Shown: positions 1-64,000, counted from the first letter of the stretch. The stretch: DNA of 64,000 bases from a virus (IMGVR_UViG_3300035670_000065:32001-96000); one strand, 5' to 3'. The notes: generated from the letters alone by a model not told the origin. Numbers and translations are program-made.

Positions 1-1
1 T

Positions 2-856
2 TGCTACGACCTGACCACCCGAAAACTGCAAGCACGCTATCCCGTCGCGCAAGCCAATAAACACGCAATTCCTGACAGTAGCCGCTCCTGCAACCTGTAC
101 GCCTTGCCCGAAACTATTGAACCCACCAACCCCAATCATGTTCTCTACAGTTGCGAGGGCAACGCAATTCATCAGATAGCAAACTGCGTGTGATGATGTT
201 GTAACTTGTACTGTGAATCCGTCAAGCCTTGAGTTATATCCTGTCGCAACAAGCGTTTGCACATTAGCCGTTGGTCGCTTGAATATGTATCCAGTACCAA
301 GTATGCCGTTGTGGAATCCTGCTGATCTGACACCATCTACCGTTGTGGTAACAACCACCGACCCCGCAGGGACTGAAGACAAAGCAGCGTTGGCGGAGCC
401 AATATCGTCCCACGCCATGCCAATCTCGCAGACTTCTGTATCAACTAATGACGCACCTGAACGGCCGGTAATGAATGCGTTTAGACCGTCATAAATTCGC
501 TCTGTGCCACTCGTAGTCCAGCGGGTTTTGTCACTAAGTCCAGCGTAGTATGCCGATTTGATGTAGATCGTACCGCTGTCATTGTTGTTGAAAAGTATCT
601 GGTTCGCTGGCGTCAATGCAGCGTCGGTGTATAGTTCAAACGTATTCGCAGCAGTTGATTTTGCGTAGTAGGTCGTATTCGCTGCAAGCGCCGTAGGCCC
701 ACCGTTCTGAGTAGGAAGCGTACCACCGCTGAACTGCACCCCAGTGCCATCGCGCAAGCCGTGATTGGTAAGCGTGACCAGATTGGACGCGCCGAAGGTA
801 ACGACCTTCGAATCACCCTTCCCGCCAAAGCAGATTAGGCTGTATACGGTAGCCAT
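2..856 (-). CDS. Partial tail-appendage/receptor-binding-like protein (>285 aa, runs off the left edge; not in the ORF track)
   Basis: Open frame from ATG at 856 (TAATG overlap): MATVYSLICFGGKGDSKVVTFGASNLVTLTNHGLRDGTGVQF...NTTYYAKSTAANTFELY; beta-rich, beta-helix-like C-terminal part. Confidence 0.75.
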   Translation of the reverse strand, partial: MATVYSLICFGGKGDSKVVTFGASNLVTLTNHGLRDGTGVQFSGGTLPTQNGGPTALAANTTYYAKSTAANTFELYTDAALTPANQILFNNNDSGTIYIKSAYYAGLSDKTRWTTSGTERIYDGLNAFITGRSGASLVDTEVCEIGMAWDDIGSANAALSSVPAGSVVVTTTVDGVRSAGFHNGILGTGYIFKRPTANVQTLVATGYNSRLDGFTVQVTTSSHAVCYLMNCVALATVENMIGVGGFNSFGQGVQVAGAATVRNCVFIGLRDGIACLQFSGGQVVA

Positions 857-972
857 TATTTACTCGCCACGCCTTGCTGTTTTTCCCATGTCCTGAAGGC
901 CCCAAGACCAAGCATACCCATCAGCACTTGCAACGTTAGCATCGTGTCAATCGGCGGGAAGGTGCCGGAATA
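856..972 (-). pseudogene. C-terminal remnant of a 3TM (GTA-type) holin
   Basis: YSGTFPPIDTMLTLQVLMGMLGLGAFRTWEKQQGVASK matches the GMLGLG.RT.EK..GV C-terminus of 3TM holins; N-terminal helices missing. Confidence 0.6.
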
Positions 973-986
973 TTTAATTTCATTCA

Positions 987-3128
987 TCATTTCAATCCTA
1001 AGAATTTTGCAACAGTTAATATCTTCTTGGTAATATATTCGCCAATACTTCCAGTCACAGGAGCTCCTGTGTAATCCCAAGTACCTTTAGGTAGGGTAGC
1101 AGGCATAAAGTCAACTAAAGTTGTTGTAGCACTAGGGTCTACATATATTTCATTGGTGGGATCTAATGTACCGGTTGGGTAGGTCTTATTGCCTTGGATA
1201 AAGTTATCAAACATTATCATATTGCGCTGAGTATTAGATCCTACGTATACCCCATAATCACTATTATTTTGAATTCTAGAGCCAGTAATTACGTTTAAAC
1301 GTGTTGAATTACTGCTTGTGCCAGTAAACTTAACACCACAGCCGCGATTATAATAAATATTGCAATTATCAAATCGTACTTCTCTAGGGGATCCTTCGGA
1401 GGATATTGGTGCATCTGTAAACCGAACACCATCTGATCCAGCCTTCTCAATCTCGCAGTTAAATACTTTATGATAGTCGCCACCTTTAATATGTAAGCAA
1501 ACACCAGTACCAACTGGAGTTGTACCACCAGTATCGGCACCTACAACATATAGGTTTTCTAATCTACAGAACTTAGCATTTAGAACAATACCATCATCTG
1601 AAGAATTAGCTGTTGTTTTAAGAAGGAAATTTGATAGAGAGCAATTAGGTGCTTGTATCTGAATAACGGGGCCTAAATCGCCGACGCTGGGCTGAAATTG
1701 AATACCTCGACCAGGGCCGCGAATATGTACATCTTCCTTAGTAATAACTATACGTTCATCTATATTAGCTGTGCCAGTTCCCGGAGCTAGTAGATATATA
1801 ACATCTCCACGGCCTGATACGGCTTTACTTAATGCAGCAGTAACGGTCTTTAGTGGAGAAGCGGGAGATGTGCCAGGCGCTAGATCAGTTCCAGCTACTG
1901 GATCTACATACCAACGTGTTCCGAAACCTTGGTGCGATGCTCTTAAAGATTCAACGTCTAATTTAGCTTGAGCAGCAACTTCCGCGGCGAATCCACTAGC
2001 ATCTACTTCTGTACCTAGTGAATTATTTACTAGAGTTCCGAAACCTGTGATAGTTATCTTGCCTTTAGTACAAGTTGAATCAACTGTAACAGTTCCGCCA
2101 TTTAAGTGAATCCAAACTTGTCCAGATGAAGTAGCATGATTCTGGTTTATAATCTTCAAACGTCCATGGAATCCATCGAACGTAACATTTAAACGTGCGC
2201 CGTTTCGGTCAAGAATTGCTGTACCTTCATCTGAGTAGCACTCTTTAAAGTAAGAAGCGTGTCCAGAGGACACAGCAGAAGTCTGTCTAATAGTGTACCC
2301 TCTAGAGGTCCCATCTACTAGACCACAGCGTTCGTATATACAGTGTGCGTTATCTAACCCATCTATGATGCAGTCATGATAAAGAGATTCCCCACCTTGA
2401 TAGCCGGTAATCTTACAGTTGTACCATTGAGAGTTGGTGGTTACACAGCCCTGTGTTAGAGTGACTGTTGATCTGAATACATTAAGTGTAGCACCATCAC
2501 CTCTAAATACTAGGGCAGTTACATTATCTGTTGCACCTACAGTGAAGTTACCCTTCAGGTAGAACTCACCCAAACCTCTTAGTGTAGCGATAAAGGAAGC
2601 ATCAGCAAACGTGCTAGAAGGTGCCTTTAATGTACCTGCTGGATATGTAGTACCTGATACCCCATTAACTGTATCTATATAAACTTTACCGTTATAACTA
2701 GACTGCTGAATTTCCTGCATCTGTACAAGACCTGCGGAGTTATTCGAGCGTACAGCTACATTATTTAGATTAGTAACGTCTAGGATGTTATTATTAGATC
2801 CAATTAGAGATACTGAGTATGATCCGTTTTCAAAGGTAACGGTATACCCGTTAATCATTTCGATAACGCGAGCGTACTCAAGACCTCCAAGAGATACTGT
2901 TGTGTTGTGGCTGTGGGTATCGTCGTAGAACTGACCTTCTTCGCTATCTTCCCAATCTTTAAGCGCAAGTCTAAAAGCATTAGTATCAAGAGCATAACTA
3001 GAACCTCCTAGATACGTTAGGAAGAACTGGGGCACGAAGATCTCCTTCGTTACCCCATTCACTATTAGACCTGTTTGTACATAGTCTGCATCTGCGTAGT
3101 CATCTGGAGTGTAGTATAAAACTGCCAT
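987..3128 (-). CDS. Tail spike/appendage protein with pectin-lyase-like beta-helix
   Basis: 713 aa; WYVDP...G.D..PG...SPLKTV motif then parallel beta-helix repeats; C-terminal LTVAKFLGLK. Confidence 0.7.
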   Translation of the reverse strand: MAVLYYTPDDYADADYVQTGLIVNGVTKEIFVPQFFLTYLGGSSYALDTNAFRLALKDWEDSEEGQFYDDTHSHNTTVSLGGLEYARVIEMINGYTVTFENGSYSVSLIGSNNNILDVTNLNNVAVRSNNSAGLVQMQEIQQSSYNGKVYIDTVNGVSGTTYPAGTLKAPSSTFADASFIATLRGLGEFYLKGNFTVGATDNVTALVFRGDGATLNVFRSTVTLTQGCVTTNSQWYNCKITGYQGGESLYHDCIIDGLDNAHCIYERCGLVDGTSRGYTIRQTSAVSSGHASYFKECYSDEGTAILDRNGARLNVTFDGFHGRLKIINQNHATSSGQVWIHLNGGTVTVDSTCTKGKITITGFGTLVNNSLGTEVDASGFAAEVAAQAKLDVESLRASHQGFGTRWYVDPVAGTDLAPGTSPASPLKTVTAALSKAVSGRGDVIYLLAPGTGTANIDERIVITKEDVHIRGPGRGIQFQPSVGDLGPVIQIQAPNCSLSNFLLKTTANSSDDGIVLNAKFCRLENLYVVGADTGGTTPVGTGVCLHIKGGDYHKVFNCEIEKAGSDGVRFTDAPISSEGSPREVRFDNCNIYYNRGCGVKFTGTSSNSTRLNVITGSRIQNNSDYGVYVGSNTQRNMIMFDNFIQGNKTYPTGTLDPTNEIYVDPSATTTLVDFMPATLPKGTWDYTGAPVTGSIGEYITKKILTVAKFLGLK

Positions 3129-3131
3129 ATA

Positions 3132-3836
3132 TTACCCCCAGAAGTTAGGTGCACGGTTCTTAGTCGCTACGTTAGTGGATTGATAGTGGATATCAACTGT
3201 ATGAAGGAAAACATCAGGGACTAGTCCTTGACTTACTGTTAAGTCGTTTGCTGAAAGATACACTCTTCCAAATAACATGCCATCTACCTCAATATCACTA
3301 GTATTTAGTAGGTTAGCTCCACCGCCTGGTGCAGAGGCTAATGCTTCACAAACCATATGCTGATACTGAGTAGTAGAAGCGTTCTGAAACTCTACAATAG
3401 TAATTGGAGAAGAAAAGGCGGCTTGATTATGGCCTTTGGCCCAGATCAATTCCCAACCCCAAGTAACTGAACCACCTGTTACATACGGGTTATTATGGCT
3501 CCAATGTGCATGAATGTATATATCAGTACCTGGAGCGTAATCATGTGGCATATGTGCTGTTATCTGTTGTGCGCTTCCAACTTGGTGGGCATGCTGTTTA
3601 ATACCTCCACGATATACTTGAACGGTAGGTGCATCTGCATCTCCCTCATGGTAGTGCATTTCACATTGTAGATCGTGCCAGCCCCATGTCTGAGAAGAAT
3701 TAGGCCCAATTTTAATACCAGATCCCTGAGTTTTAGGCACCTGAGCATTTAGCCCATCCCTAAGGTCCGTCCAATTTGTGTCCATCTCAGTATGGGTTAA
3801 GGCTGACCCTTTTCCTGCTCTTGTTGTAATTGCCAT
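3132..3836 (-). CDS. Virion structural protein
   Basis: 234 aa; N-terminal RAGKGSALTHTEMDTN motif typical of fibre-anchoring segments. Confidence 0.55.
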   Translation of the reverse strand: MAITTRAGKGSALTHTEMDTNWTDLRDGLNAQVPKTQGSGIKIGPNSSQTWGWHDLQCEMHYHEGDADAPTVQVYRGGIKQHAHQVGSAQQITAHMPHDYAPGTDIYIHAHWSHNNPYVTGGSVTWGWELIWAKGHNQAAFSSPITIVEFQNASTTQYQHMVCEALASAPGGGANLLNTSDIEVDGMLFGRVYLSANDLTVSQGLVPDVFLHTVDIHYQSTNVATKNRAPNFWG

Positions 3837-3845
3837 CTATAATCC

Positions 3846-5651
3846 TTACTGATCTAAAATTAGAACCGCTGATAGAGAGGCTCCGGTTGCTGAATCTATA
3901 GTACCTACAATAGATCCTGTCTTGTAGTATGGTGCACCTGAAGACTTTCGGGCCCATCCAATTACAGGCTGATCTATAGAGTATACTTTAGACATAGTTA
4001 CCTGCCCTTGGGCATTCGTATTACCCTCTAGAGCTACCCATGTGGCCTTAATTGTGCCTGTAGGATTACTTCCAGGGGCTGATCCCATTGTATAAGTATA
4101 CGAGTTTGCATCCACCTTAGTAATAGTGAATACACCGTTATTTGCTAAGTGACTTGCACCTGAGATAACTACTTTATCGTTGGTTACCATTGCATGGCCA
4201 GTATGTGTAACTGTAGCAGTAGTACCTGAGTTACTTATTGTAACTGTATCATCAAAGGGTAGATCGCCTGTAGCATTTGATGCTCTTAAGAACACTCTAG
4301 CATCCTGAATAGGACTTCCAGTAGTATTAACCACTGTAACAGTAGTAGGTACCGCACCTGCTATAATAGTAGTAGTGGAGCCTCCAGAGTTTCTAACTGA
4401 GAAGGTAGAGTCTGCATTAATTGTTACTGAGCCACCAGAATTATTATATACTACCTCATTACCAGTAGATCCATCAGACCCTGCGTATCCTGTAAACGTA
4501 AAGTTGTCGAAGGTGTAACTGCCTGCAGCAGTTATTTCTATAGCATGATTAGAGCCATCTGATATAAATGTAAGTCCTGAAGCATTTGCTAGGTAGGTAG
4601 AATTAGGTACTAGCAATGTTGTGGTCGCTCTATTATTACTAAAAGTAGTATCAGCTATTGTGGCCGCACCATCTAGTGTAATCGTATCCGTACGTGTAAA
4701 AGTACAGTTAGTTACTGAAGTAGCTCCACGAAAGTTAAATGTACCTACATTAGTAAAAGAACATCCTGACCAGTTAACAGTAGCATTATCAGTAATAGTA
4801 AAGTTACCGCGTGCTGTAGTACCTAGTGCTAGAAAGGATATGGAGGTCCAATCTACTCTACTTGAAGCATTACGAATTTCGAATAAATTAAAGGTAGAAG
4901 TTACTTTTTCTGTATTATCAATTAGAATAGAGGTATTGGAGTCTCTAAAGTCTACAGCGGTACCTGAAGTCCCCATTAAGAACAGACCTTTTTGAAGGTA
5001 CCCCCCGGGAACGGCTTGGCACAGTCCCCAACGATTTGTATTAGAATCGTTTTGAGTTGCTGCACCAGAAAATGTAGCATACCCGTTTGCTAAGTCTCCA
5101 TCAACTGATTGCAATATACCTCTGCCCCATCTTATTACATCACATCCAGTTCCACCCTTCGCGTTTGCTAATTGCTTATACCCAATTCCGAAGTACTGTT
5201 TCGTACTTGTGGGGGATCCGACCGTTATACTGGGCGTTACTGTTGGGTCAACAACATAGTTCTTCCAGCCACCTAGTGCATCAGTATCCTTACCTGCTAC
5301 ATACCAGGCATAGAATGCTGCTAGGGATGAGCCAATAAGTACCGAGACACCTCCGGCGGATTGGTTATCCACGTTATTAGGGCACTGCTGGTTAATCCAT
5401 ACGAAAAAACAGTCCCCCGTGCCAAAAGTAATACCAGCACCATTATTATACATCATTCCAGTGTTACCAGTACCACCAGTTGTTTGATACTTCGCAATAC
5501 AGTTAGATCCTTGGATAAAGAAATCAGGTTCTAATATAGGATTAGTACCTGCAGTCCAACCCGTTGCAGAGGTTTCCGCCCAGTTGGTGACAGATTCTGC
5601 TGTGCTAATAGTTTGCGCTGTTAAATCTGACGTGTAAGCTGCGGCTGCCAT
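3846..5651 (-). CDS. Virion appendage protein (beta-helix plus C-terminal beta domain)
   Basis: 601 aa, Thr/Gly/Ser-rich; TATVTHTGHAM..NDKVVISGA...NGVFTIT module. Confidence 0.6.
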   Translation of the reverse strand: MAAAAYTSDLTAQTISTAESVTNWAETSATGWTAGTNPILEPDFFIQGSNCIAKYQTTGGTGNTGMMYNNGAGITFGTGDCFFVWINQQCPNNVDNQSAGGVSVLIGSSLAAFYAWYVAGKDTDALGGWKNYVVDPTVTPSITVGSPTSTKQYFGIGYKQLANAKGGTGCDVIRWGRGILQSVDGDLANGYATFSGAATQNDSNTNRWGLCQAVPGGYLQKGLFLMGTSGTAVDFRDSNTSILIDNTEKVTSTFNLFEIRNASSRVDWTSISFLALGTTARGNFTITDNATVNWSGCSFTNVGTFNFRGATSVTNCTFTRTDTITLDGAATIADTTFSNNRATTTLLVPNSTYLANASGLTFISDGSNHAIEITAAGSYTFDNFTFTGYAGSDGSTGNEVVYNNSGGSVTINADSTFSVRNSGGSTTTIIAGAVPTTVTVVNTTGSPIQDARVFLRASNATGDLPFDDTVTISNSGTTATVTHTGHAMVTNDKVVISGASHLANNGVFTITKVDANSYTYTMGSAPGSNPTGTIKATWVALEGNTNAQGQVTMSKVYSIDQPVIGWARKSSGAPYYKTGSIVGTIDSATGASLSAVLILDQ

Positions 5652-5989
5652 TATACTACCCTAACTTCAAATCCGCGATCCTGATTTATAATAAATGCAA
5701 TCGCTACTTCTATGCTCTGTAAAGCGGCTGCTAACGCGGTATTACCTTTGGCTACTTCCGCCATTGCGTGCGCTAGGAAATCCTCAATTTCTACTTCATT
5801 TGTTTCTGGATGGTAGTGCCTCTGATTGGCTCCATCTACTCCAAACATTTTGTATTCCACCATTACTTTATACTTAGGAGGTAACTCATCATTAGTAAAA
5901 GTTGGCTGTGTAATCTCAAGTCTAAGTAAGTGAACACGATTAAACTCAATCTGAGGCTGTACTAAATTGCTTTCAACTTGTATGCCCAT
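5651..5989 (-). CDS. Hypothetical protein (possible fibre chaperone)
   Basis: 112 aa, AAGGAG SD, TAATG coupling to the next gene. Confidence 0.6.
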   Translation of the reverse strand: MGIQVESNLVQPQIEFNRVHLLRLEITQPTFTNDELPPKYKVMVEYKMFGVDGANQRHYHPETNEVEIEDFLAHAMAEVAKGNTALAAALQSIEVAIAFIINQDRGFEVRVV

Positions 5990-6000
5990 ATAATCTCCTT

Positions 6001-6025
6001 AAAAGAGGGAGGGATTACCTCCCTC
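6001..6025 (-). terminator. Rho-independent terminator after the 643-aa gene
   Basis: GAGGGAGG-GATTA-CCTCCCTC hairpin with T-run on the minus strand. Confidence 0.7.
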
Positions 6026-6031
6026 CTCTAA

Positions 6032-7963
6032 TTATTCGTCACTAATTCTAGACGCGTTAGCAGAACCGCCTGCAGTACCAAGAGAACCAGTACCTTCAGA
6101 AGTTTTAATCTTAGGTGTACCTCCACCGTTACGAACACGGAAGAATAGGTTTCTATCCTGTAAGTAAACACCTGTGAAGGTCATCGTAGCACCAGCGGAA
6201 GCATCATCAATGTAGCTAATAAATATATTAGCACCGTTTGCCGCAGTATTAGTACTGAAGTCCGTACTACCAATAGTAAACGTAGAACCTGAGTAAGAGG
6301 TATACGCATGACGGGTATATGCACCATTAGTACGCTTAATACGAATTGTACCTGTTGAAGGAGTATCTGTTGGGATTGCTCCTGAAACCACTACAGCTAC
6401 TACAGCCGTACCAGATAGTGCACCATTTAAAGTTAGCTGTCCTAGGTTAATATCATTAACCGGGGCACCATTAACTGTACCTGTAACTGTACCTGAAGTA
6501 ATAGTACTGTTATCAGCAGGTACTGTACCGGTAAGCATTGGACCAATCCACATTTGACCAGTTGTACCGTAGTCTAATAGTTTGTGCAACTTGGCCGTTC
6601 CGGCCGGACTGGCAAACGTTAGGGTACTTCCCTCTACGAACGGGCCATTGGTTTCCGCATCGTAGTTTAGTCTATATCCACGCTCAGCAACTAGAACACG
6701 GTCACCACTTACTAAGTTACCCATTGTAAAGGTAACGTTGTTAGGAGGTGTAATTGGGTTACCAGTGATAAGGTCAATAACCGAATCAGTATATGCTAGG
6801 TCTAGGTTATCAACACCGAAACCATATGCACCGATAAGAGCAGAACCCGTAGATTGACCGCAAGCTGGGAAGCTTAGTGCCTTTTCAGCAACTGCTGTGA
6901 AAGTAGCATTTGCGGCATCTGGAGAGGCTTGAACAATGGTTTTTGTGCCATCAGTCATAGCAGGTGCTGCACCTGTCAGCAACTGAACCCAGATCTTGTT
7001 AGAACCATTATCTGCTAGAACTTGTGCTGTAGCTCCGTTACCGAAGGTTACTGAAGTACCTTCGTCAAATGTGCCTGTTAAACTAGTGTATGTTAATTCG
7101 TGTGTGATACCACGGAAGAGTTCGCCGTTTAGACCATATAGTGTAGAACCAGACCCTTGGCGGGTTAGGTACTTAATACGTTCGTACAGGTCGTTAATAC
7201 CTGCTCCGTTTAGGTCCCAACGTGAGTAGTATGCTTCGTTAACAGTATCAATGTTAACGTCCATTGTATTGTAACCTTCAGCATCATTTGCAATATCGCT
7301 ATAAGGCGATGCTGTCATGTTACCTTCTGTCTCTTGATTGTTCAAGTCATCAGCATACGTTAACGCAGACACGTTATTACCACGTGAGGTCCCGTTAATC
7401 TTGAACTCAGAGAATGTCTTACCCCAAACACGAGTTTGAGTAATTAGACGACGTCCGTCAATATCTGCCCCTGCAGTACGCACTTTAAGCATAAAACGGT
7501 GTGAAATACCGTTGGCTTCATCACGGTTAATACCTTTGAAAGTATCTCCATCGGGAATACTGTTCCAGAAATCATTAGCAATAACTGCCCCGTTCTGGAT
7601 AACTTGCATGTCCATGCCTTTATTCGCATAGACTAAGATACCGTCATAAATTATGTTACCCTCATCCTGGATAATAGATCCGCCAAAGATGTATTCGGCT
7701 GTAGTATCATCAATGTTATAGCCATTGATAAGCGTAATAATGTTATCCGTTGAACGGTCAGAGGGGGTATCTCTAGAGATATCCATGTAATCATCTGCCG
7801 CTACTTGGGAAGCGTCATCAGCAAGACCTTGTAACCAACGGTGTAACTCAATAACAGTAACGTAATTTACGCCAGCTGTTCCATGAGCAAATGTCCCACC
7901 GCCGTCTAGGTAACGAATATCCTTATCGTTCTGAATCTCCCAACGGGCTGCATCTAGTGCCAT
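6032..7963 (-). CDS. Probably abundant structural protein (filament/appendage subunit)
   Basis: 643 aa, beta-rich, biased GCT/GGT/CGT codons like the capsid and tube genes, own terminator. Confidence 0.6.
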   Translation of the reverse strand: MALDAARWEIQNDKDIRYLDGGGTFAHGTAGVNYVTVIELHRWLQGLADDASQVAADDYMDISRDTPSDRSTDNIITLINGYNIDDTTAEYIFGGSIIQDEGNIIYDGILVYANKGMDMQVIQNGAVIANDFWNSIPDGDTFKGINRDEANGISHRFMLKVRTAGADIDGRRLITQTRVWGKTFSEFKINGTSRGNNVSALTYADDLNNQETEGNMTASPYSDIANDAEGYNTMDVNIDTVNEAYYSRWDLNGAGINDLYERIKYLTRQGSGSTLYGLNGELFRGITHELTYTSLTGTFDEGTSVTFGNGATAQVLADNGSNKIWVQLLTGAAPAMTDGTKTIVQASPDAANATFTAVAEKALSFPACGQSTGSALIGAYGFGVDNLDLAYTDSVIDLITGNPITPPNNVTFTMGNLVSGDRVLVAERGYRLNYDAETNGPFVEGSTLTFASPAGTAKLHKLLDYGTTGQMWIGPMLTGTVPADNSTITSGTVTGTVNGAPVNDINLGQLTLNGALSGTAVVAVVVSGAIPTDTPSTGTIRIKRTNGAYTRHAYTSYSGSTFTIGSTDFSTNTAANGANIFISYIDDASAGATMTFTGVYLQDRNLFFRVRNGGGTPKIKTSEGTGSLGTAGGSANASRISDE

Positions 7964-7975
7964 AGTAATCCTTTC

Positions 7976-8416
7976 TTAACTATAACTCAGGGATATTCTG
8001 TCATCCCATATATTATCAAAATTTGCGTCTCCATCAGCCCAAGTCTCTGATACATCACCATCAATCCCTAGAACAAGCTTTCTTATTCTCCAGGCTGCTG
8101 CCGATGTTAAAGAGCCTACAGCCGCTTCACCGCGGTAAATTAAACTATCTGTTACAAAATCTGTTTGCTTTGCGTAAGGCATTTCTTCCTCTCCACCGGG
8201 TGGACCTGCTGGACCTTGGGGCCCTTGTGCTCCTGATGCAACTAGTATCGTAGTGGAAGGTACTTCAACTACTACGTTGGTATTTTCTGTAGAAGTAATT
8301 ATGGAACTAGTATCTACTTCTACACATATAGTGGATACTTCAGACTCCGTAACAGTATATGTATTGTCTACAGTACTTACTATTATCTGAGTACTTTCAG
8401 TAACTAACGATTCCAT
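7976..8416 (-). CDS. Structural adaptor with short collagen-like GxP repeat
   Basis: GAQGPQGPAGPPG; C-terminal YRGEA..G..TS..AWRIRK...WDDR module. Confidence 0.6.
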   Translation of the reverse strand: MESLVTESTQIIVSTVDNTYTVTESEVSTICVEVDTSSIITSTENTNVVVEVPSTTILVASGAQGPQGPAGPPGGEEEMPYAKQTDFVTDSLIYRGEAAVGSLTSAAAWRIRKLVLGIDGDVSETWADGDANFDNIWDDRISLSYS

Positions 8417-9006
8417 TATCTAGTTACTTCTTTGACTAAAGTTATTGTGCCTGTAGCTAGAGGGGTTACTACTCCGCCTGCACTTACTAGTTCTAAACTG
8501 TATACAGCGCTATTAAAAGTGTATGCCGCAGTAGTAGTGGCCGACACGCCTAGTCCAACCGTAAAATCAGTAGTATTAATTACTAACTTTCCATTTTCTG
8601 TAGTATATTCATCCAGTGTAGTCGTATCATCTATTTTGGCACGTAACTGCATTCTTGCAGTATACCCCGTTAAGTTGATAGGCTCATTATACTCAATGAC
8701 TCCCCCGCTAATATAGGTCTTATACCCTAGGGAATTAACAGCATTTAATTCAATTGTATCGGAGGTTAATTTAGTAGCAATATGGTATGTTTCAGTATTA
8801 TTAATATCCGTCATACCTACCACGTTGGTAATTTTTATTCTCCAACCATTAGGTACACCGTGTGAAGCACACGTGATAACACAGGGAGCAGCATTGCTGA
8901 TCCCTGTGATAGATTTATATATTTTCTTACTAGATTCCCAGCGGAGTACCTCGTTGAACGTACTGCCTTGGTAAATCTTCAGGTTTAATTTAGCTGGCGA
9001 CGCCAT
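8416..9006 (-). CDS. BppU-like Ig-fold adaptor with inserted FCCH-like domain
   Basis: IYQGSTF...INLTGYTARMQLR...VYSLEL...EVTR interrupted by ITGISNAAPCVITCASHG..G..I.ITNVVGMTDIN. Confidence 0.6.
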   Translation of the reverse strand: MASPAKLNLKIYQGSTFNEVLRWESSKKIYKSITGISNAAPCVITCASHGVPNGWRIKITNVVGMTDINNTETYHIATKLTSDTIELNAVNSLGYKTYISGGVIEYNEPINLTGYTARMQLRAKIDDTTTLDEYTTENGKLVINTTDFTVGLGVSATTTAAYTFNSAVYSLELVSAGGVVTPLATGTITLVKEVTR

Positions 9007-9046
9007 CGGAACTCCTTATGAAGAGATTGTAGTTTCATTTTTCTAT

Positions 9047-9075
9047 ATTATACCATGGGAGGTACCATGTGTCAA
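9047..9075 (-). promoter_or_regulatory. sigma70 promoter of the appendage operon
   Basis: TTGACA-17-TATAAT on the minus strand. Confidence 0.85.
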
Positions 9076-9093
9076 TGATAGAAATTTATCACC

Positions 9094-9459
9094 CTACTTA
9101 GTATCGTGCTTGTGCAATTCTATCATCTGGTCCTGCATTTGCTTCTGCCAGGTTACTAGAAACTCCTGTCTAGTATTCATAATATCTACTTGTTCCTTAA
9201 GACCTATAAATCTAGTATTATCAAGCTGCATATGATACCACATTATTGAGCCTCCGAACATTAGAGCTAGAAATACAAAGCATACTAGAACAAACATACC
9301 TTTAATAAAAGTTATATGCTGGTCTAATACTTTACTAATAGACTTGACAGTACCGAGGTCATAACTAGTGGCCTGCATACGCTCCAAGGAATGCTCAATT
9401 TCAGCCAGAACTTGTTTAGACTTAATTACATCTGGGTCTAATGATCTTGAATCATCCAT
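9094..9459 (-). CDS. Single-TM membrane protein (lysis accessory?)
   Basis: 121 aa, one hydrophobic helix flanked by coiled coil. Confidence 0.5.
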   Translation of the reverse strand: MDDSRSLDPDVIKSKQVLAEIEHSLERMQATSYDLGTVKSISKVLDQHITFIKGMFVLVCFVFLALMFGGSIMWYHMQLDNTRFIGLKEQVDIMNTRQEFLVTWQKQMQDQMIELHKHDTK

Positions 9460-9893
9460 CTTGCATCCTTTTCTAGCATCTCTACTTTAGTTAATAGTCG
9501 TGCATTCTCGGTATTGAGAATCTGCATATTTCCCTTACAGTCGTCTAAATTGTCTCCCAGCCTATCTACTAGCTCTTTAAGAATGCGTACTTGGCTAGTA
9601 AGGTGCTGAACCTCTAAAGTTAACTTTGCTACCTTAGATATGGCTTCCATACGCTCGGCTTCACTAACTTGTAACTTTACCTGTATCTTAGAAGACTCCT
9701 CGAATGCTTTATCCCGCTGTTTCTCTAGATGAGTAATTACGCTTTCCTCTGCTCTATCTTTAACGATTTCTACAGTATCTCTGCTAACCTTTCGTTTTAG
9801 AGCTAAAGCTATGCCACCCAGTGTAGTGGCTGCAGTTATTAATCCAGTTATAATCGTATTTAAATCTAATTGCAAAGCTATTGGATCACTCAT
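9438..9893 (-). CDS. Holin/antiholin-like protein (N-terminal TM plus coiled coil)
   Basis: 151 aa; hydrophobic residues 12-31, then heptad coiled coil. Confidence 0.45.
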   Translation of the reverse strand: MSDPIALQLDLNTIITGLITAATTLGGIALALKRKVSRDTVEIVKDRAEESVITHLEKQRDKAFEESSKIQVKLQVSEAERMEAISKVAKLTLEVQHLTSQVRILKELVDRLGDNLDDCKGNMQILNTENARLLTKVEMLEKDARWMIQDH

Positions 9894-10314
9894 TTTTCTT
9901 CTCCCAATCTATGGGATACCTAACAAGTATCCACCAACTCATTATAGCTGCTACGATTTCTGCACTAATTGCCGCAGGTGGGGGGTACACACTAAGTAGC
10001 ATTGCTACACATGACCCTGTCCATAGCATACATCCCAGTACTGCATCGGTTACTAATAATAGCTTATCTCTGGACTTATGTATAATAGAGTACAATCCAG
10101 CCAATCCTTGGAGCCCAAATAATATAGCCCAAGTAGTTTCATTTGCAAACTTACTCATGAGAGTATAAGTTGGCCGAGCGAATGTATCGCCCGGCCAAAA
10201 TAGTAGAAATGACCAAAATATAGAAGCTAAAGACACGAAGAATCTAGAAGCAATTAGGTCCGAGCCCCACATAATATCGTGGAGCCTCATTTTAAGAAAT
10301 TGATAGTAGCTCAT
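9886..10314 (-). CDS. Multi-TM membrane protein (possible holin)
   Basis: 142 aa, about four hydrophobic segments. Confidence 0.5.
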   Translation of the reverse strand: MSYYQFLKMRLHDIMWGSDLIASRFFVSLASIFWSFLLFWPGDTFARPTYTLMSKFANETTWAILFGLQGLAGLYSIIHKSRDKLLLVTDAVLGCMLWTGSCVAMLLSVYPPPAAISAEIVAAIMSWWILVRYPIDWEKKNE

Positions 10315-10586
10315 TTGAAGAAAGACCTAATAAAATACCATACGCTCTCATGGCTAGCCTTATGGTGCACTGGATCAGCTTTAGGGAACCCAACATCAAC
10401 TAGGTTTTGAAACCTTTCATTCTGATCTGCTACTACTTCAGTTAGTACCCCCATCTCTTCCCTAATGTGTGCCTCTAGTCTGGAGTCAATACGTTGTACA
10501 ATATCTAATAACTCTATAATTAGGTCATCTGAGTGTCTGTGATGTTGCGTTGGTTTAGGGTCTGTATCACGATTATGTTCTTCCAT
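10311..10586 (-). CDS. Hypothetical protein
   Basis: 91 aa, GGAGG SD, overlaps the next gene. Confidence 0.6.
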   Translation of the reverse strand: MEEHNRDTDPKPTQHHRHSDDLIIELLDIVQRIDSRLEAHIREEMGVLTEVVADQNERFQNLVDVGFPKADPVHHKASHESVWYFIRSFFK

Positions 10587-10594
10587 GTACCCTC

Positions 10595-11059
10595 CTATTC
10601 TAAATAAATCAGAGGTTTATTTATCTCCTTAATAAATTCAGACGGTATATTAGAGCCGGAATTAAGATTAAGTATTTTTCTTACATATTCTACGCACTGT
10701 ACTCCCGGCATCGCTTCTATATTAGATAGAGATAATACGGCGTCTAGTATTGAATAATCCGTAATCCCTATATCAGAGAAAGCTCTGTCTTCCATTTCCG
10801 CTGTGAAATCCATATCCATATGAATAACTGAGAAAGGTAGAAAGTTACTTAAAGGTACTACTCTAACTTTAGGAGGAACAGCTTCTAAAACAAGTAGTCT
10901 ACCCCTATAATTCCAAGCTACTCCTACATGAATATAATCGGAACTTGTAAAGGTTTTTACTAGTAGCCCTTTTAAATCATACAGGGAACTAAGTCCCCTG
11001 TATGACCAGACTAGAATATCACCAGATTTAATCTTATCGCGATATTCTACGTACTTCAT
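10595..11059 (-). CDS. Permuted papain-like NlpC/P60 (YiiX/YaeF-like) amidase
   Basis: IKSGDILV...YIHVGV...LEA...Y....QCVEYV; His before Cys. Confidence 0.7.
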   Translation of the reverse strand: MKYVEYRDKIKSGDILVWSYRGLSSLYDLKGLLVKTFTSSDYIHVGVAWNYRGRLLVLEAVPPKVRVVPLSNFLPFSVIHMDMDFTAEMEDRAFSDIGITDYSILDAVLSLSNIEAMPGVQCVEYVRKILNLNSGSNIPSEFIKEINKPLIYLE

Positions 11060-12168
11060 GATGCTCTATTCTCTTCGCTTTCAGAGAACTCACACAATGC
11101 ATCTACTCTAGTAATCTGAGGTAGAGGATTCAACCTTAGTTTCCAATACAACGCGCCAGCCGGCTCTGGATCACGTTTAAGTACGTTATTGTATAGTAGC
11201 TTTACATAGGTCTCATCATCTACATTAGAGCCAAATCTACTAATAAACTCTGGGCTATTGATAAACTCTTTAGCAAGTACCTGAAGAGGTATACCTCTTT
11301 TAAGTTCCCCTGTCCAGTATTCCAAACCCTTAGGCTCTGGTGCACGGTTAAGTGCTGCTTTGTAAAGCCTAATAACCATCTGCTCATGTGGATCCATAGT
11401 CATTCCTGCAAATTGTGTAAATACCCATAAGTCGTGAATATCTGCTTGAGCAAATCCGTAAGGTATAAAGGCGTATCCATTATTACCCCAACCTGTACCC
11501 CAAGAGTTTTCAACAATCCAACATTGTTTATTATCATCATAACCTACAATAAGCATAGCATGGCTACCAATAGCTGGTTTTGTATAATAACTATTAACTA
11601 TATACCACTGGTATATTTCGCCATCAGAGTTATCAGTCTTAGGAAAGTCTAAGAAAGGGGCTTTTAGAAACATACCTACAAGCACTGGACAACCTAATGC
11701 TAGAGCGGTTTTAACCCCTATCATATTGTAGTTCTCAATACGTTCGTATCTACCTACTTTCCATGCTTCTGCTTCTTTATATGCCTGTTCAGGCGGTTTA
11801 TCATTAACTGCCCAAGTTACAAAAGGCCACGTAGATTCTAGGCATACTCCTTGCTTATTGAGGCAACGACATATATCTCGCATATATGCTCCCCCATCTT
11901 GACCATGAAGATTAGGGTACTCAGCACGCTCGTTATAGTATAGGAACAATCTAGAGAAGTCTAGCTCTTTTCCGGCTCTCTTAGCCCAGATTTCGCAGGC
12001 ACTAACTCCCGCATTTGCGGTGCAGGAGTTAGTGTTCTGTTGGTTCTCTATATTACCAGCGTACTTTCTAAGGTCTACAACTGGGGGCAATCCAGTTGTA
12101 GTTCCTGTAAATACATAATCCCTAGGGTCGGGTAAATCTGGTTTTAGGTTAGTTAATTGATAGGTCAT
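11056..12168 (-). CDS. C1A papain-family cysteine protease fused to DUF4214
   Basis: PDLPDPRD, VDLR, NQ...SCTANA, SRLFLYY, HAMLIVGYDD, ENSWGTGWG; C-terminal RLYKAALNRAPE..GL.YW...F..S.EF...LYNNVL.R.P...G..YW. Confidence 0.85.
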   Translation of the reverse strand: MTYQLTNLKPDLPDPRDYVFTGTTTGLPPVVDLRKYAGNIENQQNTNSCTANAGVSACEIWAKRAGKELDFSRLFLYYNERAEYPNLHGQDGGAYMRDICRCLNKQGVCLESTWPFVTWAVNDKPPEQAYKEAEAWKVGRYERIENYNMIGVKTALALGCPVLVGMFLKAPFLDFPKTDNSDGEIYQWYIVNSYYTKPAIGSHAMLIVGYDDNKQCWIVENSWGTGWGNNGYAFIPYGFAQADIHDLWVFTQFAGMTMDPHEQMVIRLYKAALNRAPEPKGLEYWTGELKRGIPLQVLAKEFINSPEFISRFGSNVDDETYVKLLYNNVLKRDPEPAGALYWKLRLNPLPQITRVDALCEFSESEENRAS

Positions 12169-12182
12169 ATAGGTTCTCCAAT

Positions 12183-12545
12183 TTAGGGTGTTAATATTTC
12201 CAAGGATCTGCCAACTGTAAGTATTCCAGCAGTCTCAAGGGCTTCTACACCCTCTATTGTACGAATATCAGTTAAATCTACAATGCTTGCCGCGCTTAAA
12301 TCATCTAACCAGATTTTAATTAATAAATTGGTTGTTGCAGCAGTATATATCGCTACCTTTTCTTCATTAGTAAACCTACTACGAAAATCTAAAACACTTA
12401 ATTTACTTGTAGGAGATTCTAATATATTAAATTGCTTAAATGGATCTACAAATATAGTACTTTCTGTACGCCAGCCCTGTTCTTTTTCATCCCATTCTAT
12501 AGAATTTGATTCTATTAGTAATTGCTCACCATTCATTAGTTTCAT
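12183..12545 (-). CDS. Tail fibre-associated chaperone-like protein
   Basis: LSVLDFRSRFT.EE..AI...VDL.D.RT..GV..L...G.L...R..EIL. Confidence 0.55.
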   Translation of the reverse strand: MKLMNGEQLLIESNSIEWDEKEQGWRTESTIFVDPFKQFNILESPTSKLSVLDFRSRFTNEEKVAIYTAATTNLLIKIWLDDLSAASIVDLTDIRTIEGVEALETAGILTVGRSLEILTP

Positions 12546-14149
12546 TTGGTACCTCTCAATGTAGCAGTGGTACCAATAACTGAGCCTTTACATCCTGGTA
12601 CTGTTGCAGTAGTAGAATCAAAAACTCCACCTGCACTAAATTGCTGATTAATAGTATATGTACCTTCTGTAGCAATTCGGATAGTTTGCCCAACAGTTTT
12701 AGATTCTAAAGCAACTCCTAAGATAGATTTACGAGCAGTATTATAATAAAAATCTGCTATATATAAAGCTCCTGGTTCCTTAAATGTGCCTACAATATTT
12801 CCGGAGGAGTGAAGTATTGCGCTTGAGGCTAAAATTGGATTCCCATTATCTCCTCTTAGTATAACAGCATTACCAACACTCCCACCTAAAGGTGTGCAAG
12901 TAAATATAGCTGCATCATAACTACCGTCACTATTGGCATAAGATATGCGATATATAACAAAACCTGAAGCACCTAAGTTAAATGCTTTGATTGCTGTGCC
13001 AGTAGTACTGGTAGTACCCCCATTCAAGCCACTGGCAGTTAAGGACCTTACTGGTAATACGTTTTTTCCGGTTGCATCATATGTGCTAAGATGAGAAGTA
13101 GTACTATATTGAGTTATAACTGCAAAATCTCCAGAATCTAGAGGGACTATAGCTGGTCGTAAGCTAGTAACTACACTAACACCCAAGTCAATTAAACTTC
13201 CTACTGTAGCATTACTAGAGTTATAGATTTGTAAGTCTGGATAACTAGAGCCCTCTCCAAATACAAAAACAAGATTACCATTAGATAGCTCAAAAATTGA
13301 TTTATCTCCATAAGGTATAGCATTTGCACTACTACTGCCTACAGTAGTTAAACTACCTATAATAACTCCACTAGAATTATATCTTGCAAACTTCATTCCT
13401 GCTGTAGCGGTGGACCTATAATAATATATAATAAAATCATTATTAGAACACCCCAATACTTCGAAGTGATAAGGATTACAATTTGATTCTACAATAGTTT
13501 CACTACCTTGAAGTACTCCTGATGGATCATATCTTCTAAAGGTTGCATTAAGAGTAGTTAATTCTGCATAAGCTATTATAAAGTTTCCATTAGGGGTAAC
13601 ATCTATGGCCCAGTAATTATAAGCTGTACTACTCATAGAGTCCACAGTAGTAGCTGCTACAGCTACTGTTCCATCGTTATTATATATAGCAAATTTAATA
13701 GTAGAAGAGGTATTCCACACTACTACAAATTTAGTGCTATTTAATTTATGAATACTGTATCCACCTATACTAGTATCACTAGTTACTGTTACTTTAGATA
13801 TTACGTCAGCCCCCAAAATATTCCGTATTCTAAATTGTAAGTTACTACTAGCTGAGGAACCATTTCCGGAATATAGAAAAACAATATTACCATTTTCTAA
13901 CTCACATACAAAATCATTCATTTTGATATCTATGGTGTAGTTTGCATTGGTTTCCATAGGTGCTGGTGCTTTAATCGCACTACATCCTGCGGTAGTAATA
14001 TTCTCATTAGCAATGCCTAATGCAGCATAAGATTTAAGTACTTTACCTTGTTCAGAGTTAGTAACTAAATCACCGGATGTAATTGTACCTCCAGCTAGTG
14101 CACGGATAACGGCTTGTTGATTAATATTACTTGTAGTATTAATGCCCAT
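12542..14149 (-). CDS. Receptor-binding-like beta-propeller protein
   Basis: 535 aa; repeated L.NGN.V..Y / F.RYN..G blades; C-terminal ILGVALES...G. Confidence 0.55.
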   Translation of the reverse strand: MGINTTSNINQQAVIRALAGGTITSGDLVTNSEQGKVLKSYAALGIANENITTAGCSAIKAPAPMETNANYTIDIKMNDFVCELENGNIVFLYSGNGSSASSNLQFRIRNILGADVISKVTVTSDTSIGGYSIHKLNSTKFVVVWNTSSTIKFAIYNNDGTVAVAATTVDSMSSTAYNYWAIDVTPNGNFIIAYAELTTLNATFRRYDPSGVLQGSETIVESNCNPYHFEVLGCSNNDFIIYYYRSTATAGMKFARYNSSGVIIGSLTTVGSSSANAIPYGDKSIFELSNGNLVFVFGEGSSYPDLQIYNSSNATVGSLIDLGVSVVTSLRPAIVPLDSGDFAVITQYSTTSHLSTYDATGKNVLPVRSLTASGLNGGTTSTTGTAIKAFNLGASGFVIYRISYANSDGSYDAAIFTCTPLGGSVGNAVILRGDNGNPILASSAILHSSGNIVGTFKEPGALYIADFYYNTARKSILGVALESKTVGQTIRIATEGTYTINQQFSAGGVFDSTTATVPGCKGSVIGTTATLRGTK

Positions 14150-14152
14150 AGT

Positions 14153-14467
14153 TTACTCCTCAAATCCGTAAATATTAACAGATACATTTGCTAAACTGGA
14201 GTAAGTTACTACGTATTTACCAGTATCCGCAATGACTCCGGTTACTTCAAAAGTGCCATTAGCATCAACTACTGCATCATATACAAGATACTCAGAAGCC
14301 GCTGGTGTAGTAGTAGTAGTGCACACTGCTAGTCTTACTGTAGCTGGAGTAGTATTACGATTACAGAAGTTCACAGTGCATATCCAAGCTTTTGAAGCTG
14401 GCACAGCCGTAGAAGCAGTATTAGTTACAGCTACTAAATCTGCTTTATATAAATTCTTTGCAGGCAT
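14153..14467 (-). CDS. Small structural protein
   Basis: 104 aa; VNFCNR.....VRLA...EYL.YD...VSVNIYGFEE. Confidence 0.55.
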   Translation of the reverse strand: MPAKNLYKADLVAVTNTASTAVPASKAWICTVNFCNRNTTPATVRLAVCTTTTTPAASEYLVYDAVVDANGTFEVTGVIADTGKYVVTYSSLANVSVNIYGFEE

Positions 14468-14821
14468 TTACATGCTCCCCATAAAATAGGCTTTTCCTAA
14501 TGAACTACCTGCCGATACATTGGCATCTAGCTTATTAATAGCCTGCAGGATTGTGTCGCTGGCTGATATAGTACCTGCTGCAGATGTAAAGCCTGTTAAT
14601 AACTGTCCTGTAACATCTGCAGCTGTAGCAGCCGCCACAGTACCGGATGAGGACTTCAGCAATCCGGAAGTGACTGCAGACATAGTAATAGAACCTACAT
14701 TAATCGCCTCACTGTTCTGGAATGCCATATTACCCACATCTGATACAGTTACTGCAGCTGTGGGTCCTGTGGCGGTAATTACCTTACCGCCCAGGTTAAT
14801 ACCTTCTTTTACTTTAAACAT
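14468..14821 (-). CDS. Short fibre-like protein
   Basis: 117 aa; LTGFTS.AGTISA.DTILQAINKLD fibre motif. Confidence 0.55.
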   Translation of the reverse strand: MFKVKEGINLGGKVITATGPTAAVTVSDVGNMAFQNSEAINVGSITMSAVTSGLLKSSSGTVAAATAADVTGQLLTGFTSAAGTISASDTILQAINKLDANVSAGSSLGKAYFMGSM

Positions 14822-14856
14822 AACTCGTCCCTTTCTTTGAATCGGAGTTAATTACT

Positions 14857-17800
14857 TTATAAAATCCTATTTGCTTGGAATACATAGGCATATGTAGTTA
14901 ATGGAGCTGAGGCAGATAGCTGCACTTTAGGGGCTGCTGATGCAGTTCTAAATACTCTACAATAAACTGCAGTTGCCGTACCACCGTCACCTGCCTTCAT
15001 TAGAGGTATTTCAGTAAACTCGTCATTAAGAGTTGCTGCTCCATTACCAGAGAACCATGGGAGCACCCCATAGTAGAATTCATTAGTACCGGCCTGAATA
15101 CGAATATTATAAGAGCCAGATACAAAAGTAGTTCCTGAGATACCTGTGTCAGTCCATGAACCATTAGTTAGTACAATACTTGCAGTAGTATACCCATATC
15201 GTCCATCCGATATACTTGTATCATACGATGCACCTAGGGCTAATTTAATACCATTAGGAAAGTATACTATACTACTATCACCATTACGAGTACAGATATG
15301 TACCCATGATGATGGTATATCCAATGCTGAAGTATAGGTTACTACTCTAAAGTTAGCTGCTAAAGAAGTTGATGCTCCACCTATTGGTAGGATGTAGTAT
15401 AAAGAGGTCCAGGTGGCTAAAGGAATGCCTGCTGCGGTAGCTGTTACATTAGCTGCTCCCCCGGCCCCTGTAATGGTCCCCGTAGTGGGGCAATATATGT
15501 CAAAGTATCCAGTTGTACCATACTTGGCACCATTACCGTTATTAATAGAAATAAATCTAGCAGACCAGAGCACGTCACCTGCAGCACTTACAGTTATTGT
15601 GCCCCCACCGTTAATAGTTGCATTAGCTCTTAAATCTGCTAACCCTAGGGAAGCTTTGAAGCCTTGGGCAGTGTTTTTTCGTATAAATACATCTGTAGAA
15701 CTATAGAATATAGTATCAGTAGTAGCTTCTATTGCAGAATGGGAAGCACTTAAGTAAGCTGCTTGTACAAACTCTGCGGCAGATACTCGACCTGGTACTA
15801 CTAAGGATCCCGTTGTGTTACTTAAAGGCAGGCCTGATGAAGTTCCCGAAGCTGAAGGAGTTGTTTGAGTATAGCTATTTGTTGTGCTAGTGTAAAAATT
15901 GGCCTGGGCTCCGGTAGCCCCTACATATATTCTATAAGAAGTAGCTCCAGGTACTGCAGTCCAAGTCCAAGTAATAGAAGCTGTACTCCCTGTAGTTACT
16001 ACACCAGCAGATTCGACACCAGGTAAAGTAGATAGTCCATTGATATCAATCGCTACGATTCTGGCATACGTAGTAGTCGCCGCCATTGATCCGCCTGATG
16101 CGGATGGAGTTCCTGAAGGAGTTCCTGGGGTGGTTAGTGCAACTATTGTGACACCGTTGGTAATGGAAGTACCTGCTCCCAATAAAGAGGCTGACCCAGT
16201 AGTTCCAGATAGTGTAAATCTTGTAGTATTATTAGTTGATAAAGCTATTTGACCTGCTTGCTCTGTAGTAAGCACTAGGGTTCCAGTACCTTTATGGCGT
16301 ATTCCGGAGCCTGCATTAGTTCCGCCATTATCTCTTATTATACGTAAACCATAATCCGTATAAGTTGTATCTCCTATTAGATCTATATAGGAATTACCAC
16401 TACCAGTTCTACCATTTCCTAACTCAATTCTACAAGATCCTGTAGATACAGTAGTATCTCCTACAAATAACTGTCCGGAGCTTACAGTAACGGTGCCTGC
16501 CGAGTCAATCCGCATACGTTCAGTTAATGTATTTGTCGCGCCAGCGGTGTAGAACCGCATATTTGACAGGTAGGCACCTTCTACATAACTACGAATGGAG
16601 CCTAGGTAGTTTGCTCCTATAGCAACCATGTCCACGGCGGCGTAATCACTAACATCACCACCCATAACATCAATGGTTATAGCCGCGTTATCCGCTCCAG
16701 CCACTCCATCTCTTACATGAAGCTTAGATAGAGGAGCGCTGGCACCTCCTAAAGACATTCTCTGTGTTGAAGTAATTCTCATCGCTTCAGTCGGACTACT
16801 CGCACCGTCAGCCGTGGTGCTGAATGCAAGATACGTCGGCATCTCCGTAGTGGTTGGAGTGCTTTCGCAGTAGGCAGTGATGTATGCGCCATCGCGCATG
16901 ATTGGGGTACCACCATCAACACCTGAGAATGTTAGTCGTCCAAGAATGTCTCCCGTCTGGACTGTGCCGCCCGTGTAAGTATCGACCGTCGTTGCGCGGT
17001 TGCGGGCAAGAAACAACATTGGGTTATTCGTTGCACTGTTGGCGAAGATGCCAATAGATGATGAAGATGCACTAGAACTGGCTGAGTTGACTTGCAGTTG
17101 AGGAATAAGACCAGCACCGCCACCTTGCGACGATCCCGGTACAGTTGCGCCCACTACAGTTCTTCCGTTCGCATCAATCACAAACGGCGTACTATCCGGC
17201 GAAGCACTATCCTCCACCACAAACGCATTACCTGTGCCGGTGTTCGTCACCGTCAGCGCAGCACTGGCACTGTTGCTCAATATCGTCGTCGCGCCTTTGA
17301 TCGCGTGGGTGTCGGTGGCTTCAGCGTCACCTATAGTTGCATTTCCAGTTATTACTACATCATTAAATACATTACTACCAGATACTGAACCTAGAGATAC
17401 AGTCCATAAGGCATAGGTACCGGAACCTGCTATAATAGTTACATCTATAGTTAAGGATCCAGTACCACTATTATAAGCGGTTACTACGCCTGCCATCCTA
17501 GTGGAAGGTACTGTAGTATATGCAATAACTAGGTCCATACCTACTACTATTGCTTTACCTGTTTGAATAGTTAATGTTTTAGAACCTGTCCCTATAGTTA
17601 AACTAGTAGTACTAGTAGCATTAGTACCGGGGGCATTTAAAGCCGTTAGTGCAGAGGCTGCAGCATTAGTGGCGTGTGTACCTGCTGTAGTAGCTGAATT
17701 AGCTGCCGCAGTAGCGGAGTTAGAAGCATTAGTAGCGTGAGTAGAAGCAGTACTAGCCCAGTTAGAAGCTGTAGTTGCTGAGTTAGCTGCATTAGTAGCA

Positions 17801-18579
17801 TGAGTAGAAGCAGTACTAGCCCAATTAGAAGCTGTAGTTGCTGAGTTAGCTGCATTAGTTGCTTGGGTAGTAGCAGTACTAGCTTGATTTGTAGCTGTAG
17901 TAGCTGAATTAGCTGCATTAGTTGCTTGAGTGGATGCTGTCGTGGCTGAATTAGCTGCCGCAGTAGCGGAGTTAGAAGCATTAGTAGCGTGAGTAGAAGC
18001 AGTACTAGCCCAATTAGCTGCAGTAGTAGCTGAGTTAGCTGCATTAGTAGCGTGAGTAGAAGCAGTACTAGCCCAGTTAGAAGCTGTAGTTGCTGAGTTA
18101 GCTGCATTAGTTGCTTGGGTAGTAGCAGTACTAGCTTGATTTGTAGCTGTAGTAGCTGAGTTAGATGCCGCAGTAGCTGAATTAGAAGCATTAGTAGCAT
18201 GAGTAGAAGCAGTACTAGCCCAATTAGCTGCAGTAGTAGCCGAGTTGCTAGCACTGGTGGCATAGTTGGAAGCTGTTGTAGCCCAATTAGAAGCTGTTGT
18301 AACAGATGCTGCTGCAGAAGTTGCTGCAGAAGTAGACTGTACAGCTACCCATGCTGACCCGTTCCAAACTCTCATTTCTGGAGTTACAGTATTCCAATAA
18401 ATAGCTCCCGTAACTAAAGCAGCTCCTTCATTATCTAAAGTAGGGTTTGCCGCTTTACTACCTAAATATTTTTTATTAAAGTCTGTTAACCCAGTACTAA
18501 CTCCAGTAATTTCTGAAGTAGTGGCTAAGGTATTAAGTACATCTATGTAGTCCAGTTGTCCAGGATAAAAAGTGCTCAT
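14857..18579 (-). CDS. Long tail fibre
   Basis: 1240 aa; YLGSKA..PTLDN.G..L..GA.YWN anchor, Ala/Thr/Ser/Asn repeats, ERMRID-type fibre repeats. Confidence 0.8.
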   Translation of the reverse strand: MSTFYPGQLDYIDVLNTLATTSEITGVSTGLTDFNKKYLGSKAANPTLDNEGAALVTGAIYWNTVTPEMRVWNGSAWVAVQSTSAATSAAASVTTASNWATTASNYATSASNSATTAANWASTASTHATNASNSATAASNSATTATNQASTATTQATNAANSATTASNWASTASTHATNAANSATTAANWASTASTHATNASNSATAAANSATTASTQATNAANSATTATNQASTATTQATNAANSATTASNWASTASTHATNAANSATTASNWASTASTHATNASNSATAAANSATTAGTHATNAAASALTALNAPGTNATSTTSLTIGTGSKTLTIQTGKAIVVGMDLVIAYTTVPSTRMAGVVTAYNSGTGSLTIDVTIIAGSGTYALWTVSLGSVSGSNVFNDVVITGNATIGDAEATDTHAIKGATTILSNSASAALTVTNTGTGNAFVVEDSASPDSTPFVIDANGRTVVGATVPGSSQGGGAGLIPQLQVNSASSSASSSSIGIFANSATNNPMLFLARNRATTVDTYTGGTVQTGDILGRLTFSGVDGGTPIMRDGAYITAYCESTPTTTEMPTYLAFSTTADGASSPTEAMRITSTQRMSLGGASAPLSKLHVRDGVAGADNAAITIDVMGGDVSDYAAVDMVAIGANYLGSIRSYVEGAYLSNMRFYTAGATNTLTERMRIDSAGTVTVSSGQLFVGDTTVSTGSCRIELGNGRTGSGNSYIDLIGDTTYTDYGLRIIRDNGGTNAGSGIRHKGTGTLVLTTEQAGQIALSTNNTTRFTLSGTTGSASLLGAGTSITNGVTIVALTTPGTPSGTPSASGGSMAATTTYARIVAIDINGLSTLPGVESAGVVTTGSTASITWTWTAVPGATSYRIYVGATGAQANFYTSTTNSYTQTTPSASGTSSGLPLSNTTGSLVVPGRVSAAEFVQAAYLSASHSAIEATTDTIFYSSTDVFIRKNTAQGFKASLGLADLRANATINGGGTITVSAAGDVLWSARFISINNGNGAKYGTTGYFDIYCPTTGTITGAGGAANVTATAAGIPLATWTSLYYILPIGGASTSLAANFRVVTYTSALDIPSSWVHICTRNGDSSIVYFPNGIKLALGASYDTSISDGRYGYTTASIVLTNGSWTDTGISGTTFVSGSYNIRIQAGTNEFYYGVLPWFSGNGAATLNDEFTEIPLMKAGDGGTATAVYCRVFRTASAAPKVQLSASAPLTTYAYVFQANRIL
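17650..18310 (-). repeat. Heptad-based (21/42/63-bp) tandem repeats within the tail fibre
   Basis: Repeating ASNSATT/AANWAST/ASTHATN units with near-identical DNA. Confidence 0.9.
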
Positions 18580-18582
18580 CTT

Positions 18583-19503
18583 TTAAATCTCCTCAATATC
18601 TATCGTGGAACTATACATTTCGTATATAGGATGAGTTACTCCCGGCAACTGAGATAGCTTTCCATATATTTGGTGGGTTTGTTCCTTGGCCCAATCTGTG
18701 CTATTATCAGGAAATAGACTAATAAATAAAGGTTTAGACAACCCATTACCTTTTAATATTCTCATCATCTCTAACCTATCTGACGCATCTAGCCACTGTA
18801 GGTCGAAAGATAAACTATTATAACTAGTATTTCGGACGGTTACTAAATTACCAGACTCACTTCTAACGTGGGAGCTTAGATCTTTGATAGTATTAGATAG
18901 ACCGAAACTTGTATTAAATTTAGGTGACCAATGTCTGCCTATAATCAATCGGGAAGCTTCTATGTACTGTGCGGAGTTACTTGTATCTTCTATTTCAATT
19001 GATAGAGATGTAACTGCTAGTCCTACAGCTGTAGAGGGTAGCCAAACTCTAGCATACGTTCCACCTCCATAAGAATAACTATTGACCCCTAGTGGTACAG
19101 AACCCCAGTTCCATAAACCTAACTGCTGGTAAGGACAGGCATTTATAGCACCTGTATCAAAGACTGTGGTAGCGCCTGTAGTACTAATTGTAGGTACAGC
19201 CGTTGTTCCAGTATGTGTTGGCGTTGTTCCTGTGTATCCTCGAACTCTAATAGTAGCTACTGAAGATAGATTACAGAAGGGTATAATTATACCAGTTAGG
19301 GTCTGAGAAGGGAAACTCACTATTAAGTTCGCCTTCGCAGTGTCAGTAGTGCCAGTAGTTAGAGATCTCCACACCAGCGATTTAGCATCTAGCTTAAGAT
19401 TAGTTACTACTACCTGGGCCGATGCCGTGCTAGATGGTGTCATAGTGGTAGTGCTAGCATCTACCAGATTTTCGTATATAATTCTTAAGTTATTAGATGC
19501 CAT
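18583..19503 (-). CDS. Tail tip / distal tail-like protein
   Basis: 306 aa; NLRII..N, CNLS..A.IRVR, YIEASRLIIG..WSP..N motif set; located between hub and fibre. Confidence 0.55.
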   Translation of the reverse strand: MASNNLRIIYENLVDASTTTMTPSSTASAQVVVTNLKLDAKSLVWRSLTTGTTDTAKANLIVSFPSQTLTGIIIPFCNLSSVATIRVRGYTGTTPTHTGTTAVPTISTTGATTVFDTGAINACPYQQLGLWNWGSVPLGVNSYSYGGGTYARVWLPSTAVGLAVTSLSIEIEDTSNSAQYIEASRLIIGRHWSPKFNTSFGLSNTIKDLSSHVRSESGNLVTVRNTSYNSLSFDLQWLDASDRLEMMRILKGNGLSKPLFISLFPDNSTDWAKEQTHQIYGKLSQLPGVTHPIYEMYSSTIDIEEI

Positions 19504-19512
19504 TTTTACTCC

Positions 19513-19836
19513 TTATTGTTGAGCTCTAAGCGCATCTCGTGCTGTGGCCGCTTGCATATACAGACTATATAAAATTACGTATAGTTCTGTATGTGTACAG
19601 GTTGTACCTAAAGGTGCTCCTGTTTCTGGATTGAGTAGGTCAATTGATCCATTTTCTGCATCAAAATCTAGTATGCAGGAATCGTTGCCTAATCTAGCTA
19701 GATTGCTATCAATTAGGGTCACTATTTCCTCTTCGAAAATAGCTACAGGCAATCTACCGTAGTTATTCTTTATAGTTACTGTCTTACATCTTTGCCACTT
19801 AGTACCAGATACTGCAGATTCGTTATAATTTGCCAT
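19513..19836 (-). CDS. Fibre-associated hypothetical protein
   Basis: 107 aa; YNES.V.G.KWQRC..V.I.N. Confidence 0.55.
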   Translation of the reverse strand: MANYNESAVSGTKWQRCKTVTIKNNYGRLPVAIFEEEIVTLIDSNLARLGNDSCILDFDAENGSIDLLNPETGAPLGTTCTHTELYVILYSLYMQAATARDALRAQQ

Positions 19837-19839
19837 AAT

Positions 19840-21702
19840 TTAACCACATAAATAAATACAACCTATCATCTTAACTTCAGTGGGAGAACTAAATACTAAG
19901 TTCTCTCGTGCTTTTGCCACTGTGTATCCTCGAACAATATCATCAGACTGTTTCATACCTTTTCCAGGTATTGAGGATGCAGTAATTAAATCACCTATTT
20001 CAATATTACCGTTTTCCCCACATACATTAACCTGTCCTTCTCCCAAAGCATTTATAGCCACTAAGCTATAGTTATTTTTAATAGTATCATATTCCGGAAT
20101 GGGGGTAGGTGCATCTGTGTAGTCTGACTTTATGATGTTAGTAAATACAGCAGGAGTGTACCCAGTAGCTAGTAACTTAGGTATGCTAGCAATAACTCCT
20201 ACGGTACCTTTCTGATTTGGGGATGTAGTTAGTGTTACGCGACATATAATATTTGAAACACCTTTTTTATACACTACTTCAGAGTCTACTACAATATCCC
20301 CTGTTTCTACAATATCAGATAATGCTAGTAGGGCATCGTGCGCTCCAGTAAATGGTCCATAGTTAGTACCACCACCCTCAGCATAAAAATCAAAACCATT
20401 AGCAGCACCTATTAGACCACCTGTAGACGTTCCACCGTACCTCGTACCTCTAATAGCATGTGCGCTTGCCCCTGCATTATTGGAGGTACCTAATATAGCT
20501 ACATCATTTCCATTATTATCCCCTTTGATGCCAATGGCTCCCGAGGAGTACCCATACACACCAAAAGAGCTGCCTGTGCCATATACACCGTAAGATCCTC
20601 CTGCCCCATAGAGCCCATAGGAGGAGGCGTAGCCGTAGACCCCATAAGTACCTGTAGCTACGTTAGCATAGCTACCGGATGAACCAGTAAAATTACCTGC
20701 AGTACTACTAGTATTATATCCAATTACTGGAGCTACTGAACCACTCCAGCCTAGCGCAGCGTATGCTCCAGCAAAGGAGAGACTTTCTACATACATTCCT
20801 TTTACGGTTGCCTGTAGATTAGTACCATCCCAACGTAGATAGTTAGTAGAACTTCCTATAGAGAACTTGTACGCTCCGCCACTATACCCTAGATAGTATC
20901 CCGTTCCAGTAGCATAATCTGTCTGGCCCCCCTTCATGTGTCCAGAAGTACCTACAGTTAGAGCACCTGAAACATTTAAAGCTCCAGTATCTACAGTAAG
21001 AGCGCTTAAAGCACCTACCTTAAAAGTTGCTAGGTAAGAGGGGCTTACCCAAGTATATGATCCGGAAAGTACAGTTCCATCAGCTATGAATAGCCATTCA
21101 CTGCTGGATAGGGCTCCTGAAGGTGGTAAAGTATACCAAGTTGTATACCCTGTAGCATTTCCTGCTGTAGGAGCACCTATAGGTACTGCTGGTGCGGCGG
21201 GTAAAGAACCACCACTTTGTATTTTGTAAGCTTTTACGGCTGTTGCACCTGTAGCTCCAGCGGTCCCTGTAGGGCCTGTGGGCCCTTGAACTCCTGTAGG
21301 ACCAGTATTACCAGTCTCGCTGTAAGGTACAAACATAGTACCGAATGAACTGAGTATACCTGTCTGTGCCGCAGTAGCTTTATAGTGAACTACAGCACCA
21401 CTACCCTTCTGAGTAAGATAAGTAGCCGAAGATATAACTGCGGTTGCTACAGCGGTCCCAGTGCTAGTAGATATCTGAGTATACGTTCCCTCGGACCCAG
21501 TAGGGCTATAGTAAAACGTAATCAGTGGTGAAGTCATACCAGTGACTGTAGCCGTAAGTGTAATGTTAGCTGGAGTATATCCACCACCATCAGCTAGCTT
21601 AGTCATAGTACCGGAACTAGATGTTAAGGCTACAGCGCTACTTGCTAACCTGTTAGCCGCTGCGTGCAACTTTAGGTCTCTATCGTTAACAATGGTTGCC
21701 AT
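19840..21702 (-). CDS. Central fibre/appendage with collagen repeat and C-terminal intramolecular chaperone (peptidase G2-like) domain
   Basis: GPTGVQGPTGPTG; FTGAHD...GEGQVNVCGENGNIEIGDLITASSIPGKGMKQ. Confidence 0.65.
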   Translation of the reverse strand: MATIVNDRDLKLHAAANRLASSAVALTSSSGTMTKLADGGGYTPANITLTATVTGMTSPLITFYYSPTGSEGTYTQISTSTGTAVATAVISSATYLTQKGSGAVVHYKATAAQTGILSSFGTMFVPYSETGNTGPTGVQGPTGPTGTAGATGATAVKAYKIQSGGSLPAAPAVPIGAPTAGNATGYTTWYTLPPSGALSSSEWLFIADGTVLSGSYTWVSPSYLATFKVGALSALTVDTGALNVSGALTVGTSGHMKGGQTDYATGTGYYLGYSGGAYKFSIGSSTNYLRWDGTNLQATVKGMYVESLSFAGAYAALGWSGSVAPVIGYNTSSTAGNFTGSSGSYANVATGTYGVYGYASSYGLYGAGGSYGVYGTGSSFGVYGYSSGAIGIKGDNNGNDVAILGTSNNAGASAHAIRGTRYGGTSTGGLIGAANGFDFYAEGGGTNYGPFTGAHDALLALSDIVETGDIVVDSEVVYKKGVSNIICRVTLTTSPNQKGTVGVIASIPKLLATGYTPAVFTNIIKSDYTDAPTPIPEYDTIKNNYSLVAINALGEGQVNVCGENGNIEIGDLITASSIPGKGMKQSDDIVRGYTVAKARENLVFSSPTEVKMIGCIYLCG

Positions 21703-23279
21703 TATACAAGTACCTCTACGTCTATTGTGCTATCTAACCAACTAGGTGCTAAACTAATAACTTGCCCTGTAAGTCCATTGGTAAGTCCGAATCTAGGATA
21801 CTTCAAGCTAACTTGTTGACCTAATTTTAAGCCTAGTAACTTAGAAGTACCAGTTAGGGAGTATACGTTGTGCTGCTGCCTATAGTACGTCATTATTCTA
21901 TCAGCTTCTGCAGTAGCATCCGTACCTTTTACTAGCAAAGTATTCTTTTGCTCAGGGTCTATATTTAAGCCATATAGTGCTTTTACGCCTGTGCCATCCG
22001 TTGCAGTTTTTGTTAAGTATTCTGTTGCGTAATCTGTTTTGTGATCCTCAGGAATTGCTGTTAGTAGATCACTTTGCACTGTCCAGTTCTTACAGTACCC
22101 AATTGTGCATGTGGCACGAACTGGTACACGTTGGGATAAGTTAAAGGATCCTTGAATTATATCATTATCAGTTATTTCTGTAATATCTGAATTGACAAAC
22201 GGTACACCATACTTAAGAAGCTGTAACTTACCTTCCTTAGACATTACCAATTGCGCGCCTACGCTGGCCGCTAGTTCTGAACAGATTGAAAAGACTGATT
22301 CTGACCCAGTAACTTGAACGCCGGTTGGTTGAGTATTAGCCGTTGAAAATGCTAAAAGGTTTGGCAGATCTAAATCTGAGGCTGTAAACCTTTGGTAAGA
22401 GTTGCCGTACTCTTTAACTAATAACGCAATTATTTGTGCAATATTATTAGAGTATGTACTATCCGTAGCACCAGTAGTTAAGTTAATTGACTTCTGTACT
22501 CCTTGAACCGACATTGTAATAGTGCCTGCTGGAGTATATGCCAACTTAAACTTACCACTAGGGGCTGTATAAGTAATACCTGATAGTAGGTCTCCGGGCC
22601 CGTCTTTATCTGTATAAAGTGGAACTCCATTATCTCTAACTTCTATAATACGTTCTGAGTTATCTCTACAGAACATATACTCTAGCTGAGCTGGATCTAC
22701 GTATAGAGGTTCTATATTATGAACTTCTCCAAATACTAAAGGTTTAATAGTATCTTGATTAGTTTGTCCGTCTGCCCAGGTTCCATAAGTACCTAACTTA
22801 TCTTCAGTTATAGGGGAATTTAGTTTCTGTAGTTTATCAATAAAACGAATATTTAATAAGCTACGTTTCTTTGAGTCTATATCAGCAATAATACCGCTAA
22901 ATATTAGTTTGAACTTTGTTTTAAAATCTGCTAAATCTGTGGAGACCCAGAAAGGGTCTCCCAAATATATATTAATGGATTTATTAACCCATAGGTACTT
23001 TGTATTATCTAACCAATCATCCAATTCTCCATTAGGGTTTAGGATCTCTACATCTCCATAGGACAGCGACGAATCGCTGTCCGATATGGATTCTGAAAAC
23101 TTAATCCTATTTCCTAGAACTGGATTAAAACTAACTAGAGAGTCTTCCGTTAGGTAACCAGTGGATGAAAGATACAACGTTTCGCTAGCCCATCCGCCAC
23201 TGTACTTTGAGATAACTACCTCAATAAATAAAGCTTTTATTGCTTTAGGGTCTTCCAACCACGATTGTGAATAAGACAT
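21702..23279 (-). CDS. Baseplate hub / tail tip protein
   Basis: 525 aa, directly after the TMP; KPLVFGEVHNIEP, VRDNGVP, GY..NWTVQ, YPRFGL. Confidence 0.65.
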   Translation of the reverse strand: MSYSQSWLEDPKAIKALFIEVVISKYSGGWASETLYLSSTGYLTEDSLVSFNPVLGNRIKFSESISDSDSSLSYGDVEILNPNGELDDWLDNTKYLWVNKSINIYLGDPFWVSTDLADFKTKFKLIFSGIIADIDSKKRSLLNIRFIDKLQKLNSPITEDKLGTYGTWADGQTNQDTIKPLVFGEVHNIEPLYVDPAQLEYMFCRDNSERIIEVRDNGVPLYTDKDGPGDLLSGITYTAPSGKFKLAYTPAGTITMSVQGVQKSINLTTGATDSTYSNNIAQIIALLVKEYGNSYQRFTASDLDLPNLLAFSTANTQPTGVQVTGSESVFSICSELAASVGAQLVMSKEGKLQLLKYGVPFVNSDITEITDNDIIQGSFNLSQRVPVRATCTIGYCKNWTVQSDLLTAIPEDHKTDYATEYLTKTATDGTGVKALYGLNIDPEQKNTLLVKGTDATAEADRIMTYYRQQHNVYSLTGTSKLLGLKLGQQVSLKYPRFGLTNGLTGQVISLAPSWLDSTIDVEVLV

Positions 23280-26200
23280 TAAACCATCCTAACTTTTGAT
23301 CTATCGGCCCAAACTACCTCTGAAACTGCAGTATCTACAGCCTCTGCGACAGCCTCTGCCATTCTATTAGACGAATCATACGTTGAAGTTATTAGGCTTC
23401 CAGTATGCTTAATCTGCTCTTCTCTCATTCTCTTAACTTCTTCACGAAGATACTTAAGTTCCTGCAACAGTTCGGTATTGTTAGTAGATAACATTCCCAT
23501 AGTCTGTCCAGCTGGATAAACTCGTGCAGGTGTCGCGAAGTCGACCAACTCAGGACCCTCTTCACCCACTAGAGACATACCACTAGCTAGACCACCTCTG
23601 GCGTACTGTCTAAATACTTCACCATTCTGTGAGGCTGAATGGGCAAACACACCCTTAATATTAGATAGACCTACTGCTCCTGTCTGCAACTGGGTTAACC
23701 AATAATCATACCCGGCCTGTTCTGGTGCTCTACCTAGACCCTTATAGTATAGGTCGTTTACTATTTCTTTATAGGCTTCGTTGTTAAACGCCTTAGTAAT
23801 AGTAGTAGTATCTAAGGCACCTGAAGACAGCTGACCCATCCAGTAATCCATACCAGTGGATTCACCTTTACGCCCTAAGGTATCTTTATATAAGCCGCTA
23901 ACTAGATCGTTATAGATATTGGGCTGAGTGTATGATCCTCCTGCTGCTCCTGATCCAGCAGCTATTGCAGCTCCTAGGGTATTTTTAACAGCATCCATTG
24001 CAATACCTAATTGAGCTGTTAATTGTGCTGTTGTCTGAGTATTAGTAGCAATGATACCTAGAGCATCTAACTGCAGTTGCTCTACGTCTGCCTGTGCACT
24101 TAGAGAAATTGCCGTACTGTCTAGCATCTGTAGTACACTATTGAAGTCTTGTGTATACTGTGCTGAACTAGCAAATAGACCTCTTGAAGCTTCTAAGAAC
24201 TTATCACTAACTTCTGGTAGCTTGTCGATTGCTGCTTGTTGGGCAGTTTTCTCTGCTTCCGTTGATCCTCTTGTAAGGGCTGCAATTACTGTAGCTTCGT
24301 ACTGAGACTTAGCTTCGCCGTACTTTTGGGTCGGAGTTAGTGTAGAACTATCACTTAGCAGTAATGACTTCTTGTAGTCTCTTAGAGCTTTTACGTTATC
24401 TCTTAGAACTTTAACTGATTCAGTGTAGGTATCGTTTAGCTTTTCTTGAATCTCTTTCGCATCTTCTAAAGCGTATATATACTCTAGGATAGGTTTGAAC
24501 TGTTCGCTGGTTCCTGACAGTTCTTGCTCTCTGGAAATAGCGTTAGCCTGACTCTCTCTGCCTGTTAAGTTATATATGCGTTGCTCTAGGGTCAACTTCT
24601 GATTGTTTAGTGCGAGCTGTTGTTGAGCTACCAGAGCTTTTCTGAACGTACCTATTAGCTTCTCTGTTTCTGAAGTTAGTTGGCCGATATCCTCAAAGAA
24701 CTTGGTAAACGCGGCGGTCTGCTTATCTATATCTACTAAAGCTTTCTGAGCTGCGGTACTAGTTATCTCAAATATTCTATCAGTAATCTCTGTAACTTTA
24801 TTATCAGCTGCGCGCTTATTTTGAGCTTTGTATAGAGCTAGTTGAGCAGCCGCATAAGTTGAAGTTGAAGAGGTAACTTGTTCTAGCGTTGCTCCTACTT
24901 CTAGTAACTTCGCTGTGTAGTCCTCTACCTTATCATTAACTTCGGCTTGTTGTCTCTCCCAAGTTGATAGTCCTAGACGGGCTAACTCTCTCTCAGCTTT
25001 CTTTGTATCTTCAGCCAGCTGCTTTAGTATGTCGGCCAGTTTCTTGGCTGAATCTTCTGCGTCTTTTTTGGAGTCTTTTTCTGCGTCCTTACGTAGCTGA
25101 ATATCTCGTACGCCAAAATCTGGCATATCTATATTAAATCCACTACTTAAGCTTGCTATAAGATTTTTCCACTCAGGGCTACTTAATAAGGTTTTAAATA
25201 CCGTAGATAGCTTAGTAATTTGCTCTTGTGCAGTTGTAATCATACCTGCCACCGATATATTGGAAGCCAGTTTTACAACGCCCTCACCAATTACTACATT
25301 CTTCATTAGAGGAGTTACAACGGTATTCATAATGATGGAACCTACTTGACTAGCAAAAGTATTGGCTAATCCAATACTTAAACTATCTGCTAGATAAGTG
25401 CCTAATTCCTTACCTACATTTTTTCCATCCTTAAAGGAATCCATTATGTTATCTTGCATTCCACTTATTGAGATTCCGAAAAGTTCGGCCTTCTTAGCGC
25501 CATCTTCTAGTTTCCACAGGCTTTCATATGCTGCAATATTCGCTGAACTTAAGTCTTCTGTCGCTAGTATGTTAGCTCTTGTGCTAGTAGTTAGAGCCTC
25601 CTGAGCCTGGAACTGATCTAACATTCCTCCAGATACTTCCTGTATCGCCACATTAGTGTCAAACAGTAATTGTGCTCTAGCCTCTTCAGCGGATGCTACT
25701 GCCTCAAATGCGGGCATTACATCAAGTAGGGAGTTTAGTAGATCTATTCCGGCTTGTCCCGTTGTAGAAAGTGACTCAGATACCGTAGTAAATGCGCTCT
25801 TAAATTCTGCTTTAGTTTTAGGTACTTGTAATCCAAAGTCCTTTAATTGTTTACCAAGTCCAGGTATTGCGTCACCTAGAGCATTATCCTTACCACTAGC
25901 TGCTCTAGTATCTTGGAAGGTATTGAAGAGTCTGAATCTTACAGGGTCAAGTTTTTCAGTCTCAGTCAAGAAGTTGTCTGTATAGAACTCCATCTTTTCA
26001 GTGAAGGATTCTAACCCACCTGCTCCTTTAACTAGAGAATCTTGTAGCTTGATTACTTGATAAACAAAAGCTTCTGCGTCATTTGCACCGGTTCTAGTAG
26101 CGTCGGCGAGTTCTTTTTCAGCATCCGCTAATTCTTTAGCGGCACTCTGAACCTCCTTACTAGAGGACGTTAACATGTTATTTGCTAGTACTTCCTTATA

Positions 26201-29200
26201 CGCTTCTTTTTCCTTAGTTGTAGCAGCTCGGGTATTATATACTGGGTCGGAATCTGCACTTCCTTGACTGACAAGGTCCTTTACCAGATAAGAATCTACT
26301 TTATCTTTTATTATCCCATCTAGCTTTGATTTGGCTGAGGCTACTTTATCTTGAGCTAATCCTATAGAAGCACTATTGACAACCGGATTTGCAATAGTGG
26401 GGCCAAACTGAGGAGTCTTAGGATTTAGAAATCCCAGTACTCTTTCCCCTCTATTATATTTATCCAGTAACTCTTGGGAATCTAGGAAATTAATACCTGC
26501 TTGCTCGAAGGATAGTGTTACAGTACGTAGTTGGCCAGCTAATCTTATGAATGTTTCTCCGAGCCCCTCACCTACTTGTTGGAAGGCTTCAATCCACGGA
26601 GTGGCTTTAGTTATTAAGCTATCAAATGCCTTACTAAATACACCTTGTAGAGCATCTGCAATTTCATCCCCTTTTAGTCCCTGTAAAGAGACTCTTAGAT
26701 CAATAGGTACATCCTCTAAAGATTTCATTATAGGGTCAATAGCTTGGATAGTGTATCCTAGGGTACTGAGCCCTTCAGATATTGAGGTATCCATTTCCTT
26801 GAATACTAGGGATAACTGTTTAGGGACTTCCCCAGTTACCTTCTTAATATTTTCAGAGATGCTAGTACCACTGTCTGCTCCAAAACCTAAAAATCCCGAA
26901 TCTTGCCAATGTGTGGCTACTGTCTCGTACTCATTAACTATTGCAGTTACATTCTTAATTGCGGAACTGGTACCTTTAATTATTAGACCTTTATCTACAA
27001 TTTCTGTAGAACTAGAAGAGCTTCCAAATATTAAGCTGGCTAATCCACCTCCGCCTCCGCCACTCTTTCCTTCTACAGTTCCGAATGATGAAGTTTTACT
27101 TAGGATATTAGTACTTCTAGCAATTCCTCCTGCCATCTCTGCAATATTAACATCGACGCTTCTTAAGGCGCGTAGCATAGACTGGTTGTAATCTAGCATT
27201 TCAAAGCTATGTTCTGCTAGAATTTCAATACCTGAACGGATTGAGTCAGACTTGGCTGTAGAGTCACCTAGTACAGATCCTGTGCCTTGTTTTTCTTGTC
27301 TTTCTTCGGCGGTAATTCCGGTTGGGATGGATACTGAAGCACTACTACCACCACCTAGGCTAGACATAATTGCTAACATAGCGGCTACGGCCGCAAATCC
27401 TAGGGGTCCCATAGTACTAAACATGGAGGCTGCTCCGGCGGCTGTTTTTACAGGTATACTAGCAGCATGCGCTGCTGTTACAGCCCCTTCTACAGCTACT
27501 TCTGCAGTTCCTCCGGCTATTATAGCAGAAATTTTAGATCCTAATAAACTTATCTCTTTAGTAAATTCTACCACCATCATGGCCATTTTAGCCATATGCA
27601 TAGTTTTCTCTATACCATCAAGTACTTTGTAAGCTACTGTCTTTTCAGAGAACATCTTCTTGAAAGCGCCAGCACCTGTACCTATTACATCTAATTGGTT
27701 CTTTAGAGAGTCTTTTTGATACTTCTTCTCTATTTTAGCGTCGGCCTCATAGAACTCTTTAGTATCAGCTCCATACTCCTTCAATGCTTTTAATTTTTGA
27801 TCTATAAGATTTTTATCTAGGCCTTCTTGCTTAGAAGTAAAGTCCGTTAAAGCCTTAACGCCTTTAGACAGTCCATCAGCAATTGAATCCCCTACGTCGC
27901 CAAATACTGCAGACAGAGATCTACCGAATTCCTCTGTATCTTTTAGGAGTGCGGAAATTCCTGCCATTTCTTCTTTATACTTGGCTGCTGCATCTGCTCC
28001 GGCGTTGGTTGCGTCATTAACAGCAATAGTACTATCTCTTACAGCATTTTGTTGTAGTACTAGTGCAACAAGTAGGTCTACCTGTTTCTGTCTTGAAGCA
28101 TTTAAGTCATCTATTAGTGCAGTATTTGGTTCTGAACTGTCTTTGGCAGCCTGTATACTAGCATCAATATTGGATATTTTTCCTTGTACCCCTGTCTGTG
28201 CTTCTTTATCTGCTAAGGCTTGTTTTTCTAGTTCTAAGGCTTGTTTTCTTTGTGAGGCTTCTGCTTCAATTCTATTTAAGCTCTTTACATGCTCAAGTTC
28301 TGTTATAGCCCCCAATTCTTTTAGCCTATCTAGCTGGGAGGTTGCATTAGACTCTTGTGCTTGTGTTAGGTTCTCTAAGTTAGTCTTATCTTTTAGGCTA
28401 TTCTGATCTTTAATACTGGCTATTTTTGCTTCGTTAGTAAATGCTACTTCTGCGGCAGCACCTGCTTTCTCTATGTATGCAAATCTAGCCTGTTCAATTT
28501 TCTCATCAAATCCCTTATTACTCTGGGCCTTTAAACCTTCCTGCTGAGCTATAAGCTTTTTATTTCCTTTAGAACGACTTATTAGCTCTTCAAATTTTGC
28601 AGCTTCAGCGACCTGTTCAGTAGCTAACTTGCTAATCTCTAGGTCTCGTTGTTGGGCGTCTATAGCTAGTTTAGCCGAAATAGATTTATTAGCGTAAATA
28701 CCCTCTTCCTTAATAAGGAAGTCTAGTCTTTTTGCCTCATTATCTAGTTCTTCTTTCTTTAACGCTAAAGATTTTTGGGTCTGCTTTAGGGCCTCTGCTC
28801 GTATTTCTCTCTGATTAGTTAGGGAGGCTTCTTGAGACTTAAGAGCTGCTGCATACTTTTGCTCATCTCGAGCCATTAAAGCCCCTTGCGCTCCAGATAA
28901 GTTGTCGTCACCTTTTAAGCTTTTTCCATCTGCAGTGCCTGCTTGTACTGCTTTAAGCTTACCTTCTGAAACCTTTAGACTATCAATTAGATCTACTAGT
29001 TTTTTGGCCGTTGGATCTTCTTGACCAGGTTTTAAGGCATCTGGATTATCTTTAAGTTTTAGAGCAAGTTGGTTAACTGCAATTAATCTTTCATTTGATA
29101 ACTTTAGACCCTCTTGGGATAGTAATAATTTAAATCTGCTATCTATAGCCTGCTGCTCAATACCTATTTCTTGCTGTGCAATGGCCCCTCTGGCTTTAAC

Positions 29201-32086
29201 AGCCTCAGTTCCTTCAGCACCTGATAGAATAGCTTTAGATAACCCTAAAGAAGCTTTAGCTTTAGCCCTCTCCATGCCTGCTTCCATTTCAACTAAGGAG
29301 GCTCTTATTCCTTCTAGCAGACTAGCTTTTAGGGATTCTTTTAACTTTTCTTGCTCAGTTTTTAAGTCCTTTATTCTGTTAGTAACTCCAATTATTGCAG
29401 TACCATATAAACTCATCTGACGGGATTGTTCCTCAGTTATGCCTTCGCCTGCTTGCATAGCGTAGTTAATTTCATCCCGTAGTTTAGCTTCTTCTTTCTG
29501 AAATTTAGCTTTATCTTCGGAGTACTTTTTCTCTAAATTAGCTATCTCCTCAATTGCCGGTCTCATGGCTAAGAGTTTCTGTTGCTCCCCTTCGGGCAGT
29601 AGCTTTAAGGTTCCCGTATCAGAGATAATTTTAGTTAAGGAGGCCATACCCTCTTCAGCGGTTGTTATACCAGTAACCAGTTCTTGGAAACCTTTAGCAG
29701 AAGTTTGAGCAATTTTAGCTACAGGATCTGACACGGCTAGAGAATTAACATACGTGTCATATTCTTTAGTGGCTGCGGTTAGACTCTCGAAACCTGATTT
29801 GATTTTAGAAATAGGGTTATTAATGTCATTACTAGCTTCTTGCCAAGCTTTGCCAATTTGTTTAGCAGCTTCCGGAGCTTTGTCCATTAAGTCATTTAAA
29901 GCAGCTTCTAGCAGCTTAGGGTCACCCAGCAACAATTTAGGGTCAAGGCCGGCTTTTGTTAGCTTGCTATTTAACCTATCTTTAACATCGGAACTATCAA
30001 TTAACTTAATACCTTCAGTTAAAGATTTTGATAAACTTTTCGCAATATCATTTTTAGCACTACCTCCAAATAGTCCCTTAACCCAGTCTTTAGCCTTATC
30101 CCACCCAGAAGCTTCGTCTAAGGTCTTAGCAAAAGATTTACCTGTTTTATTAATAGAGTCACTTAACTCATTAAAGGCCTGAGCTTTAGCAGATATGGAT
30201 TCTACTCCTATACGCTCTAAGGGGTCTTTTTCAGCTATAAAAGATAGGGTTCTCTGGGCTCCTTCTGCTGCGGAATCCAGGGTTTTTAAGTCCTCTGAAA
30301 ATTCTTCGGCAGCTTTTCCATTTTTAGAGAAAAGTTTATCAAGCCCTGCAAGTGCTATGGCTCCTATAGCTATCACCATAAATATCTGGTTAATAGCGGC
30401 ACTTAGTAGCTCTACCCCTACCATAGCCAATCTTGCCGCGGCACCTAGTCTAATATACGCCGCCCCTAGCATTCCTATTCTGGCTCCACCTTCTCCTACG
30501 GCGGCATTGTGTCTAGCAATGTCTGCTCCTATCTCTTTCCAGGCATATTTGATGCCACCAGTTTCCGCATTTTCTACTACGGAGTTACTAATACGGCGAG
30601 ATCCTGCACGTCTAGTTAGTCTATCAGCATTTCTCTGTCTTAAATCTAGTTCACGGTCTGGAGCATCACTTCTACCTTCTGCAGCTTCTGCAGCTTGTTG
30701 AGCCGCAGTTACGGCCCTTATTTCCCCCTGTAAAGCAATGTACGCTAATCTCTTGTCATTTAGGGACTTAAGGGCTGCCTCATTCGCCAGTTTTTCGGCT
30801 CCGCTACTTTGTTGTACTTTAGCAGACATATTTGTAATAGCAGTATCTATGGCAGATAGTTTTTTACCTGTCTCTGCCGCAGCTAGTCCAAGATCTTTGG
30901 CCCCTCCTGCTATTGCATAAAATGTGGCGCTTTTCTTACCAAATAATTTGTTCTCTTCCATTAGCTGTACGGCTTTAACTCTCGAAGCTTCTGCAACTTT
31001 GTCGTATTCCGCAGCTTCAACACCATACTTATTAGATTTAAACTCAGCTAAACTAGTATTAATGCGCTTTGCTCTGGCTTCTGCCTCGTCTGCTGCGGCT
31101 GCTAATCCCCCTCTCCATTGAGAGAGGGCAGGGATGGCCTTACTTAGAAGCATTCCAGCTATTCCAGCCATTGCAGCCCCTAAAGCTACTGGAGATTCAC
31201 CCAGTATTTTAGCAATGGGTCCTAAAACTTTATTTATTAACTGTCCACCAGCTATTGCTAAGTTGGTAAATGTTGCCAGCAATTTCTGATACGGGTTAGC
31301 GTCTATATTAATAGATCCAAACTTCTTCTCACCCTGTTCAAGTACTGCAATAGCAAAAGACTGGCGTTTTTCAAATTCTGTTAACTGTGTAGCTGTCTTT
31401 CCTAGGGTTATAGCATAGTCTCTGGCTGCGCGGTCTACCTTAACCATAATGCCTAGTTCGTCTAGTAATTCTGGCTCAATTTTAGTAATACCACGGGATA
31501 GGCGACTAAGAGCATCTCCCATATCACGACCTAGTGCCTGTGATGCAGTTTTTGCAATCTTAGTCATACGTTCCATCTGTTGACTTGTAAGACCTGCTGC
31601 GTTGCCCTGAGCTACCGCAGCCATACTTTCCTTCATATTTACTGCGCCATCACTGATCTCAGACATGCGTTTAGCAAGAGTACCAAGATTCTTTCCACTA
31701 GCTGCGCCTAGCTGATTTAAGCCCTCTACCATGTTTGTAACGTCTGCGGCTTTGCTAAGAGCATTGAACGCGGCACTAACGGCGAAGATATTGGCGGCGA
31801 ATGTAGCATAGACGTGCACAAGCCCGCCTAAGCCTTGGGCTTGGCGTGCGAAGTCTCGGGATCCTCCACGTTCCATACTACCAGCAGTTCCACGTCCTAA
31901 GCCTTCGGCTGTAGGACCATCTTGGGGCCTGGCTGCGCGTGCAGCGCTGGTTTGCGAAGCTGGTCGAATATTATTAGCAATATTCTGCGCTCTACTTAGT
32001 TCTCTGTTTAACCCCTGGGCATCTCTTGTAGCTTGTGAGATGTCAGTATTAAGGTTAAGACGCATATTAATAGTATTACTCGTCAT
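23279..32086 (-). CDS. Tape measure protein
   Basis: 2935 aa, helical; T5 pb2-like N-terminus (YATFAANIFAVSAAF..L, EPELLDELGI); C-terminal DUF4214-like repeats and VGEEGPEL motif. Confidence 0.9.
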   Translation of the reverse strand: MTSNTINMRLNLNTDISQATRDAQGLNRELSRAQNIANNIRPASQTSAARAARPQDGPTAEGLGRGTAGSMERGGSRDFARQAQGLGGLVHVYATFAANIFAVSAAFNALSKAADVTNMVEGLNQLGAASGKNLGTLAKRMSEISDGAVNMKESMAAVAQGNAAGLTSQQMERMTKIAKTASQALGRDMGDALSRLSRGITKIEPELLDELGIMVKVDRAARDYAITLGKTATQLTEFEKRQSFAIAVLEQGEKKFGSINIDANPYQKLLATFTNLAIAGGQLINKVLGPIAKILGESPVALGAAMAGIAGMLLSKAIPALSQWRGGLAAAADEAEARAKRINTSLAEFKSNKYGVEAAEYDKVAEASRVKAVQLMEENKLFGKKSATFYAIAGGAKDLGLAAAETGKKLSAIDTAITNMSAKVQQSSGAEKLANEAALKSLNDKRLAYIALQGEIRAVTAAQQAAEAAEGRSDAPDRELDLRQRNADRLTRRAGSRRISNSVVENAETGGIKYAWKEIGADIARHNAAVGEGGARIGMLGAAYIRLGAAARLAMVGVELLSAAINQIFMVIAIGAIALAGLDKLFSKNGKAAEEFSEDLKTLDSAAEGAQRTLSFIAEKDPLERIGVESISAKAQAFNELSDSINKTGKSFAKTLDEASGWDKAKDWVKGLFGGSAKNDIAKSLSKSLTEGIKLIDSSDVKDRLNSKLTKAGLDPKLLLGDPKLLEAALNDLMDKAPEAAKQIGKAWQEASNDINNPISKIKSGFESLTAATKEYDTYVNSLAVSDPVAKIAQTSAKGFQELVTGITTAEEGMASLTKIISDTGTLKLLPEGEQQKLLAMRPAIEEIANLEKKYSEDKAKFQKEEAKLRDEINYAMQAGEGITEEQSRQMSLYGTAIIGVTNRIKDLKTEQEKLKESLKASLLEGIRASLVEMEAGMERAKAKASLGLSKAILSGAEGTEAVKARGAIAQQEIGIEQQAIDSRFKLLLSQEGLKLSNERLIAVNQLALKLKDNPDALKPGQEDPTAKKLVDLIDSLKVSEGKLKAVQAGTADGKSLKGDDNLSGAQGALMARDEQKYAAALKSQEASLTNQREIRAEALKQTQKSLALKKEELDNEAKRLDFLIKEEGIYANKSISAKLAIDAQQRDLEISKLATEQVAEAAKFEELISRSKGNKKLIAQQEGLKAQSNKGFDEKIEQARFAYIEKAGAAAEVAFTNEAKIASIKDQNSLKDKTNLENLTQAQESNATSQLDRLKELGAITELEHVKSLNRIEAEASQRKQALELEKQALADKEAQTGVQGKISNIDASIQAAKDSSEPNTALIDDLNASRQKQVDLLVALVLQQNAVRDSTIAVNDATNAGADAAAKYKEEMAGISALLKDTEEFGRSLSAVFGDVGDSIADGLSKGVKALTDFTSKQEGLDKNLIDQKLKALKEYGADTKEFYEADAKIEKKYQKDSLKNQLDVIGTGAGAFKKMFSEKTVAYKVLDGIEKTMHMAKMAMMVVEFTKEISLLGSKISAIIAGGTAEVAVEGAVTAAHAASIPVKTAAGAASMFSTMGPLGFAAVAAMLAIMSSLGGGSSASVSIPTGITAEERQEKQGTGSVLGDSTAKSDSIRSGIEILAEHSFEMLDYNQSMLRALRSVDVNIAEMAGGIARSTNILSKTSSFGTVEGKSGGGGGGLASLIFGSSSSSTEIVDKGLIIKGTSSAIKNVTAIVNEYETVATHWQDSGFLGFGADSGTSISENIKKVTGEVPKQLSLVFKEMDTSISEGLSTLGYTIQAIDPIMKSLEDVPIDLRVSLQGLKGDEIADALQGVFSKAFDSLITKATPWIEAFQQVGEGLGETFIRLAGQLRTVTLSFEQAGINFLDSQELLDKYNRGERVLGFLNPKTPQFGPTIANPVVNSASIGLAQDKVASAKSKLDGIIKDKVDSYLVKDLVSQGSADSDPVYNTRAATTKEKEAYKEVLANNMLTSSSKEVQSAAKELADAEKELADATRTGANDAEAFVYQVIKLQDSLVKGAGGLESFTEKMEFYTDNFLTETEKLDPVRFRLFNTFQDTRAASGKDNALGDAIPGLGKQLKDFGLQVPKTKAEFKSAFTTVSESLSTTGQAGIDLLNSLLDVMPAFEAVASAEEARAQLLFDTNVAIQEVSGGMLDQFQAQEALTTSTRANILATEDLSSANIAAYESLWKLEDGAKKAELFGISISGMQDNIMDSFKDGKNVGKELGTYLADSLSIGLANTFASQVGSIIMNTVVTPLMKNVVIGEGVVKLASNISVAGMITTAQEQITKLSTVFKTLLSSPEWKNLIASLSSGFNIDMPDFGVRDIQLRKDAEKDSKKDAEDSAKKLADILKQLAEDTKKAERELARLGLSTWERQQAEVNDKVEDYTAKLLEVGATLEQVTSSTSTYAAAQLALYKAQNKRAADNKVTEITDRIFEITSTAAQKALVDIDKQTAAFTKFFEDIGQLTSETEKLIGTFRKALVAQQQLALNNQKLTLEQRIYNLTGRESQANAISREQELSGTSEQFKPILEYIYALEDAKEIQEKLNDTYTESVKVLRDNVKALRDYKKSLLLSDSSTLTPTQKYGEAKSQYEATVIAALTRGSTEAEKTAQQAAIDKLPEVSDKFLEASRGLFASSAQYTQDFNSVLQMLDSTAISLSAQADVEQLQLDALGIIATNTQTTAQLTAQLGIAMDAVKNTLGAAIAAGSGAAGGSYTQPNIYNDLVSGLYKDTLGRKGESTGMDYWMGQLSSGALDTTTITKAFNNEAYKEIVNDLYYKGLGRAPEQAGYDYWLTQLQTGAVGLSNIKGVFAHSASQNGEVFRQYARGGLASGMSLVGEEGPELVDFATPARVYPAGQTMGMLSTNNTELLQELKYLREEVKRMREEQIKHTGSLITSTYDSSNRMAEAVAEAVDTAVSEVVWADRSKVRMV

Positions 32087-32129
32087 GTGTTACCTCGCAC
32101 GAATTTTTGCATATAATTTCAATTGTCCT

Positions 32130-32158
32130 ATTATACCACTACACATACCCTATGTCAA
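32130..32158 (-). promoter_or_regulatory. sigma70 promoter for the TMP operon
   Basis: TTGACA-17-TATAAT. Confidence 0.85.
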
Positions 32159-32200
32159 GGATAAAATTTTTTGAGCATTAGCAATAAAAAAGGCCACCAA

Positions 32201-32581
32201 TTACTTGGTAGCCTTTTGTTTGTGCTTTGCATTTAGTATTTCACTTCGCTGTCTATCAAGAAGATTTAGTATGAAGTATATAGTTTTTGGATCCTCTATA
32301 CCTACGATATTAAATACATCCGATACACCTGCCATGACTTTACCCATGTAGACACCGTTCATATCATCCCAATTATCTTGGAGCATGTTATAAACAGTCA
32401 TTGCCTCCTGGACCTCGTCTGGTAAATCAGCGTATTCAAGCGGAATTTCCTCATCTATAGGGTCAGTACCCATCATTTCACACATTTCAAAGTACTGATC
32501 TTTGGTCATTCCTGCCTGACTATTCTGATAGAAGGACTTTATTTGGTCGTTGACTTTGTCCCACTGGGCAGCTGAAAATTT
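32201..32581 (-). CDS. Tail assembly chaperone, -1 frameshift extension
   Basis: Frame open from the slippery A AAT TTT (32575-32581) through SAAQWDKVNDQIKSFYQNSQAG into MTKDQYFEMCE. Confidence 0.75.
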   Translation of the reverse strand, partial: KFSAAQWDKVNDQIKSFYQNSQAGMTKDQYFEMCEMMGTDPIDEEIPLEYADLPDEVQEAMTVYNMLQDNWDDMNGVYMGKVMAGVSDVFNIVGIEDPKTIYFILNLLDRQRSEILNAKHKQKATK

Positions 32582-32970
32582 GATAGTTCGGTCACCGTTT
32601 CGCTAACGAAAGAGTCAAAGTTAGAACTAGCCTTCATTAGATACAATGCGTTTTCACGAGAGTATCCTAGGAAATCATCTGGCTTTTGTCCAGATACATC
32701 CACAGGGGCTAACTGTTCTAAGTAAGAAAACTTTAGGCCTTCCCAGCCGCGGATACAACTATCAACATATAGTTGTAGGAATAGATCATCATTCAGCGAC
32801 TCTACTGGTTGACGATTTTTATACTCCAGTTTTGTGGCCTTTTTTCTAATTTTCATTAGTTCTTCACGAGAAAGGAAGGATAGTTTTAGTTTGAAATCCT
32901 GCATTCCAGGATATTCTACTTCCACTTCTTTAGTAGGAACTAGGAGGCTCTTAAGACTGATTTCTGACAT
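32539..32970 (-). CDS. Tail assembly chaperone
   Basis: 143 aa between tail tube and TMP; T5-like synteny. Confidence 0.8.
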   Translation of the reverse strand: MSEISLKSLLVPTKEVEVEYPGMQDFKLKLSFLSREELMKIRKKATKLEYKNRQPVESLNDDLFLQLYVDSCIRGWEGLKFSYLEQLAPVDVSGQKPDDFLGYSRENALYLMKASSNFDSFVSETVTELSNFQLPSGTKSTTK

Positions 32971-33039
32971 TTAGTGTTACCTTATTATAGTTATAGAAAA
33001 AAGAGGGTGGGCAAGCTTAAAACCCACCCCCGTAAAACA

Positions 33040-34500
33040 TTAAGCTGAGTAGTAACGAGCCGTTAAGTCGTTAGTGTTCTCAATATCGAACGTACCAGTA
33101 GTATTAGCAGTATCTGTACCTTGTGCGTTGAAGGTGATCGTTGTAGCAACAACGTCAGCAATATCAACAGAAGGAATACCGATCATAGCACCAGGCATAT
33201 CTAGCTCAACACGAGTAGGAGCTGTAGATCCACCAATTTGGAAACCTAAAGCATACTTAGTGTCAGTTGCAGTTGCGGAAGCAGTTAGAAGATCCTTTAG
33301 AAGAGTAGCTGTTTGAGGTTTATTCTCAAAAGTACCTGTTCTTAAGTATGCATTCATACTACCAGAGATAGAACGTGCACCTGTGTAGTATCCGATAGGA
33401 ACGTTTAGGGTTCCGATATTGTTAGGTGTAATATAGTTAATGTTGTTAGCAATAGTAATATTACCACCAGTTAGAACGACAGAGTAGGCTGTACCATCAG
33501 TACCGCTATTTTTACTTACTAGAGTTACGGTTGATAACTTGTTTGTAATATAGTTAGCTGTAGTAATCTTACCTGTAGCTGTTCCTGTTAGACCACCAGA
33601 GAATACTGGATCTTGATCTGTACTTAGGGCAGCATTAGTAGCTAGCTGATTCAGTTTAGTACCTTTAGCTGTCCAATTGATCATTGCGATAGCATCTAGA
33701 CCGAAATCAATCTGAGCCTGATCTAGTGCGCAGTTATCAATAGTATAAGTTGAGCCATCTACTACGAAGATAAACCCTAGGGTTTGTAGTTGATTACGTC
33801 CTGATACTGCTGAAGTAACTTGACCGTACGACGTTGTGATACCAGTAGCGGTTGGGTACTCTACCCATGCTGCCTCAGTAAATTTAACTGACGCGCTGGC
33901 GGTCACACCTGTGAATCCTGTACCTAGACCAACTGCTGGAGCTGTTAGATACTCGAAAACAATTGCGCTAGCGGTATTACTAACAATCTTAGCAGGAGCG
34001 TTAGCTTCTTTAGGAGCTGCAGTACCTGTTAGACCACTAATATTGTAGATCTTGCCTACAGTTAGTGTAGTGGCCATCGAAGTACCGGTTAAGGTAGCTG
34101 TAGGGGTGGCTGTAGTTGTGCGTGAAAGCGCGTGGCCTGTTCCGCCAACTGTAACACCTGTATCACCGATCGCTACAGAACCTAGTAGGGCGTTCCATAG
34201 AACACGCTCTTCGGCGGTAGCTTGGTTAGTTGCTAAACGTGGACGAATGTATGTTGAGAAAGTAATATCCACAGGGTTAAGAGCAGTATTGAACGCACGC
34301 TGTCCACGGATAGGCGTTGTACCTGCTTCATTGATCTGGATATTAGTTGTATTCGTTGCCTGTGAGAACTTAAAACCATCAAGAACCTGAACTTCAAAGG
34401 TATTTGCAGTTGTAAGACCAGTAGTAATTACTGCACCTGTGGCAGTATTAACGTTCGTAGTAACGAATACTCTAGAATTTCTTGCTAAATTATAGGCCAT
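33040..34500 (-). CDS. Major tail tube protein (T5 pb6-like)
   Basis: L.RN.RVFV, EVQVLDGF.FSQ, FN.AL.P....FSTYIRP, YI.NKLS; terminator-like hairpin at about 33005-33030. Confidence 0.85.
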   Translation of the reverse strand: MAYNLARNSRVFVTTNVNTATGAVITTGLTTANTFEVQVLDGFKFSQATNTTNIQINEAGTTPIRGQRAFNTALNPVDITFSTYIRPRLATNQATAEERVLWNALLGSVAIGDTGVTVGGTGHALSRTTTATPTATLTGTSMATTLTVGKIYNISGLTGTAAPKEANAPAKIVSNTASAIVFEYLTAPAVGLGTGFTGVTASASVKFTEAAWVEYPTATGITTSYGQVTSAVSGRNQLQTLGFIFVVDGSTYTIDNCALDQAQIDFGLDAIAMINWTAKGTKLNQLATNAALSTDQDPVFSGGLTGTATGKITTANYITNKLSTVTLVSKNSGTDGTAYSVVLTGGNITIANNINYITPNNIGTLNVPIGYYTGARSISGSMNAYLRTGTFENKPQTATLLKDLLTASATATDTKYALGFQIGGSTAPTRVELDMPGAMIGIPSVDIADVVATTITFNAQGTDTANTTGTFDIENTNDLTARYYSA

Positions 34501-34565
34501 ATTTATTCCTCGATATGGTTATTGTACCTACTAACACTATAACTAGACATTTATCTGTTGTTGTG

Positions 34566-35009
34566 CTAGGACAGTACGGGGTACTGGACAGTAATGTTAA
34601 CTTCACCCACTCCGTATGGCTCTAACAGTCCTTCATCTGTTACGATTGAATTGATTAGTATTTCAGTCGTTTGAGCTCCGGCGGTTTCAGTATCATACAC
34701 TAAAGTCCGGTTTGCGTCGATTACCTTCTCTACATCTTCTAGAAGGTTCTCTAGTTCGATTGCAGGGTCTTCACCCTTAACATAAAGCTTAAGAGATATT
34801 CCTAGAAAGCCCCATTTGAAGCCTCCAGGGTGATAGTCTCTGGATTCTGATCCGGTTGACATATAAACGGCGGGGAAATCCATAACTTCGTCCCAAAATT
34901 TCAATTTAGGGTATGCATTACCATATATATTAGTAGTATATGGTGCCTCACCGTTTATTAACTTTAACTTCTCTGCTAGAGCCTTGGCAATAGATGTTCT
35001 TACGCTCAT
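34566..35009 (-). CDS. Tail terminator protein (T5 p142-like)
   Basis: RTSIA.AL, F.DEV.DFP, TDEGLL.PYG.GE. Confidence 0.8.
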   Translation of the reverse strand: MSVRTSIAKALAEKLKLINGEAPYTTNIYGNAYPKLKFWDEVMDFPAVYMSTGSESRDYHPGGFKWGFLGISLKLYVKGEDPAIELENLLEDVEKVIDANRTLVYDTETAGAQTTEILINSIVTDEGLLEPYGVGEVNITVQYPVLS

Positions 35010-35012
35010 AGT

Positions 35013-35654
35013 CTAAGTTACCTCGAAATAATTACTTTTTCGTAAATTTTCCTCGGGCGTAAGGTATTGCAAATTGAAAATATTATGCAAGCCACTAACT
35101 AGAGGGTGGTTTATAGGTACTATATGATCTATATGTACCCCTTTTGGTCTGTTATTATAGAAGTCTGCTAAACCTTCCTGACCAAATAGCGTAGTCTGAG
35201 ATTGTACTTTAACTCTCCTACGCTGCTTTTTATTATAATAGTAAGCCTTGTTTTTAGAATAGTGTGCTTTACAATACTCTCTATGATATTGAACATCCCT
35301 TGTTTCTTTAGAGCATTCTTTGCAAGTATACCTAATTCCTTTAGTATTCACGTTAGTTTTACTAAAGTTTTCTAGTTCTTTTATCTGATTGCAAATAGTG
35401 CAACACGCTTTACCTACCTGCTCAAGTAACGCTAGTCTTAACGTTCTATTACCAATACAGTTTAACTGGGGATAGCAAGGTAAGTATTCTTTTAACCTAT
35501 TCCGGACAACTATTCTACCGATTTCATAGAATTCTGCAATATTATTAATAGTTTCCAAAGTTAATACTGCATCACAGAACTCAGATATAGGAATGGATAG
35601 GTTATTACGTTTATTTAAAATGAAAGTTTTGGTGTTAAATAATTGCTCTATCAT
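35013..35654 (-). CDS. HNH homing endonuclease
   Basis: CxxC...CxxC; HIDHIVP...VSGLH...NLQYL...EN..KSN. Confidence 0.85.
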   Translation of the reverse strand: MIEQLFNTKTFILNKRNNLSIPISEFCDAVLTLETINNIAEFYEIGRIVVRNRLKEYLPCYPQLNCIGNRTLRLALLEQVGKACCTICNQIKELENFSKTNVNTKGIRYTCKECSKETRDVQYHREYCKAHYSKNKAYYYNKKQRRRVKVQSQTTLFGQEGLADFYNNRPKGVHIDHIVPINHPLVSGLHNIFNLQYLTPEENLRKSNYFEVT

Positions 35655-37567
35655 ATAGATACTGATCTTAGCCTATTTCCTACGATTGTTGAGGCAATCT
35701 CTCTAATAGACTTAGAAATTAGGGTTTTTGGGTTTCTCTTTTCGGATCCTTGTAAGAATCCAGGTTGGAATGTTTGATACGGGTTCTTCATATAAGAGTA
35801 GAAAGCGGTAATCATACCTGCTCTAGACTCTGAAAGACGCTCTACTTTAGCAGACTCTGCAAAACGCCCTGTTCTATTTACTAGGGCGGGTTTCTTCATA
35901 TTTCGCTTAATTTGGTCGGCTAGTTGTGAATTAAGTAGGGTCTGTAAATGTACTAGATTCGTGGGTCTGACTGCTGAAGAGCTTGAACTAGTACCTACCT
36001 TTACGGTGTGCTCTCTAGTTTTTGAAGGCTTCGTTTTCGAAGGCTTGATAGACGTCTTAGTCTTACTACTCCGTACACTATCGATAGCTTTTTTAACACT
36101 ATCAATAGCTTCCTGAATACTATTATTCTTCGTATTCTTAGTAACTTTAGGAGTTACAGTATTTCCAGGATTAATAATGTTTTTACCAGTCTTTATAATA
36201 CTAGCAACATTTAGCTGTATAAACTCAAGAATACTGGGGCTGCCTCGGGCACCTAGAAGCTCTTGCCCTGTTTTTACACTATTAAGAGTTTTAATTAAAT
36301 GTGCTCGTAATTCCTGAGTAATCGTGGTGTCTCTCACTACCTTTCTAATCATCCATCTCGACTGAATCATTGCTGCCCTTAGGCTATCTAATACCTTACT
36401 TAGGCGTTTATCTTGTTCTAATTTGTTTAGCTCTGCGTATACTGCGTCATAAAGATCTTTTTGTATTAAGTCCTTCAACATCTCTTCATATGTAGCAGCT
36501 ACCGCTTCTTTGTACTCCTTAGTTCTTATATTAGATATAACTTTTTGTACCTCTTGCTTAGCATCTTGCTCAGCTTTTTGTCTAAAATCTCGTAGTTTAA
36601 AGGATACTATATTATTTACATCTTTTTCTATTTTGGAGATGGCCTCACCTATTGCACGAACCTGAGCTCCGGCTTTATTATTTAAAGTACTAAATTGTAA
36701 TTCAATAGTAGCGCTTGGGGAGGTAGCTGAGGTCATATTTTTTCTAGCTATGGCCCACAGTTCACTGGTTACAGACAGGTTAGAAGTTAACTCGTCTAAA
36801 GAGATCACGGACTTCATGATACCATCTGTAATACTATCTACACTAGCACTTAGGGAGCCCGTAACTCTATTTAAATAGGCATCGCGAGAGTTATTATAGT
36901 CCGCCCCCAGTAGGTTTCTTAATCTTAGGGTTAGTACTCCTGCTAAGTGGCCTGCCTGTAGGTTTACATTAATAAAGTCTATTACAGATATACCGCTGGT
37001 ATTTTTATAGTTGCTTTCTGAAGGATGTGTTTCCTTAAGGTACTGTATTACCAGTACTCTTAGTTGGGAGTGATTTAAGTTTTTAAATACTGCTTCAGTA
37101 TCATATAGCCGAGCCTCCGTTTTTCTCCCATCTAATTTTAAATCTAATACTTTATTGGCGGTTCCTGTGGCTTCCTTATTTCTGGGGTAGTAATTTTTCT
37201 TCTCAACTAACCACTTAGAGAAGGTAGGTTTAGAAATATCTGCATCTACCATCCGGAAGTTCTCAAGTAGTGAGGCGGCTCTTTCAGCAATCTTTAGTAA
37301 TTCAGGTGAGTCTGCGATAGATACCTCAGAGCCTTTTGTTGTTTGTACATAAAATGTATTAGATTTATCCTTAAACTGTTTGGCCAAGATACTAAAGGCA
37401 TCTATACTAATGACTCCAGTATTTCCTTGAGACCCCTTCTCTAGTGCAGGTCTGAGTACATCCTTAGCATCTAAAGATTTGGTTAAGTCTCTTCTATTTT
37501 GTACGGCTAGGATTACATTTTCTAAAATTCTTTTACCAAGTACAGAAGTAAACTCATTAACGCTCAT
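35651..37567 (-). CDS. Tail completion protein (T5 p143-like C-terminus) with long N-terminal extension
   Basis: C-terminal L.NRTGRFA, Y.YM..PY..F, RNP..LI..SI..IA; 638 aa. Confidence 0.65.
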   Translation of the reverse strand: MSVNEFTSVLGKRILENVILAVQNRRDLTKSLDAKDVLRPALEKGSQGNTGVISIDAFSILAKQFKDKSNTFYVQTTKGSEVSIADSPELLKIAERAASLLENFRMVDADISKPTFSKWLVEKKNYYPRNKEATGTANKVLDLKLDGRKTEARLYDTEAVFKNLNHSQLRVLVIQYLKETHPSESNYKNTSGISVIDFINVNLQAGHLAGVLTLRLRNLLGADYNNSRDAYLNRVTGSLSASVDSITDGIMKSVISLDELTSNLSVTSELWAIARKNMTSATSPSATIELQFSTLNNKAGAQVRAIGEAISKIEKDVNNIVSFKLRDFRQKAEQDAKQEVQKVISNIRTKEYKEAVAATYEEMLKDLIQKDLYDAVYAELNKLEQDKRLSKVLDSLRAAMIQSRWMIRKVVRDTTITQELRAHLIKTLNSVKTGQELLGARGSPSILEFIQLNVASIIKTGKNIINPGNTVTPKVTKNTKNNSIQEAIDSVKKAIDSVRSSKTKTSIKPSKTKPSKTREHTVKVGTSSSSSAVRPTNLVHLQTLLNSQLADQIKRNMKKPALVNRTGRFAESAKVERLSESRAGMITAFYSYMKNPYQTFQPGFLQGSEKRNPKTLISKSIREIASTIVGNRLRSVSI

Positions 37568-38136
37568 GACACATCCGCTAAATATAACTCCAACACGCGC
37601 TGGATATGGGAAGGTAATGTATTCTTGGTAATGTACTCGATCTGTACAGTATTAGATCCAGCATCTCGCTGTGACTTAACTGACATATCTGACTTCAGAT
37701 AATAAGTAATTAGATCAAGACAAGCGACCTTAATATCCTCTGGCAGTGTTTCGTATCCAGCCGTGTACACAACGCGATAGGCATTCAGTTGCTGTGGTAT
37801 AATCTCCCAGTTAAGAAAGTCTATATAGCCATCTTCTAAGTTAACTACATAATCTGTGAATTCTACTAAAGCGGTATAAGTAGCACCATAATCTGAACTA
37901 TACTCAACTGAGGAGATAGCTAGTACTGGGAACTCTTTTAAGTAGACACGTGCTGAACCGCTAGCGAATACATCCGTCTTAGCGTCATTAACGTAATCTA
38001 CAAAGGTTCTACGACAAGTACTTTTAACTAATGCAGAGGCTTTAGGGATAATAGATTTAATAGCATTATCTTGCGTAGCACTAGTAATTCCTATGTAGCT
38101 CTTATATTCTGCTAATGTAACGAGATCTGTTGCCAT
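37564..38136 (-). CDS. Head completion / head-tail connector
   Basis: LVTLAEYK.Y, Y.AGY...PED.K.A; directly after the capsid gene. Confidence 0.8.
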   Translation of the reverse strand: MATDLVTLAEYKSYIGITSATQDNAIKSIIPKASALVKSTCRRTFVDYVNDAKTDVFASGSARVYLKEFPVLAISSVEYSSDYGATYTALVEFTDYVVNLEDGYIDFLNWEIIPQQLNAYRVVYTAGYETLPEDIKVACLDLITYYLKSDMSVKSQRDAGSNTVQIEYITKNTLPSHIQRVLELYLADVS

Positions 38137-38186
38137 TTATTACTCCTTATATTCTTCTATGTAGACTTGTTAGAATCCACATAGAA

Positions 38187-38210
38187 GAAGAGGGACCGAA
38201 GTCCCTCTTC
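38187..38210 (-). terminator. Terminator after the major capsid gene
   Basis: GAAGAGGGAC-CGAA-GTCCCTCTTC (UUCG loop on the minus strand). Confidence 0.8.
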
Positions 38211-38219
38211 GAAGCTATA

Positions 38220-40148
38220 TTAGCTCCACTTAAATGTGCTAACTCCTAGACCATTGGTCGTAGAGATTTGTGTCATACCAGTACGTAGGGAAGCTACGAA
38301 TACCTTACGCTGAGTTTCAACTAGATCTTGCGTATCGAAACGTAGACCACGCTGATTACCAACGATGAAGTTACCTGGAGCAAGACAGATTGCACCGATG
38401 TTTGTAGTAGCAGTATTTGCGCCACCAGCCTTAGTTGGGAATGCATCGCTAACTAGAATAGGTGTATTACCTACTGAACCAACTTGTCCAGTTAATAGCG
38501 TAGCAACAGCGCCTACCTTGTCAACTGTCTGGAATAGGGTGTCATCTAGAAGATCGTAATAGATCTCTGTAGAAACAACGAATACTAGCTCAGAAGGATC
38601 AAGACCCCAAGCACCTAGGTCCTTACGTAGTGCACGTAGGTTAGCAATAGATGCAGCACCTGTGTTAGTTGCTTGAACTGCTGCAGTCGCATCATAGATA
38701 GCAACGCCTTTAACAGGGTCAGCACCAGAACCAGCACCTAGTAGGAATGCCTTATCGACAGCCTTAGCAACACGACGAACCATTGCATCACGTACGATAG
38801 GAAGAATAGCGATTAGAGAATCTTCATCTTCTTCGTAGTTTAGGTACTCGTTAGTCGCTACTTTATATGCGCTTAGAGTAATTTCTGAGAATGGGTGAGT
38901 TTGTGTAGCACCTGGAGAAGCAGTAGTACCAAATGATGAATTAGCCATCCAAGTAGCAAATCCAGCTTCTGGATTTACAGGGATCTTCATCACGTTAGTA
39001 TTCATGCTTAGGTTACGGAATAGAGGAGCCATAACTAGACGACGGCGAATCTCGTTTTCCATATTTAGAGAAACTTCGGTTTCCCAAGTAGAAGAGTTGT
39101 CAGGCTGGTGAGGAGAAATACGAGCCTTTTCTAGAAGTGCATGACCGTACTTGGTAGCTTCTACGCTCTTGTTCATGATCTTAGCAGCTAGAACAGCTAG
39201 TTCTTTTTCTTTGTAAGAGATGCCGTCGCCGGAAGTCTTATCGCTGAAATTCATCTTGCTCTTCTGAATAGCTTCTAGTTCTTTAGCTTTTTCAGCAATA
39301 GCAGACTCTAGACCTTCTAGGGCTTTCTTTGAGCTATCTGATTGCTCGTTTAGGCGCTTTTCAACTTCGGCTAGAAGCTTTTCTGCACCGGACTCACGTA
39401 CTTCGATGGCTGCCTTAACAGCTGCATCAATTTCTGCCTTGCGCTTAACTTCAGCTTCAGCAGCAGCTTTTTCAGCTTTTTGCTTGTCTTCCATAGCTTT
39501 AGTAGCTGCAGCAGCTGCATCAGTAGCAGCCTTGGCAAGTAGTTGTTCAAGTTCTTTTGGATCCATATTCCATTCCTTTTTAATATCCGTAGCTTGAGGC
39601 GATGGAGGCGTAGACTCTTTAGTCTCTTTACTCTTTGCCACAAACTGGTTTTTAAATTTACTATAATCCTCGTCATTTTCGAATGACTTAGAAAGACTAA
39701 ACGTACTATCTTGATTACACGGTACTGATACTACTGAAATTTCTAGAAGTTCAAGCTCTTTTATTACGAAGAGATCAGTTACTGAATCATAAACAGCATC
39801 TTTGACGATAAATCCTACGCTAAAGGCTGTAAGGACTTCGTCTTTTATTAGGTTGTATACCTCTTCCGCTGCGGAAGAAATACGAGCTTTAATCCAAAGA
39901 CCCTTCTCATCAATCCTATGATCAACCATTCTACCGATAGGGTCGTCATGGTCATGATAAGCTAAAATGATAGGATTCTTTAGATAGTTGTTTAAGGCCT
40001 CATTCCATGCGGGCATTGGAATTACGTCTCCGGAACGATCTACTGCAGTTGTATTTGCATACCCCTCAATATAGATCGAGCCTCCAGATTCATCATCTCC
40101 GGCTGCCTTCTTGAAATACTGGTTTAAGTATAATATCTTATTTTCCAT
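38220..40148 (-). CDS. Prohead protease-major capsid protein fusion (HK97 fold, T5 pb11/pb8-like)
   Basis: N-terminal IEGYANT..VDR.GD, H.H..PIG, FSVGF, LLEISVVSVPCNQ; coiled-coil delta domain; capsid domain; internal SD+ATG at 39566. Confidence 0.9.
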   Translation of the reverse strand: MENKILYLNQYFKKAAGDDESGGSIYIEGYANTTAVDRSGDVIPMPAWNEALNNYLKNPIILAYHDHDDPIGRMVDHRIDEKGLWIKARISSAAEEVYNLIKDEVLTAFSVGFIVKDAVYDSVTDLFVIKELELLEISVVSVPCNQDSTFSLSKSFENDEDYSKFKNQFVAKSKETKESTPPSPQATDIKKEWNMDPKELEQLLAKAATDAAAAATKAMEDKQKAEKAAAEAEVKRKAEIDAAVKAAIEVRESGAEKLLAEVEKRLNEQSDSSKKALEGLESAIAEKAKELEAIQKSKMNFSDKTSGDGISYKEKELAVLAAKIMNKSVEATKYGHALLEKARISPHQPDNSSTWETEVSLNMENEIRRRLVMAPLFRNLSMNTNVMKIPVNPEAGFATWMANSSFGTTASPGATQTHPFSEITLSAYKVATNEYLNYEEDEDSLIAILPIVRDAMVRRVAKAVDKAFLLGAGSGADPVKGVAIYDATAAVQATNTGAASIANLRALRKDLGAWGLDPSELVFVVSTEIYYDLLDDTLFQTVDKVGAVATLLTGQVGSVGNTPILVSDAFPTKAGGANTATTNIGAICLAPGNFIVGNQRGLRFDTQDLVETQRKVFVASLRTGMTQISTTNGLGVSTFKWS

Positions 40149-40156
40149 AAGACTCC

Positions 40157-41350
40157 TTACTTCTCCGGATCTTTCGGTTTAGGGCCCGTAGCGGGTCGTC
40201 CACCTTGGTCTGGGTTTGTAGCAGAGCCTGCTATATTTGCCGGTACTCTTATTTCATCCTGACCCGAAATTGCAGCATAGCGTAGCTCTGCTCGGGCTTC
40301 GTTCGGGGTAATCACTCCACCGTTTACTAACGAAACATGATATGTAGCTATGTCTTTTATATCGGGTTGAAGGGCGGATACTGTAGAAGTAACGACCTCA
40401 ACATCGTAACCAAAGAAGCGTTCCATTGCTGACGTATAACGCTTCACAATAGGTACCACTGTCTCTAGATAAAATAGTCTTAGATTTGGAGAGATATTGG
40501 CATTATTTCCACCGTAGATCAGAACTTCCGGTACGCCTAATGCTAATAGAATCTTAATGTCATGGGTCTTGATAGAGTTATCAAAGTCCATATCTTTAAA
40601 ATTTGTGTCTCCGATGCTTTTTAGTTTTAAGCCAGAATCTAGGATCATGGGACGCTTAGCCCCGTTTTTGACGGAGTACTTAGTCATCCATCCTTGAATT
40701 GTGCGATCTTTCGCAATCTGGCTTAGAGTATTTTCTGTTTCGATAACGATACCTGCAATGGCGCCGTTATCGAAAAACTGTTCTTGGAAGGTTTGCATCT
40801 TATACATAATCTTAACAGATCTATCTGCTGCCATTAGGCGACTAGATCCTCTATATACTGAGGAACTGCTAAGATCTTTAATATGTATAATTTCGCTTGC
40901 TTTAAAATCGGTTTGGCCATTGTAAGTATACTTACTTACAAAGGTCTTAGTATCTGGTGTGACTGTAACATTTGCTGCTGGTAGATGGTATAAAAACACT
41001 CCATCGTAGTACAGGAAGATATTACCTTCTAATATAAAATCTGTGAATATATGAGTTCTAAACTCTTGAGCAGATTGGTAAGGGTTAGGGCGGAAGTTCA
41101 GTAAATTAATTAATGCCTTCTGCTTTACACCTACTACTACGCCTTCAATAGTCTTGTCCTTAACATCGAAATCCAGGCTTGCACACGCTGAAACAATTAA
41201 GTTAGTACCGCGGTTAACGGCTTCCAACTTATCGAATGCTTGAGCATATGTAATACTAGCATCTGTGCCAATGAACATTCCTTCGGCTTGGGCTATCTGC
41301 TCCTGTGCTGGGTTCGCTTTACGAAACCAGTTTATAGGATTCCAGTTCAT
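40157..41350 (-). CDS. Portal protein
   Basis: LLNFRPNPYQ, F.NGA..G, ALGVP, GVITPNEAR. Confidence 0.9.
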   Translation of the reverse strand: MNWNPINWFRKANPAQEQIAQAEGMFIGTDASITYAQAFDKLEAVNRGTNLIVSACASLDFDVKDKTIEGVVVGVKQKALINLLNFRPNPYQSAQEFRTHIFTDFILEGNIFLYYDGVFLYHLPAANVTVTPDTKTFVSKYTYNGQTDFKASEIIHIKDLSSSSVYRGSSRLMAADRSVKIMYKMQTFQEQFFDNGAIAGIVIETENTLSQIAKDRTIQGWMTKYSVKNGAKRPMILDSGLKLKSIGDTNFKDMDFDNSIKTHDIKILLALGVPEVLIYGGNNANISPNLRLFYLETVVPIVKRYTSAMERFFGYDVEVVTSTVSALQPDIKDIATYHVSLVNGGVITPNEARAELRYAAISGQDEIRVPANIAGSATNPDQGGRPATGPKPKDPEK

Positions 41351-41358
41351 GTTGTTCC

Positions 41359-41778
41359 TTAGTAGAACGAGCTAAACATTCCTTTTGGCTTGTCGTCAAC
41401 AAGTCCTAAAGCTTTAGCTTTTTGCTTCTCTATCCAACGACACTGTTTATCTGACGTATGAAGTGCGGGCGCTTTTCCAAATACGCGATGTAATGCAACG
41501 TGATGTTTATTACAAAGTGTAAACACTAAATCGTAGATCTCAGAACGATGGGCGTCAATGAACTGATCTCGGATGGCTAATACTGCTTCGTCACTACTAA
41601 TATCGTGGTTATGCTCTTTAGCCCACTTTTCAAGCAGTAGGGTCAATGAGTTCGTATGGTGCAATTCTAGGTCAACTGCAGAGGAACAAATAAAGCAAGC
41701 GCTCTGTTTCTCGTATGCTGCCTTCGCACCGTCTCGGATCCATTTGACAGCCACCCGCTTATTAGTATTTACAGCCAT
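41359..41778 (-). CDS. T5-like nicking endonuclease (HNH-type)
   Basis: KWIRD.AK..Y.K...C.IC, LELHH, TLC..HH..LH; portal-adjacent position as in T5. Confidence 0.75.
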   Translation of the reverse strand: MAVNTNKRVAVKWIRDGAKAAYEKQSACFICSSAVDLELHHTNSLTLLLEKWAKEHNHDISSDEAVLAIRDQFIDAHRSEIYDLVFTLCNKHHVALHRVFGKAPALHTSDKQCRWIEKQKAKALGLVDDKPKGMFSSFY

Positions 41779-41809
41779 TCATTTTTCCTACTTCAGTTTA
41801 TTTTTAACT

Positions 41810-41838
41810 ATTATACCCCCGGAGCTAGCCAATGTCAA
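41810..41838 (-). promoter_or_regulatory. sigma70 late promoter for head genes
   Basis: TTGACA-17-TATAAT; terminator hairpin just upstream at about 41868-41891. Confidence 0.85.
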
Positions 41839-41896
41839 GAATAAAATTTTTCATGCTCTATAGATACAAAAAAGCCCGCACAAGGCGGGCTGATTG

Positions 41897-42448
41897 TTAC
41901 CAGTTAAAAATGCGGGCTAGTAGCCCTCGGTTCTTGACCCTAGAAAGCTCTTTTAATAGGTGTTCTTCTTTTTCTGCTAATTTATGAAACTCTACTGCAA
42001 GTTCCTTGAACGCCTGGGCATTTTTAATTACCTTCATTTCGGCAATATGGTCTAGTTCCTGCTGTTCTAGTTCTTGCTCTAAAAGAGCTATCTTATCTTG
42101 GTTTATTTTATTTCCATCTAGCATATTAGCAACTGAGTATTTTAGTAGGGGCAGGTGCCATTCCTGCAGGTTAGGGTCGAAGTCTTCCCTAGTAGTGTTT
42201 AGGATCTCATCCGACCAATAGTTATGAATGAATATAGGCTCTACTAAACTAAGGTGATCTGCATGGCACTCGAAAAGAACTTCACCCTCAGGATGCCCCT
42301 GCCTATCAAATTCAGCTTGCATAGCTTTAGCAGCTTTGCCTTCAGTCATCTTCTTAAAATGCTCTTTCCAACGACGTACTATGTCGTTGGATTTGCCTAT
42401 GTAGTAACGCCCACTCTTGAAGGTGAGTTTATATATTCCGCTAGTCAT
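41897..42448 (-). CDS. GIY-YIG endonuclease with C-terminal coiled coil
   Basis: SGIYKL...YYIGKS.DI.RRW.EH. Confidence 0.8.
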   Translation of the reverse strand: MTSGIYKLTFKSGRYYIGKSNDIVRRWKEHFKKMTEGKAAKAMQAEFDRQGHPEGEVLFECHADHLSLVEPIFIHNYWSDEILNTTREDFDPNLQEWHLPLLKYSVANMLDGNKINQDKIALLEQELEQQELDHIAEMKVIKNAQAFKELAVEFHKLAEKEEHLLKELSRVKNRGLLARIFNW

Positions 42449-42659
42449 TTATCTTGTTCCATGCTTCAATTAGTATATCTTCGTAGTCTTCATAGTAGTG
42501 AGGATCGCAGTCCATCCTAAGAGAGGCTCCACATTTCTGACCTAAAGTGTCGGAGCATTGCACACTCATAGATTGCCAAGCCCATCCATAACACTCTGAC
42601 GCAGCTCCTCCATAATCAACTGAAGCAGGAGATCCACATTGTTTGCAGTTCTTAATCAT
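42441..42659 (-). CDS. Lar-like zinc-ribbon protein
   Basis: CKQCG...VQC...CGA...EAWN. Confidence 0.5.
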   Translation of the reverse strand: MIKNCKQCGSPASVDYGGAASECYGWAWQSMSVQCSDTLGQKCGASLRMDCDPHYYEDYEDILIEAWNKIND

Positions 42660-43969
42660 ATTGTAAAGGTATAAAGTGCGTATCTAAGGGCATCCGCTAT
42701 GTGCGACGCCGAGTTGTGAATAGGTTTCTCGCGTTGTAGAGCTTCGTTAGGATCCCATTGGTATTGGTCTAGAGAATCTAAAGTATGAATACATTTATGT
42801 AGCACTTTTAAACGACCCTGTTGTACTAGGGTCTGAACGTACGCGATTCCTTCTAGAACTGCCTTGTTTGCTTTAATTGTAGCTATATCATAGTTGTAAG
42901 CTAAGTCAGCTCCGAACTGAGCTGCAGCAGAGTCGATGAAGATCGTCTCTACATCATGCCGTCTAATGATTTCGCGCAGTTCTTTAGCGTGTTGTGCGGT
43001 TGTTTTTTCAGCTTCTAAATAGTCCTCGATAACACAGAACCAGTCTTCTTCCACGTTGTAAGCTATAACTACGAAAGCAGTAGGGTCTTTGTACCCTGGA
43101 TCTAGGCCGCCAAATATCTCGTACTTACCTTCTGGTAGTTCTTCAATTATGTGCTCGGCTTCTAAAGTATAGATTTGACCTTCGAAGCTGTTGAATGACG
43201 CTTCGTATTCTTGCTCGAATTCAGCCTTGGACATGGTCAGCCGCGCTTCGGCAACGTCAGCTTCGCTCATCCTAGAATTCTCTCGCCAGTCGGCGTGGAT
43301 CGAGATCCATTCTTTCATGTCTGGAGATACGCCGCGGTTAAAGAACTGGCTAAACCAGTTTTTCTTACCTCGAGGCGTCGAAATGAATATAGCTTTCGAA
43401 CCTGGTCTATCTAGGGTCGGACGCAACGACACATTAAAAGCAGCCTCACCGTCGCTACTCAGAGCAGCCTCATCAAAGATAATCAAGTTGTAGGATCTTC
43501 CCACACAAGAATCCACCATTGACACGCTACCCATGCGAATTGTACTACCGTTTGATAGCTCTAGTACGCGTTCTTTAAGGTTATCTCGCTCCAATTCTAG
43601 GTCGAACTGCCGTATGAGTTTACGTTGTAGCTCGAACGAGATCGTCGACAAAGCATAGTTAGGTGACATAATCAGCACGTTCTGGTTTGGCACTAGAGCG
43701 ACCATTTGACCGATGATGTTCGCGGCAAAAGTTTTGCCCAGACGACGCGAAAGTGCTGCGCAAACGAATCTGTACTGAGGGTCATTAACTGCGTTAATTA
43801 ATGCAATTTGGGGTGCGTTCAAGTCATCAAAGACTGTACGTGGCTCTGCACTAGTAACAGGACTAGGAAGAAGTTTCATATAAGAATCAATAGGAAGCTT
43901 AATAAACCGCTTGTCCCCAAAGTTAATCAAGTGAGTAGTTGTTACACCCGGTCTACTAACTTTAAGCAT
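42656..43969 (-). CDS. terL: Terminase large subunit
   Basis: SRRLGKT Walker A, IIFDEAA Walker B, ISTPRG, GLDPG..D, H.ADALRY. Confidence 0.95.
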   Translation of the reverse strand: MLKVSRPGVTTTHLINFGDKRFIKLPIDSYMKLLPSPVTSAEPRTVFDDLNAPQIALINAVNDPQYRFVCAALSRRLGKTFAANIIGQMVALVPNQNVLIMSPNYALSTISFELQRKLIRQFDLELERDNLKERVLELSNGSTIRMGSVSMVDSCVGRSYNLIIFDEAALSSDGEAAFNVSLRPTLDRPGSKAIFISTPRGKKNWFSQFFNRGVSPDMKEWISIHADWRENSRMSEADVAEARLTMSKAEFEQEYEASFNSFEGQIYTLEAEHIIEELPEGKYEIFGGLDPGYKDPTAFVVIAYNVEEDWFCVIEDYLEAEKTTAQHAKELREIIRRHDVETIFIDSAAAQFGADLAYNYDIATIKANKAVLEGIAYVQTLVQQGRLKVLHKCIHTLDSLDQYQWDPNEALQREKPIHNSASHIADALRYALYTFTI

Positions 43970-45182
43970 AAACTAACTCACGTAAATCTTTCTCAACGCA
44001 GTCAAATACATATTCCCACGATTGAGGATTATCATATATTTCAACGTCATTATACCACACACTACGTCGTACACCATTACCCCATCTAAAGTCAGTCTCC
44101 TTATACGGCTGCAATACCCAAGTTCTAGCCCCAAGAGACCCAGCTAAATGAACTACAGATGTATCTACCGAAATTACGAGATCAAGTCCGTTAATACACT
44201 CCGCCGTATCAGTCCACGAGCCAATGTCCAACGAACGCACATACGGAGGAACGATAGCACCGGGCGCCAGACTATATAAGTTGCAAAAATTAGCAAGCCG
44301 CTTAAAACGCCCCACACTAGTGCTACGATACCTATCATTAGCATGAGTAGGAGAGCCAGCCCATACAATACCAACATTGAAGCCCGGACCAATATCTCTA
44401 ACACTGAATTTACCACGTAACCAATCTCCACTAGGAATATCACTAAAACACTCGCCTAAACTACAAATAGGGTAGGCCACTAAATCAGACGACGAAATAT
44501 CCACCGCATCCCGCACACACTCATAATCGCTAAAAAGTACCTCTAAAGAAGGGTGGCATTGGACGAATACTCGCTCAAACTTTTCAGCTAATAATGACAA
44601 GTACCTACCAAACATAATATTATCCCCAATACCTTGTTCGGTTAAAACTACTATATCCTTACCAGGACTAACACGATCCCAGTAGTTCAGTCCTTCCCGT
44701 GTATTCTTTAGCTTAATAGGAGGATTCTTTAGGAACCTAGCACGGTACTCCTCCCAAGCTGGTGGAAATACATCGAGCTTTCCAGAACTAGCTTGACGTA
44801 AAAGAGCAGTAGATAGATTCCAATGCGCTTCCCAGAAATCTCCCTTGCGCATGATAGCCTTCATGTACGTATCTACAGCACGAGTATCGTCCCCATACAT
44901 ATAGTACGCTAGACCTAAATTGTTGAGAGCGTGCAAATCGGTTCCGCTATTAGGGTCTAGGAAAGGGACTTTATCTTCTAAAGCCAGTTTATAGCAGCGT
45001 ATCATATCTTTGTCTTGGCCTAATGCTTTATAGCAGTTGCCAATATTTACATACGCTTCTTTACATGGATACTCCGCTAATACTTTTTTAAGCATTGGAA
45101 GTGCCCTTTTCACGTTACCTTTAGTTAGGTACTCTGTTGCCTTATTATAGTCTAAGGTTATTTTAGTTAAGTTTTCTATCAT
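43962..45182 (-). CDS. TPR-repeat glycosyltransferase (GT9-like C-terminus)
   Basis: TPR helices (AYVNIGN, ALNNLGL, AHWNLS); EQGIGDNIMF.RY; VGIVWAGSP.H.ND..RS; DLVISVDTSV.HLAG.LG; D.RW...WY. Confidence 0.85.
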   Translation of the reverse strand: MIENLTKITLDYNKATEYLTKGNVKRALPMLKKVLAEYPCKEAYVNIGNCYKALGQDKDMIRCYKLALEDKVPFLDPNSGTDLHALNNLGLAYYMYGDDTRAVDTYMKAIMRKGDFWEAHWNLSTALLRQASSGKLDVFPPAWEEYRARFLKNPPIKLKNTREGLNYWDRVSPGKDIVVLTEQGIGDNIMFGRYLSLLAEKFERVFVQCHPSLEVLFSDYECVRDAVDISSSDLVAYPICSLGECFSDIPSGDWLRGKFSVRDIGPGFNVGIVWAGSPTHANDRYRSTSVGRFKRLANFCNLYSLAPGAIVPPYVRSLDIGSWTDTAECINGLDLVISVDTSVVHLAGSLGARTWVLQPYKETDFRWGNGVRRSVWYNDVEIYDNPQSWEYVFDCVEKDLRELVYA

Positions 45183-45655
45183 TCTTTCGGCGCTAAAAGT
45201 TTTGCTATAAGGCTACCATACTTGGTGCCGTCCCCGCCAAACTCATTCATTTGAACATTTACCTGAGTCTGGACTTTGTTTCCTTGTTTTATCTTCTCTA
45301 ATTGAATCTCCCGGTCTAAGATATCCATTGACATCTTGTGAGACATCTGTAGTAAATCTGCGATATCCTTTGACGATCCGACCTCAGCCTCATCTAACTC
45401 TTCAAGCTTTTTCTGGATGAGTAAATCCATGACTTGTCGCATTCTAAAGCGATTGTTGAACCCTATGTCAGCGAACACGGAATTAATGTACGCTCGCACT
45501 TCAGGGCGCTCTAGGATCTCTGCGATGTGATCTTTAGGGTAACCTAAAGCATCTGATACTTTTTGGATCGAATTACATCCAAGATATTCATTTGCGACCT
45601 CTAACCCCTCAGGGGAGATCTGTACTGCTTGGGCTGGAGAGGCTACTGGTAACAT
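45179..45655 (-). CDS. terS: Terminase small subunit (T5-like)
   Basis: SPEGL.V...YL, GF.NR, KLEEL.E...GS.KDI..LL, Y..L..KL. Confidence 0.8.
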   Translation of the reverse strand: MLPVASPAQAVQISPEGLEVANEYLGCNSIQKVSDALGYPKDHIAEILERPEVRAYINSVFADIGFNNRFRMRQVMDLLIQKKLEELDEAEVGSSKDIADLLQMSHKMSMDILDREIQLEKIKQGNKVQTQVNVQMNEFGGDGTKYGSLIAKLLAPKE

Positions 45656-45684
45656 AATAGGATAAAAGTTGTGGCAATGATGAT

Positions 45685-45713
45685 ATTATAGCAGGTTTAG
45701 GGAATGTTGTCAA
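45685..45713 (-). promoter_or_regulatory. sigma70 promoter for the terminase operon
   Basis: TTGACA-17-TATAAT. Confidence 0.85.
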
Positions 45714-45988
45714 GTGTGAAAATTTTGGATGGGTGTGGACACGATGCTACACCTTAGGGTCGATAGCGAAAAAACCAAAATATTTTCTCTGCGTGCTACA
45801 CTTGTTACACCTTAGGGTCAGTCGAAAAATCTCATAATATTTTCTCTGGGGGTGGGCCCTGCTGTTGTAGGAAAACAACAAGTCTACTAACCCCCTCTAT
45901 TATAGCACACTTCCTTCTCACGTGTCAAATCAAATTTTCTTATGTATATAATAAACTTTCCTTATATGCCTGGAGCATACCCTGGCCC

Positions 45989-46043
45989 TGTTACAATTTG
46001 TTACAATTAGATGCTTGCATTGCGATGCGAATCGGAGCATAAT
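45989..46043 (+). promoter_or_regulatory. Pre-early promoter with TGTTACA-N3-TGTTACA box
   Basis: Box 45989-46005; TTGCAT-17-CATAAT; near-duplicate at 46894-46948. Confidence 0.75.
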
Positions 46044-46076
46044 AGCTTCATTGGATGACTAACGAGGTAACACGAA

Positions 46077-46202
46077 ATGACACAGAAACTGTTTAACGCA
46101 TACGCAACAAAGCATGGCATCTTCACCGCTATCTCGTTGTTCCATGTGCTCACGCAAGACAAGGCTCTCATCAAGAATTTGGTTACAGAATTTCGCACTT
46201 GA
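46077..46202 (+). CDS. Small pre-early protein (41 aa)
   Basis: GAGG SD, MTQKLFNAYATKHG..., downstream of a promoter. Confidence 0.5.
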   Translation: MTQKLFNAYATKHGIFTAISLFHVLTQDKALIKNLVTEFRT

Positions 46203-46257
46203 TTTTGTTGTTTAACTGATTTATAATAGATTCTTACACACTACGAAAGGAAACAAA

Positions 46258-46602
46258 ATGACTACCAAAACCGTGAATTACACTCCTGAGCAAACTGCTG
46301 CCGTTGTTGCTGATTACCAAGCAGGCGTGAGCGTTGAGCAAATTGCTGTTGCTGTGGGCAAGAGCGTGCGAAGCGTGGTTGCGAAACTGTCACGTGAGGG
46401 CGTATATGCCAAGAAGGTATATACTACGAAGAACGGTGATGCCGTTGTCAAGAAGGACGCACTAGCGTCTGAGCTGATGCTGTTGGTCGGTCTGACCGAG
46501 GCCGAGGCCGATAGCTTGGCTAAGGCTAACAAGACAGCGTTGGCTAAGATCGTGGCCGTTGTCAAGGCTAACGTGGTGAGCGATGCTAATGACGTAAGCT
46601 AA
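46258..46602 (+). CDS. A2-like DNA-binding protein (paralogue 1)
   Basis: NYT.E....V..Y, IA..VGKSVRS.VAKLSREGVY..K, V.K, SL.KANK; resembles T5 A2. Confidence 0.7.
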   Translation: MTTKTVNYTPEQTAAVVADYQAGVSVEQIAVAVGKSVRSVVAKLSREGVYAKKVYTTKNGDAVVKKDALASELMLLVGLTEAEADSLAKANKTALAKIVAVVKANVVSDANDVS

Positions 46603-46665
46603 TAGCATAACATTATGCCGATGGCGTAAGCTGTCGGCATAATGTTAGCATTATGTGAAGCGAAT

Positions 46666-46735
46666 AAAAAAGGCCTTATAAATCAAGGACTTAGGCCAGG
46701 GGCCTGGCTAACCTATTGATTTATAAGGCTTTTTT
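46666..46735. repeat. Palindromic double-IHF element 1
   Basis: A-tract..AATCAAGGACTTA-15 bp GC core-TAACCTATTGATT..T-tract. Confidence 0.85.
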
Positions 46736-46982
46736 GGGTGTTGTAAAAATACCACAGGCGCGCCATTATACCACATCCCCCTAGGGATGTCAAATAGAAT
46801 GTTTTTATAATCAGCATAAGGTGAGCTTATATGCTGTTAGCATACTAGCCTATGCTAACAGCATAATGACACGAGCATACCCTGGCCGATTCCTGTTACA
46901 TCTTGTTACAATTAGGCGCTTGCATTTCCTGGGCGATGAGAGCATAATACATTCATTGGATAAATGAATGAAAGGAAACAAA

Positions 46983-47293
46983 ATGTTCGGAAGCACTTTT
47001 AACAGCAATTACATCATCGCGATGATGGACGTTTATTTCGAATCCGTAGAAGATACTAATCTCGGAATGGAAGAAACTGTTTATATTCTTTTTAGCATGG
47101 GATGCGAGATCTAATCATGTTTAACATTATTCTTACCGATACTTATAACGACTATTCAAAGACGGTTTTCCGTTCTAATTCGCGTGAAATGGCAATTCAG
47201 ATTCGCGATGAAATGAATCGCTTGAATGCTGAGGCTGCCCGCTTGACTGGTCGCGCTATCCGTTATGCTTATTCGATTCTTCAGGTAAAATAA
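46983..47293 (+). CDS. Two small pre-early ORFs (46983-47114, 47117-47293)
   Basis: AAGGA SD downstream of promoter 46920-46948; tightly packed. Confidence 0.55.
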
Positions 47294-47294
47294 A

Positions 47295-47678
47295 ATGGCT
47301 AAATATGATACCGTTAAATTGCAGCGCATCGCGGAAACGTGGGCGATGGAATGGTGGAAGGCTGCGCGTAAAATATGGGGTGATAATATCGGCGCAATGC
47401 CTGCAATTAGAATGAATCCGCGTTTAACTGCTACGGGCGGGCGTGCATTCCTAGATCATAACTATTGCGATTTTTCATGTTATCTCATGGAACGGGAACC
47501 GGACTATTATAAATCAAATACTATTCCGCATGAATTGGCGCATCATATTGCATGGCGTTTATATAAAGATAATGGACACGGCAAGGCATGGAAGGACGTT
47601 TCTAAAATGTTATATGGCGATGATAATCGCTGTCACTCCATGGGAACAAAATACCATCATCAAAAGGCGGGTAAATAA
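47295..47678 (+). CDS. SprT-like zinc metalloprotease
   Basis: N.RL..TGG.A; TIPHELAH; GHGKAWK; RCH. Confidence 0.8.
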   Translation: MAKYDTVKLQRIAETWAMEWWKAARKIWGDNIGAMPAIRMNPRLTATGGRAFLDHNYCDFSCYLMEREPDYYKSNTIPHELAHHIAWRLYKDNGHGKAWKDVSKMLYGDDNRCHSMGTKYHHQKAGK

Positions 47679-47786
47679 TATGCTTGGGCTAATAATGTTT
47701 ATTTCAATTATGATACTTATCAATGCCGTATTATTGGAAATATATTACGACGATGACTAGGCAAGGAACGTGCCAGGAGCAATAAG

Positions 47787-47854
47787 AAAAAGGCCTTTAG
47801 AATCAAGGACTTACGGGGGCCCTGGCCTAAGCCTTTGATTTATAAGGCTTTTTT
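47787..47854. repeat. Palindromic double-IHF element 2
   Basis: AATCAAGGACTTA-14-TAAGCCTTTGATT. Confidence 0.85.
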
Positions 47855-48098
47855 CTTGCACTTGTCATTATGAAATGTTTTTATGGGCACATAAGCGCAG
47901 CTTATGGGGTGCGCCAAAATTATACCACACTATTTGACCACGGTCAAATCAAATGTTTTTATGAAGGGCATAAGCCTGGCTTATGATGCTTGTTACAATT
48001 TGTTACAATTCCTGGGCGATTATTTTCAAAAAACGCTTGCATTCTTTTCTGGAAGGACTATAATTCTCTACATGGACACAACGAAAGGAAACAGCAAG

Positions 48099-48563
48099 AT
48101 GATTAAAAAGGTTGAAATTTTCGACATGGATGGCACGATTGTTGATTCGACGCATCGCTATCGGACAATGCCATGTGGCACGAAAATTGATTTGCAATTC
48201 TGGCGTGATAATCAAGATAAGGCAATGGATGATAAACTGTTGCCGCTTGCGGATTACTATAAGGAATGCTTGGCAAATCCTAATGTTTATGTTATTATTG
48301 CGACTGCGCGTGTATTAAATGAACCGGATTATAAATTTATTAACGAAATTCTCGGAAAACCAGATTATATTATTTCTCGCAAACCCGATTCTAACATTTC
48401 TGGCGGGTTGCTTAAAATAAATGGATTGGCTAAATTCTTTAATCTTCGCAATTTCAAAAACGCAACATTCACTTTTTATGAGGATAATGTAAGCTACTTA
48501 AAAGCGGTTTGCGATAAATTCAATATAAACGGCGTATATTGTCCGTCGAAACAGGGGCACTAA
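48099..48563 (+). CDS. HAD-family phosphatase (possible nucleotidase)
   Basis: IFDMDGT, TAR, K, YEDN; start corrected to the SD-led ATG at 48099. Confidence 0.8.
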   Translation: MIKKVEIFDMDGTIVDSTHRYRTMPCGTKIDLQFWRDNQDKAMDDKLLPLADYYKECLANPNVYVIIATARVLNEPDYKFINEILGKPDYIISRKPDSNISGGLLKINGLAKFFNLRNFKNATFTFYEDNVSYLKAVCDKFNINGVYCPSKQGH

Positions 48564-48711
48564 AATGATAGAAAAGATTTTCAATTTTGTATCAATAATC
48601 GTTATTTTTCTGTTTATTACGATTGTTCCCTATGCTTGCACTACTAAAATAGTTAATCTGTAATTAAACGCGATAATCCGGCGATTCCGGTATTAAATAA
48701 AGGGTAATAAA

Positions 48712-49407
48712 ATGAGCAAAAAACAATTTTTTCTAATCGTTGATACTGAAACCACAATTACAGATAAGGTTTTTGATTTTGGCGCAATTGTTGCAGATCG
48801 CAATGGTAATATCGTGGCGCAATGCGCGGTTATCGTTTCGGATTTTATGGGCGATGAATTGTTTTATGATGCAAAAGATAATGGTTTTTGGGGTAAAAAG
48901 GCTGCCGTTGAACGTAAAATTAAATATGATGCAATGGTTAAATCCGGTGCTCGGATGGTTGCATCTGCTAATGCTGTGAATCGTTGGCTTGAAAAAGTTG
49001 CTGCAAAATATAATCCTACTCTCACGGCTTATAATCTTGCATTTGATCGCAATAAATGCGCGAATACTGGAATTGATTTAACCATGTTCTCGAATTCTTT
49101 TTGTTTGTGGCATTTGTCTTGCGCGGTATTTGCTAAGACTAAGGGTTATCGTCAATTTGTTTTGAATAATCATTATTTTGGTAATCGTACCGATAAGGGC
49201 AATATGACTTATAAAACAAATGCTGAAGTTATGGCGCATTATGTTATCGGACAATTTAGCGAAGAACCGCATACAGCATTAGAAGACGCACAATTTTATG
49301 AATTGCCAATTTTGGTTTCTATTCTAAAGAAACGCGATTATAAAGATAAAATCGGTCAAGCTTATAATTGGAAAGATTACCAATTAAAAGATAATTTCAC
49401 GGCTTAA
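48712..49407 (+). CDS. DEDD(h) 3'-5' exonuclease
   Basis: VDTETT, AYN..FD, HTALEDA. Confidence 0.85.
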   Translation: MSKKQFFLIVDTETTITDKVFDFGAIVADRNGNIVAQCAVIVSDFMGDELFYDAKDNGFWGKKAAVERKIKYDAMVKSGARMVASANAVNRWLEKVAAKYNPTLTAYNLAFDRNKCANTGIDLTMFSNSFCLWHLSCAVFAKTKGYRQFVLNNHYFGNRTDKGNMTYKTNAEVMAHYVIGQFSEEPHTALEDAQFYELPILVSILKKRDYKDKIGQAYNWKDYQLKDNFTA

Positions 49408-49497
49408 TAAGCCGTTATAATAGCCGGATTATATCCGGCTATTATTTCGCCCAGGCCTGTTACAATTTGTTACAATTTTTCTATGCTCCCAGCATCG

Positions 49498-49565
49498 AAA
49501 AAACCCTTTAAAATCAAGGACTTAGGCCAGGGCCTGGCTAACTCATTGATTTTAAAGGCTTTTTT
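49498..49565. repeat. Palindromic double-IHF element 3
   Basis: AATCAAGGACTTA-14-TAACTCATTGATT. Confidence 0.85.
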
Positions 49566-49820
49566 CGGGTGGTGGCTGGCACGGTTATTGCTCTGTTACA
49601 TCTTGTTACAATTCCTGGGGCGTATCATGCAAAAAATGCTTGACTTCGCTATCCGTGGGCGTATAATTCACTACATGGACAAACAACAAGGAAACAGCAA
49701 AATGAACAACGACAAAATTTATATCTACAACCGCGAATGGAAATGCGTGAATAATGCACTGGCTGCGTTTATTCTAATAAAGGTTTCGGGTTACACTCTC
49801 ATGGCTAAAGGTAAATAATA

Positions 49821-50030
49821 ATGATTAAATGGATTGGAACAATTGCGGGAATTATCGGTTCCCTATTGGTTGCGATGAATAACGGTTTGCAGTTTATCGG
49901 ATATTCTGCTTTCCTGATTGGTGCGGTATCGTGGCTAATCGCTTCTATTCAAAATAAGGATAAAGCGGGAATCGCACAATGGGGATTTTTTACTGCCGTA
50001 AATATTATGGGGATTATAAATTATGTTTGA
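49821..50030 (+). CDS. Small membrane protein
   Basis: 69 aa hydrophobic; preceded by a 38-aa ORF at 49702-49818. Confidence 0.6.
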   Translation: MIKWIGTIAGIIGSLLVAMNNGLQFIGYSAFLIGAVSWLIASIQNKDKAGIAQWGFFTAVNIMGIINYV

Positions 50031-50143
50031 TTTGGTCGATGAAATGATGGGGGAAGAATTGGTTGATTTTGAAACTTTGGAATCTGCCGGATTAGAAGAT
50101 TCTTATTGCGGGGATACTGTTCCCGCTGCACAAAAGGCATATT

Positions 50144-50488
50144 ATGATGATGAACAATAAAGAATTAGAGGTTTTAGATTTTGCTTATGACTTCTGCAAT
50201 ATGATGAAATGGGAATTACCAATCGAACGCGTTAGAATAACCAAAATGATGCGTTATAAGGGATTATGCACAAATGACGGCGAGCGCATTTATCTGGTAT
50301 TATCCGAAACGACTAACGAAGATAATAAAGACTTTTTCGCTACGCTAATTCATGAGTTAATCCATGCGAAATTGATTATGACAAAGCACTGGAAAAAGGC
50401 GCATAAACATGGTAAATTGTTTAAGCGAATAGCTAAGAAAATCGAAAAGAAAACAAATGGATTTTATACTGTAAAGGAAATAATATAA
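50144..50488 (+). CDS. Second SprT-like metalloprotease
   Basis: TLIHELIH...HG..FK; GAAA-tetraloop terminator follows. Confidence 0.7.
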   Translation: MMMNNKELEVLDFAYDFCNMMKWELPIERVRITKMMRYKGLCTNDGERIYLVLSETTNEDNKDFFATLIHELIHAKLIMTKHWKKAHKHGKLFKRIAKKIEKKTNGFYTVKEII

Positions 50489-50571
50489 CCGCCGAAAGGC
50501 GGTTTTTTATTGCCATATAATCCAGGCTGGCACGATTCTTGCGCCGAAATTTTCGTGCCAGGCAGGGCCAG

Positions 50572-50641
50572 AAAAAAGCCTTTAAAATCAAGGACTTAGG
50601 CGGGCCCCTGGCGTAAGTCATTGATTACAAAGGGAATTTTT
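50572..50641. repeat. Palindromic double-IHF element 4
   Basis: AATCAAGGACTTA-15-TAAGTCATTGATT. Confidence 0.85.
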
Positions 50642-50893
50642 AGGTGCTCGTCATAATATGCCTGGAGGATGCTTTAGGTTTCAAGTAATGATGGAGGCAT
50701 TATGCACATGGGATACTTGACATTTCAAATAAGACCTGGGCATCCTGTTCTGTTACATCCTGTTACACTTCCTGGCGCACAATGTTGAAAAAACGCTTGC
50801 AATATTTTTGGAAGGGCGTATAATTCTTTACATCGGATGATGAACTGACCTAGCGAAACCCGATACTCTCAATCAGGTCAAGGAGAATCAAAA

Positions 50894-51250
50894 ATGGCTG
50901 CTAAAACGACTGTTGCGAACTACTCGGACGATCAAGTTGCCCGCATCGAACAAGCTGCGGTTGCGGCTGGTGGCAAAATCAATGCCGCTGTTGCTGAAAT
51001 GCTTGCGGTTGAAATGGCGAAATCGGTTCGCTCACTGGTTGCGAAAGCCTCGCGTATGGGCCTCTACGCTGCGAAAACCTACGTTCGCAAGGATGATACT
51101 CCGGTTCAGAAAAAGGATGAGTTTGCGACTGCGATTGGTAACATTCTTCGTCTGAGCGAAGCTGATACCGACTCGCTTGCGAAAGCTAATCGCAAGGGGC
51201 TGCAGGCGATATTTAACGCCCTTGCGAATTCAACTCCGATTGACGGCTAA
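50894..51250 (+). CDS. A2-like DNA-binding protein (paralogue 2)
   Basis: NYS..Q, KSVRSLVAKASRMGLY..KTY, SLAKANRK. Confidence 0.7.
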   Translation: MAAKTTVANYSDDQVARIEQAAVAAGGKINAAVAEMLAVEMAKSVRSLVAKASRMGLYAAKTYVRKDDTPVQKKDEFATAIGNILRLSEADTDSLAKANRKGLQAIFNALANSTPIDG

Positions 51251-51726
51251 TCGGTAAAAGGTTTGCCGGATTACCTTGGAAATCCGGCTTATTCTAATAA
51301 GGGATTATATTATGATGCGACTGACTCTTGATTATTCTGATTTTGGCGTCGATTCGATTGTAGATAGCGAATCGGTTATTGTTGAGAAACTCGAAAAGAA
51401 ACTCGAAGATGAATTCTGTAATTGGGATATTGATATGGCTTTTGATTGGGATACTCTGCAACTCGATCACGTTAATGGTTATATTGAAATCGGGTTTTCC
51501 GAATTTAACTAAGGGGATACAATGAGCGAATATGATACCTATATGATGATTGAAGAATACGTCTGGTTTATTCAATTTATACTCCAGATGCTAGGATTAG
51601 ATATTGAATTCTTTTAACCGCCGAAAGGCGGTTTTTATTTGTCTGGGCAACTCTTATATAAGACATAAGAACTCTTATATAAGACCTGTCTTATGTCTTA
51701 TATAAGACCCAGGAGCCTCACTAACG

Positions 51727-51796
51727 AAAAAAGCCTTTAAAATCAAGGACTTAGCCCAGGGCCCCCATAACCTATTGATTTGTCAAGACTATTTTT
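51727..51796. repeat. Palindromic double-IHF element 5
   Basis: AATCAAGGACTTA-14-TAACCTATTGATT. Confidence 0.85.
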
Positions 51797-51819
51797 CGTA
51801 ACCACCGGCCTCGGCGTGG

Positions 51820-52810
51820 AAGTGAGCACTCACTCCCGACCCTAAATTGTAGCAAGTTTCGTGCCACCGAAAAGAGGATAAACCTGTCCCAATTTAGGGT
51901 CAATGTGTTGCGTGGAACCAACAGGTGTATGTTTCACGCAACACCGGAGGTGAGCACTCACTTCGCACCTGGCGCGGTGCGCCCCAGTGCAAAAACTTCA
52001 AGTGCAAAATCTCCATGGTTCTGCGCCCATTATAGCAAGTGCAAAACCTCTGTGTCAAGATCAAATTTTTAAGCCCTGACCCTAAATTGAGCAAATACCT
52101 CCAGCCACAGCCCGCCTGCGCCGGCCGCCGCAAGTGCAAAAACTTCAGTGTGGCCGCTGCAACTTAGGGTCAGGGCTGTCAAGATTATTTTTTAAGAGCC
52201 ACCTGCGCCCATTATACTCCGGCACCTCCCCAATTGTCAAGACAGGATTTCTGACCCTAAATTGGGCAAAGTCGAGCAGATTCGAGTAAAAGCGAGCATA
52301 TTTGAGCAATTTGATGCAATTTGCGTTAATTTAGGGTCAGGACGTAGCAAATTGGACCACCAATAAAAAATCGGGGGTAGGCTACTTTGTAAGCAGTTAC
52401 AACCTGCGTAATTTCCGTCTTGATTTAGAATCCTGGTCAGCGTATAATACTAATCATTGGGAGAGAAAAATATCTTCCTGGTGTCAGAGAAGAAAAATTG
52501 AACTTGAAGAACGATGATTAAGCGTTTATAATATGTAAATGATGTGAGAGAAAGGGAACGATATGAATGATGAACAAGTCACATCGCTTTGGTACGATAC
52601 GACTGAAACCTGGGGTGTTACCGTAGATGAAGCACAATTCGTGACATTGCAAGATACCTTAGTAGCTTTCGACTTACTTGAAGATTTTGAGTTTTGAAAA
52701 TTTGATGTTGATTCAGTAACTGAGACGCTTTATAATACTTACATAGGGTGATGAAACAGACTGACCCTAAATTGAACGAACTGTAACAGACTGACCCTAA
52801 GTTGAACAAA
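51820..52810. repeat. Largely non-coding repeat block (candidate injection-stop signal)
   Basis: CTGACCCTAAATTG in alternating orientation, GTGAGCACTCAC x2, AGTGCAAAA x4, 10-bp periodic GAGCA, 30-bp tandem repeat at 52755-52814. Confidence 0.7.
52420..52736 (+). promoter_or_regulatory. Three tandem rightward sigma70 promoters
   Basis: TTGAnn-17-TATAAT at 52420-52448, 52504-52532, 52708-52736. Confidence 0.75.
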
Positions 52811-52857
52811 CTATAGCAAACTTTTATATCACTAACCAGTCCAAGGAGACTCTAATT

Positions 52858-53157
52858 ATGACCACCAAGACCGTGAACTACACCCCCGAAATGACTGCCG
52901 CTGTTATTGATGCTTACAAGAACGGTGATACCGTCGAAGCAATCGCTGTTGCAACCGGTAAGTCCGTCCGTTCCATCGTTGCAAAGCTGTCCCGCGAAGG
53001 TGTCTACGCAGCGAAAGCGAAGACTGCGGGTGCTGTAAAGGGTGCTACCAAAACCGAGCTGGTTGCTCAGATTGCTGAAAAGCACGGTGTCGAAGCTGAC
53101 GCACTTGCTGGACTCGAAAAGGTAAACAAGGACGTATTGCTTATCCTGTGTTCCTGA
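52858..53157 (+). CDS. A2-like DNA-binding protein (paralogue 3)
   Basis: MTTKTVNYTPE...GKSVRSIVAKLSREGVY, closely similar to 46258. Confidence 0.7.
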   Translation: MTTKTVNYTPEMTAAVIDAYKNGDTVEAIAVATGKSVRSIVAKLSREGVYAAKAKTAGAVKGATKTELVAQIAEKHGVEADALAGLEKVNKDVLLILCS

Positions 53158-53297
53158 CCCTCCTGGGTTGACCCTAAATTGCAGCAAGCAGTAGCTCCAG
53201 ATCGAAAGGTCTGGAGCTTTTTTATTATTGTATAAAAAGACAAAGAGCTCTTATTTTGCATAATAAAAAAGGGAGCCGATTTCTCAGCCCCCTTAAC

Positions 53298-53630
53298 TTA
53301 AATCTTCTCCCGCAGCGACTTCTCAATTAAAATCAATGCAGTTTTCGTTACCTTCTCCATCGACTCTAATAAATCAATATTCAAATCCAATAGAGTAGCG
53401 ATGCGTTGGATATATTCTTCTTTACGAACAGGGGGTTCCCCCCGTTTATTTAAGTACTCTTTCTTTTTATAAATTCCTAGAGAACTCAGCTTAGCGATAA
53501 TTGACCTAGGTGGAATTTGCTCATTCACTTGTTCAGATACCCAGTCTGCTATTTGCTCAATACTTTTTCCAGACTTATAGTCTGATACAACTTGATTAGT
53601 TATCTCTATAGTGTATTTCATATTACTCAT
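53298..53630 (-). CDS. A2-like DNA-binding protein (paralogue 4, divergent)
   Basis: KYT.E....V.DY..G.S.EQIA...RSIIAKLS.LG.Y.KK.Y..K.G..PV.K. Confidence 0.65.
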   Translation of the reverse strand: MSNMKYTIEITNQVVSDYKSGKSIEQIADWVSEQVNEQIPPRSIIAKLSSLGIYKKKEYLNKRGEPPVRKEEYIQRIATLLDLNIDLLESMEKVTKTALILIEKSLREKI

Positions 53631-54390
53631 CCCAAGGTAGTCTTGTGCCAGTCTTTGCTGGAGCTAAGTCTGAACTAATTAAGGATTTAGGTGTCTCATC
53701 CCAATTACTCGGATTTAGTACCATATACTCATGTCTAAAACTAGGATGAGCTAACCAAACTTGGGTTAACATAATCTTAGCTAACCTAGGAAGCTTATCA
53801 AACTCATCAATCCCAGTAACTGTAATACTTGTAACACTAACAGGATTCTTAACCGTTCCTGCTTTATCACCAGTTTTAACAGTCGACCCTAACTTGCGTA
53901 ATTCTAGTAACTCATCAGGAGTATAGCTAGGGGGATTACAGGTCATTGCAGAGTATAAATCCTTATCAGTAACAGTTTGAACATTAATCCAAGTGCTGTA
54001 AGGAATACTTTGATACTTCTTAAATGCAGCTAGGAATAAAGGAACTAAAGCACTAAAAGGAATCATGTCATCTGATGTAGCTTTAACTCCCGTAGGAATA
54101 ATTGTTCCTCTAGGAGTAGACATCAAATAGAACAACAAACCCTTCAACCAATCTGACCCTAAATCGCAGCTAGCTAAAGCATTCTTGATTGTTAGTACTG
54201 CGTCATTCTTACCATTACTATCTTTCACTGCCTTCCAATTACCAATGTATGCTAAAGCTTGGGGTAAAGCCCAGGTGCTGTATTTAGCAAAAGCCTTGCG
54301 TTGATCAGTACCATCTGGACCATCTTCATAAACCAGTTGAAACGGTACACTCTTCAAATCCTTCTTACTTAGGGTAAATATCTTATTCAT
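53623..54390 (-). CDS. Conserved hypothetical protein of T5-like phages
   Basis: 255 aa; PL...A.K.Y..I.Y..W and Q.W..HPS.RH..M....WD motifs, recalled from T5-family early proteins. Confidence 0.5.
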   Translation of the reverse strand: MNKIFTLSKKDLKSVPFQLVYEDGPDGTDQRKAFAKYSTWALPQALAYIGNWKAVKDSNGKNDAVLTIKNALASCDLGSDWLKGLLFYLMSTPRGTIIPTGVKATSDDMIPFSALVPLFLAAFKKYQSIPYSTWINVQTVTDKDLYSAMTCNPPSYTPDELLELRKLGSTVKTGDKAGTVKNPVSVTSITVTGIDEFDKLPRLAKIMLTQVWLAHPSFRHEYMVLNPSNWDETPKSLISSDLAPAKTGTRLPWDE

Positions 54391-54711
54391 TTTAGTCTCG
54401 GTGGATGCGGAATTTTCAGCAGTTTGCTATATCCGCTTAATTTAGGTAAAAAACGTGAAAAAACATGCATTACAAAAAATTAAAACACTTTCCCCAATTT
54501 ATCAAGTTGGGTTAAGCTTACAGCGGGTCGTCAGCAGATTTAGGAGAATGTCTAGTGGACCGTACTCCCGAAATTGATCTTTACGTTTTGGGAATTCGCA
54601 AAAGAACATTTCGGGGGTCCACAGAATTCTACAAATCTGCAACACCCTTAAATTAGAACTCTTTAGTTCAATTTATATAATATTATAGCATACATAATCA
54701 TTTGTTGCAAG

Positions 54712-55797
54712 TCAATTTTTTTCATCCCCATAAGCTAGAGATAATATTTCTGATTTAGTGGCTAAGGACCAGCCTTTAGTTGACTTTTGATCTCCTTTAA
54801 TTACTAGAGAAAGGGACTGTTTTAGCAGGCTATGAGTTGCTGCGAATGCAGATACTCCTCTTTCGTATATTCTATAGAGTTTATTGTCCGGAGATTTAAT
54901 CGTGGCTATTTGCTTAGCAGGCTGTAGATACCAACCCTCATATATCTTTAAATACCCATTTAGAAGCTGCTTGACCCTAGTCTGTTCTAGGTTGTGAGAC
55001 TGGCAGAATTGCTTAACATCTAGAACCTCTGTCTTTTTGCCATCTTTATATAGGTAGATAGATTCTATAAACTTATGTCTTTTCCGGTCTATTCTATCTA
55101 TGACTAGGAACGCTTTAGGATGTTCCTCTCTTAGATAGTGATGGGACCTACCTGCTAGAATGGATCTAATAGTATCTTCAGCAACTCCCGTGGATTCTTC
55201 AATCTCTCTAACTAACAATTTAGGGTCTTGAAGAAGCTCTAGTACCTTTAGGATCTGTTCTTCTGTGAATTTTGCTCTCTGATGTGAGTGTCCTTGTTTA
55301 CGACGAGAAGTCTGCAATATCTTTAGGAACTCTTCGGGGAACTCCTCCTGAATCCAGGTATGAGTTCTGCCTGCTTTAATATTATATAGCTGCCCTTCAC
55401 TAATACCTGTTATTTTCTCTATATCTTTAAGAGATAATTCCGGATCTTGCAAAAGAGGTAGAGCCTGTATAATCTGTTCTTTACTGTATTTAGCTCTAGG
55501 GTGCTCTGTACCTCCTCTAAATATATCTACTTCCGCAATATTGAGACCTTGATTAATAGAGTTTAACCTATCAATCCAGTAAGCTTCTCTAGAGTTGAGA
55601 TCAATTATCCTACATTCTTCTATAATTTCTAAATTGGGTAGCCCACACATTTCATACGCTTCATTCAACTTAGGGTTATAATGCCCCTGTTCAAAAGAAT
55701 ACTTATGTGCTTTAAACCTTGCTTCTATATTTCTAGACTGCCCAACATAGGGCCAATCTTCCAACCCTTCAAACACTAACTTGTAAATACCTATCAT
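54712..55797 (-). CDS. GIY-YIG homing endonuclease with repeated DNA-binding modules
   Basis: GIYKL...YVGQS.NI..R...H; duplicated H.RAK...EQI..HTH modules. Confidence 0.85.
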   Translation of the reverse strand: MIGIYKLVFEGLEDWPYVGQSRNIEARFKAHKYSFEQGHYNPKLNEAYEMCGLPNLEIIEECRIIDLNSREAYWIDRLNSINQGLNIAEVDIFRGGTEHPRAKYSKEQIIQALPLLQDPELSLKDIEKITGISEGQLYNIKAGRTHTWIQEEFPEEFLKILQTSRRKQGHSHQRAKFTEEQILKVLELLQDPKLLVREIEESTGVAEDTIRSILAGRSHHYLREEHPKAFLVIDRIDRKRHKFIESIYLYKDGKKTEVLDVKQFCQSHNLEQTRVKQLLNGYLKIYEGWYLQPAKQIATIKSPDNKLYRIYERGVSAFAATHSLLKQSLSLVIKGDQKSTKGWSLATKSEILSLAYGDEKN

Positions 55798-55838
55798 TTT
55801 TGTACCTTCTTTGTGATATTAACTTTTGGCAATAATAA

Positions 55839-55936
55839 ATTATACTATATTTAGGGTAAAATGTCAAGTATAAAATTTCTTTTGGTGCTTGGTTAATAAA
55901 AATTGACTTGAAAATTATTGTGTGTTAGTGTATAAT
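55839..55936. promoter_or_regulatory. Divergent sigma70 promoters
   Basis: Minus TTGACA-17-TATAAT at 55839-55867; plus TTGAAA-17-TATAAT at 55908-55936. Confidence 0.75.
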
Positions 55937-55957
55937 AATATTTTAGTGGGGAGATTT

Positions 55958-56373
55958 ATGTTTGATCGAGAGTACGTTACTGCGTTAGAAGATATAATTA
56001 TGGACGAACTATTGCCTATGTATATTGTAGGTTGTAGATCTGTTGGTCGTGACCCTAAATCTAACCTAATTTTAGAGAAACTAATGACTGCTAGGATGAA
56101 CCGGAGAGAAACACCTTGGATACTAAAGAAAAGCGAGTAATATACAAATATAATGTTGGTCGTAGCGTGCCTGTTGGAATGAATGATGTAGTTGTACAGG
56201 CTAATAAAGACTACCTATGGATATGGCATAAAGGTGGCGAAGAAGGAATGAGCCTAGAAACTGAGGTAGTTGGTACTGGCTGGGACTTAGAAGAATACGG
56301 AGAAGAATGGTTCCATATTCAAACCGTAGAAGAACAGCAGTACGTTTGGCATATTCTAGGACGTTATGTATGA
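55958..56373 (+). CDS. Two small early ORFs (55958-56140; 56116-56373)
   Basis: GGAG SDs, overlapping; the second has a TG....G...HI.TV....YVWH motif. Confidence 0.55.
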
Positions 56374-56387
56374 ATGGAGAACCTATT

Positions 56388-56678
56388 ATGATGTCTACAG
56401 TGTTACATACAGCAAAGCAAACAGATTTCGAACAAAGACTAAGTATAGAACTAGGCAACTTAAAGAATATGCTTCTATCTAAGAACAAAGCTTATGGCAA
56501 TAGTGCATTAGAACCTGTACGTATATTTGCTCGTTCGGATAAACTTGAGCAACTTAGGGTCAGGATAGATGATAAACTGAATCGTTTGAAGCAAGGCCTA
56601 CCAGACGACGAAGATGTAGTATTAGACTTAATAGGCTATTTAATCTTATATAGGATCGCAAAAAATGCGCATTTATAA
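56388..56678 (+). CDS. Nucleotide-modification-associated domain 1 (DUF1599-like) protein
   Basis: L..KNK.YGNS, VRIDDKL.RL, DLIGY. Confidence 0.7.
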   Translation: MMSTVLHTAKQTDFEQRLSIELGNLKNMLLSKNKAYGNSALEPVRIFARSDKLEQLRVRIDDKLNRLKQGLPDDEDVVLDLIGYLILYRIAKNAHL

Positions 56679-57391
56679 AACGGTTCAGACCTTCGTAGTC
56701 ACATATGAAGTACGAGAAGAGGAAAACCATAGGTTCCTGGATATGTTAGCAGACCAGGACGATCTGTCTGAGTTTGAGGTAGAACAGACTTACATCGGAG
56801 AGCAGATAGTTCATGCAGAATCCGATTGAGCCTGCGGACGAAGAAGTAGTCTTTGCTCCGGAGGACGAACCGATTGAGTTAGGTGGGATAGCTGATAAGC
56901 CTCCCGTGCCTCATATGGTTAAGCACGTTATGGAAGTGCTGGCACAGAGCGCAGAAGCTTCTTATTTAGTATGGCTAAAGCTCAGCCTAAAGTACGGCAG
57001 TATGCAGAAAGTAGTATGACTGAACTTACTGAAATACTGTACAGAACTAACAGGTCTATTTCTAGCGCTTGTGAAGAACTATCAGCTGTCTTTGCTATGG
57101 AAGACTTAGAAGACCTGGAACAATGCAGCCACTGCAACGTATGGTGGCACGACTATGAACTAATACCTGATCAAGACGATAACCAGGTGTGTAAATTTTG
57201 TGGAACTTATTATGGCTTATAATATATCAATAGAGAAAAAAGAATTAGATGGGCTTCTCAACTACTTGTTAGACGCCCCGACCCGAAGTGGTATGTACCC
57301 TATAGTTGTTGCAATTTTGGGTCAGGTGGAAGCACAGAACGCTAAAGCTAAGGCAGAAGCTGACCCTATGCCCCGGCCTGAGAATGACTAA
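56665..57391 (+). CDS. Four small hypothetical ORFs (56665-56829, 56813-57019, 57016-57222 Zn ribbon, 57212-57391)
   Basis: Overlapping stop/start packing; CxxC...CxxC in 57016. Confidence 0.55.
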
Positions 57392-57962
57392 GACTCTCCT
57401 TAGCCTATTTGATTTTAGTGGGCGGTGGAGTCGACCCTACGTTGAGGCAGGTTGGGATGTGTACCAGGTAGACATAAAGCTGGGGATTGATATACTTAGC
57501 TTAGAACCGTGTGATCTACCCCCTAAGATAGATGGAATACTAGCGGCTCCTCCTTGCACAGACTTTGCCGGGAGTGGCGCACAATACTGGAAAGCGAAAG
57601 ACTTAGATGGAAGAACAGAACATTCACTCGCGCTTCTTGACAAAACCCTTAGTCTGGTACGGCACTATGAACCAGTATTCTGGGCCTTGGAAAATCCGGT
57701 GGGTAGACTCCCTACACTACGTCCAGAAATCGGAAAGCCCTGGTACTTCAACCCAAATGAGTTCGCAGGATGGCTTGAAGGAGAATGTTACACCAAGCGA
57801 ACCGGTCTTTGGGGAGTATTCAATAAACCCGAAAAACTGGCCCTTCCCGTCTCAGGAACCTCCCCAATAATGTCATTAGGAGGGAAATCTGAGAGAACGA
57901 AAGAACTACGATCAATGACCCCATTAGGATTTGCATATGCTTTCTACAATTCGAACCACTGA
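57384..57962 (+). CDS. Short DNA (cytosine-5) methyltransferase
   Basis: LLSLFD.SG (I), VDI (II), APPCT.F (IV), LENP (VI), KRT (VIII). Confidence 0.8.
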   Translation: MTKTLLSLFDFSGRWSRPYVEAGWDVYQVDIKLGIDILSLEPCDLPPKIDGILAAPPCTDFAGSGAQYWKAKDLDGRTEHSLALLDKTLSLVRHYEPVFWALENPVGRLPTLRPEIGKPWYFNPNEFAGWLEGECYTKRTGLWGVFNKPEKLALPVSGTSPIMSLGGKSERTKELRSMTPLGFAYAFYNSNH

Positions 57963-58197
57963 AGCCTCATTAGAATTTACACAAGCTACAGTTGATGAAA
58001 CTATTACAGCTGGGTTACTAAAAAGCTGGACCACCTGCGATAAAGACGGGCATATATTAGCAGTAATGTGGGCAGATCCTTTATTTATGTACCAAATGGG
58101 AAACGAACTATGAACTACTACATTACATATAAGAACGGAAGAATCGACGCTAAGTTTGCGTACCGTAGCAGCTTGAACTATTATCTATTAGAGAACC

Positions 58198-59069
58198 GTG
58201 ATGCAGTATACCGTGAATTCAGTGCCTGAAGAGTTTGTTACAAGCTTGAACGTAAATACCACTATTGATACTTATGACCCCCATGGCCAGTACATACTAC
58301 GAGCTGCTTGGGATATGTTTAACAACTGGCGTAGGCAATGGCATTATAGAGACCTAACAGAAAAAGAACAGCTAAAACTATATGAACGACTCACAGGTAT
58401 CACAATCATTGGGCATCCAGAATTTCGATCTTGAATCGGAAGCCGATCCTTGCTATAATATTATTTCTGTGATCGGGGGAAAAGTAATGATTAAAGACAT
58501 CATTCGTTTCATCATGAAATCTGAAGGCGTATCGGCTAAAGAAGCTATCGAGATTTGGGAAGAAGAACTGAAAGTTTGCGACAACGATTGGGAAGAAGCT
58601 CTTTACAACTTTGGAATGGAACTGGACTACGCGCTATGAAAATCGAACTGCACGCTTCAACCCGTTGGGCTAACTGTTCTGTGAATGCTGTGATTGACAC
58701 CTGGGAAGACTTGGGTGTGTCTGATGAAGAATGGGATAATATGCCGGACGTAGACCGTCAGTATATGTTACAGGATTGTGCTTTGGATATGGTTGGTTTT
58801 AGCTTTGCTGCCAACTATTAAAATTTGAACTTGACCCTAAGCCGTAACAATGCTATAATATTATTTCTGAGTGAGTGAAAGGGAAAGAAATGCTTAACAT
58901 CATCTTGATTTACACTCATCCAATTCATGGCCGTTGCTATCTATGGTCGGCGGGAGAAATGCAGTATAGCCTGGGTACGGTTAGCACAACCTACTGTAAG
59001 TTTGATGGATACACTCTAGATGAAGTTAAGGCTAGAGTGGAAGCAAAAGGATTTGCCCTGGTAGTTTAA
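58198..59069 (+). CDS. Small early ORFs (58198-58434, 58487-58639, 58636-58821, 58890-59069)
   Basis: Downstream of promoters 58431-58459 and 58831-58859 (TTGAnn-17-TATAAT). Confidence 0.55.
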
Positions 59070-59075
59070 CACAAT

Positions 59076-59151
59076 GCCCTCTTAGCGTAGTGGACGACGC
59101 AGCGCTCTTCTAAAGCGTTATACGGGGGTTCGATTCCCTCAGAGGGTGCCA
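59076..59151 (+). tRNA. tRNA-Arg(TCT)
   Basis: Cloverleaf, CT-TCT-AA loop, TTCGATT, CCA. Confidence 0.93.
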
Positions 59152-59275
59152 TAAATGCGATTATTAGAAGCTTGTAAATTTGTATGTGAATTTTATAGTA
59201 TAGATATCGAAACTTGTCGTAATCTATACTGGGACGAAGTACTTGCTTATCTAAATATTTTGAATTGGAAAGATA

Positions 59276-60654
59276 ATGTACACACCAGATCGTTGGGTAA
59301 TTTTGACGTTGCGTCATCCTGAGTATGCCCCGTTCTCTAGGGTGTTTGCAGGTTGGTACGGCGGATATACTGGATCGGACTCATGGAAGATGAACTCCGG
59401 TATTAAAGGCTGGATGCAGCATAAAGATTACTTCGAATTTGATGGGGCTAGTGGTAGCGTGTACCGTTGCTACAAGAACGCTCATGGAATGTCTGCTTAC
59501 ATGGGGTCTGTTTTAGCTAACTTCCAGGATCAACTGGCAGCGCAAGGTGGACAGCTCGTGATTGAAGATGAACATAATCTAGAAGGAATTATACTATGCT
59601 AGAAGCTAGGGAGCATTTTGAATCTTGGTATCAAAGAGTTTATTGGGACTTTCGAAATCATGGAGTTAGGTATGACAAAGAAAAAGACCAATATAACCAC
59701 TATGATGTAGATTTGGCATATAATTCATTTATGGAAGGATGGAATTATGTTAGTGAAACCGCGTGACCCGTTTGCCAAGGCGGTTCGTACCGACCCTATG
59801 TTTAGGCAACGTGTAGTAAAGAGCAAAAAGTGCTTCAAGCGGCATGAAAAGCATCGGACTGACCGTGCCCAAACAGCTTGAAGATCGTCGGATTGAAAAA
59901 TTAGAGTATCGACTAGACCAGGCTCACCGTGTGATTCGGGAACTTCTCGGTGCTCTAACTTGCCCGTCTGAGGAACTTAGAATGTTGGTTCACGATGTAG
60001 CTAAAGAATACATGGAGGAAGTATATGACAGAATGGGACGAGACGGAACACTTCCTGCCTCACGGAATGGGGGCGAGGGAGTTGTGGATGACGGAAGAAC
60101 AGAAGTACCAGTACTTTGATCGTGCTTTAGGGCATTTGATTGGTACGATCATGACGACTCCTCGCAGTGTATTAGAGGAAGTCATGGAAGAAAAAGTATC
60201 AGACAGGTTGGTAGAACAGTTTGAGGAGTATATGACCCAGGGTGACCTGGTTACAGAGTGTAACTGCTGTGGCTGGTGGCAGAACGATCACGATGGCATT
60301 CATGGCGACTTGTGTTGGCGTTGTGCTGAAGACGAAGAAGATTTTGATCTTGAAGACGAAGCCTAATTGCTTTATAATATTACTTGTTGTGTGAGAAAAA
60401 GAGTTTCAACCCTAACCTAAAAAGGCAAAATAATGGCTAAGACTTATACGTTTGTGTGTTATGATAACGAAGATAAATGTACGACTGAAGTAACTTTTAA
60501 GACCGATAATGACTGTTGGGATGGCTTTGATGGCCCAATGTCCAAGTTCTTTGACTTCCTGAAGGGCTGCGGTTTCGTGTTCGATATTAACTCTGAGATC
60601 GGAGTTATGGATGACGATGGTGATTTTCGCAGTTCAGTGAATCAACATTTTTGA
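59276..60654 (+). CDS. Small early ORFs (59276-59602, 59844-60119, 60025-60366, 60433-60654 and shorter)
   Basis: 59276 has an F.GWYGGY.GSDSW.MNSGI motif common in phage proteins; the others are hypothetical. Confidence 0.55.
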
Positions 60655-60692
60655 TCTTGAATTGACCGCTTAAACCCTGTATAATATTACTT

Positions 60693-61067
60693 ATACGATG
60701 AGGGAACGCAGCCGACACCGACAAATAAATATCGCCACTATGTGCACAATATTGTCGAGTACGTCCTAGAGCAAGTACCCATTATCAGTACCATGAGTTG
60801 AGGCTCTCAGAAAAGCCCCTAATATCATGAGTTTACGCTGTCTCAGAAAACAGGATGAGGGAGGCATCTCAATAGACAAGGCCCTTAGTGCTACTAATTT
60901 CTAGCTAGGTCGATTGGTTACCTATCTGCGTTCGCAAACCCAGCGAAAACCAATGTGTTGCGGGGGTACGGGCTTCACCATACGAAGCCCCTTTAGTAAG
61001 CATCAACTTGTAGGACTTTACCAGTGCTTCGGTATACGGGACAGCCAAAGATGATGCTTTCTAAAGG
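60693..61067 (+). ncRNA. Putative structured ncRNA(s)
   Basis: Own promoter at 60657-60685, no ORF, long-range stems and repeated pseudoknot units. Confidence 0.6.
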
Positions 61068-61440
61068 AGGTAGTTATGACACACTTTGCTATTATATGTA
61101 AGGATACCTGGAAAGTTCTAGGGTACATTCCTGCCGTTAATCATAATCAAGCTACGGTAATGGGACAAATTGTATATCATAAAAATATTGTTGCAGTACT
61201 TCCGGAGGATAACTGTGCAACTTCAGACTAATGATTTGGATCAACTAGAGTTCGAGTGGGATATGTCAATGCTTCATGCCCAACTGGACATTTTGAATGC
61301 CGTTCGTAGAGAAATGCCTGAGGATCAAAGAGGTATAGTTGAGCGTTACATGGTTGAAATCGAGGACGAAATTGCCGGAATGACTATAGGTGAAGAAATT
61401 CTGACTTGATTTTGTTTTGTGTTCGGCGTATAATATTATT

Positions 61441-61795
61441 TCTGGGTTGAAGAACACTTCAATGAAAGGCAAGTTCTTTCAAGCGTTTAATCTTCACCCC
61501 AGAGTATTTAAGGTAGTTCACTTGGTGTTTCTAGACTCCTCAAATTGGGGAGATGAAAACTTAATATATGGTAAACATCTACCCCATGTACCAAGTACAC
61601 TACCTTAAATGCTTTTAAGTAAAGCTAGCAGCAAGACTGTACCTTAGCAATAGTTCATTCGAGAAGGGGTAATGGCCTTCAGCTACCTAGGGAGCGCATA
61701 CAGTCCCAAGTGTGAGACTCGCTCTGACTGATTCGAACAGATCAAGAGATAATAACTAAGGTGAAACACGAGTACTTAGTAGCTTTTCTTAAAAG
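61441..61795 (+). ncRNA. Three tandem stem-closed putative ncRNAs (61441-61503, 61504-61612, 61612-61795)
   Basis: Promoter at 61406-61434; each unit bounded by complementary 5'/3' ends. Confidence 0.55.
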
Positions 61796-61805
61796 TAAGT
61801 AATTC

Positions 61806-61895
61806 CGGGAGTGCAAGTAAGGTAGGTTGGACCTACGCAGCGCTGTAAACGCTGTCCTTCTAGGCACGAGGTTCGATTCCGTCCATTCCCGACCA
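61806..61895 (+). tRNA. tRNA-Tyr(GTA), atypical
   Basis: CAGCG-CTGTAAA-CGCTG, variable arm, TTCGATT, ACCA; unusual D arm and T stem. Confidence 0.75.
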
Positions 61896-61902
61896 AGTTT
61901 AT

Positions 61903-61979
61903 GGAGCTATCGTCTAACTGGTTAGGACATCACCCTTTCAAGGTGGGAACGTGGGGTTCGAATCCCCCTAGCTCTACCA
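61903..61979 (+). tRNA. tRNA-Glu(TTC)
   Basis: Cloverleaf, CT-TTC-AA, CCA. Confidence 0.92.
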
Positions 61980-62134
61980 AATAGAAGTAGAACAGTGGCA
62001 CACCTGGCGACGTGCGAAGCCACCGCATGAAGTAGCCGCTACCATCGAAACATTTAGAAAATTTGGGTAAATCCGACGACTCTAGTTGTTTTAGAGGCCT
62101 AACGTCCGCCAGACGCGGTAACTGGCTTAGTATC

Positions 62135-62323
62135 CTAAAATGTATTAACTGACCCTAAGTTGCGAAACGCGGAGACTGAGTGGAATCAGTCTAGCAAACC
62201 CAATACGGTGGGAAGATGAAAAAATTCAGGATTCACGACGACGCCCGAACCTACGAGATTCCACTCTGGTATACGGCCTAATAGTGACGAGCAACAAGTA
62301 ATCTTACAGTTAATACTTTTTAG
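62135..62323 (+). ncRNA. Putative structured ncRNA
   Basis: 16-bp closing stem, GNRA hairpin, 10-bp alternative pairing. Confidence 0.55.
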
Positions 62324-62491
62324 TATATTAAGGAGTTATTATGATACAGATAGCAATGTGGCCTGATGGCACATGGTGTGAACTTGAGGACATAGAAGCG
62401 TACTTGCACTTCATGTCAGATGACTACGAAATTAAACAAGTTACTACACTAAAGTATTACGAATTATGCTTTGGTGATTAAGAAGGTATTT

Positions 62492-62577
62492 GGGGCGGTG
62501 GCGTAACCCGGTAGCCGCGCTGGTCTTAGAAACCAGTTCCGAAAGGAGTGAGAGTTCGATTCTCTCCTGCCCCACCA
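62492..62577 (+). tRNA. tRNA-Leu(TAG)
   Basis: Cloverleaf with variable arm, CT-TAG-AA, CCA. Confidence 0.93.
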
Positions 62578-62599
62578 GATAAGCAGTTCAAGATATAGA

Positions 62600-62682
62600 G
62601 CCACCGTGGAGAAATTGGTATACTCACAAAACTTAAAATTTTGCGCTTCGGCATGCCGGTTCGATCCCGGCCGGTGGTACCA
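62600..62682 (+). tRNA. tRNA-Leu(TAA)
   Basis: Cloverleaf with variable arm, CT-TAA-AA, CCA. Confidence 0.93.
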
Positions 62683-62699
62683 AATACTATGGAGCTAAA

Positions 62700-62918
62700 A
62701 TGAAAATCAGAGTAGAAAGAGATACATCGTATAGCTATTATCTTTTAGATGCCGAGTATCTAGCTATTATTGATCCAGATAGTTACTACAATACGATTAC
62801 GGTTTCTGATGAGTTTGTAGCTAAGTACAGAGCATTACAAAAGTTAAATAACGAAATGCAAGATGCGCTAAAGGCGATACACGATGAAAGTTTCCGCACG
62901 GTATACAAGGCAATCTAA
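62700..62918 (+). CDS. Hypothetical protein
   Basis: 72 aa, GGAG SD, between tRNAs. Confidence 0.6.
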   Translation: MKIRVERDTSYSYYLLDAEYLAIIDPDSYYNTITVSDEFVAKYRALQKLNNEMQDALKAIHDESFRTVYKAI

Positions 62919-62920
62919 AT

Positions 62921-62995
62921 GCTCCGGAAGCTTAACGGTCAAGCGATGTCCTCATAAGACAGGGAAAGCTGGTTCAACTCCAGTCCGGAGCACCA
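62921..62995 (+). tRNA. tRNA-Met or Ile2 (CAT)
   Basis: CT-CAT-AA loop, TTCAACT, CCA. Confidence 0.88.
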
Positions 62996-62996
62996 C

Positions 62997-63071
62997 GGGT
63001 TGCAAGCTTTAATGGTGAAGCATACGGCTCTTACCCGTAAGAACACGGATCGTTACCGTGGCAACCCACCA
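62997..63071 (+). tRNA. tRNA-Lys(CTT)
   Basis: CT-CTT-AC loop, atypical T loop ATCGTTA, CCA. Confidence 0.85.
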
Positions 63072-63141
63072 AATTTTAATCTTGAATTGTAGTAAGATTC
63101 TTGCTATAATATTATTTCTGAATTGATGAAAGAAGAATACT

Positions 63142-63663
63142 ATGGCAAACATCTTTTTTGCTAGCGATCACCATCTAACTCATACAAACATACTCACTTT
63201 TAAGCGCTCAGATGGAAGTCCTCTTAGGGATTTCCCTAATATCACCGAACACGATGAGTACATCATTGCTCAACACAATAACCGTGTTCGTGATTGCGAC
63301 AAGACCTACTTTCTAGGTGACGTGGTCATGAGCCACAAGAATCTTCACCTCCTGGGTAGGCTGAATGGAGAGAAGGTTCTAATTAAGGGCAACCATGATT
63401 GTGCTAAGCTAAGTCAGTACGAGCCTTACTTCAAGGATATTCGTGGCAGCCACCAGTTTAGCGGTATTATCATGACTCATATCCCTATTCATCCAGAGAG
63501 TCTGGCTAGATGGGGCGTCAATATTCATGGCCACCTACACTACCATCGTGTTCCAGATCAGTACGGTAATCCGGACAAACGATACTTTAATGTTAGTATG
63601 GAATGTCTAGACGACTATACACCGATCAGTCTTGAGGAAATAAAATCTAGACTTGATCTCTGA
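63142..63663 (+). CDS. Calcineurin-like metallophosphoesterase
   Basis: SDHH, LGD, GNHD, H.P, HGHLH; promoter at 63082-63110. Confidence 0.88.
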   Translation: MANIFFASDHHLTHTNILTFKRSDGSPLRDFPNITEHDEYIIAQHNNRVRDCDKTYFLGDVVMSHKNLHLLGRLNGEKVLIKGNHDCAKLSQYEPYFKDIRGSHQFSGIIMTHIPIHPESLARWGVNIHGHLHYHRVPDQYGNPDKRYFNVSMECLDDYTPISLEEIKSRLDL

Positions 63664-63705
63664 GTTAAAACAGCGTATAATATCTTTATTGAATGGGAGA
63701 ACACT

Positions 63706-63888
63706 ATGAACGAAACGACACTAGAAATTGTGAGACTTTTGAATGATGTTGGCCTGTTCCCCGGAGAGACTGTATTAGTAGAGATCAATGACCTGGTTCA
63801 ATCCACGCTTGATGAAGCGTACAGTGATGGATACCTCGAAGCACAAGCTGAGTTTGATGTACCGGAAGAATACGAGTACGACTACTAA
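63706..63888 (+). CDS. Hypothetical acidic protein
   Basis: 60 aa, promoter at 63653-63681, GGAG SD. Confidence 0.6.
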   Translation: MNETTLEIVRLLNDVGLFPGETVLVEINDLVQSTLDEAYSDGYLEAQAEFDVPEEYEYDY

Positions 63889-64000
63889 AAATTCAGACTT
63901 GACCCTAAACTGAAATTGCTTTATAATAGTTATATACACTGAGGAAAACGAATAGCGATAATTGACGAATTATCTACTCGGGCGCAAACGGCGGGTGACG

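Follow-up and report, generated by a model that had tools for sequence, protein, structure and literature searches.

The window analysed here is the whole 64,000-nucleotide stretch of DNA from an uncultured virus (IMGVR_UViG_3300035670_000065:32001-96000), and positions are counted from its first letter. The region described below, 45656-53297, encodes 17 small genes, and 44% of it is noncoding (Table 1). In and beside it lie four paralogous helix-turn-helix genes of the A2 family, which match the T5 protein A2 over full length (hhalign E 5e-4). Their matches to phrog_1725 are weak, 2e-5 to 1e-2, where T5 A2 itself gives 4e-52, and the best A2 ortholog is found at another place in the genome. 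The homolog of the T5 pre-early gene dmp (deoxynucleotide 5'-monophosphatase) is kept in all relatives. No A1 homolog was found by tblastn or with phrog_1745, the phrog search being one without a positive control.

Table 1. Features in and beside the region, by position in the window.
Feature	Position	Strand	Remark
Left-border region	45656-45928	-	
Perfect leftward sigma-70 promoters	45713-45685, 45928-45899	-	face small terminase gene
17-nt repeat, two copies	45745-45761, 45803-45819		end in TTAGGGTC
Tandem TGTTACA-N3-TGTTACA pairs, six	45989, 46894, 47991, 49458, 49594, 50751	+	span 45989-50767
Rightward sigma-70 promoters after TGTTACA pairs	46015-46043, 46920-46948, 48037-48064, 49640-49667, 50797-50824	+	
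A2-family helix-turn-helix paralog 1	46258-46602	+	alignment, hhalign
Palindrome D1-1	46667-46736		two inverted IHF consensus sites, each with A-tract; 3' of first A2-like gene
Backward sigma-70 promoter, perfect	46765-46793	-	directed into D1-1; predicted RNA about 95 nt
Other pre-early genes	47295-50488	+	include several ORFs of 26-63 aa
SprT-like metalloproteases	47295-47678, 50144-50488	+	
Sigma-54 box, perfect	47761-47775	-	points away from D1-2
Palindrome D1-2	47786-47855		two inverted IHF sites; sigma-54 box alongside
Backward promoter, 11/12	47947-47919	-	into D1-2
HAD phosphatase, dmp homolog	48099-48563	+	tblastn 2e-12
DEDDh-type exonuclease	48712-49407	+	
Palindrome D1-3	49497-49566		two inverted IHF sites; sigma-54 box alongside
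Sigma-54 box, perfect	49577-49591	+	beside D1-3; in tandem with sigma-70 promoter 49640-49667
Membrane protein, 69 aa	49821-50030	+	
Sigma-54 box, perfect	50528-50542	+	precedes D1-4; convergent with box at 50554
Sigma-54 box, imperfect	begins 50554	-	precedes D1-4
Palindrome D1-4	50571-50640		two inverted IHF sites; convergent sigma-54 boxes before
Backward promoter, 10/12	50728-50699	-	into D1-4
A2-family paralog 2	50894-51250	+	
ORF-free repeat block, about 0.9 kb	51618-52562		inner end of putative terminal repeat
Palindrome D1-5	51726-51795		right arm degenerate; three TCTTATATAAGAC palindromes before (51652-51708)
GTGAGCACTCAC palindromes, two	51822, 51950		in ORF-free block
Convergent GACCCTAA-type site pairs	51838/51894, 52078/52164, 52253/52331		in ORF-free block
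Sigma-54 box, perfect	51852	-	in ORF-free block
AGTGCAAAA repeats, four copies			in ORF-free block
Perfect backward promoters	52058-52029, 52240-52211	-	in ORF-free block
Rightward promoters	52420, 52504	+	in ORF-free block
A2-family paralog 3	52858-53157	+	
A2-family paralog 4	53298-53630	-	

The noncoding part carries recurring motifs. We compared their numbers in the region with those in 300 dinucleotide shuffles and in the other 104 kb of the 112-kb genome; since the motifs sit within repeated modules, the single counts are not independent of one another. The IHF consensus WATCAANNNNTTR occurs ten times, compared with 0.8 in the shuffles and five in the remaining genome, while TGGCAC-N5-TTGC is found four times, against 0.02 and none. 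There are 11 copies of GACCCTAA (0.12 in the shuffles) and six TGTTACA-N3-TGTTACA pairs (none in the shuffles). Perfect TTGACA-17/18-TATAAT promoters number five, every one on the minus strand. All but one of the 27 CCWGG sites are noncoding, that is 7.8 per kb of noncoding against 0.23 per kb of coding DNA (Fisher 7e-9). DnaA boxes are not enriched: the region has two where one is expected, both of them outside the ORF-free block. The intergenic 44% holds all ten IHF matches, the four perfect sigma-54 boxes, the six TGTTACA pairs and the five perfect sigma-70 promoters.

An earlier, sequence-only reading had described the intergenic blocks as mosaics of five double IHF palindromes, four perfect sigma-54 boxes and one more, six TGTTACA repeats and CCWGG. 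All of these were located, the fifth sigma-54 box being the imperfect one, and as a set they stand far above chance. Further, the same motif classes are present in a syntenic relative, L010. The five sigma-70 promoters that had been called gene-less do exist as perfect copies, but two of the five face the small terminase gene. The claim that most motifs have no gene to regulate was not confirmed, as five of the six TGTTACA pairs lie near a gene-driving -35 box and the palindromes close operons.

The ten IHF matches form inverted pairs in five 70-bp palindromes, each 3' of an operon. Every site has an A-tract about 8 bp upstream of the consensus, the same offset as in lambda H'. Among 76 consensus IHF sites from ten related loci, A makes up 63-84% at positions -14 to -9. 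The core sequence of H' is quoted in PMC2709558. Palindromes D1-1 to D1-4 have RNA folds of -31 to -35 kcal/mol (z -3.6 to -5.3; for D1-1, -35.4 and -4.9) with U-tracts on both strands, and the fold of D1-5 is weak (-15.6). By these features the palindromes are predicted bidirectional intrinsic terminators closing each operon. In L026, L096 and L066 the IHF pair consists of direct repeats, showing that the conserved feature is the site and not the hairpin. Most relatives with 60-72% dmp identity have other palindromes in place of IHF pairs, and IHF is thus inessential to the design. The phage genome has no HU/IHF gene. A proteobacterial, perhaps betaproteobacterial, host had been proposed; this fits weakly, with Betaproteobacteria making up 19 of the 50 bacterial genomes that carry the 21-nt half-palindrome.

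The perfect sigma-54 boxes fit the consensus TGGCACG-N4-TTGCW, with its -24 GG and -12 GC, and sigma-54 boxes are conserved in L010, L026, L066 and L196. In 13 of 14 boxes tabulated from the window, L010, L026 and L066, TGGCACG and a correctly spaced TGC are kept while the 4-nt spacer varies; two TGGCACG copies in L010 are without a -12 element. Within the region, the boxes face outward and are 31-37 bp away from the closest IHF site. Over six cases in three phages the distance is -24 to -37 bp, and in five of these -31 to -37. At known sigma-54 promoters IHF acts between enhancer and promoter (PMC2709558), and glmY and glmZ have overlapping sigma-70/sigma-54 promoters with IHF (PMC3045617). 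No PF00158 domain, as expected of an enhancer-binding protein, is encoded by the phage, and no shared dyad that could serve as an activator site was recognised upstream of the boxes. Some boxes are convergent (50528/50554), in tandem at 26 bp (L200, L201) or antisense to genes, and in such arrangements they look more like operator arrays than promoters.

The sigma-70 promoters also keep fixed positions. In five of the six TGTTACA pairs the downstream -35 box follows at 9, 9, 29, 29 and 29 bp; the pair at 49458 has no promoter, which counts against a promoter-operator reading. In L026 and L196 the same 9-bp unit goes with leftward promoters. Backward promoters aimed into the IHF pair are seen in four phages (the window, L010, L026 and L096).

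The ORF-free block can be aligned in part to L010 12960-14160, and it resembles the T5 injection-stop region. Two SlmA-like sites had been noted: both copies of GTGAGCACTCAC are present and match the published SlmA site GTGAGTACTCAC at 11 of 12 positions (PMC3020112). L010 has one such copy (10/12), adjoining an IHF pair; the shared part is the core AGCACTCACT only.

Several observations place the region within the phage. The large terminase is 47% identical to that of Demerecviridae. The gene order is TerL, a TPR gene, TerS and then the region, and in T5 it is TerL, TerS, pb5, llp and then the right repeat. The region therefore occupies the T5 terminal-repeat position, right of the small terminase gene, with the late genes of the terminase end on one side and the early genes on the other. 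Over 46.5-51.7 kb the contigs are 1.6-1.9 times (about 1.7-fold) as deep as their flanks: run X2 gives 50-59 there and 30-34 in the flanks, run X1 17-24 and 8-11. These are contig means from a mixed community; the step lies near 45.7 kb. Judging from depth, T5-like position and genes, the region is probably terminally redundant and first injected. The earlier T5-like reading of the phage and of the region agrees with the terminase, map position, dmp homolog, A2-family paralogs and raised contig depth.

Taken as a whole, we lean, by a little over even chances, towards a distant T5 relative whose pre-early control region is made of composite units using host IHF, sigma-70 and probably sigma-54 polymerase. 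There would be five or six short transcription units of one to four small genes, each with a strong rightward sigma-70 promoter and a tandem TGTTACA operator in helical register. Each unit would end in a palindrome made of a head-to-head pair of IHF sites in the style of lambda H' (A-tract, 8 nt, consensus), where host IHF may impose a sharp double bend between units. The near-consensus backward promoters would give short RNAs antisense to the 3' ends of upstream operons. The sigma-54-type -24/-12 boxes, some of which stand in tandem with the next operon's sigma-70 promoter, may recruit host sigma-54 polymerase. The four A2-family paralogs are the likeliest proteins to bind the GACCCTAA-type sites and the other phage-specific repeats clustered at the inner end, in the ORF-free block, and this block may itself be the counterpart of the T5 injection-stop repeat region. 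On our reading most of the motifs are an elaborate means of controlling and punctuating genes with borrowed host factors, and not gene-free "effector" DNA. The noncoding share and the concentration of CCWGG are more than ordinary regulation needs, and this counts against our preferred reading.

The sequence-only reading had taken the DNA itself to be the effector. One form of this, a titration sponge, is implausible for IHF: the protein is very abundant, and ten sites are too few to titrate it. Another form is a nucleoprotein plug or anchor, in which arrays of host-protein sites (IHF bends, silent sigma-54 complexes, SlmA-like sites) stop, hold or protect the first-step DNA, or tie second-step transfer to host state. 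We consider this unlikely, though the best of the alternatives. The ORF-free repeat block does occupy the inner end of the putative repeat, as the injection-stop region does in T5, and inverted GACCCTAA-type sites (I9/I11) flank the whole region, comparable to the T5 long-range inverted repeats. Sigma-54 holoenzyme sits on promoters in an inactive state (PMC4591121), convergent or tandem boxes cannot all fire, and the promoterless TGTTACA pair and the noncoding share point the same way. A landing pad or stop is not new in kind: for T5, binding of membrane DnaA to the injection-stop region has been proposed (Davison, bioRxiv 10.1101/866236). However, DnaA boxes are not enriched here, two-step injection is only presumed for this phage, and many close relatives that presumably inject alike are without IHF pairs. 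Most modules stand at fixed distances from promoters and operon ends, placed like the promoters, operators and terminators of the 17 genes; DNA as effector is possible only for the ORF-free block.

Somewhat less probable again is that the repeats are operators for small phage proteins, the four A2-family paralogs among them, that would time pre-early expression and shut-off, the likeness to host factors being largely coincidental. There are at least seven distinct repeat families to go with the four paralogous genes, and the sigma-54-like boxes are arranged as direct and inverted arrays. Further, GACCCTAAATTG, AGTGCAAAA and TCTTATATAAGAC fit no host consensus known to us. By the T5 annotation, A1 and A2 govern pre-early shut-off and DNA transfer. 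Coincidence is harder to reconcile with sigma-54 boxes in which the spacer drifts but exactly the invariant GG and GC positions are held. The IHF sites fit their consensus, with the A-tract offset of lambda H', and are kept across phages with a dmp identity of only about 40%; bacterial genomes contain the 21-nt half-site 50 times, with about two expected. That the modules are mobile promoter/stem-loop cassettes, whose repetition drives recombination and gene shuffling and whose embedded sites have little function, is very unlikely: modules do sit at differing places in the window and L010 (the palindromic box at 50528 and 13025), palindrome type differs between lineages, assembly graphs show many joints between copies, and small variable ORFs are separated by cassettes as with PeSLs (PMC2839356), but consensus positions are conserved while spacers drift, the geometries (9 or 29 bp, 31-37 bp) are fixed, and the modules are far larger and more composite than PeSLs.

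A broader idea, which we regard as speculative and on balance improbable, is that a T5-like clade has built the use of host sigma-54 polymerase and IHF into the DNA that it injects first. If so, pre-early expression may partly need a host enhancer-binding protein, and the phage would read host state, e.g. envelope or nitrogen stress, in the first minutes. Alternatively, silent sigma-54/IHF complexes and backward transcription would form insulating or stopping structures between units. We know of no documented sigma-54 promoter in a lytic phage, a literature search included, and either version would be the first use of sigma-54 by one that is known to us.

Parts of the arrangement have known parallels. 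The oop RNA of phage lambda is short, starts at a strong constitutive promoter, enters the 3' end of an early gene in antisense direction and is ended by a terminator; the RNAs predicted here would stop likewise but overlap the terminator region only. In E. coli, RIP/BIME-1 elements combine IHF sites and GC-rich palindromes at operon ends, whereas here the IHF sites are the palindrome arms and do not lie between REP palindromes. IHF-assisted sigma-54 promoters (nifH, Pu, glnHp2; PMC2709558) share the TGGCACG-N4-TTGC box and an IHF site whose centre lies some 55-60 bp upstream of the predicted start, and the tandem sigma-70 promoter for the same genes recalls glmY/glmZ (PMC3045617). Unlike these, the phage boxes come without an identified enhancer-binding protein or activator site, and they flank a symmetric IHF pair on either side and in some cases converge or run antisense.

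PeSLs, the promoter-early stem-loop cassettes of T4-type phages (Arbiol et al. 2010, PMC2839356), also place a repeated consensus sigma-70 promoter and a terminator stem-loop between small, variable early genes and are apparently shuffled between genomes. The present cassettes belong to a T5-like phage, are composite and 300-400 bp long, aim their strongest promoter backward into a palindrome that is an IHF site pair, and add sigma-54-type boxes and a tandem-repeat operator.

A further close system is the left terminal repeat of T5, the first-step-transfer DNA, which includes the untranslated Repeat Regions 1-3 and an injection stop signal. It differs in several respects: the searches found no A1 homolog here, all pre-early genes are co-oriented here, the putative repeat is shorter (about 6 kb, compared with 10 kb in T5), and the best A2 ortholog here lies outside it. 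The paired DnaA boxes described in the T5 injection-stop region (Davison 2020) have no enriched counterpart, and the first 12 kb of T5 contain, by the patterns used, no perfect IHF consensus (one match to the looser WATCAR form) and no sigma-54-like box. In both phages, however, the region adjoins the terminase end, and its pre-early genes include dmp and, by weak matches here, a DNA-binding protein of A2 type. Strong sigma-70 promoters point both ways in each of them, large untranslated blocks are full of direct and inverted repeats, and in both an ORF-free repeat block lies at the inner end, where for T5 a host DNA-binding protein has been hypothesised to act on the DNA (10.1101/866236).

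The stretch at 45656-53297, the putative first-injected pre-early region of an uncultured T5-like phage, had been read from sequence alone as a mosaic of binding-site motifs. Pattern counts show this observation to be largely right: every definable motif class is present and enriched. All ten IHF consensus matches in the stretch fall in five 70-bp palindromes, each made of two inverted sites, and the four perfect sigma-54 boxes of the whole genome all lie inside it. The stretch also holds six TGTTACA tandem pairs, eleven GACCCTAA sites, two GTGAGCACTCAC palindromes agreeing 11/12 with the SlmA site (site from PMC3020112), and five perfect TTGACA-17/18-TATAAT promoters, all directed opposite to the gene strand and here called backward promoters. 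CCWGG is intergenic in 26 of 27 cases (7.8 per kb vs 0.23 per kb in coding sequence; Fisher 7e-9). DnaA boxes are not enriched in the stretch. LysR, SdhR and HexR are tentative site labels, and the T-N11-A rule is satisfied by any short dyad. IHF-type sites, sigma-54-type boxes and backward promoters recur in related phages, for instance in the syntenic relative L010 and in L026.

The motifs are arranged in repeated units. A palindrome is followed by a backward promoter, a small hairpin and sometimes a sigma-54 box; then come a TGTTACA pair, an A-rich element, a rightward sigma-70 promoter and the genes, up to the next palindrome. The TGTTACA pair ends 9 or 29 bp upstream of the -35 box, a difference of two helical turns, and its 9-bp unit is coupled to the backward promoter instead in the related loci L026 and L196. 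Since the TGTTACA unit is tied to promoters in either orientation, it is probably an operator or activator site coupled to them. The predicted folds of palindromes 1-4 reach -31 to -35 kcal/mol, and U-tracts are present on each strand; by folding they are predicted to behave as bidirectional terminators closing each operon. It was wrong to say that most sites have no gene to regulate, as five of the six TGTTACA pairs are promoter-coupled and the palindromes close operons. Backward promoters begin at a distance of 57-92 nt from the centre of the palindrome, with predicted RNAs of about 95-125 nt, and this arrangement recurs in L010, L026 and L096. An Rfam search with the palindromes gave nothing beyond sub-threshold matches to plastid 3'-UTR hairpins. 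In L196 one cassette contains, at 150-700, a highly repetitive ORF of short ACTGACTGC/ATTGGCTGC-type units.

Several lines of evidence suggest that the IHF site itself, beyond the hairpin, is under selection. A scan of viral contigs with the 14-nt IHF core gave nine loci with a common gene set (dmp, A2-like genes, small terminase), making twelve related loci when L010, L009 and the window are added. The two IHF sites are direct repeats 34 bp apart in L026, L096 and L066; in L106 the site is located in the loop of a hairpin that immediately precedes a promoter. When 76 sites are aligned the four variable positions do vary, and there is an A-tract at -14 to -9, the layout also seen in lambda H'. 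The core sequence of H' is quoted in PMC2709558. Further, the two-arm hairpin is not optimised, because the four 'N' positions of the arms do not pair mutually. No HU/IHF gene was found in the phage. One-per-species bacterial genomes contain 50 copies of the 21-nt half-site vs about 2 expected; the carriers (L130-L179) are mainly Burkholderiales, Pseudomonas and Phenylobacterium, with 19 of the 50 in Betaproteobacteria. About ten of these copies lie beside tRNA 3' ends, and in Pseudomonas the half-site forms the stem of the tRNA terminator. There is no support for reading the bacterial copies as IHF sites in the attachment arms of integrated elements; one tRNA-linked copy adjoins a molybdopterin oxidoreductase gene. 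IHF pairs are absent from L009 and from most metagenome relatives with 60-72% dmp identity, where other palindromes are present, and this counts against the necessity of IHF. In T5 1-12000 the search patterns matched neither a sigma-54-like box nor a perfect IHF consensus.

Fourteen sigma-54 boxes were tabulated from the window, L010, L026 and L066. Thirteen consist of TGGCACG, a drifting four-base spacer and TGC; the fourteenth, in L066, is degenerate. For six boxes the nearest IHF site centre is 24-37 bp upstream of the GG (31-37 bp in five of them), and the IHF-linked boxes are found on either side of the palindrome, directed outward. This spacing would place IHF at about -50 to -60 of the predicted promoter, as in known IHF-assisted sigma-54 promoters. 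Several boxes and a sigma-70 promoter serving the next operon stand in tandem (window 49577; L010 7340, 8173 and 11144; L026 8852; L196), an arrangement with a precedent in glmY and glmZ (PMC3045617). From the motifs we consider recognition by sigma-54 slightly better than an even bet. The doubt has three sources: no phage-encoded sigma-54, sigma-70 or enhancer-binding protein was found; comparison of the upstream regions gave no convincing shared activator dyad; and some boxes are convergent, in tandem at 26 bp, or antisense.

The sequence-only reading had proposed that the DNA itself is the effector. For most modules this is unneeded; for the ORF-free block at the inner end of the putative terminal repeat it is still a possible reading. 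The idea is not new in kind, as Davison's DnaA model for T5 predates it (10.1101/866236). The block can be aligned with L010 in some parts only. We infer that its phage-specific repeats are bound by the A2-family paralogs; in the stretch as a whole, candidate targets of these proteins are the GACCCTAA-type, TGTTACA, AGTGCAAAA and TCTTATATAAGAC sites. Genome-wide there are 36 copies of GACCCTAA, mostly co-oriented with genes, and part of this excess is due to early promoters containing TTGACCCTAA. A role of GACCCTAA as a promoter element holds only for these three promoters outside the stretch; the sites in the stretch have no -10 box.

CCWGG is about 30 times denser in intergenic modules than in genes, both in the stretch and in L010 7168-14836, with CCTGGC or CCTGGG frequent where modules join. 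The sites could be degenerate -24 elements, methylation targets or recombination joints. An early ORF of 218 aa, which could be related to this pattern, marginally matches the C5 cytosine methyltransferase family PF00145 (21.8 bits vs a cut-off of 22; 22.3 with neighbouring matches in frame) and no PDB or NCBIfam hit.

The IMG/VR virus record, from subsurface and soil metagenomes, has 111,992 bp, of which the window is bases 32001-96000. Scaled from T5, the tape measure implies a very long tail. An N4-like phage, with a giant virion polymerase and hairpin promoters, was suspected from the giant ORF and some small hairpins, and was ruled out by the match of the 2935-aa protein to a tape measure family and by the T5-like terminase. 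Megablast and blastn gave no matches of the stretch to cultured relatives, and the DEDDh exonuclease search nothing closer than distant Enterococcus phages. The TPR-repeat protein is kept at 40-57% identity in L009, L010, L026 and L066, and in L010 an additional 255-aa minus-strand gene separates the small terminase from the stretch.

Features of the phage (window coordinates unless stated)
Feature	Position	Strand	Remarks
Tape measure	23279-32086	minus	2935 aa; among minus-strand structural genes upstream of large terminase
Large terminase	42656-43969	minus	47% identity to T5-like phages of about 110-115 kb
TPR-repeat protein	43962-45182	minus	406 aa; between large and small terminase genes
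Small terminase	45179-45655		directly left of stretch
T5 dmp homolog	48099-48563	plus	tblastn 2e-12
Two SprT-like proteases, one DEDDh exonuclease	in stretch	plus	
A2-family helix-turn-helix paralogs	three in stretch; fourth just beyond	plus; fourth minus	alignment of paralogs
ORF-free block	51618-52562		three convergent GACCCTAA-type pairs, two SlmA-like palindromes, one sigma-54 box, four AGTGCAAAA repeats, two perfect backward and two rightward promoters
Third rightward promoter	52708		just beyond block
Two direct GACCCTAA sites	52763, 52793		just beyond block
Homing-endonuclease-like gene	54712-55797	minus	361 aa; GIY-YIG/HNH PHROG hits; just right of stretch
Methyltransferase-like early ORF	57306-57962	plus	218 aa; marginal PF00145 match
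Early promoters TTGACCCTAA-N13-TATAAT	58833, 63901; 73864		73864 outside window
Best A2 ortholog	genome 110598-110951 (window coordinate 78598-78951)		outside window and putative terminal repeat, ~25 kb from stretch

The 17 small ORFs of the stretch are all on the plus strand, and 44% of it is non-coding; by a cruder measure, 29% lies outside ORFs of at least 50 aa vs 7% of the remaining genome. The helix-turn-helix paralogs align with T5 A2 over the full length (hhalign E 5e-4) and match the PHROG of A2 at 2e-5 to 1e-2, where A2 itself scores 4e-52. The genome's best A2 ortholog (phrog_1725, E 1e-24) is among early plus-strand genes. T5 A1 was not found by tblastn or by a phrog search, the latter being weak as it matched nowhere at all. 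In two public runs the contigs covering 46.5-51.7 kb reach 50-59 and 17-24 in mean depth vs 30-34 and 8-11 in the flanks, as expected if a terminal repeat of about 6 kb had collapsed in assembly, though this is only suggestive. Joints between assembly contigs are numerous and are attributed to repeats and co-occurring relatives.

To our knowledge, it has been debated since the 1980s why T5-type DNA injection pauses and what the large untranslated repeat blocks of first-step DNA are for. The phage supplies short synthesisable elements, namely the 70-bp double IHF palindrome, fixed-offset sigma-54 boxes, the TGTTACA operator and the backward promoters, that are open to in vitro tests with purified host factors and no phage culture. 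Binding of IHF and sigma-54 polymerase would show that the enhancer-dependent polymerase of the host is used by some lytic phages from the onset of infection. If neither binds, the region is still a clear case of modular early-gene cassettes, similar to promoter-early stem-loops (PeSLs), outside the T4 group.

In T5 the gene order is large terminase, small terminase, pb5, llp and the right terminal repeat, while here it is large terminase, TPR gene, small terminase and the stretch. Within the T5 repeat are dmp, A1 and A2 as well as strong promoters of both orientations, and the injection-stop region, which is untranslated, occupies the inner end. Two inverted GACCCTAA-type sites at the left border of our stretch are reminiscent of the long-range inverted repeats in that stop region. 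The cassette logic of the present units resembles that of the PeSLs of T4-type phages (PMC2839356). What appears to be new, judged from the motifs, is how the units are composed: operons are punctuated by paired H'-type IHF sites, combined with fixed-offset sigma-54 boxes and consensus backward promoters.
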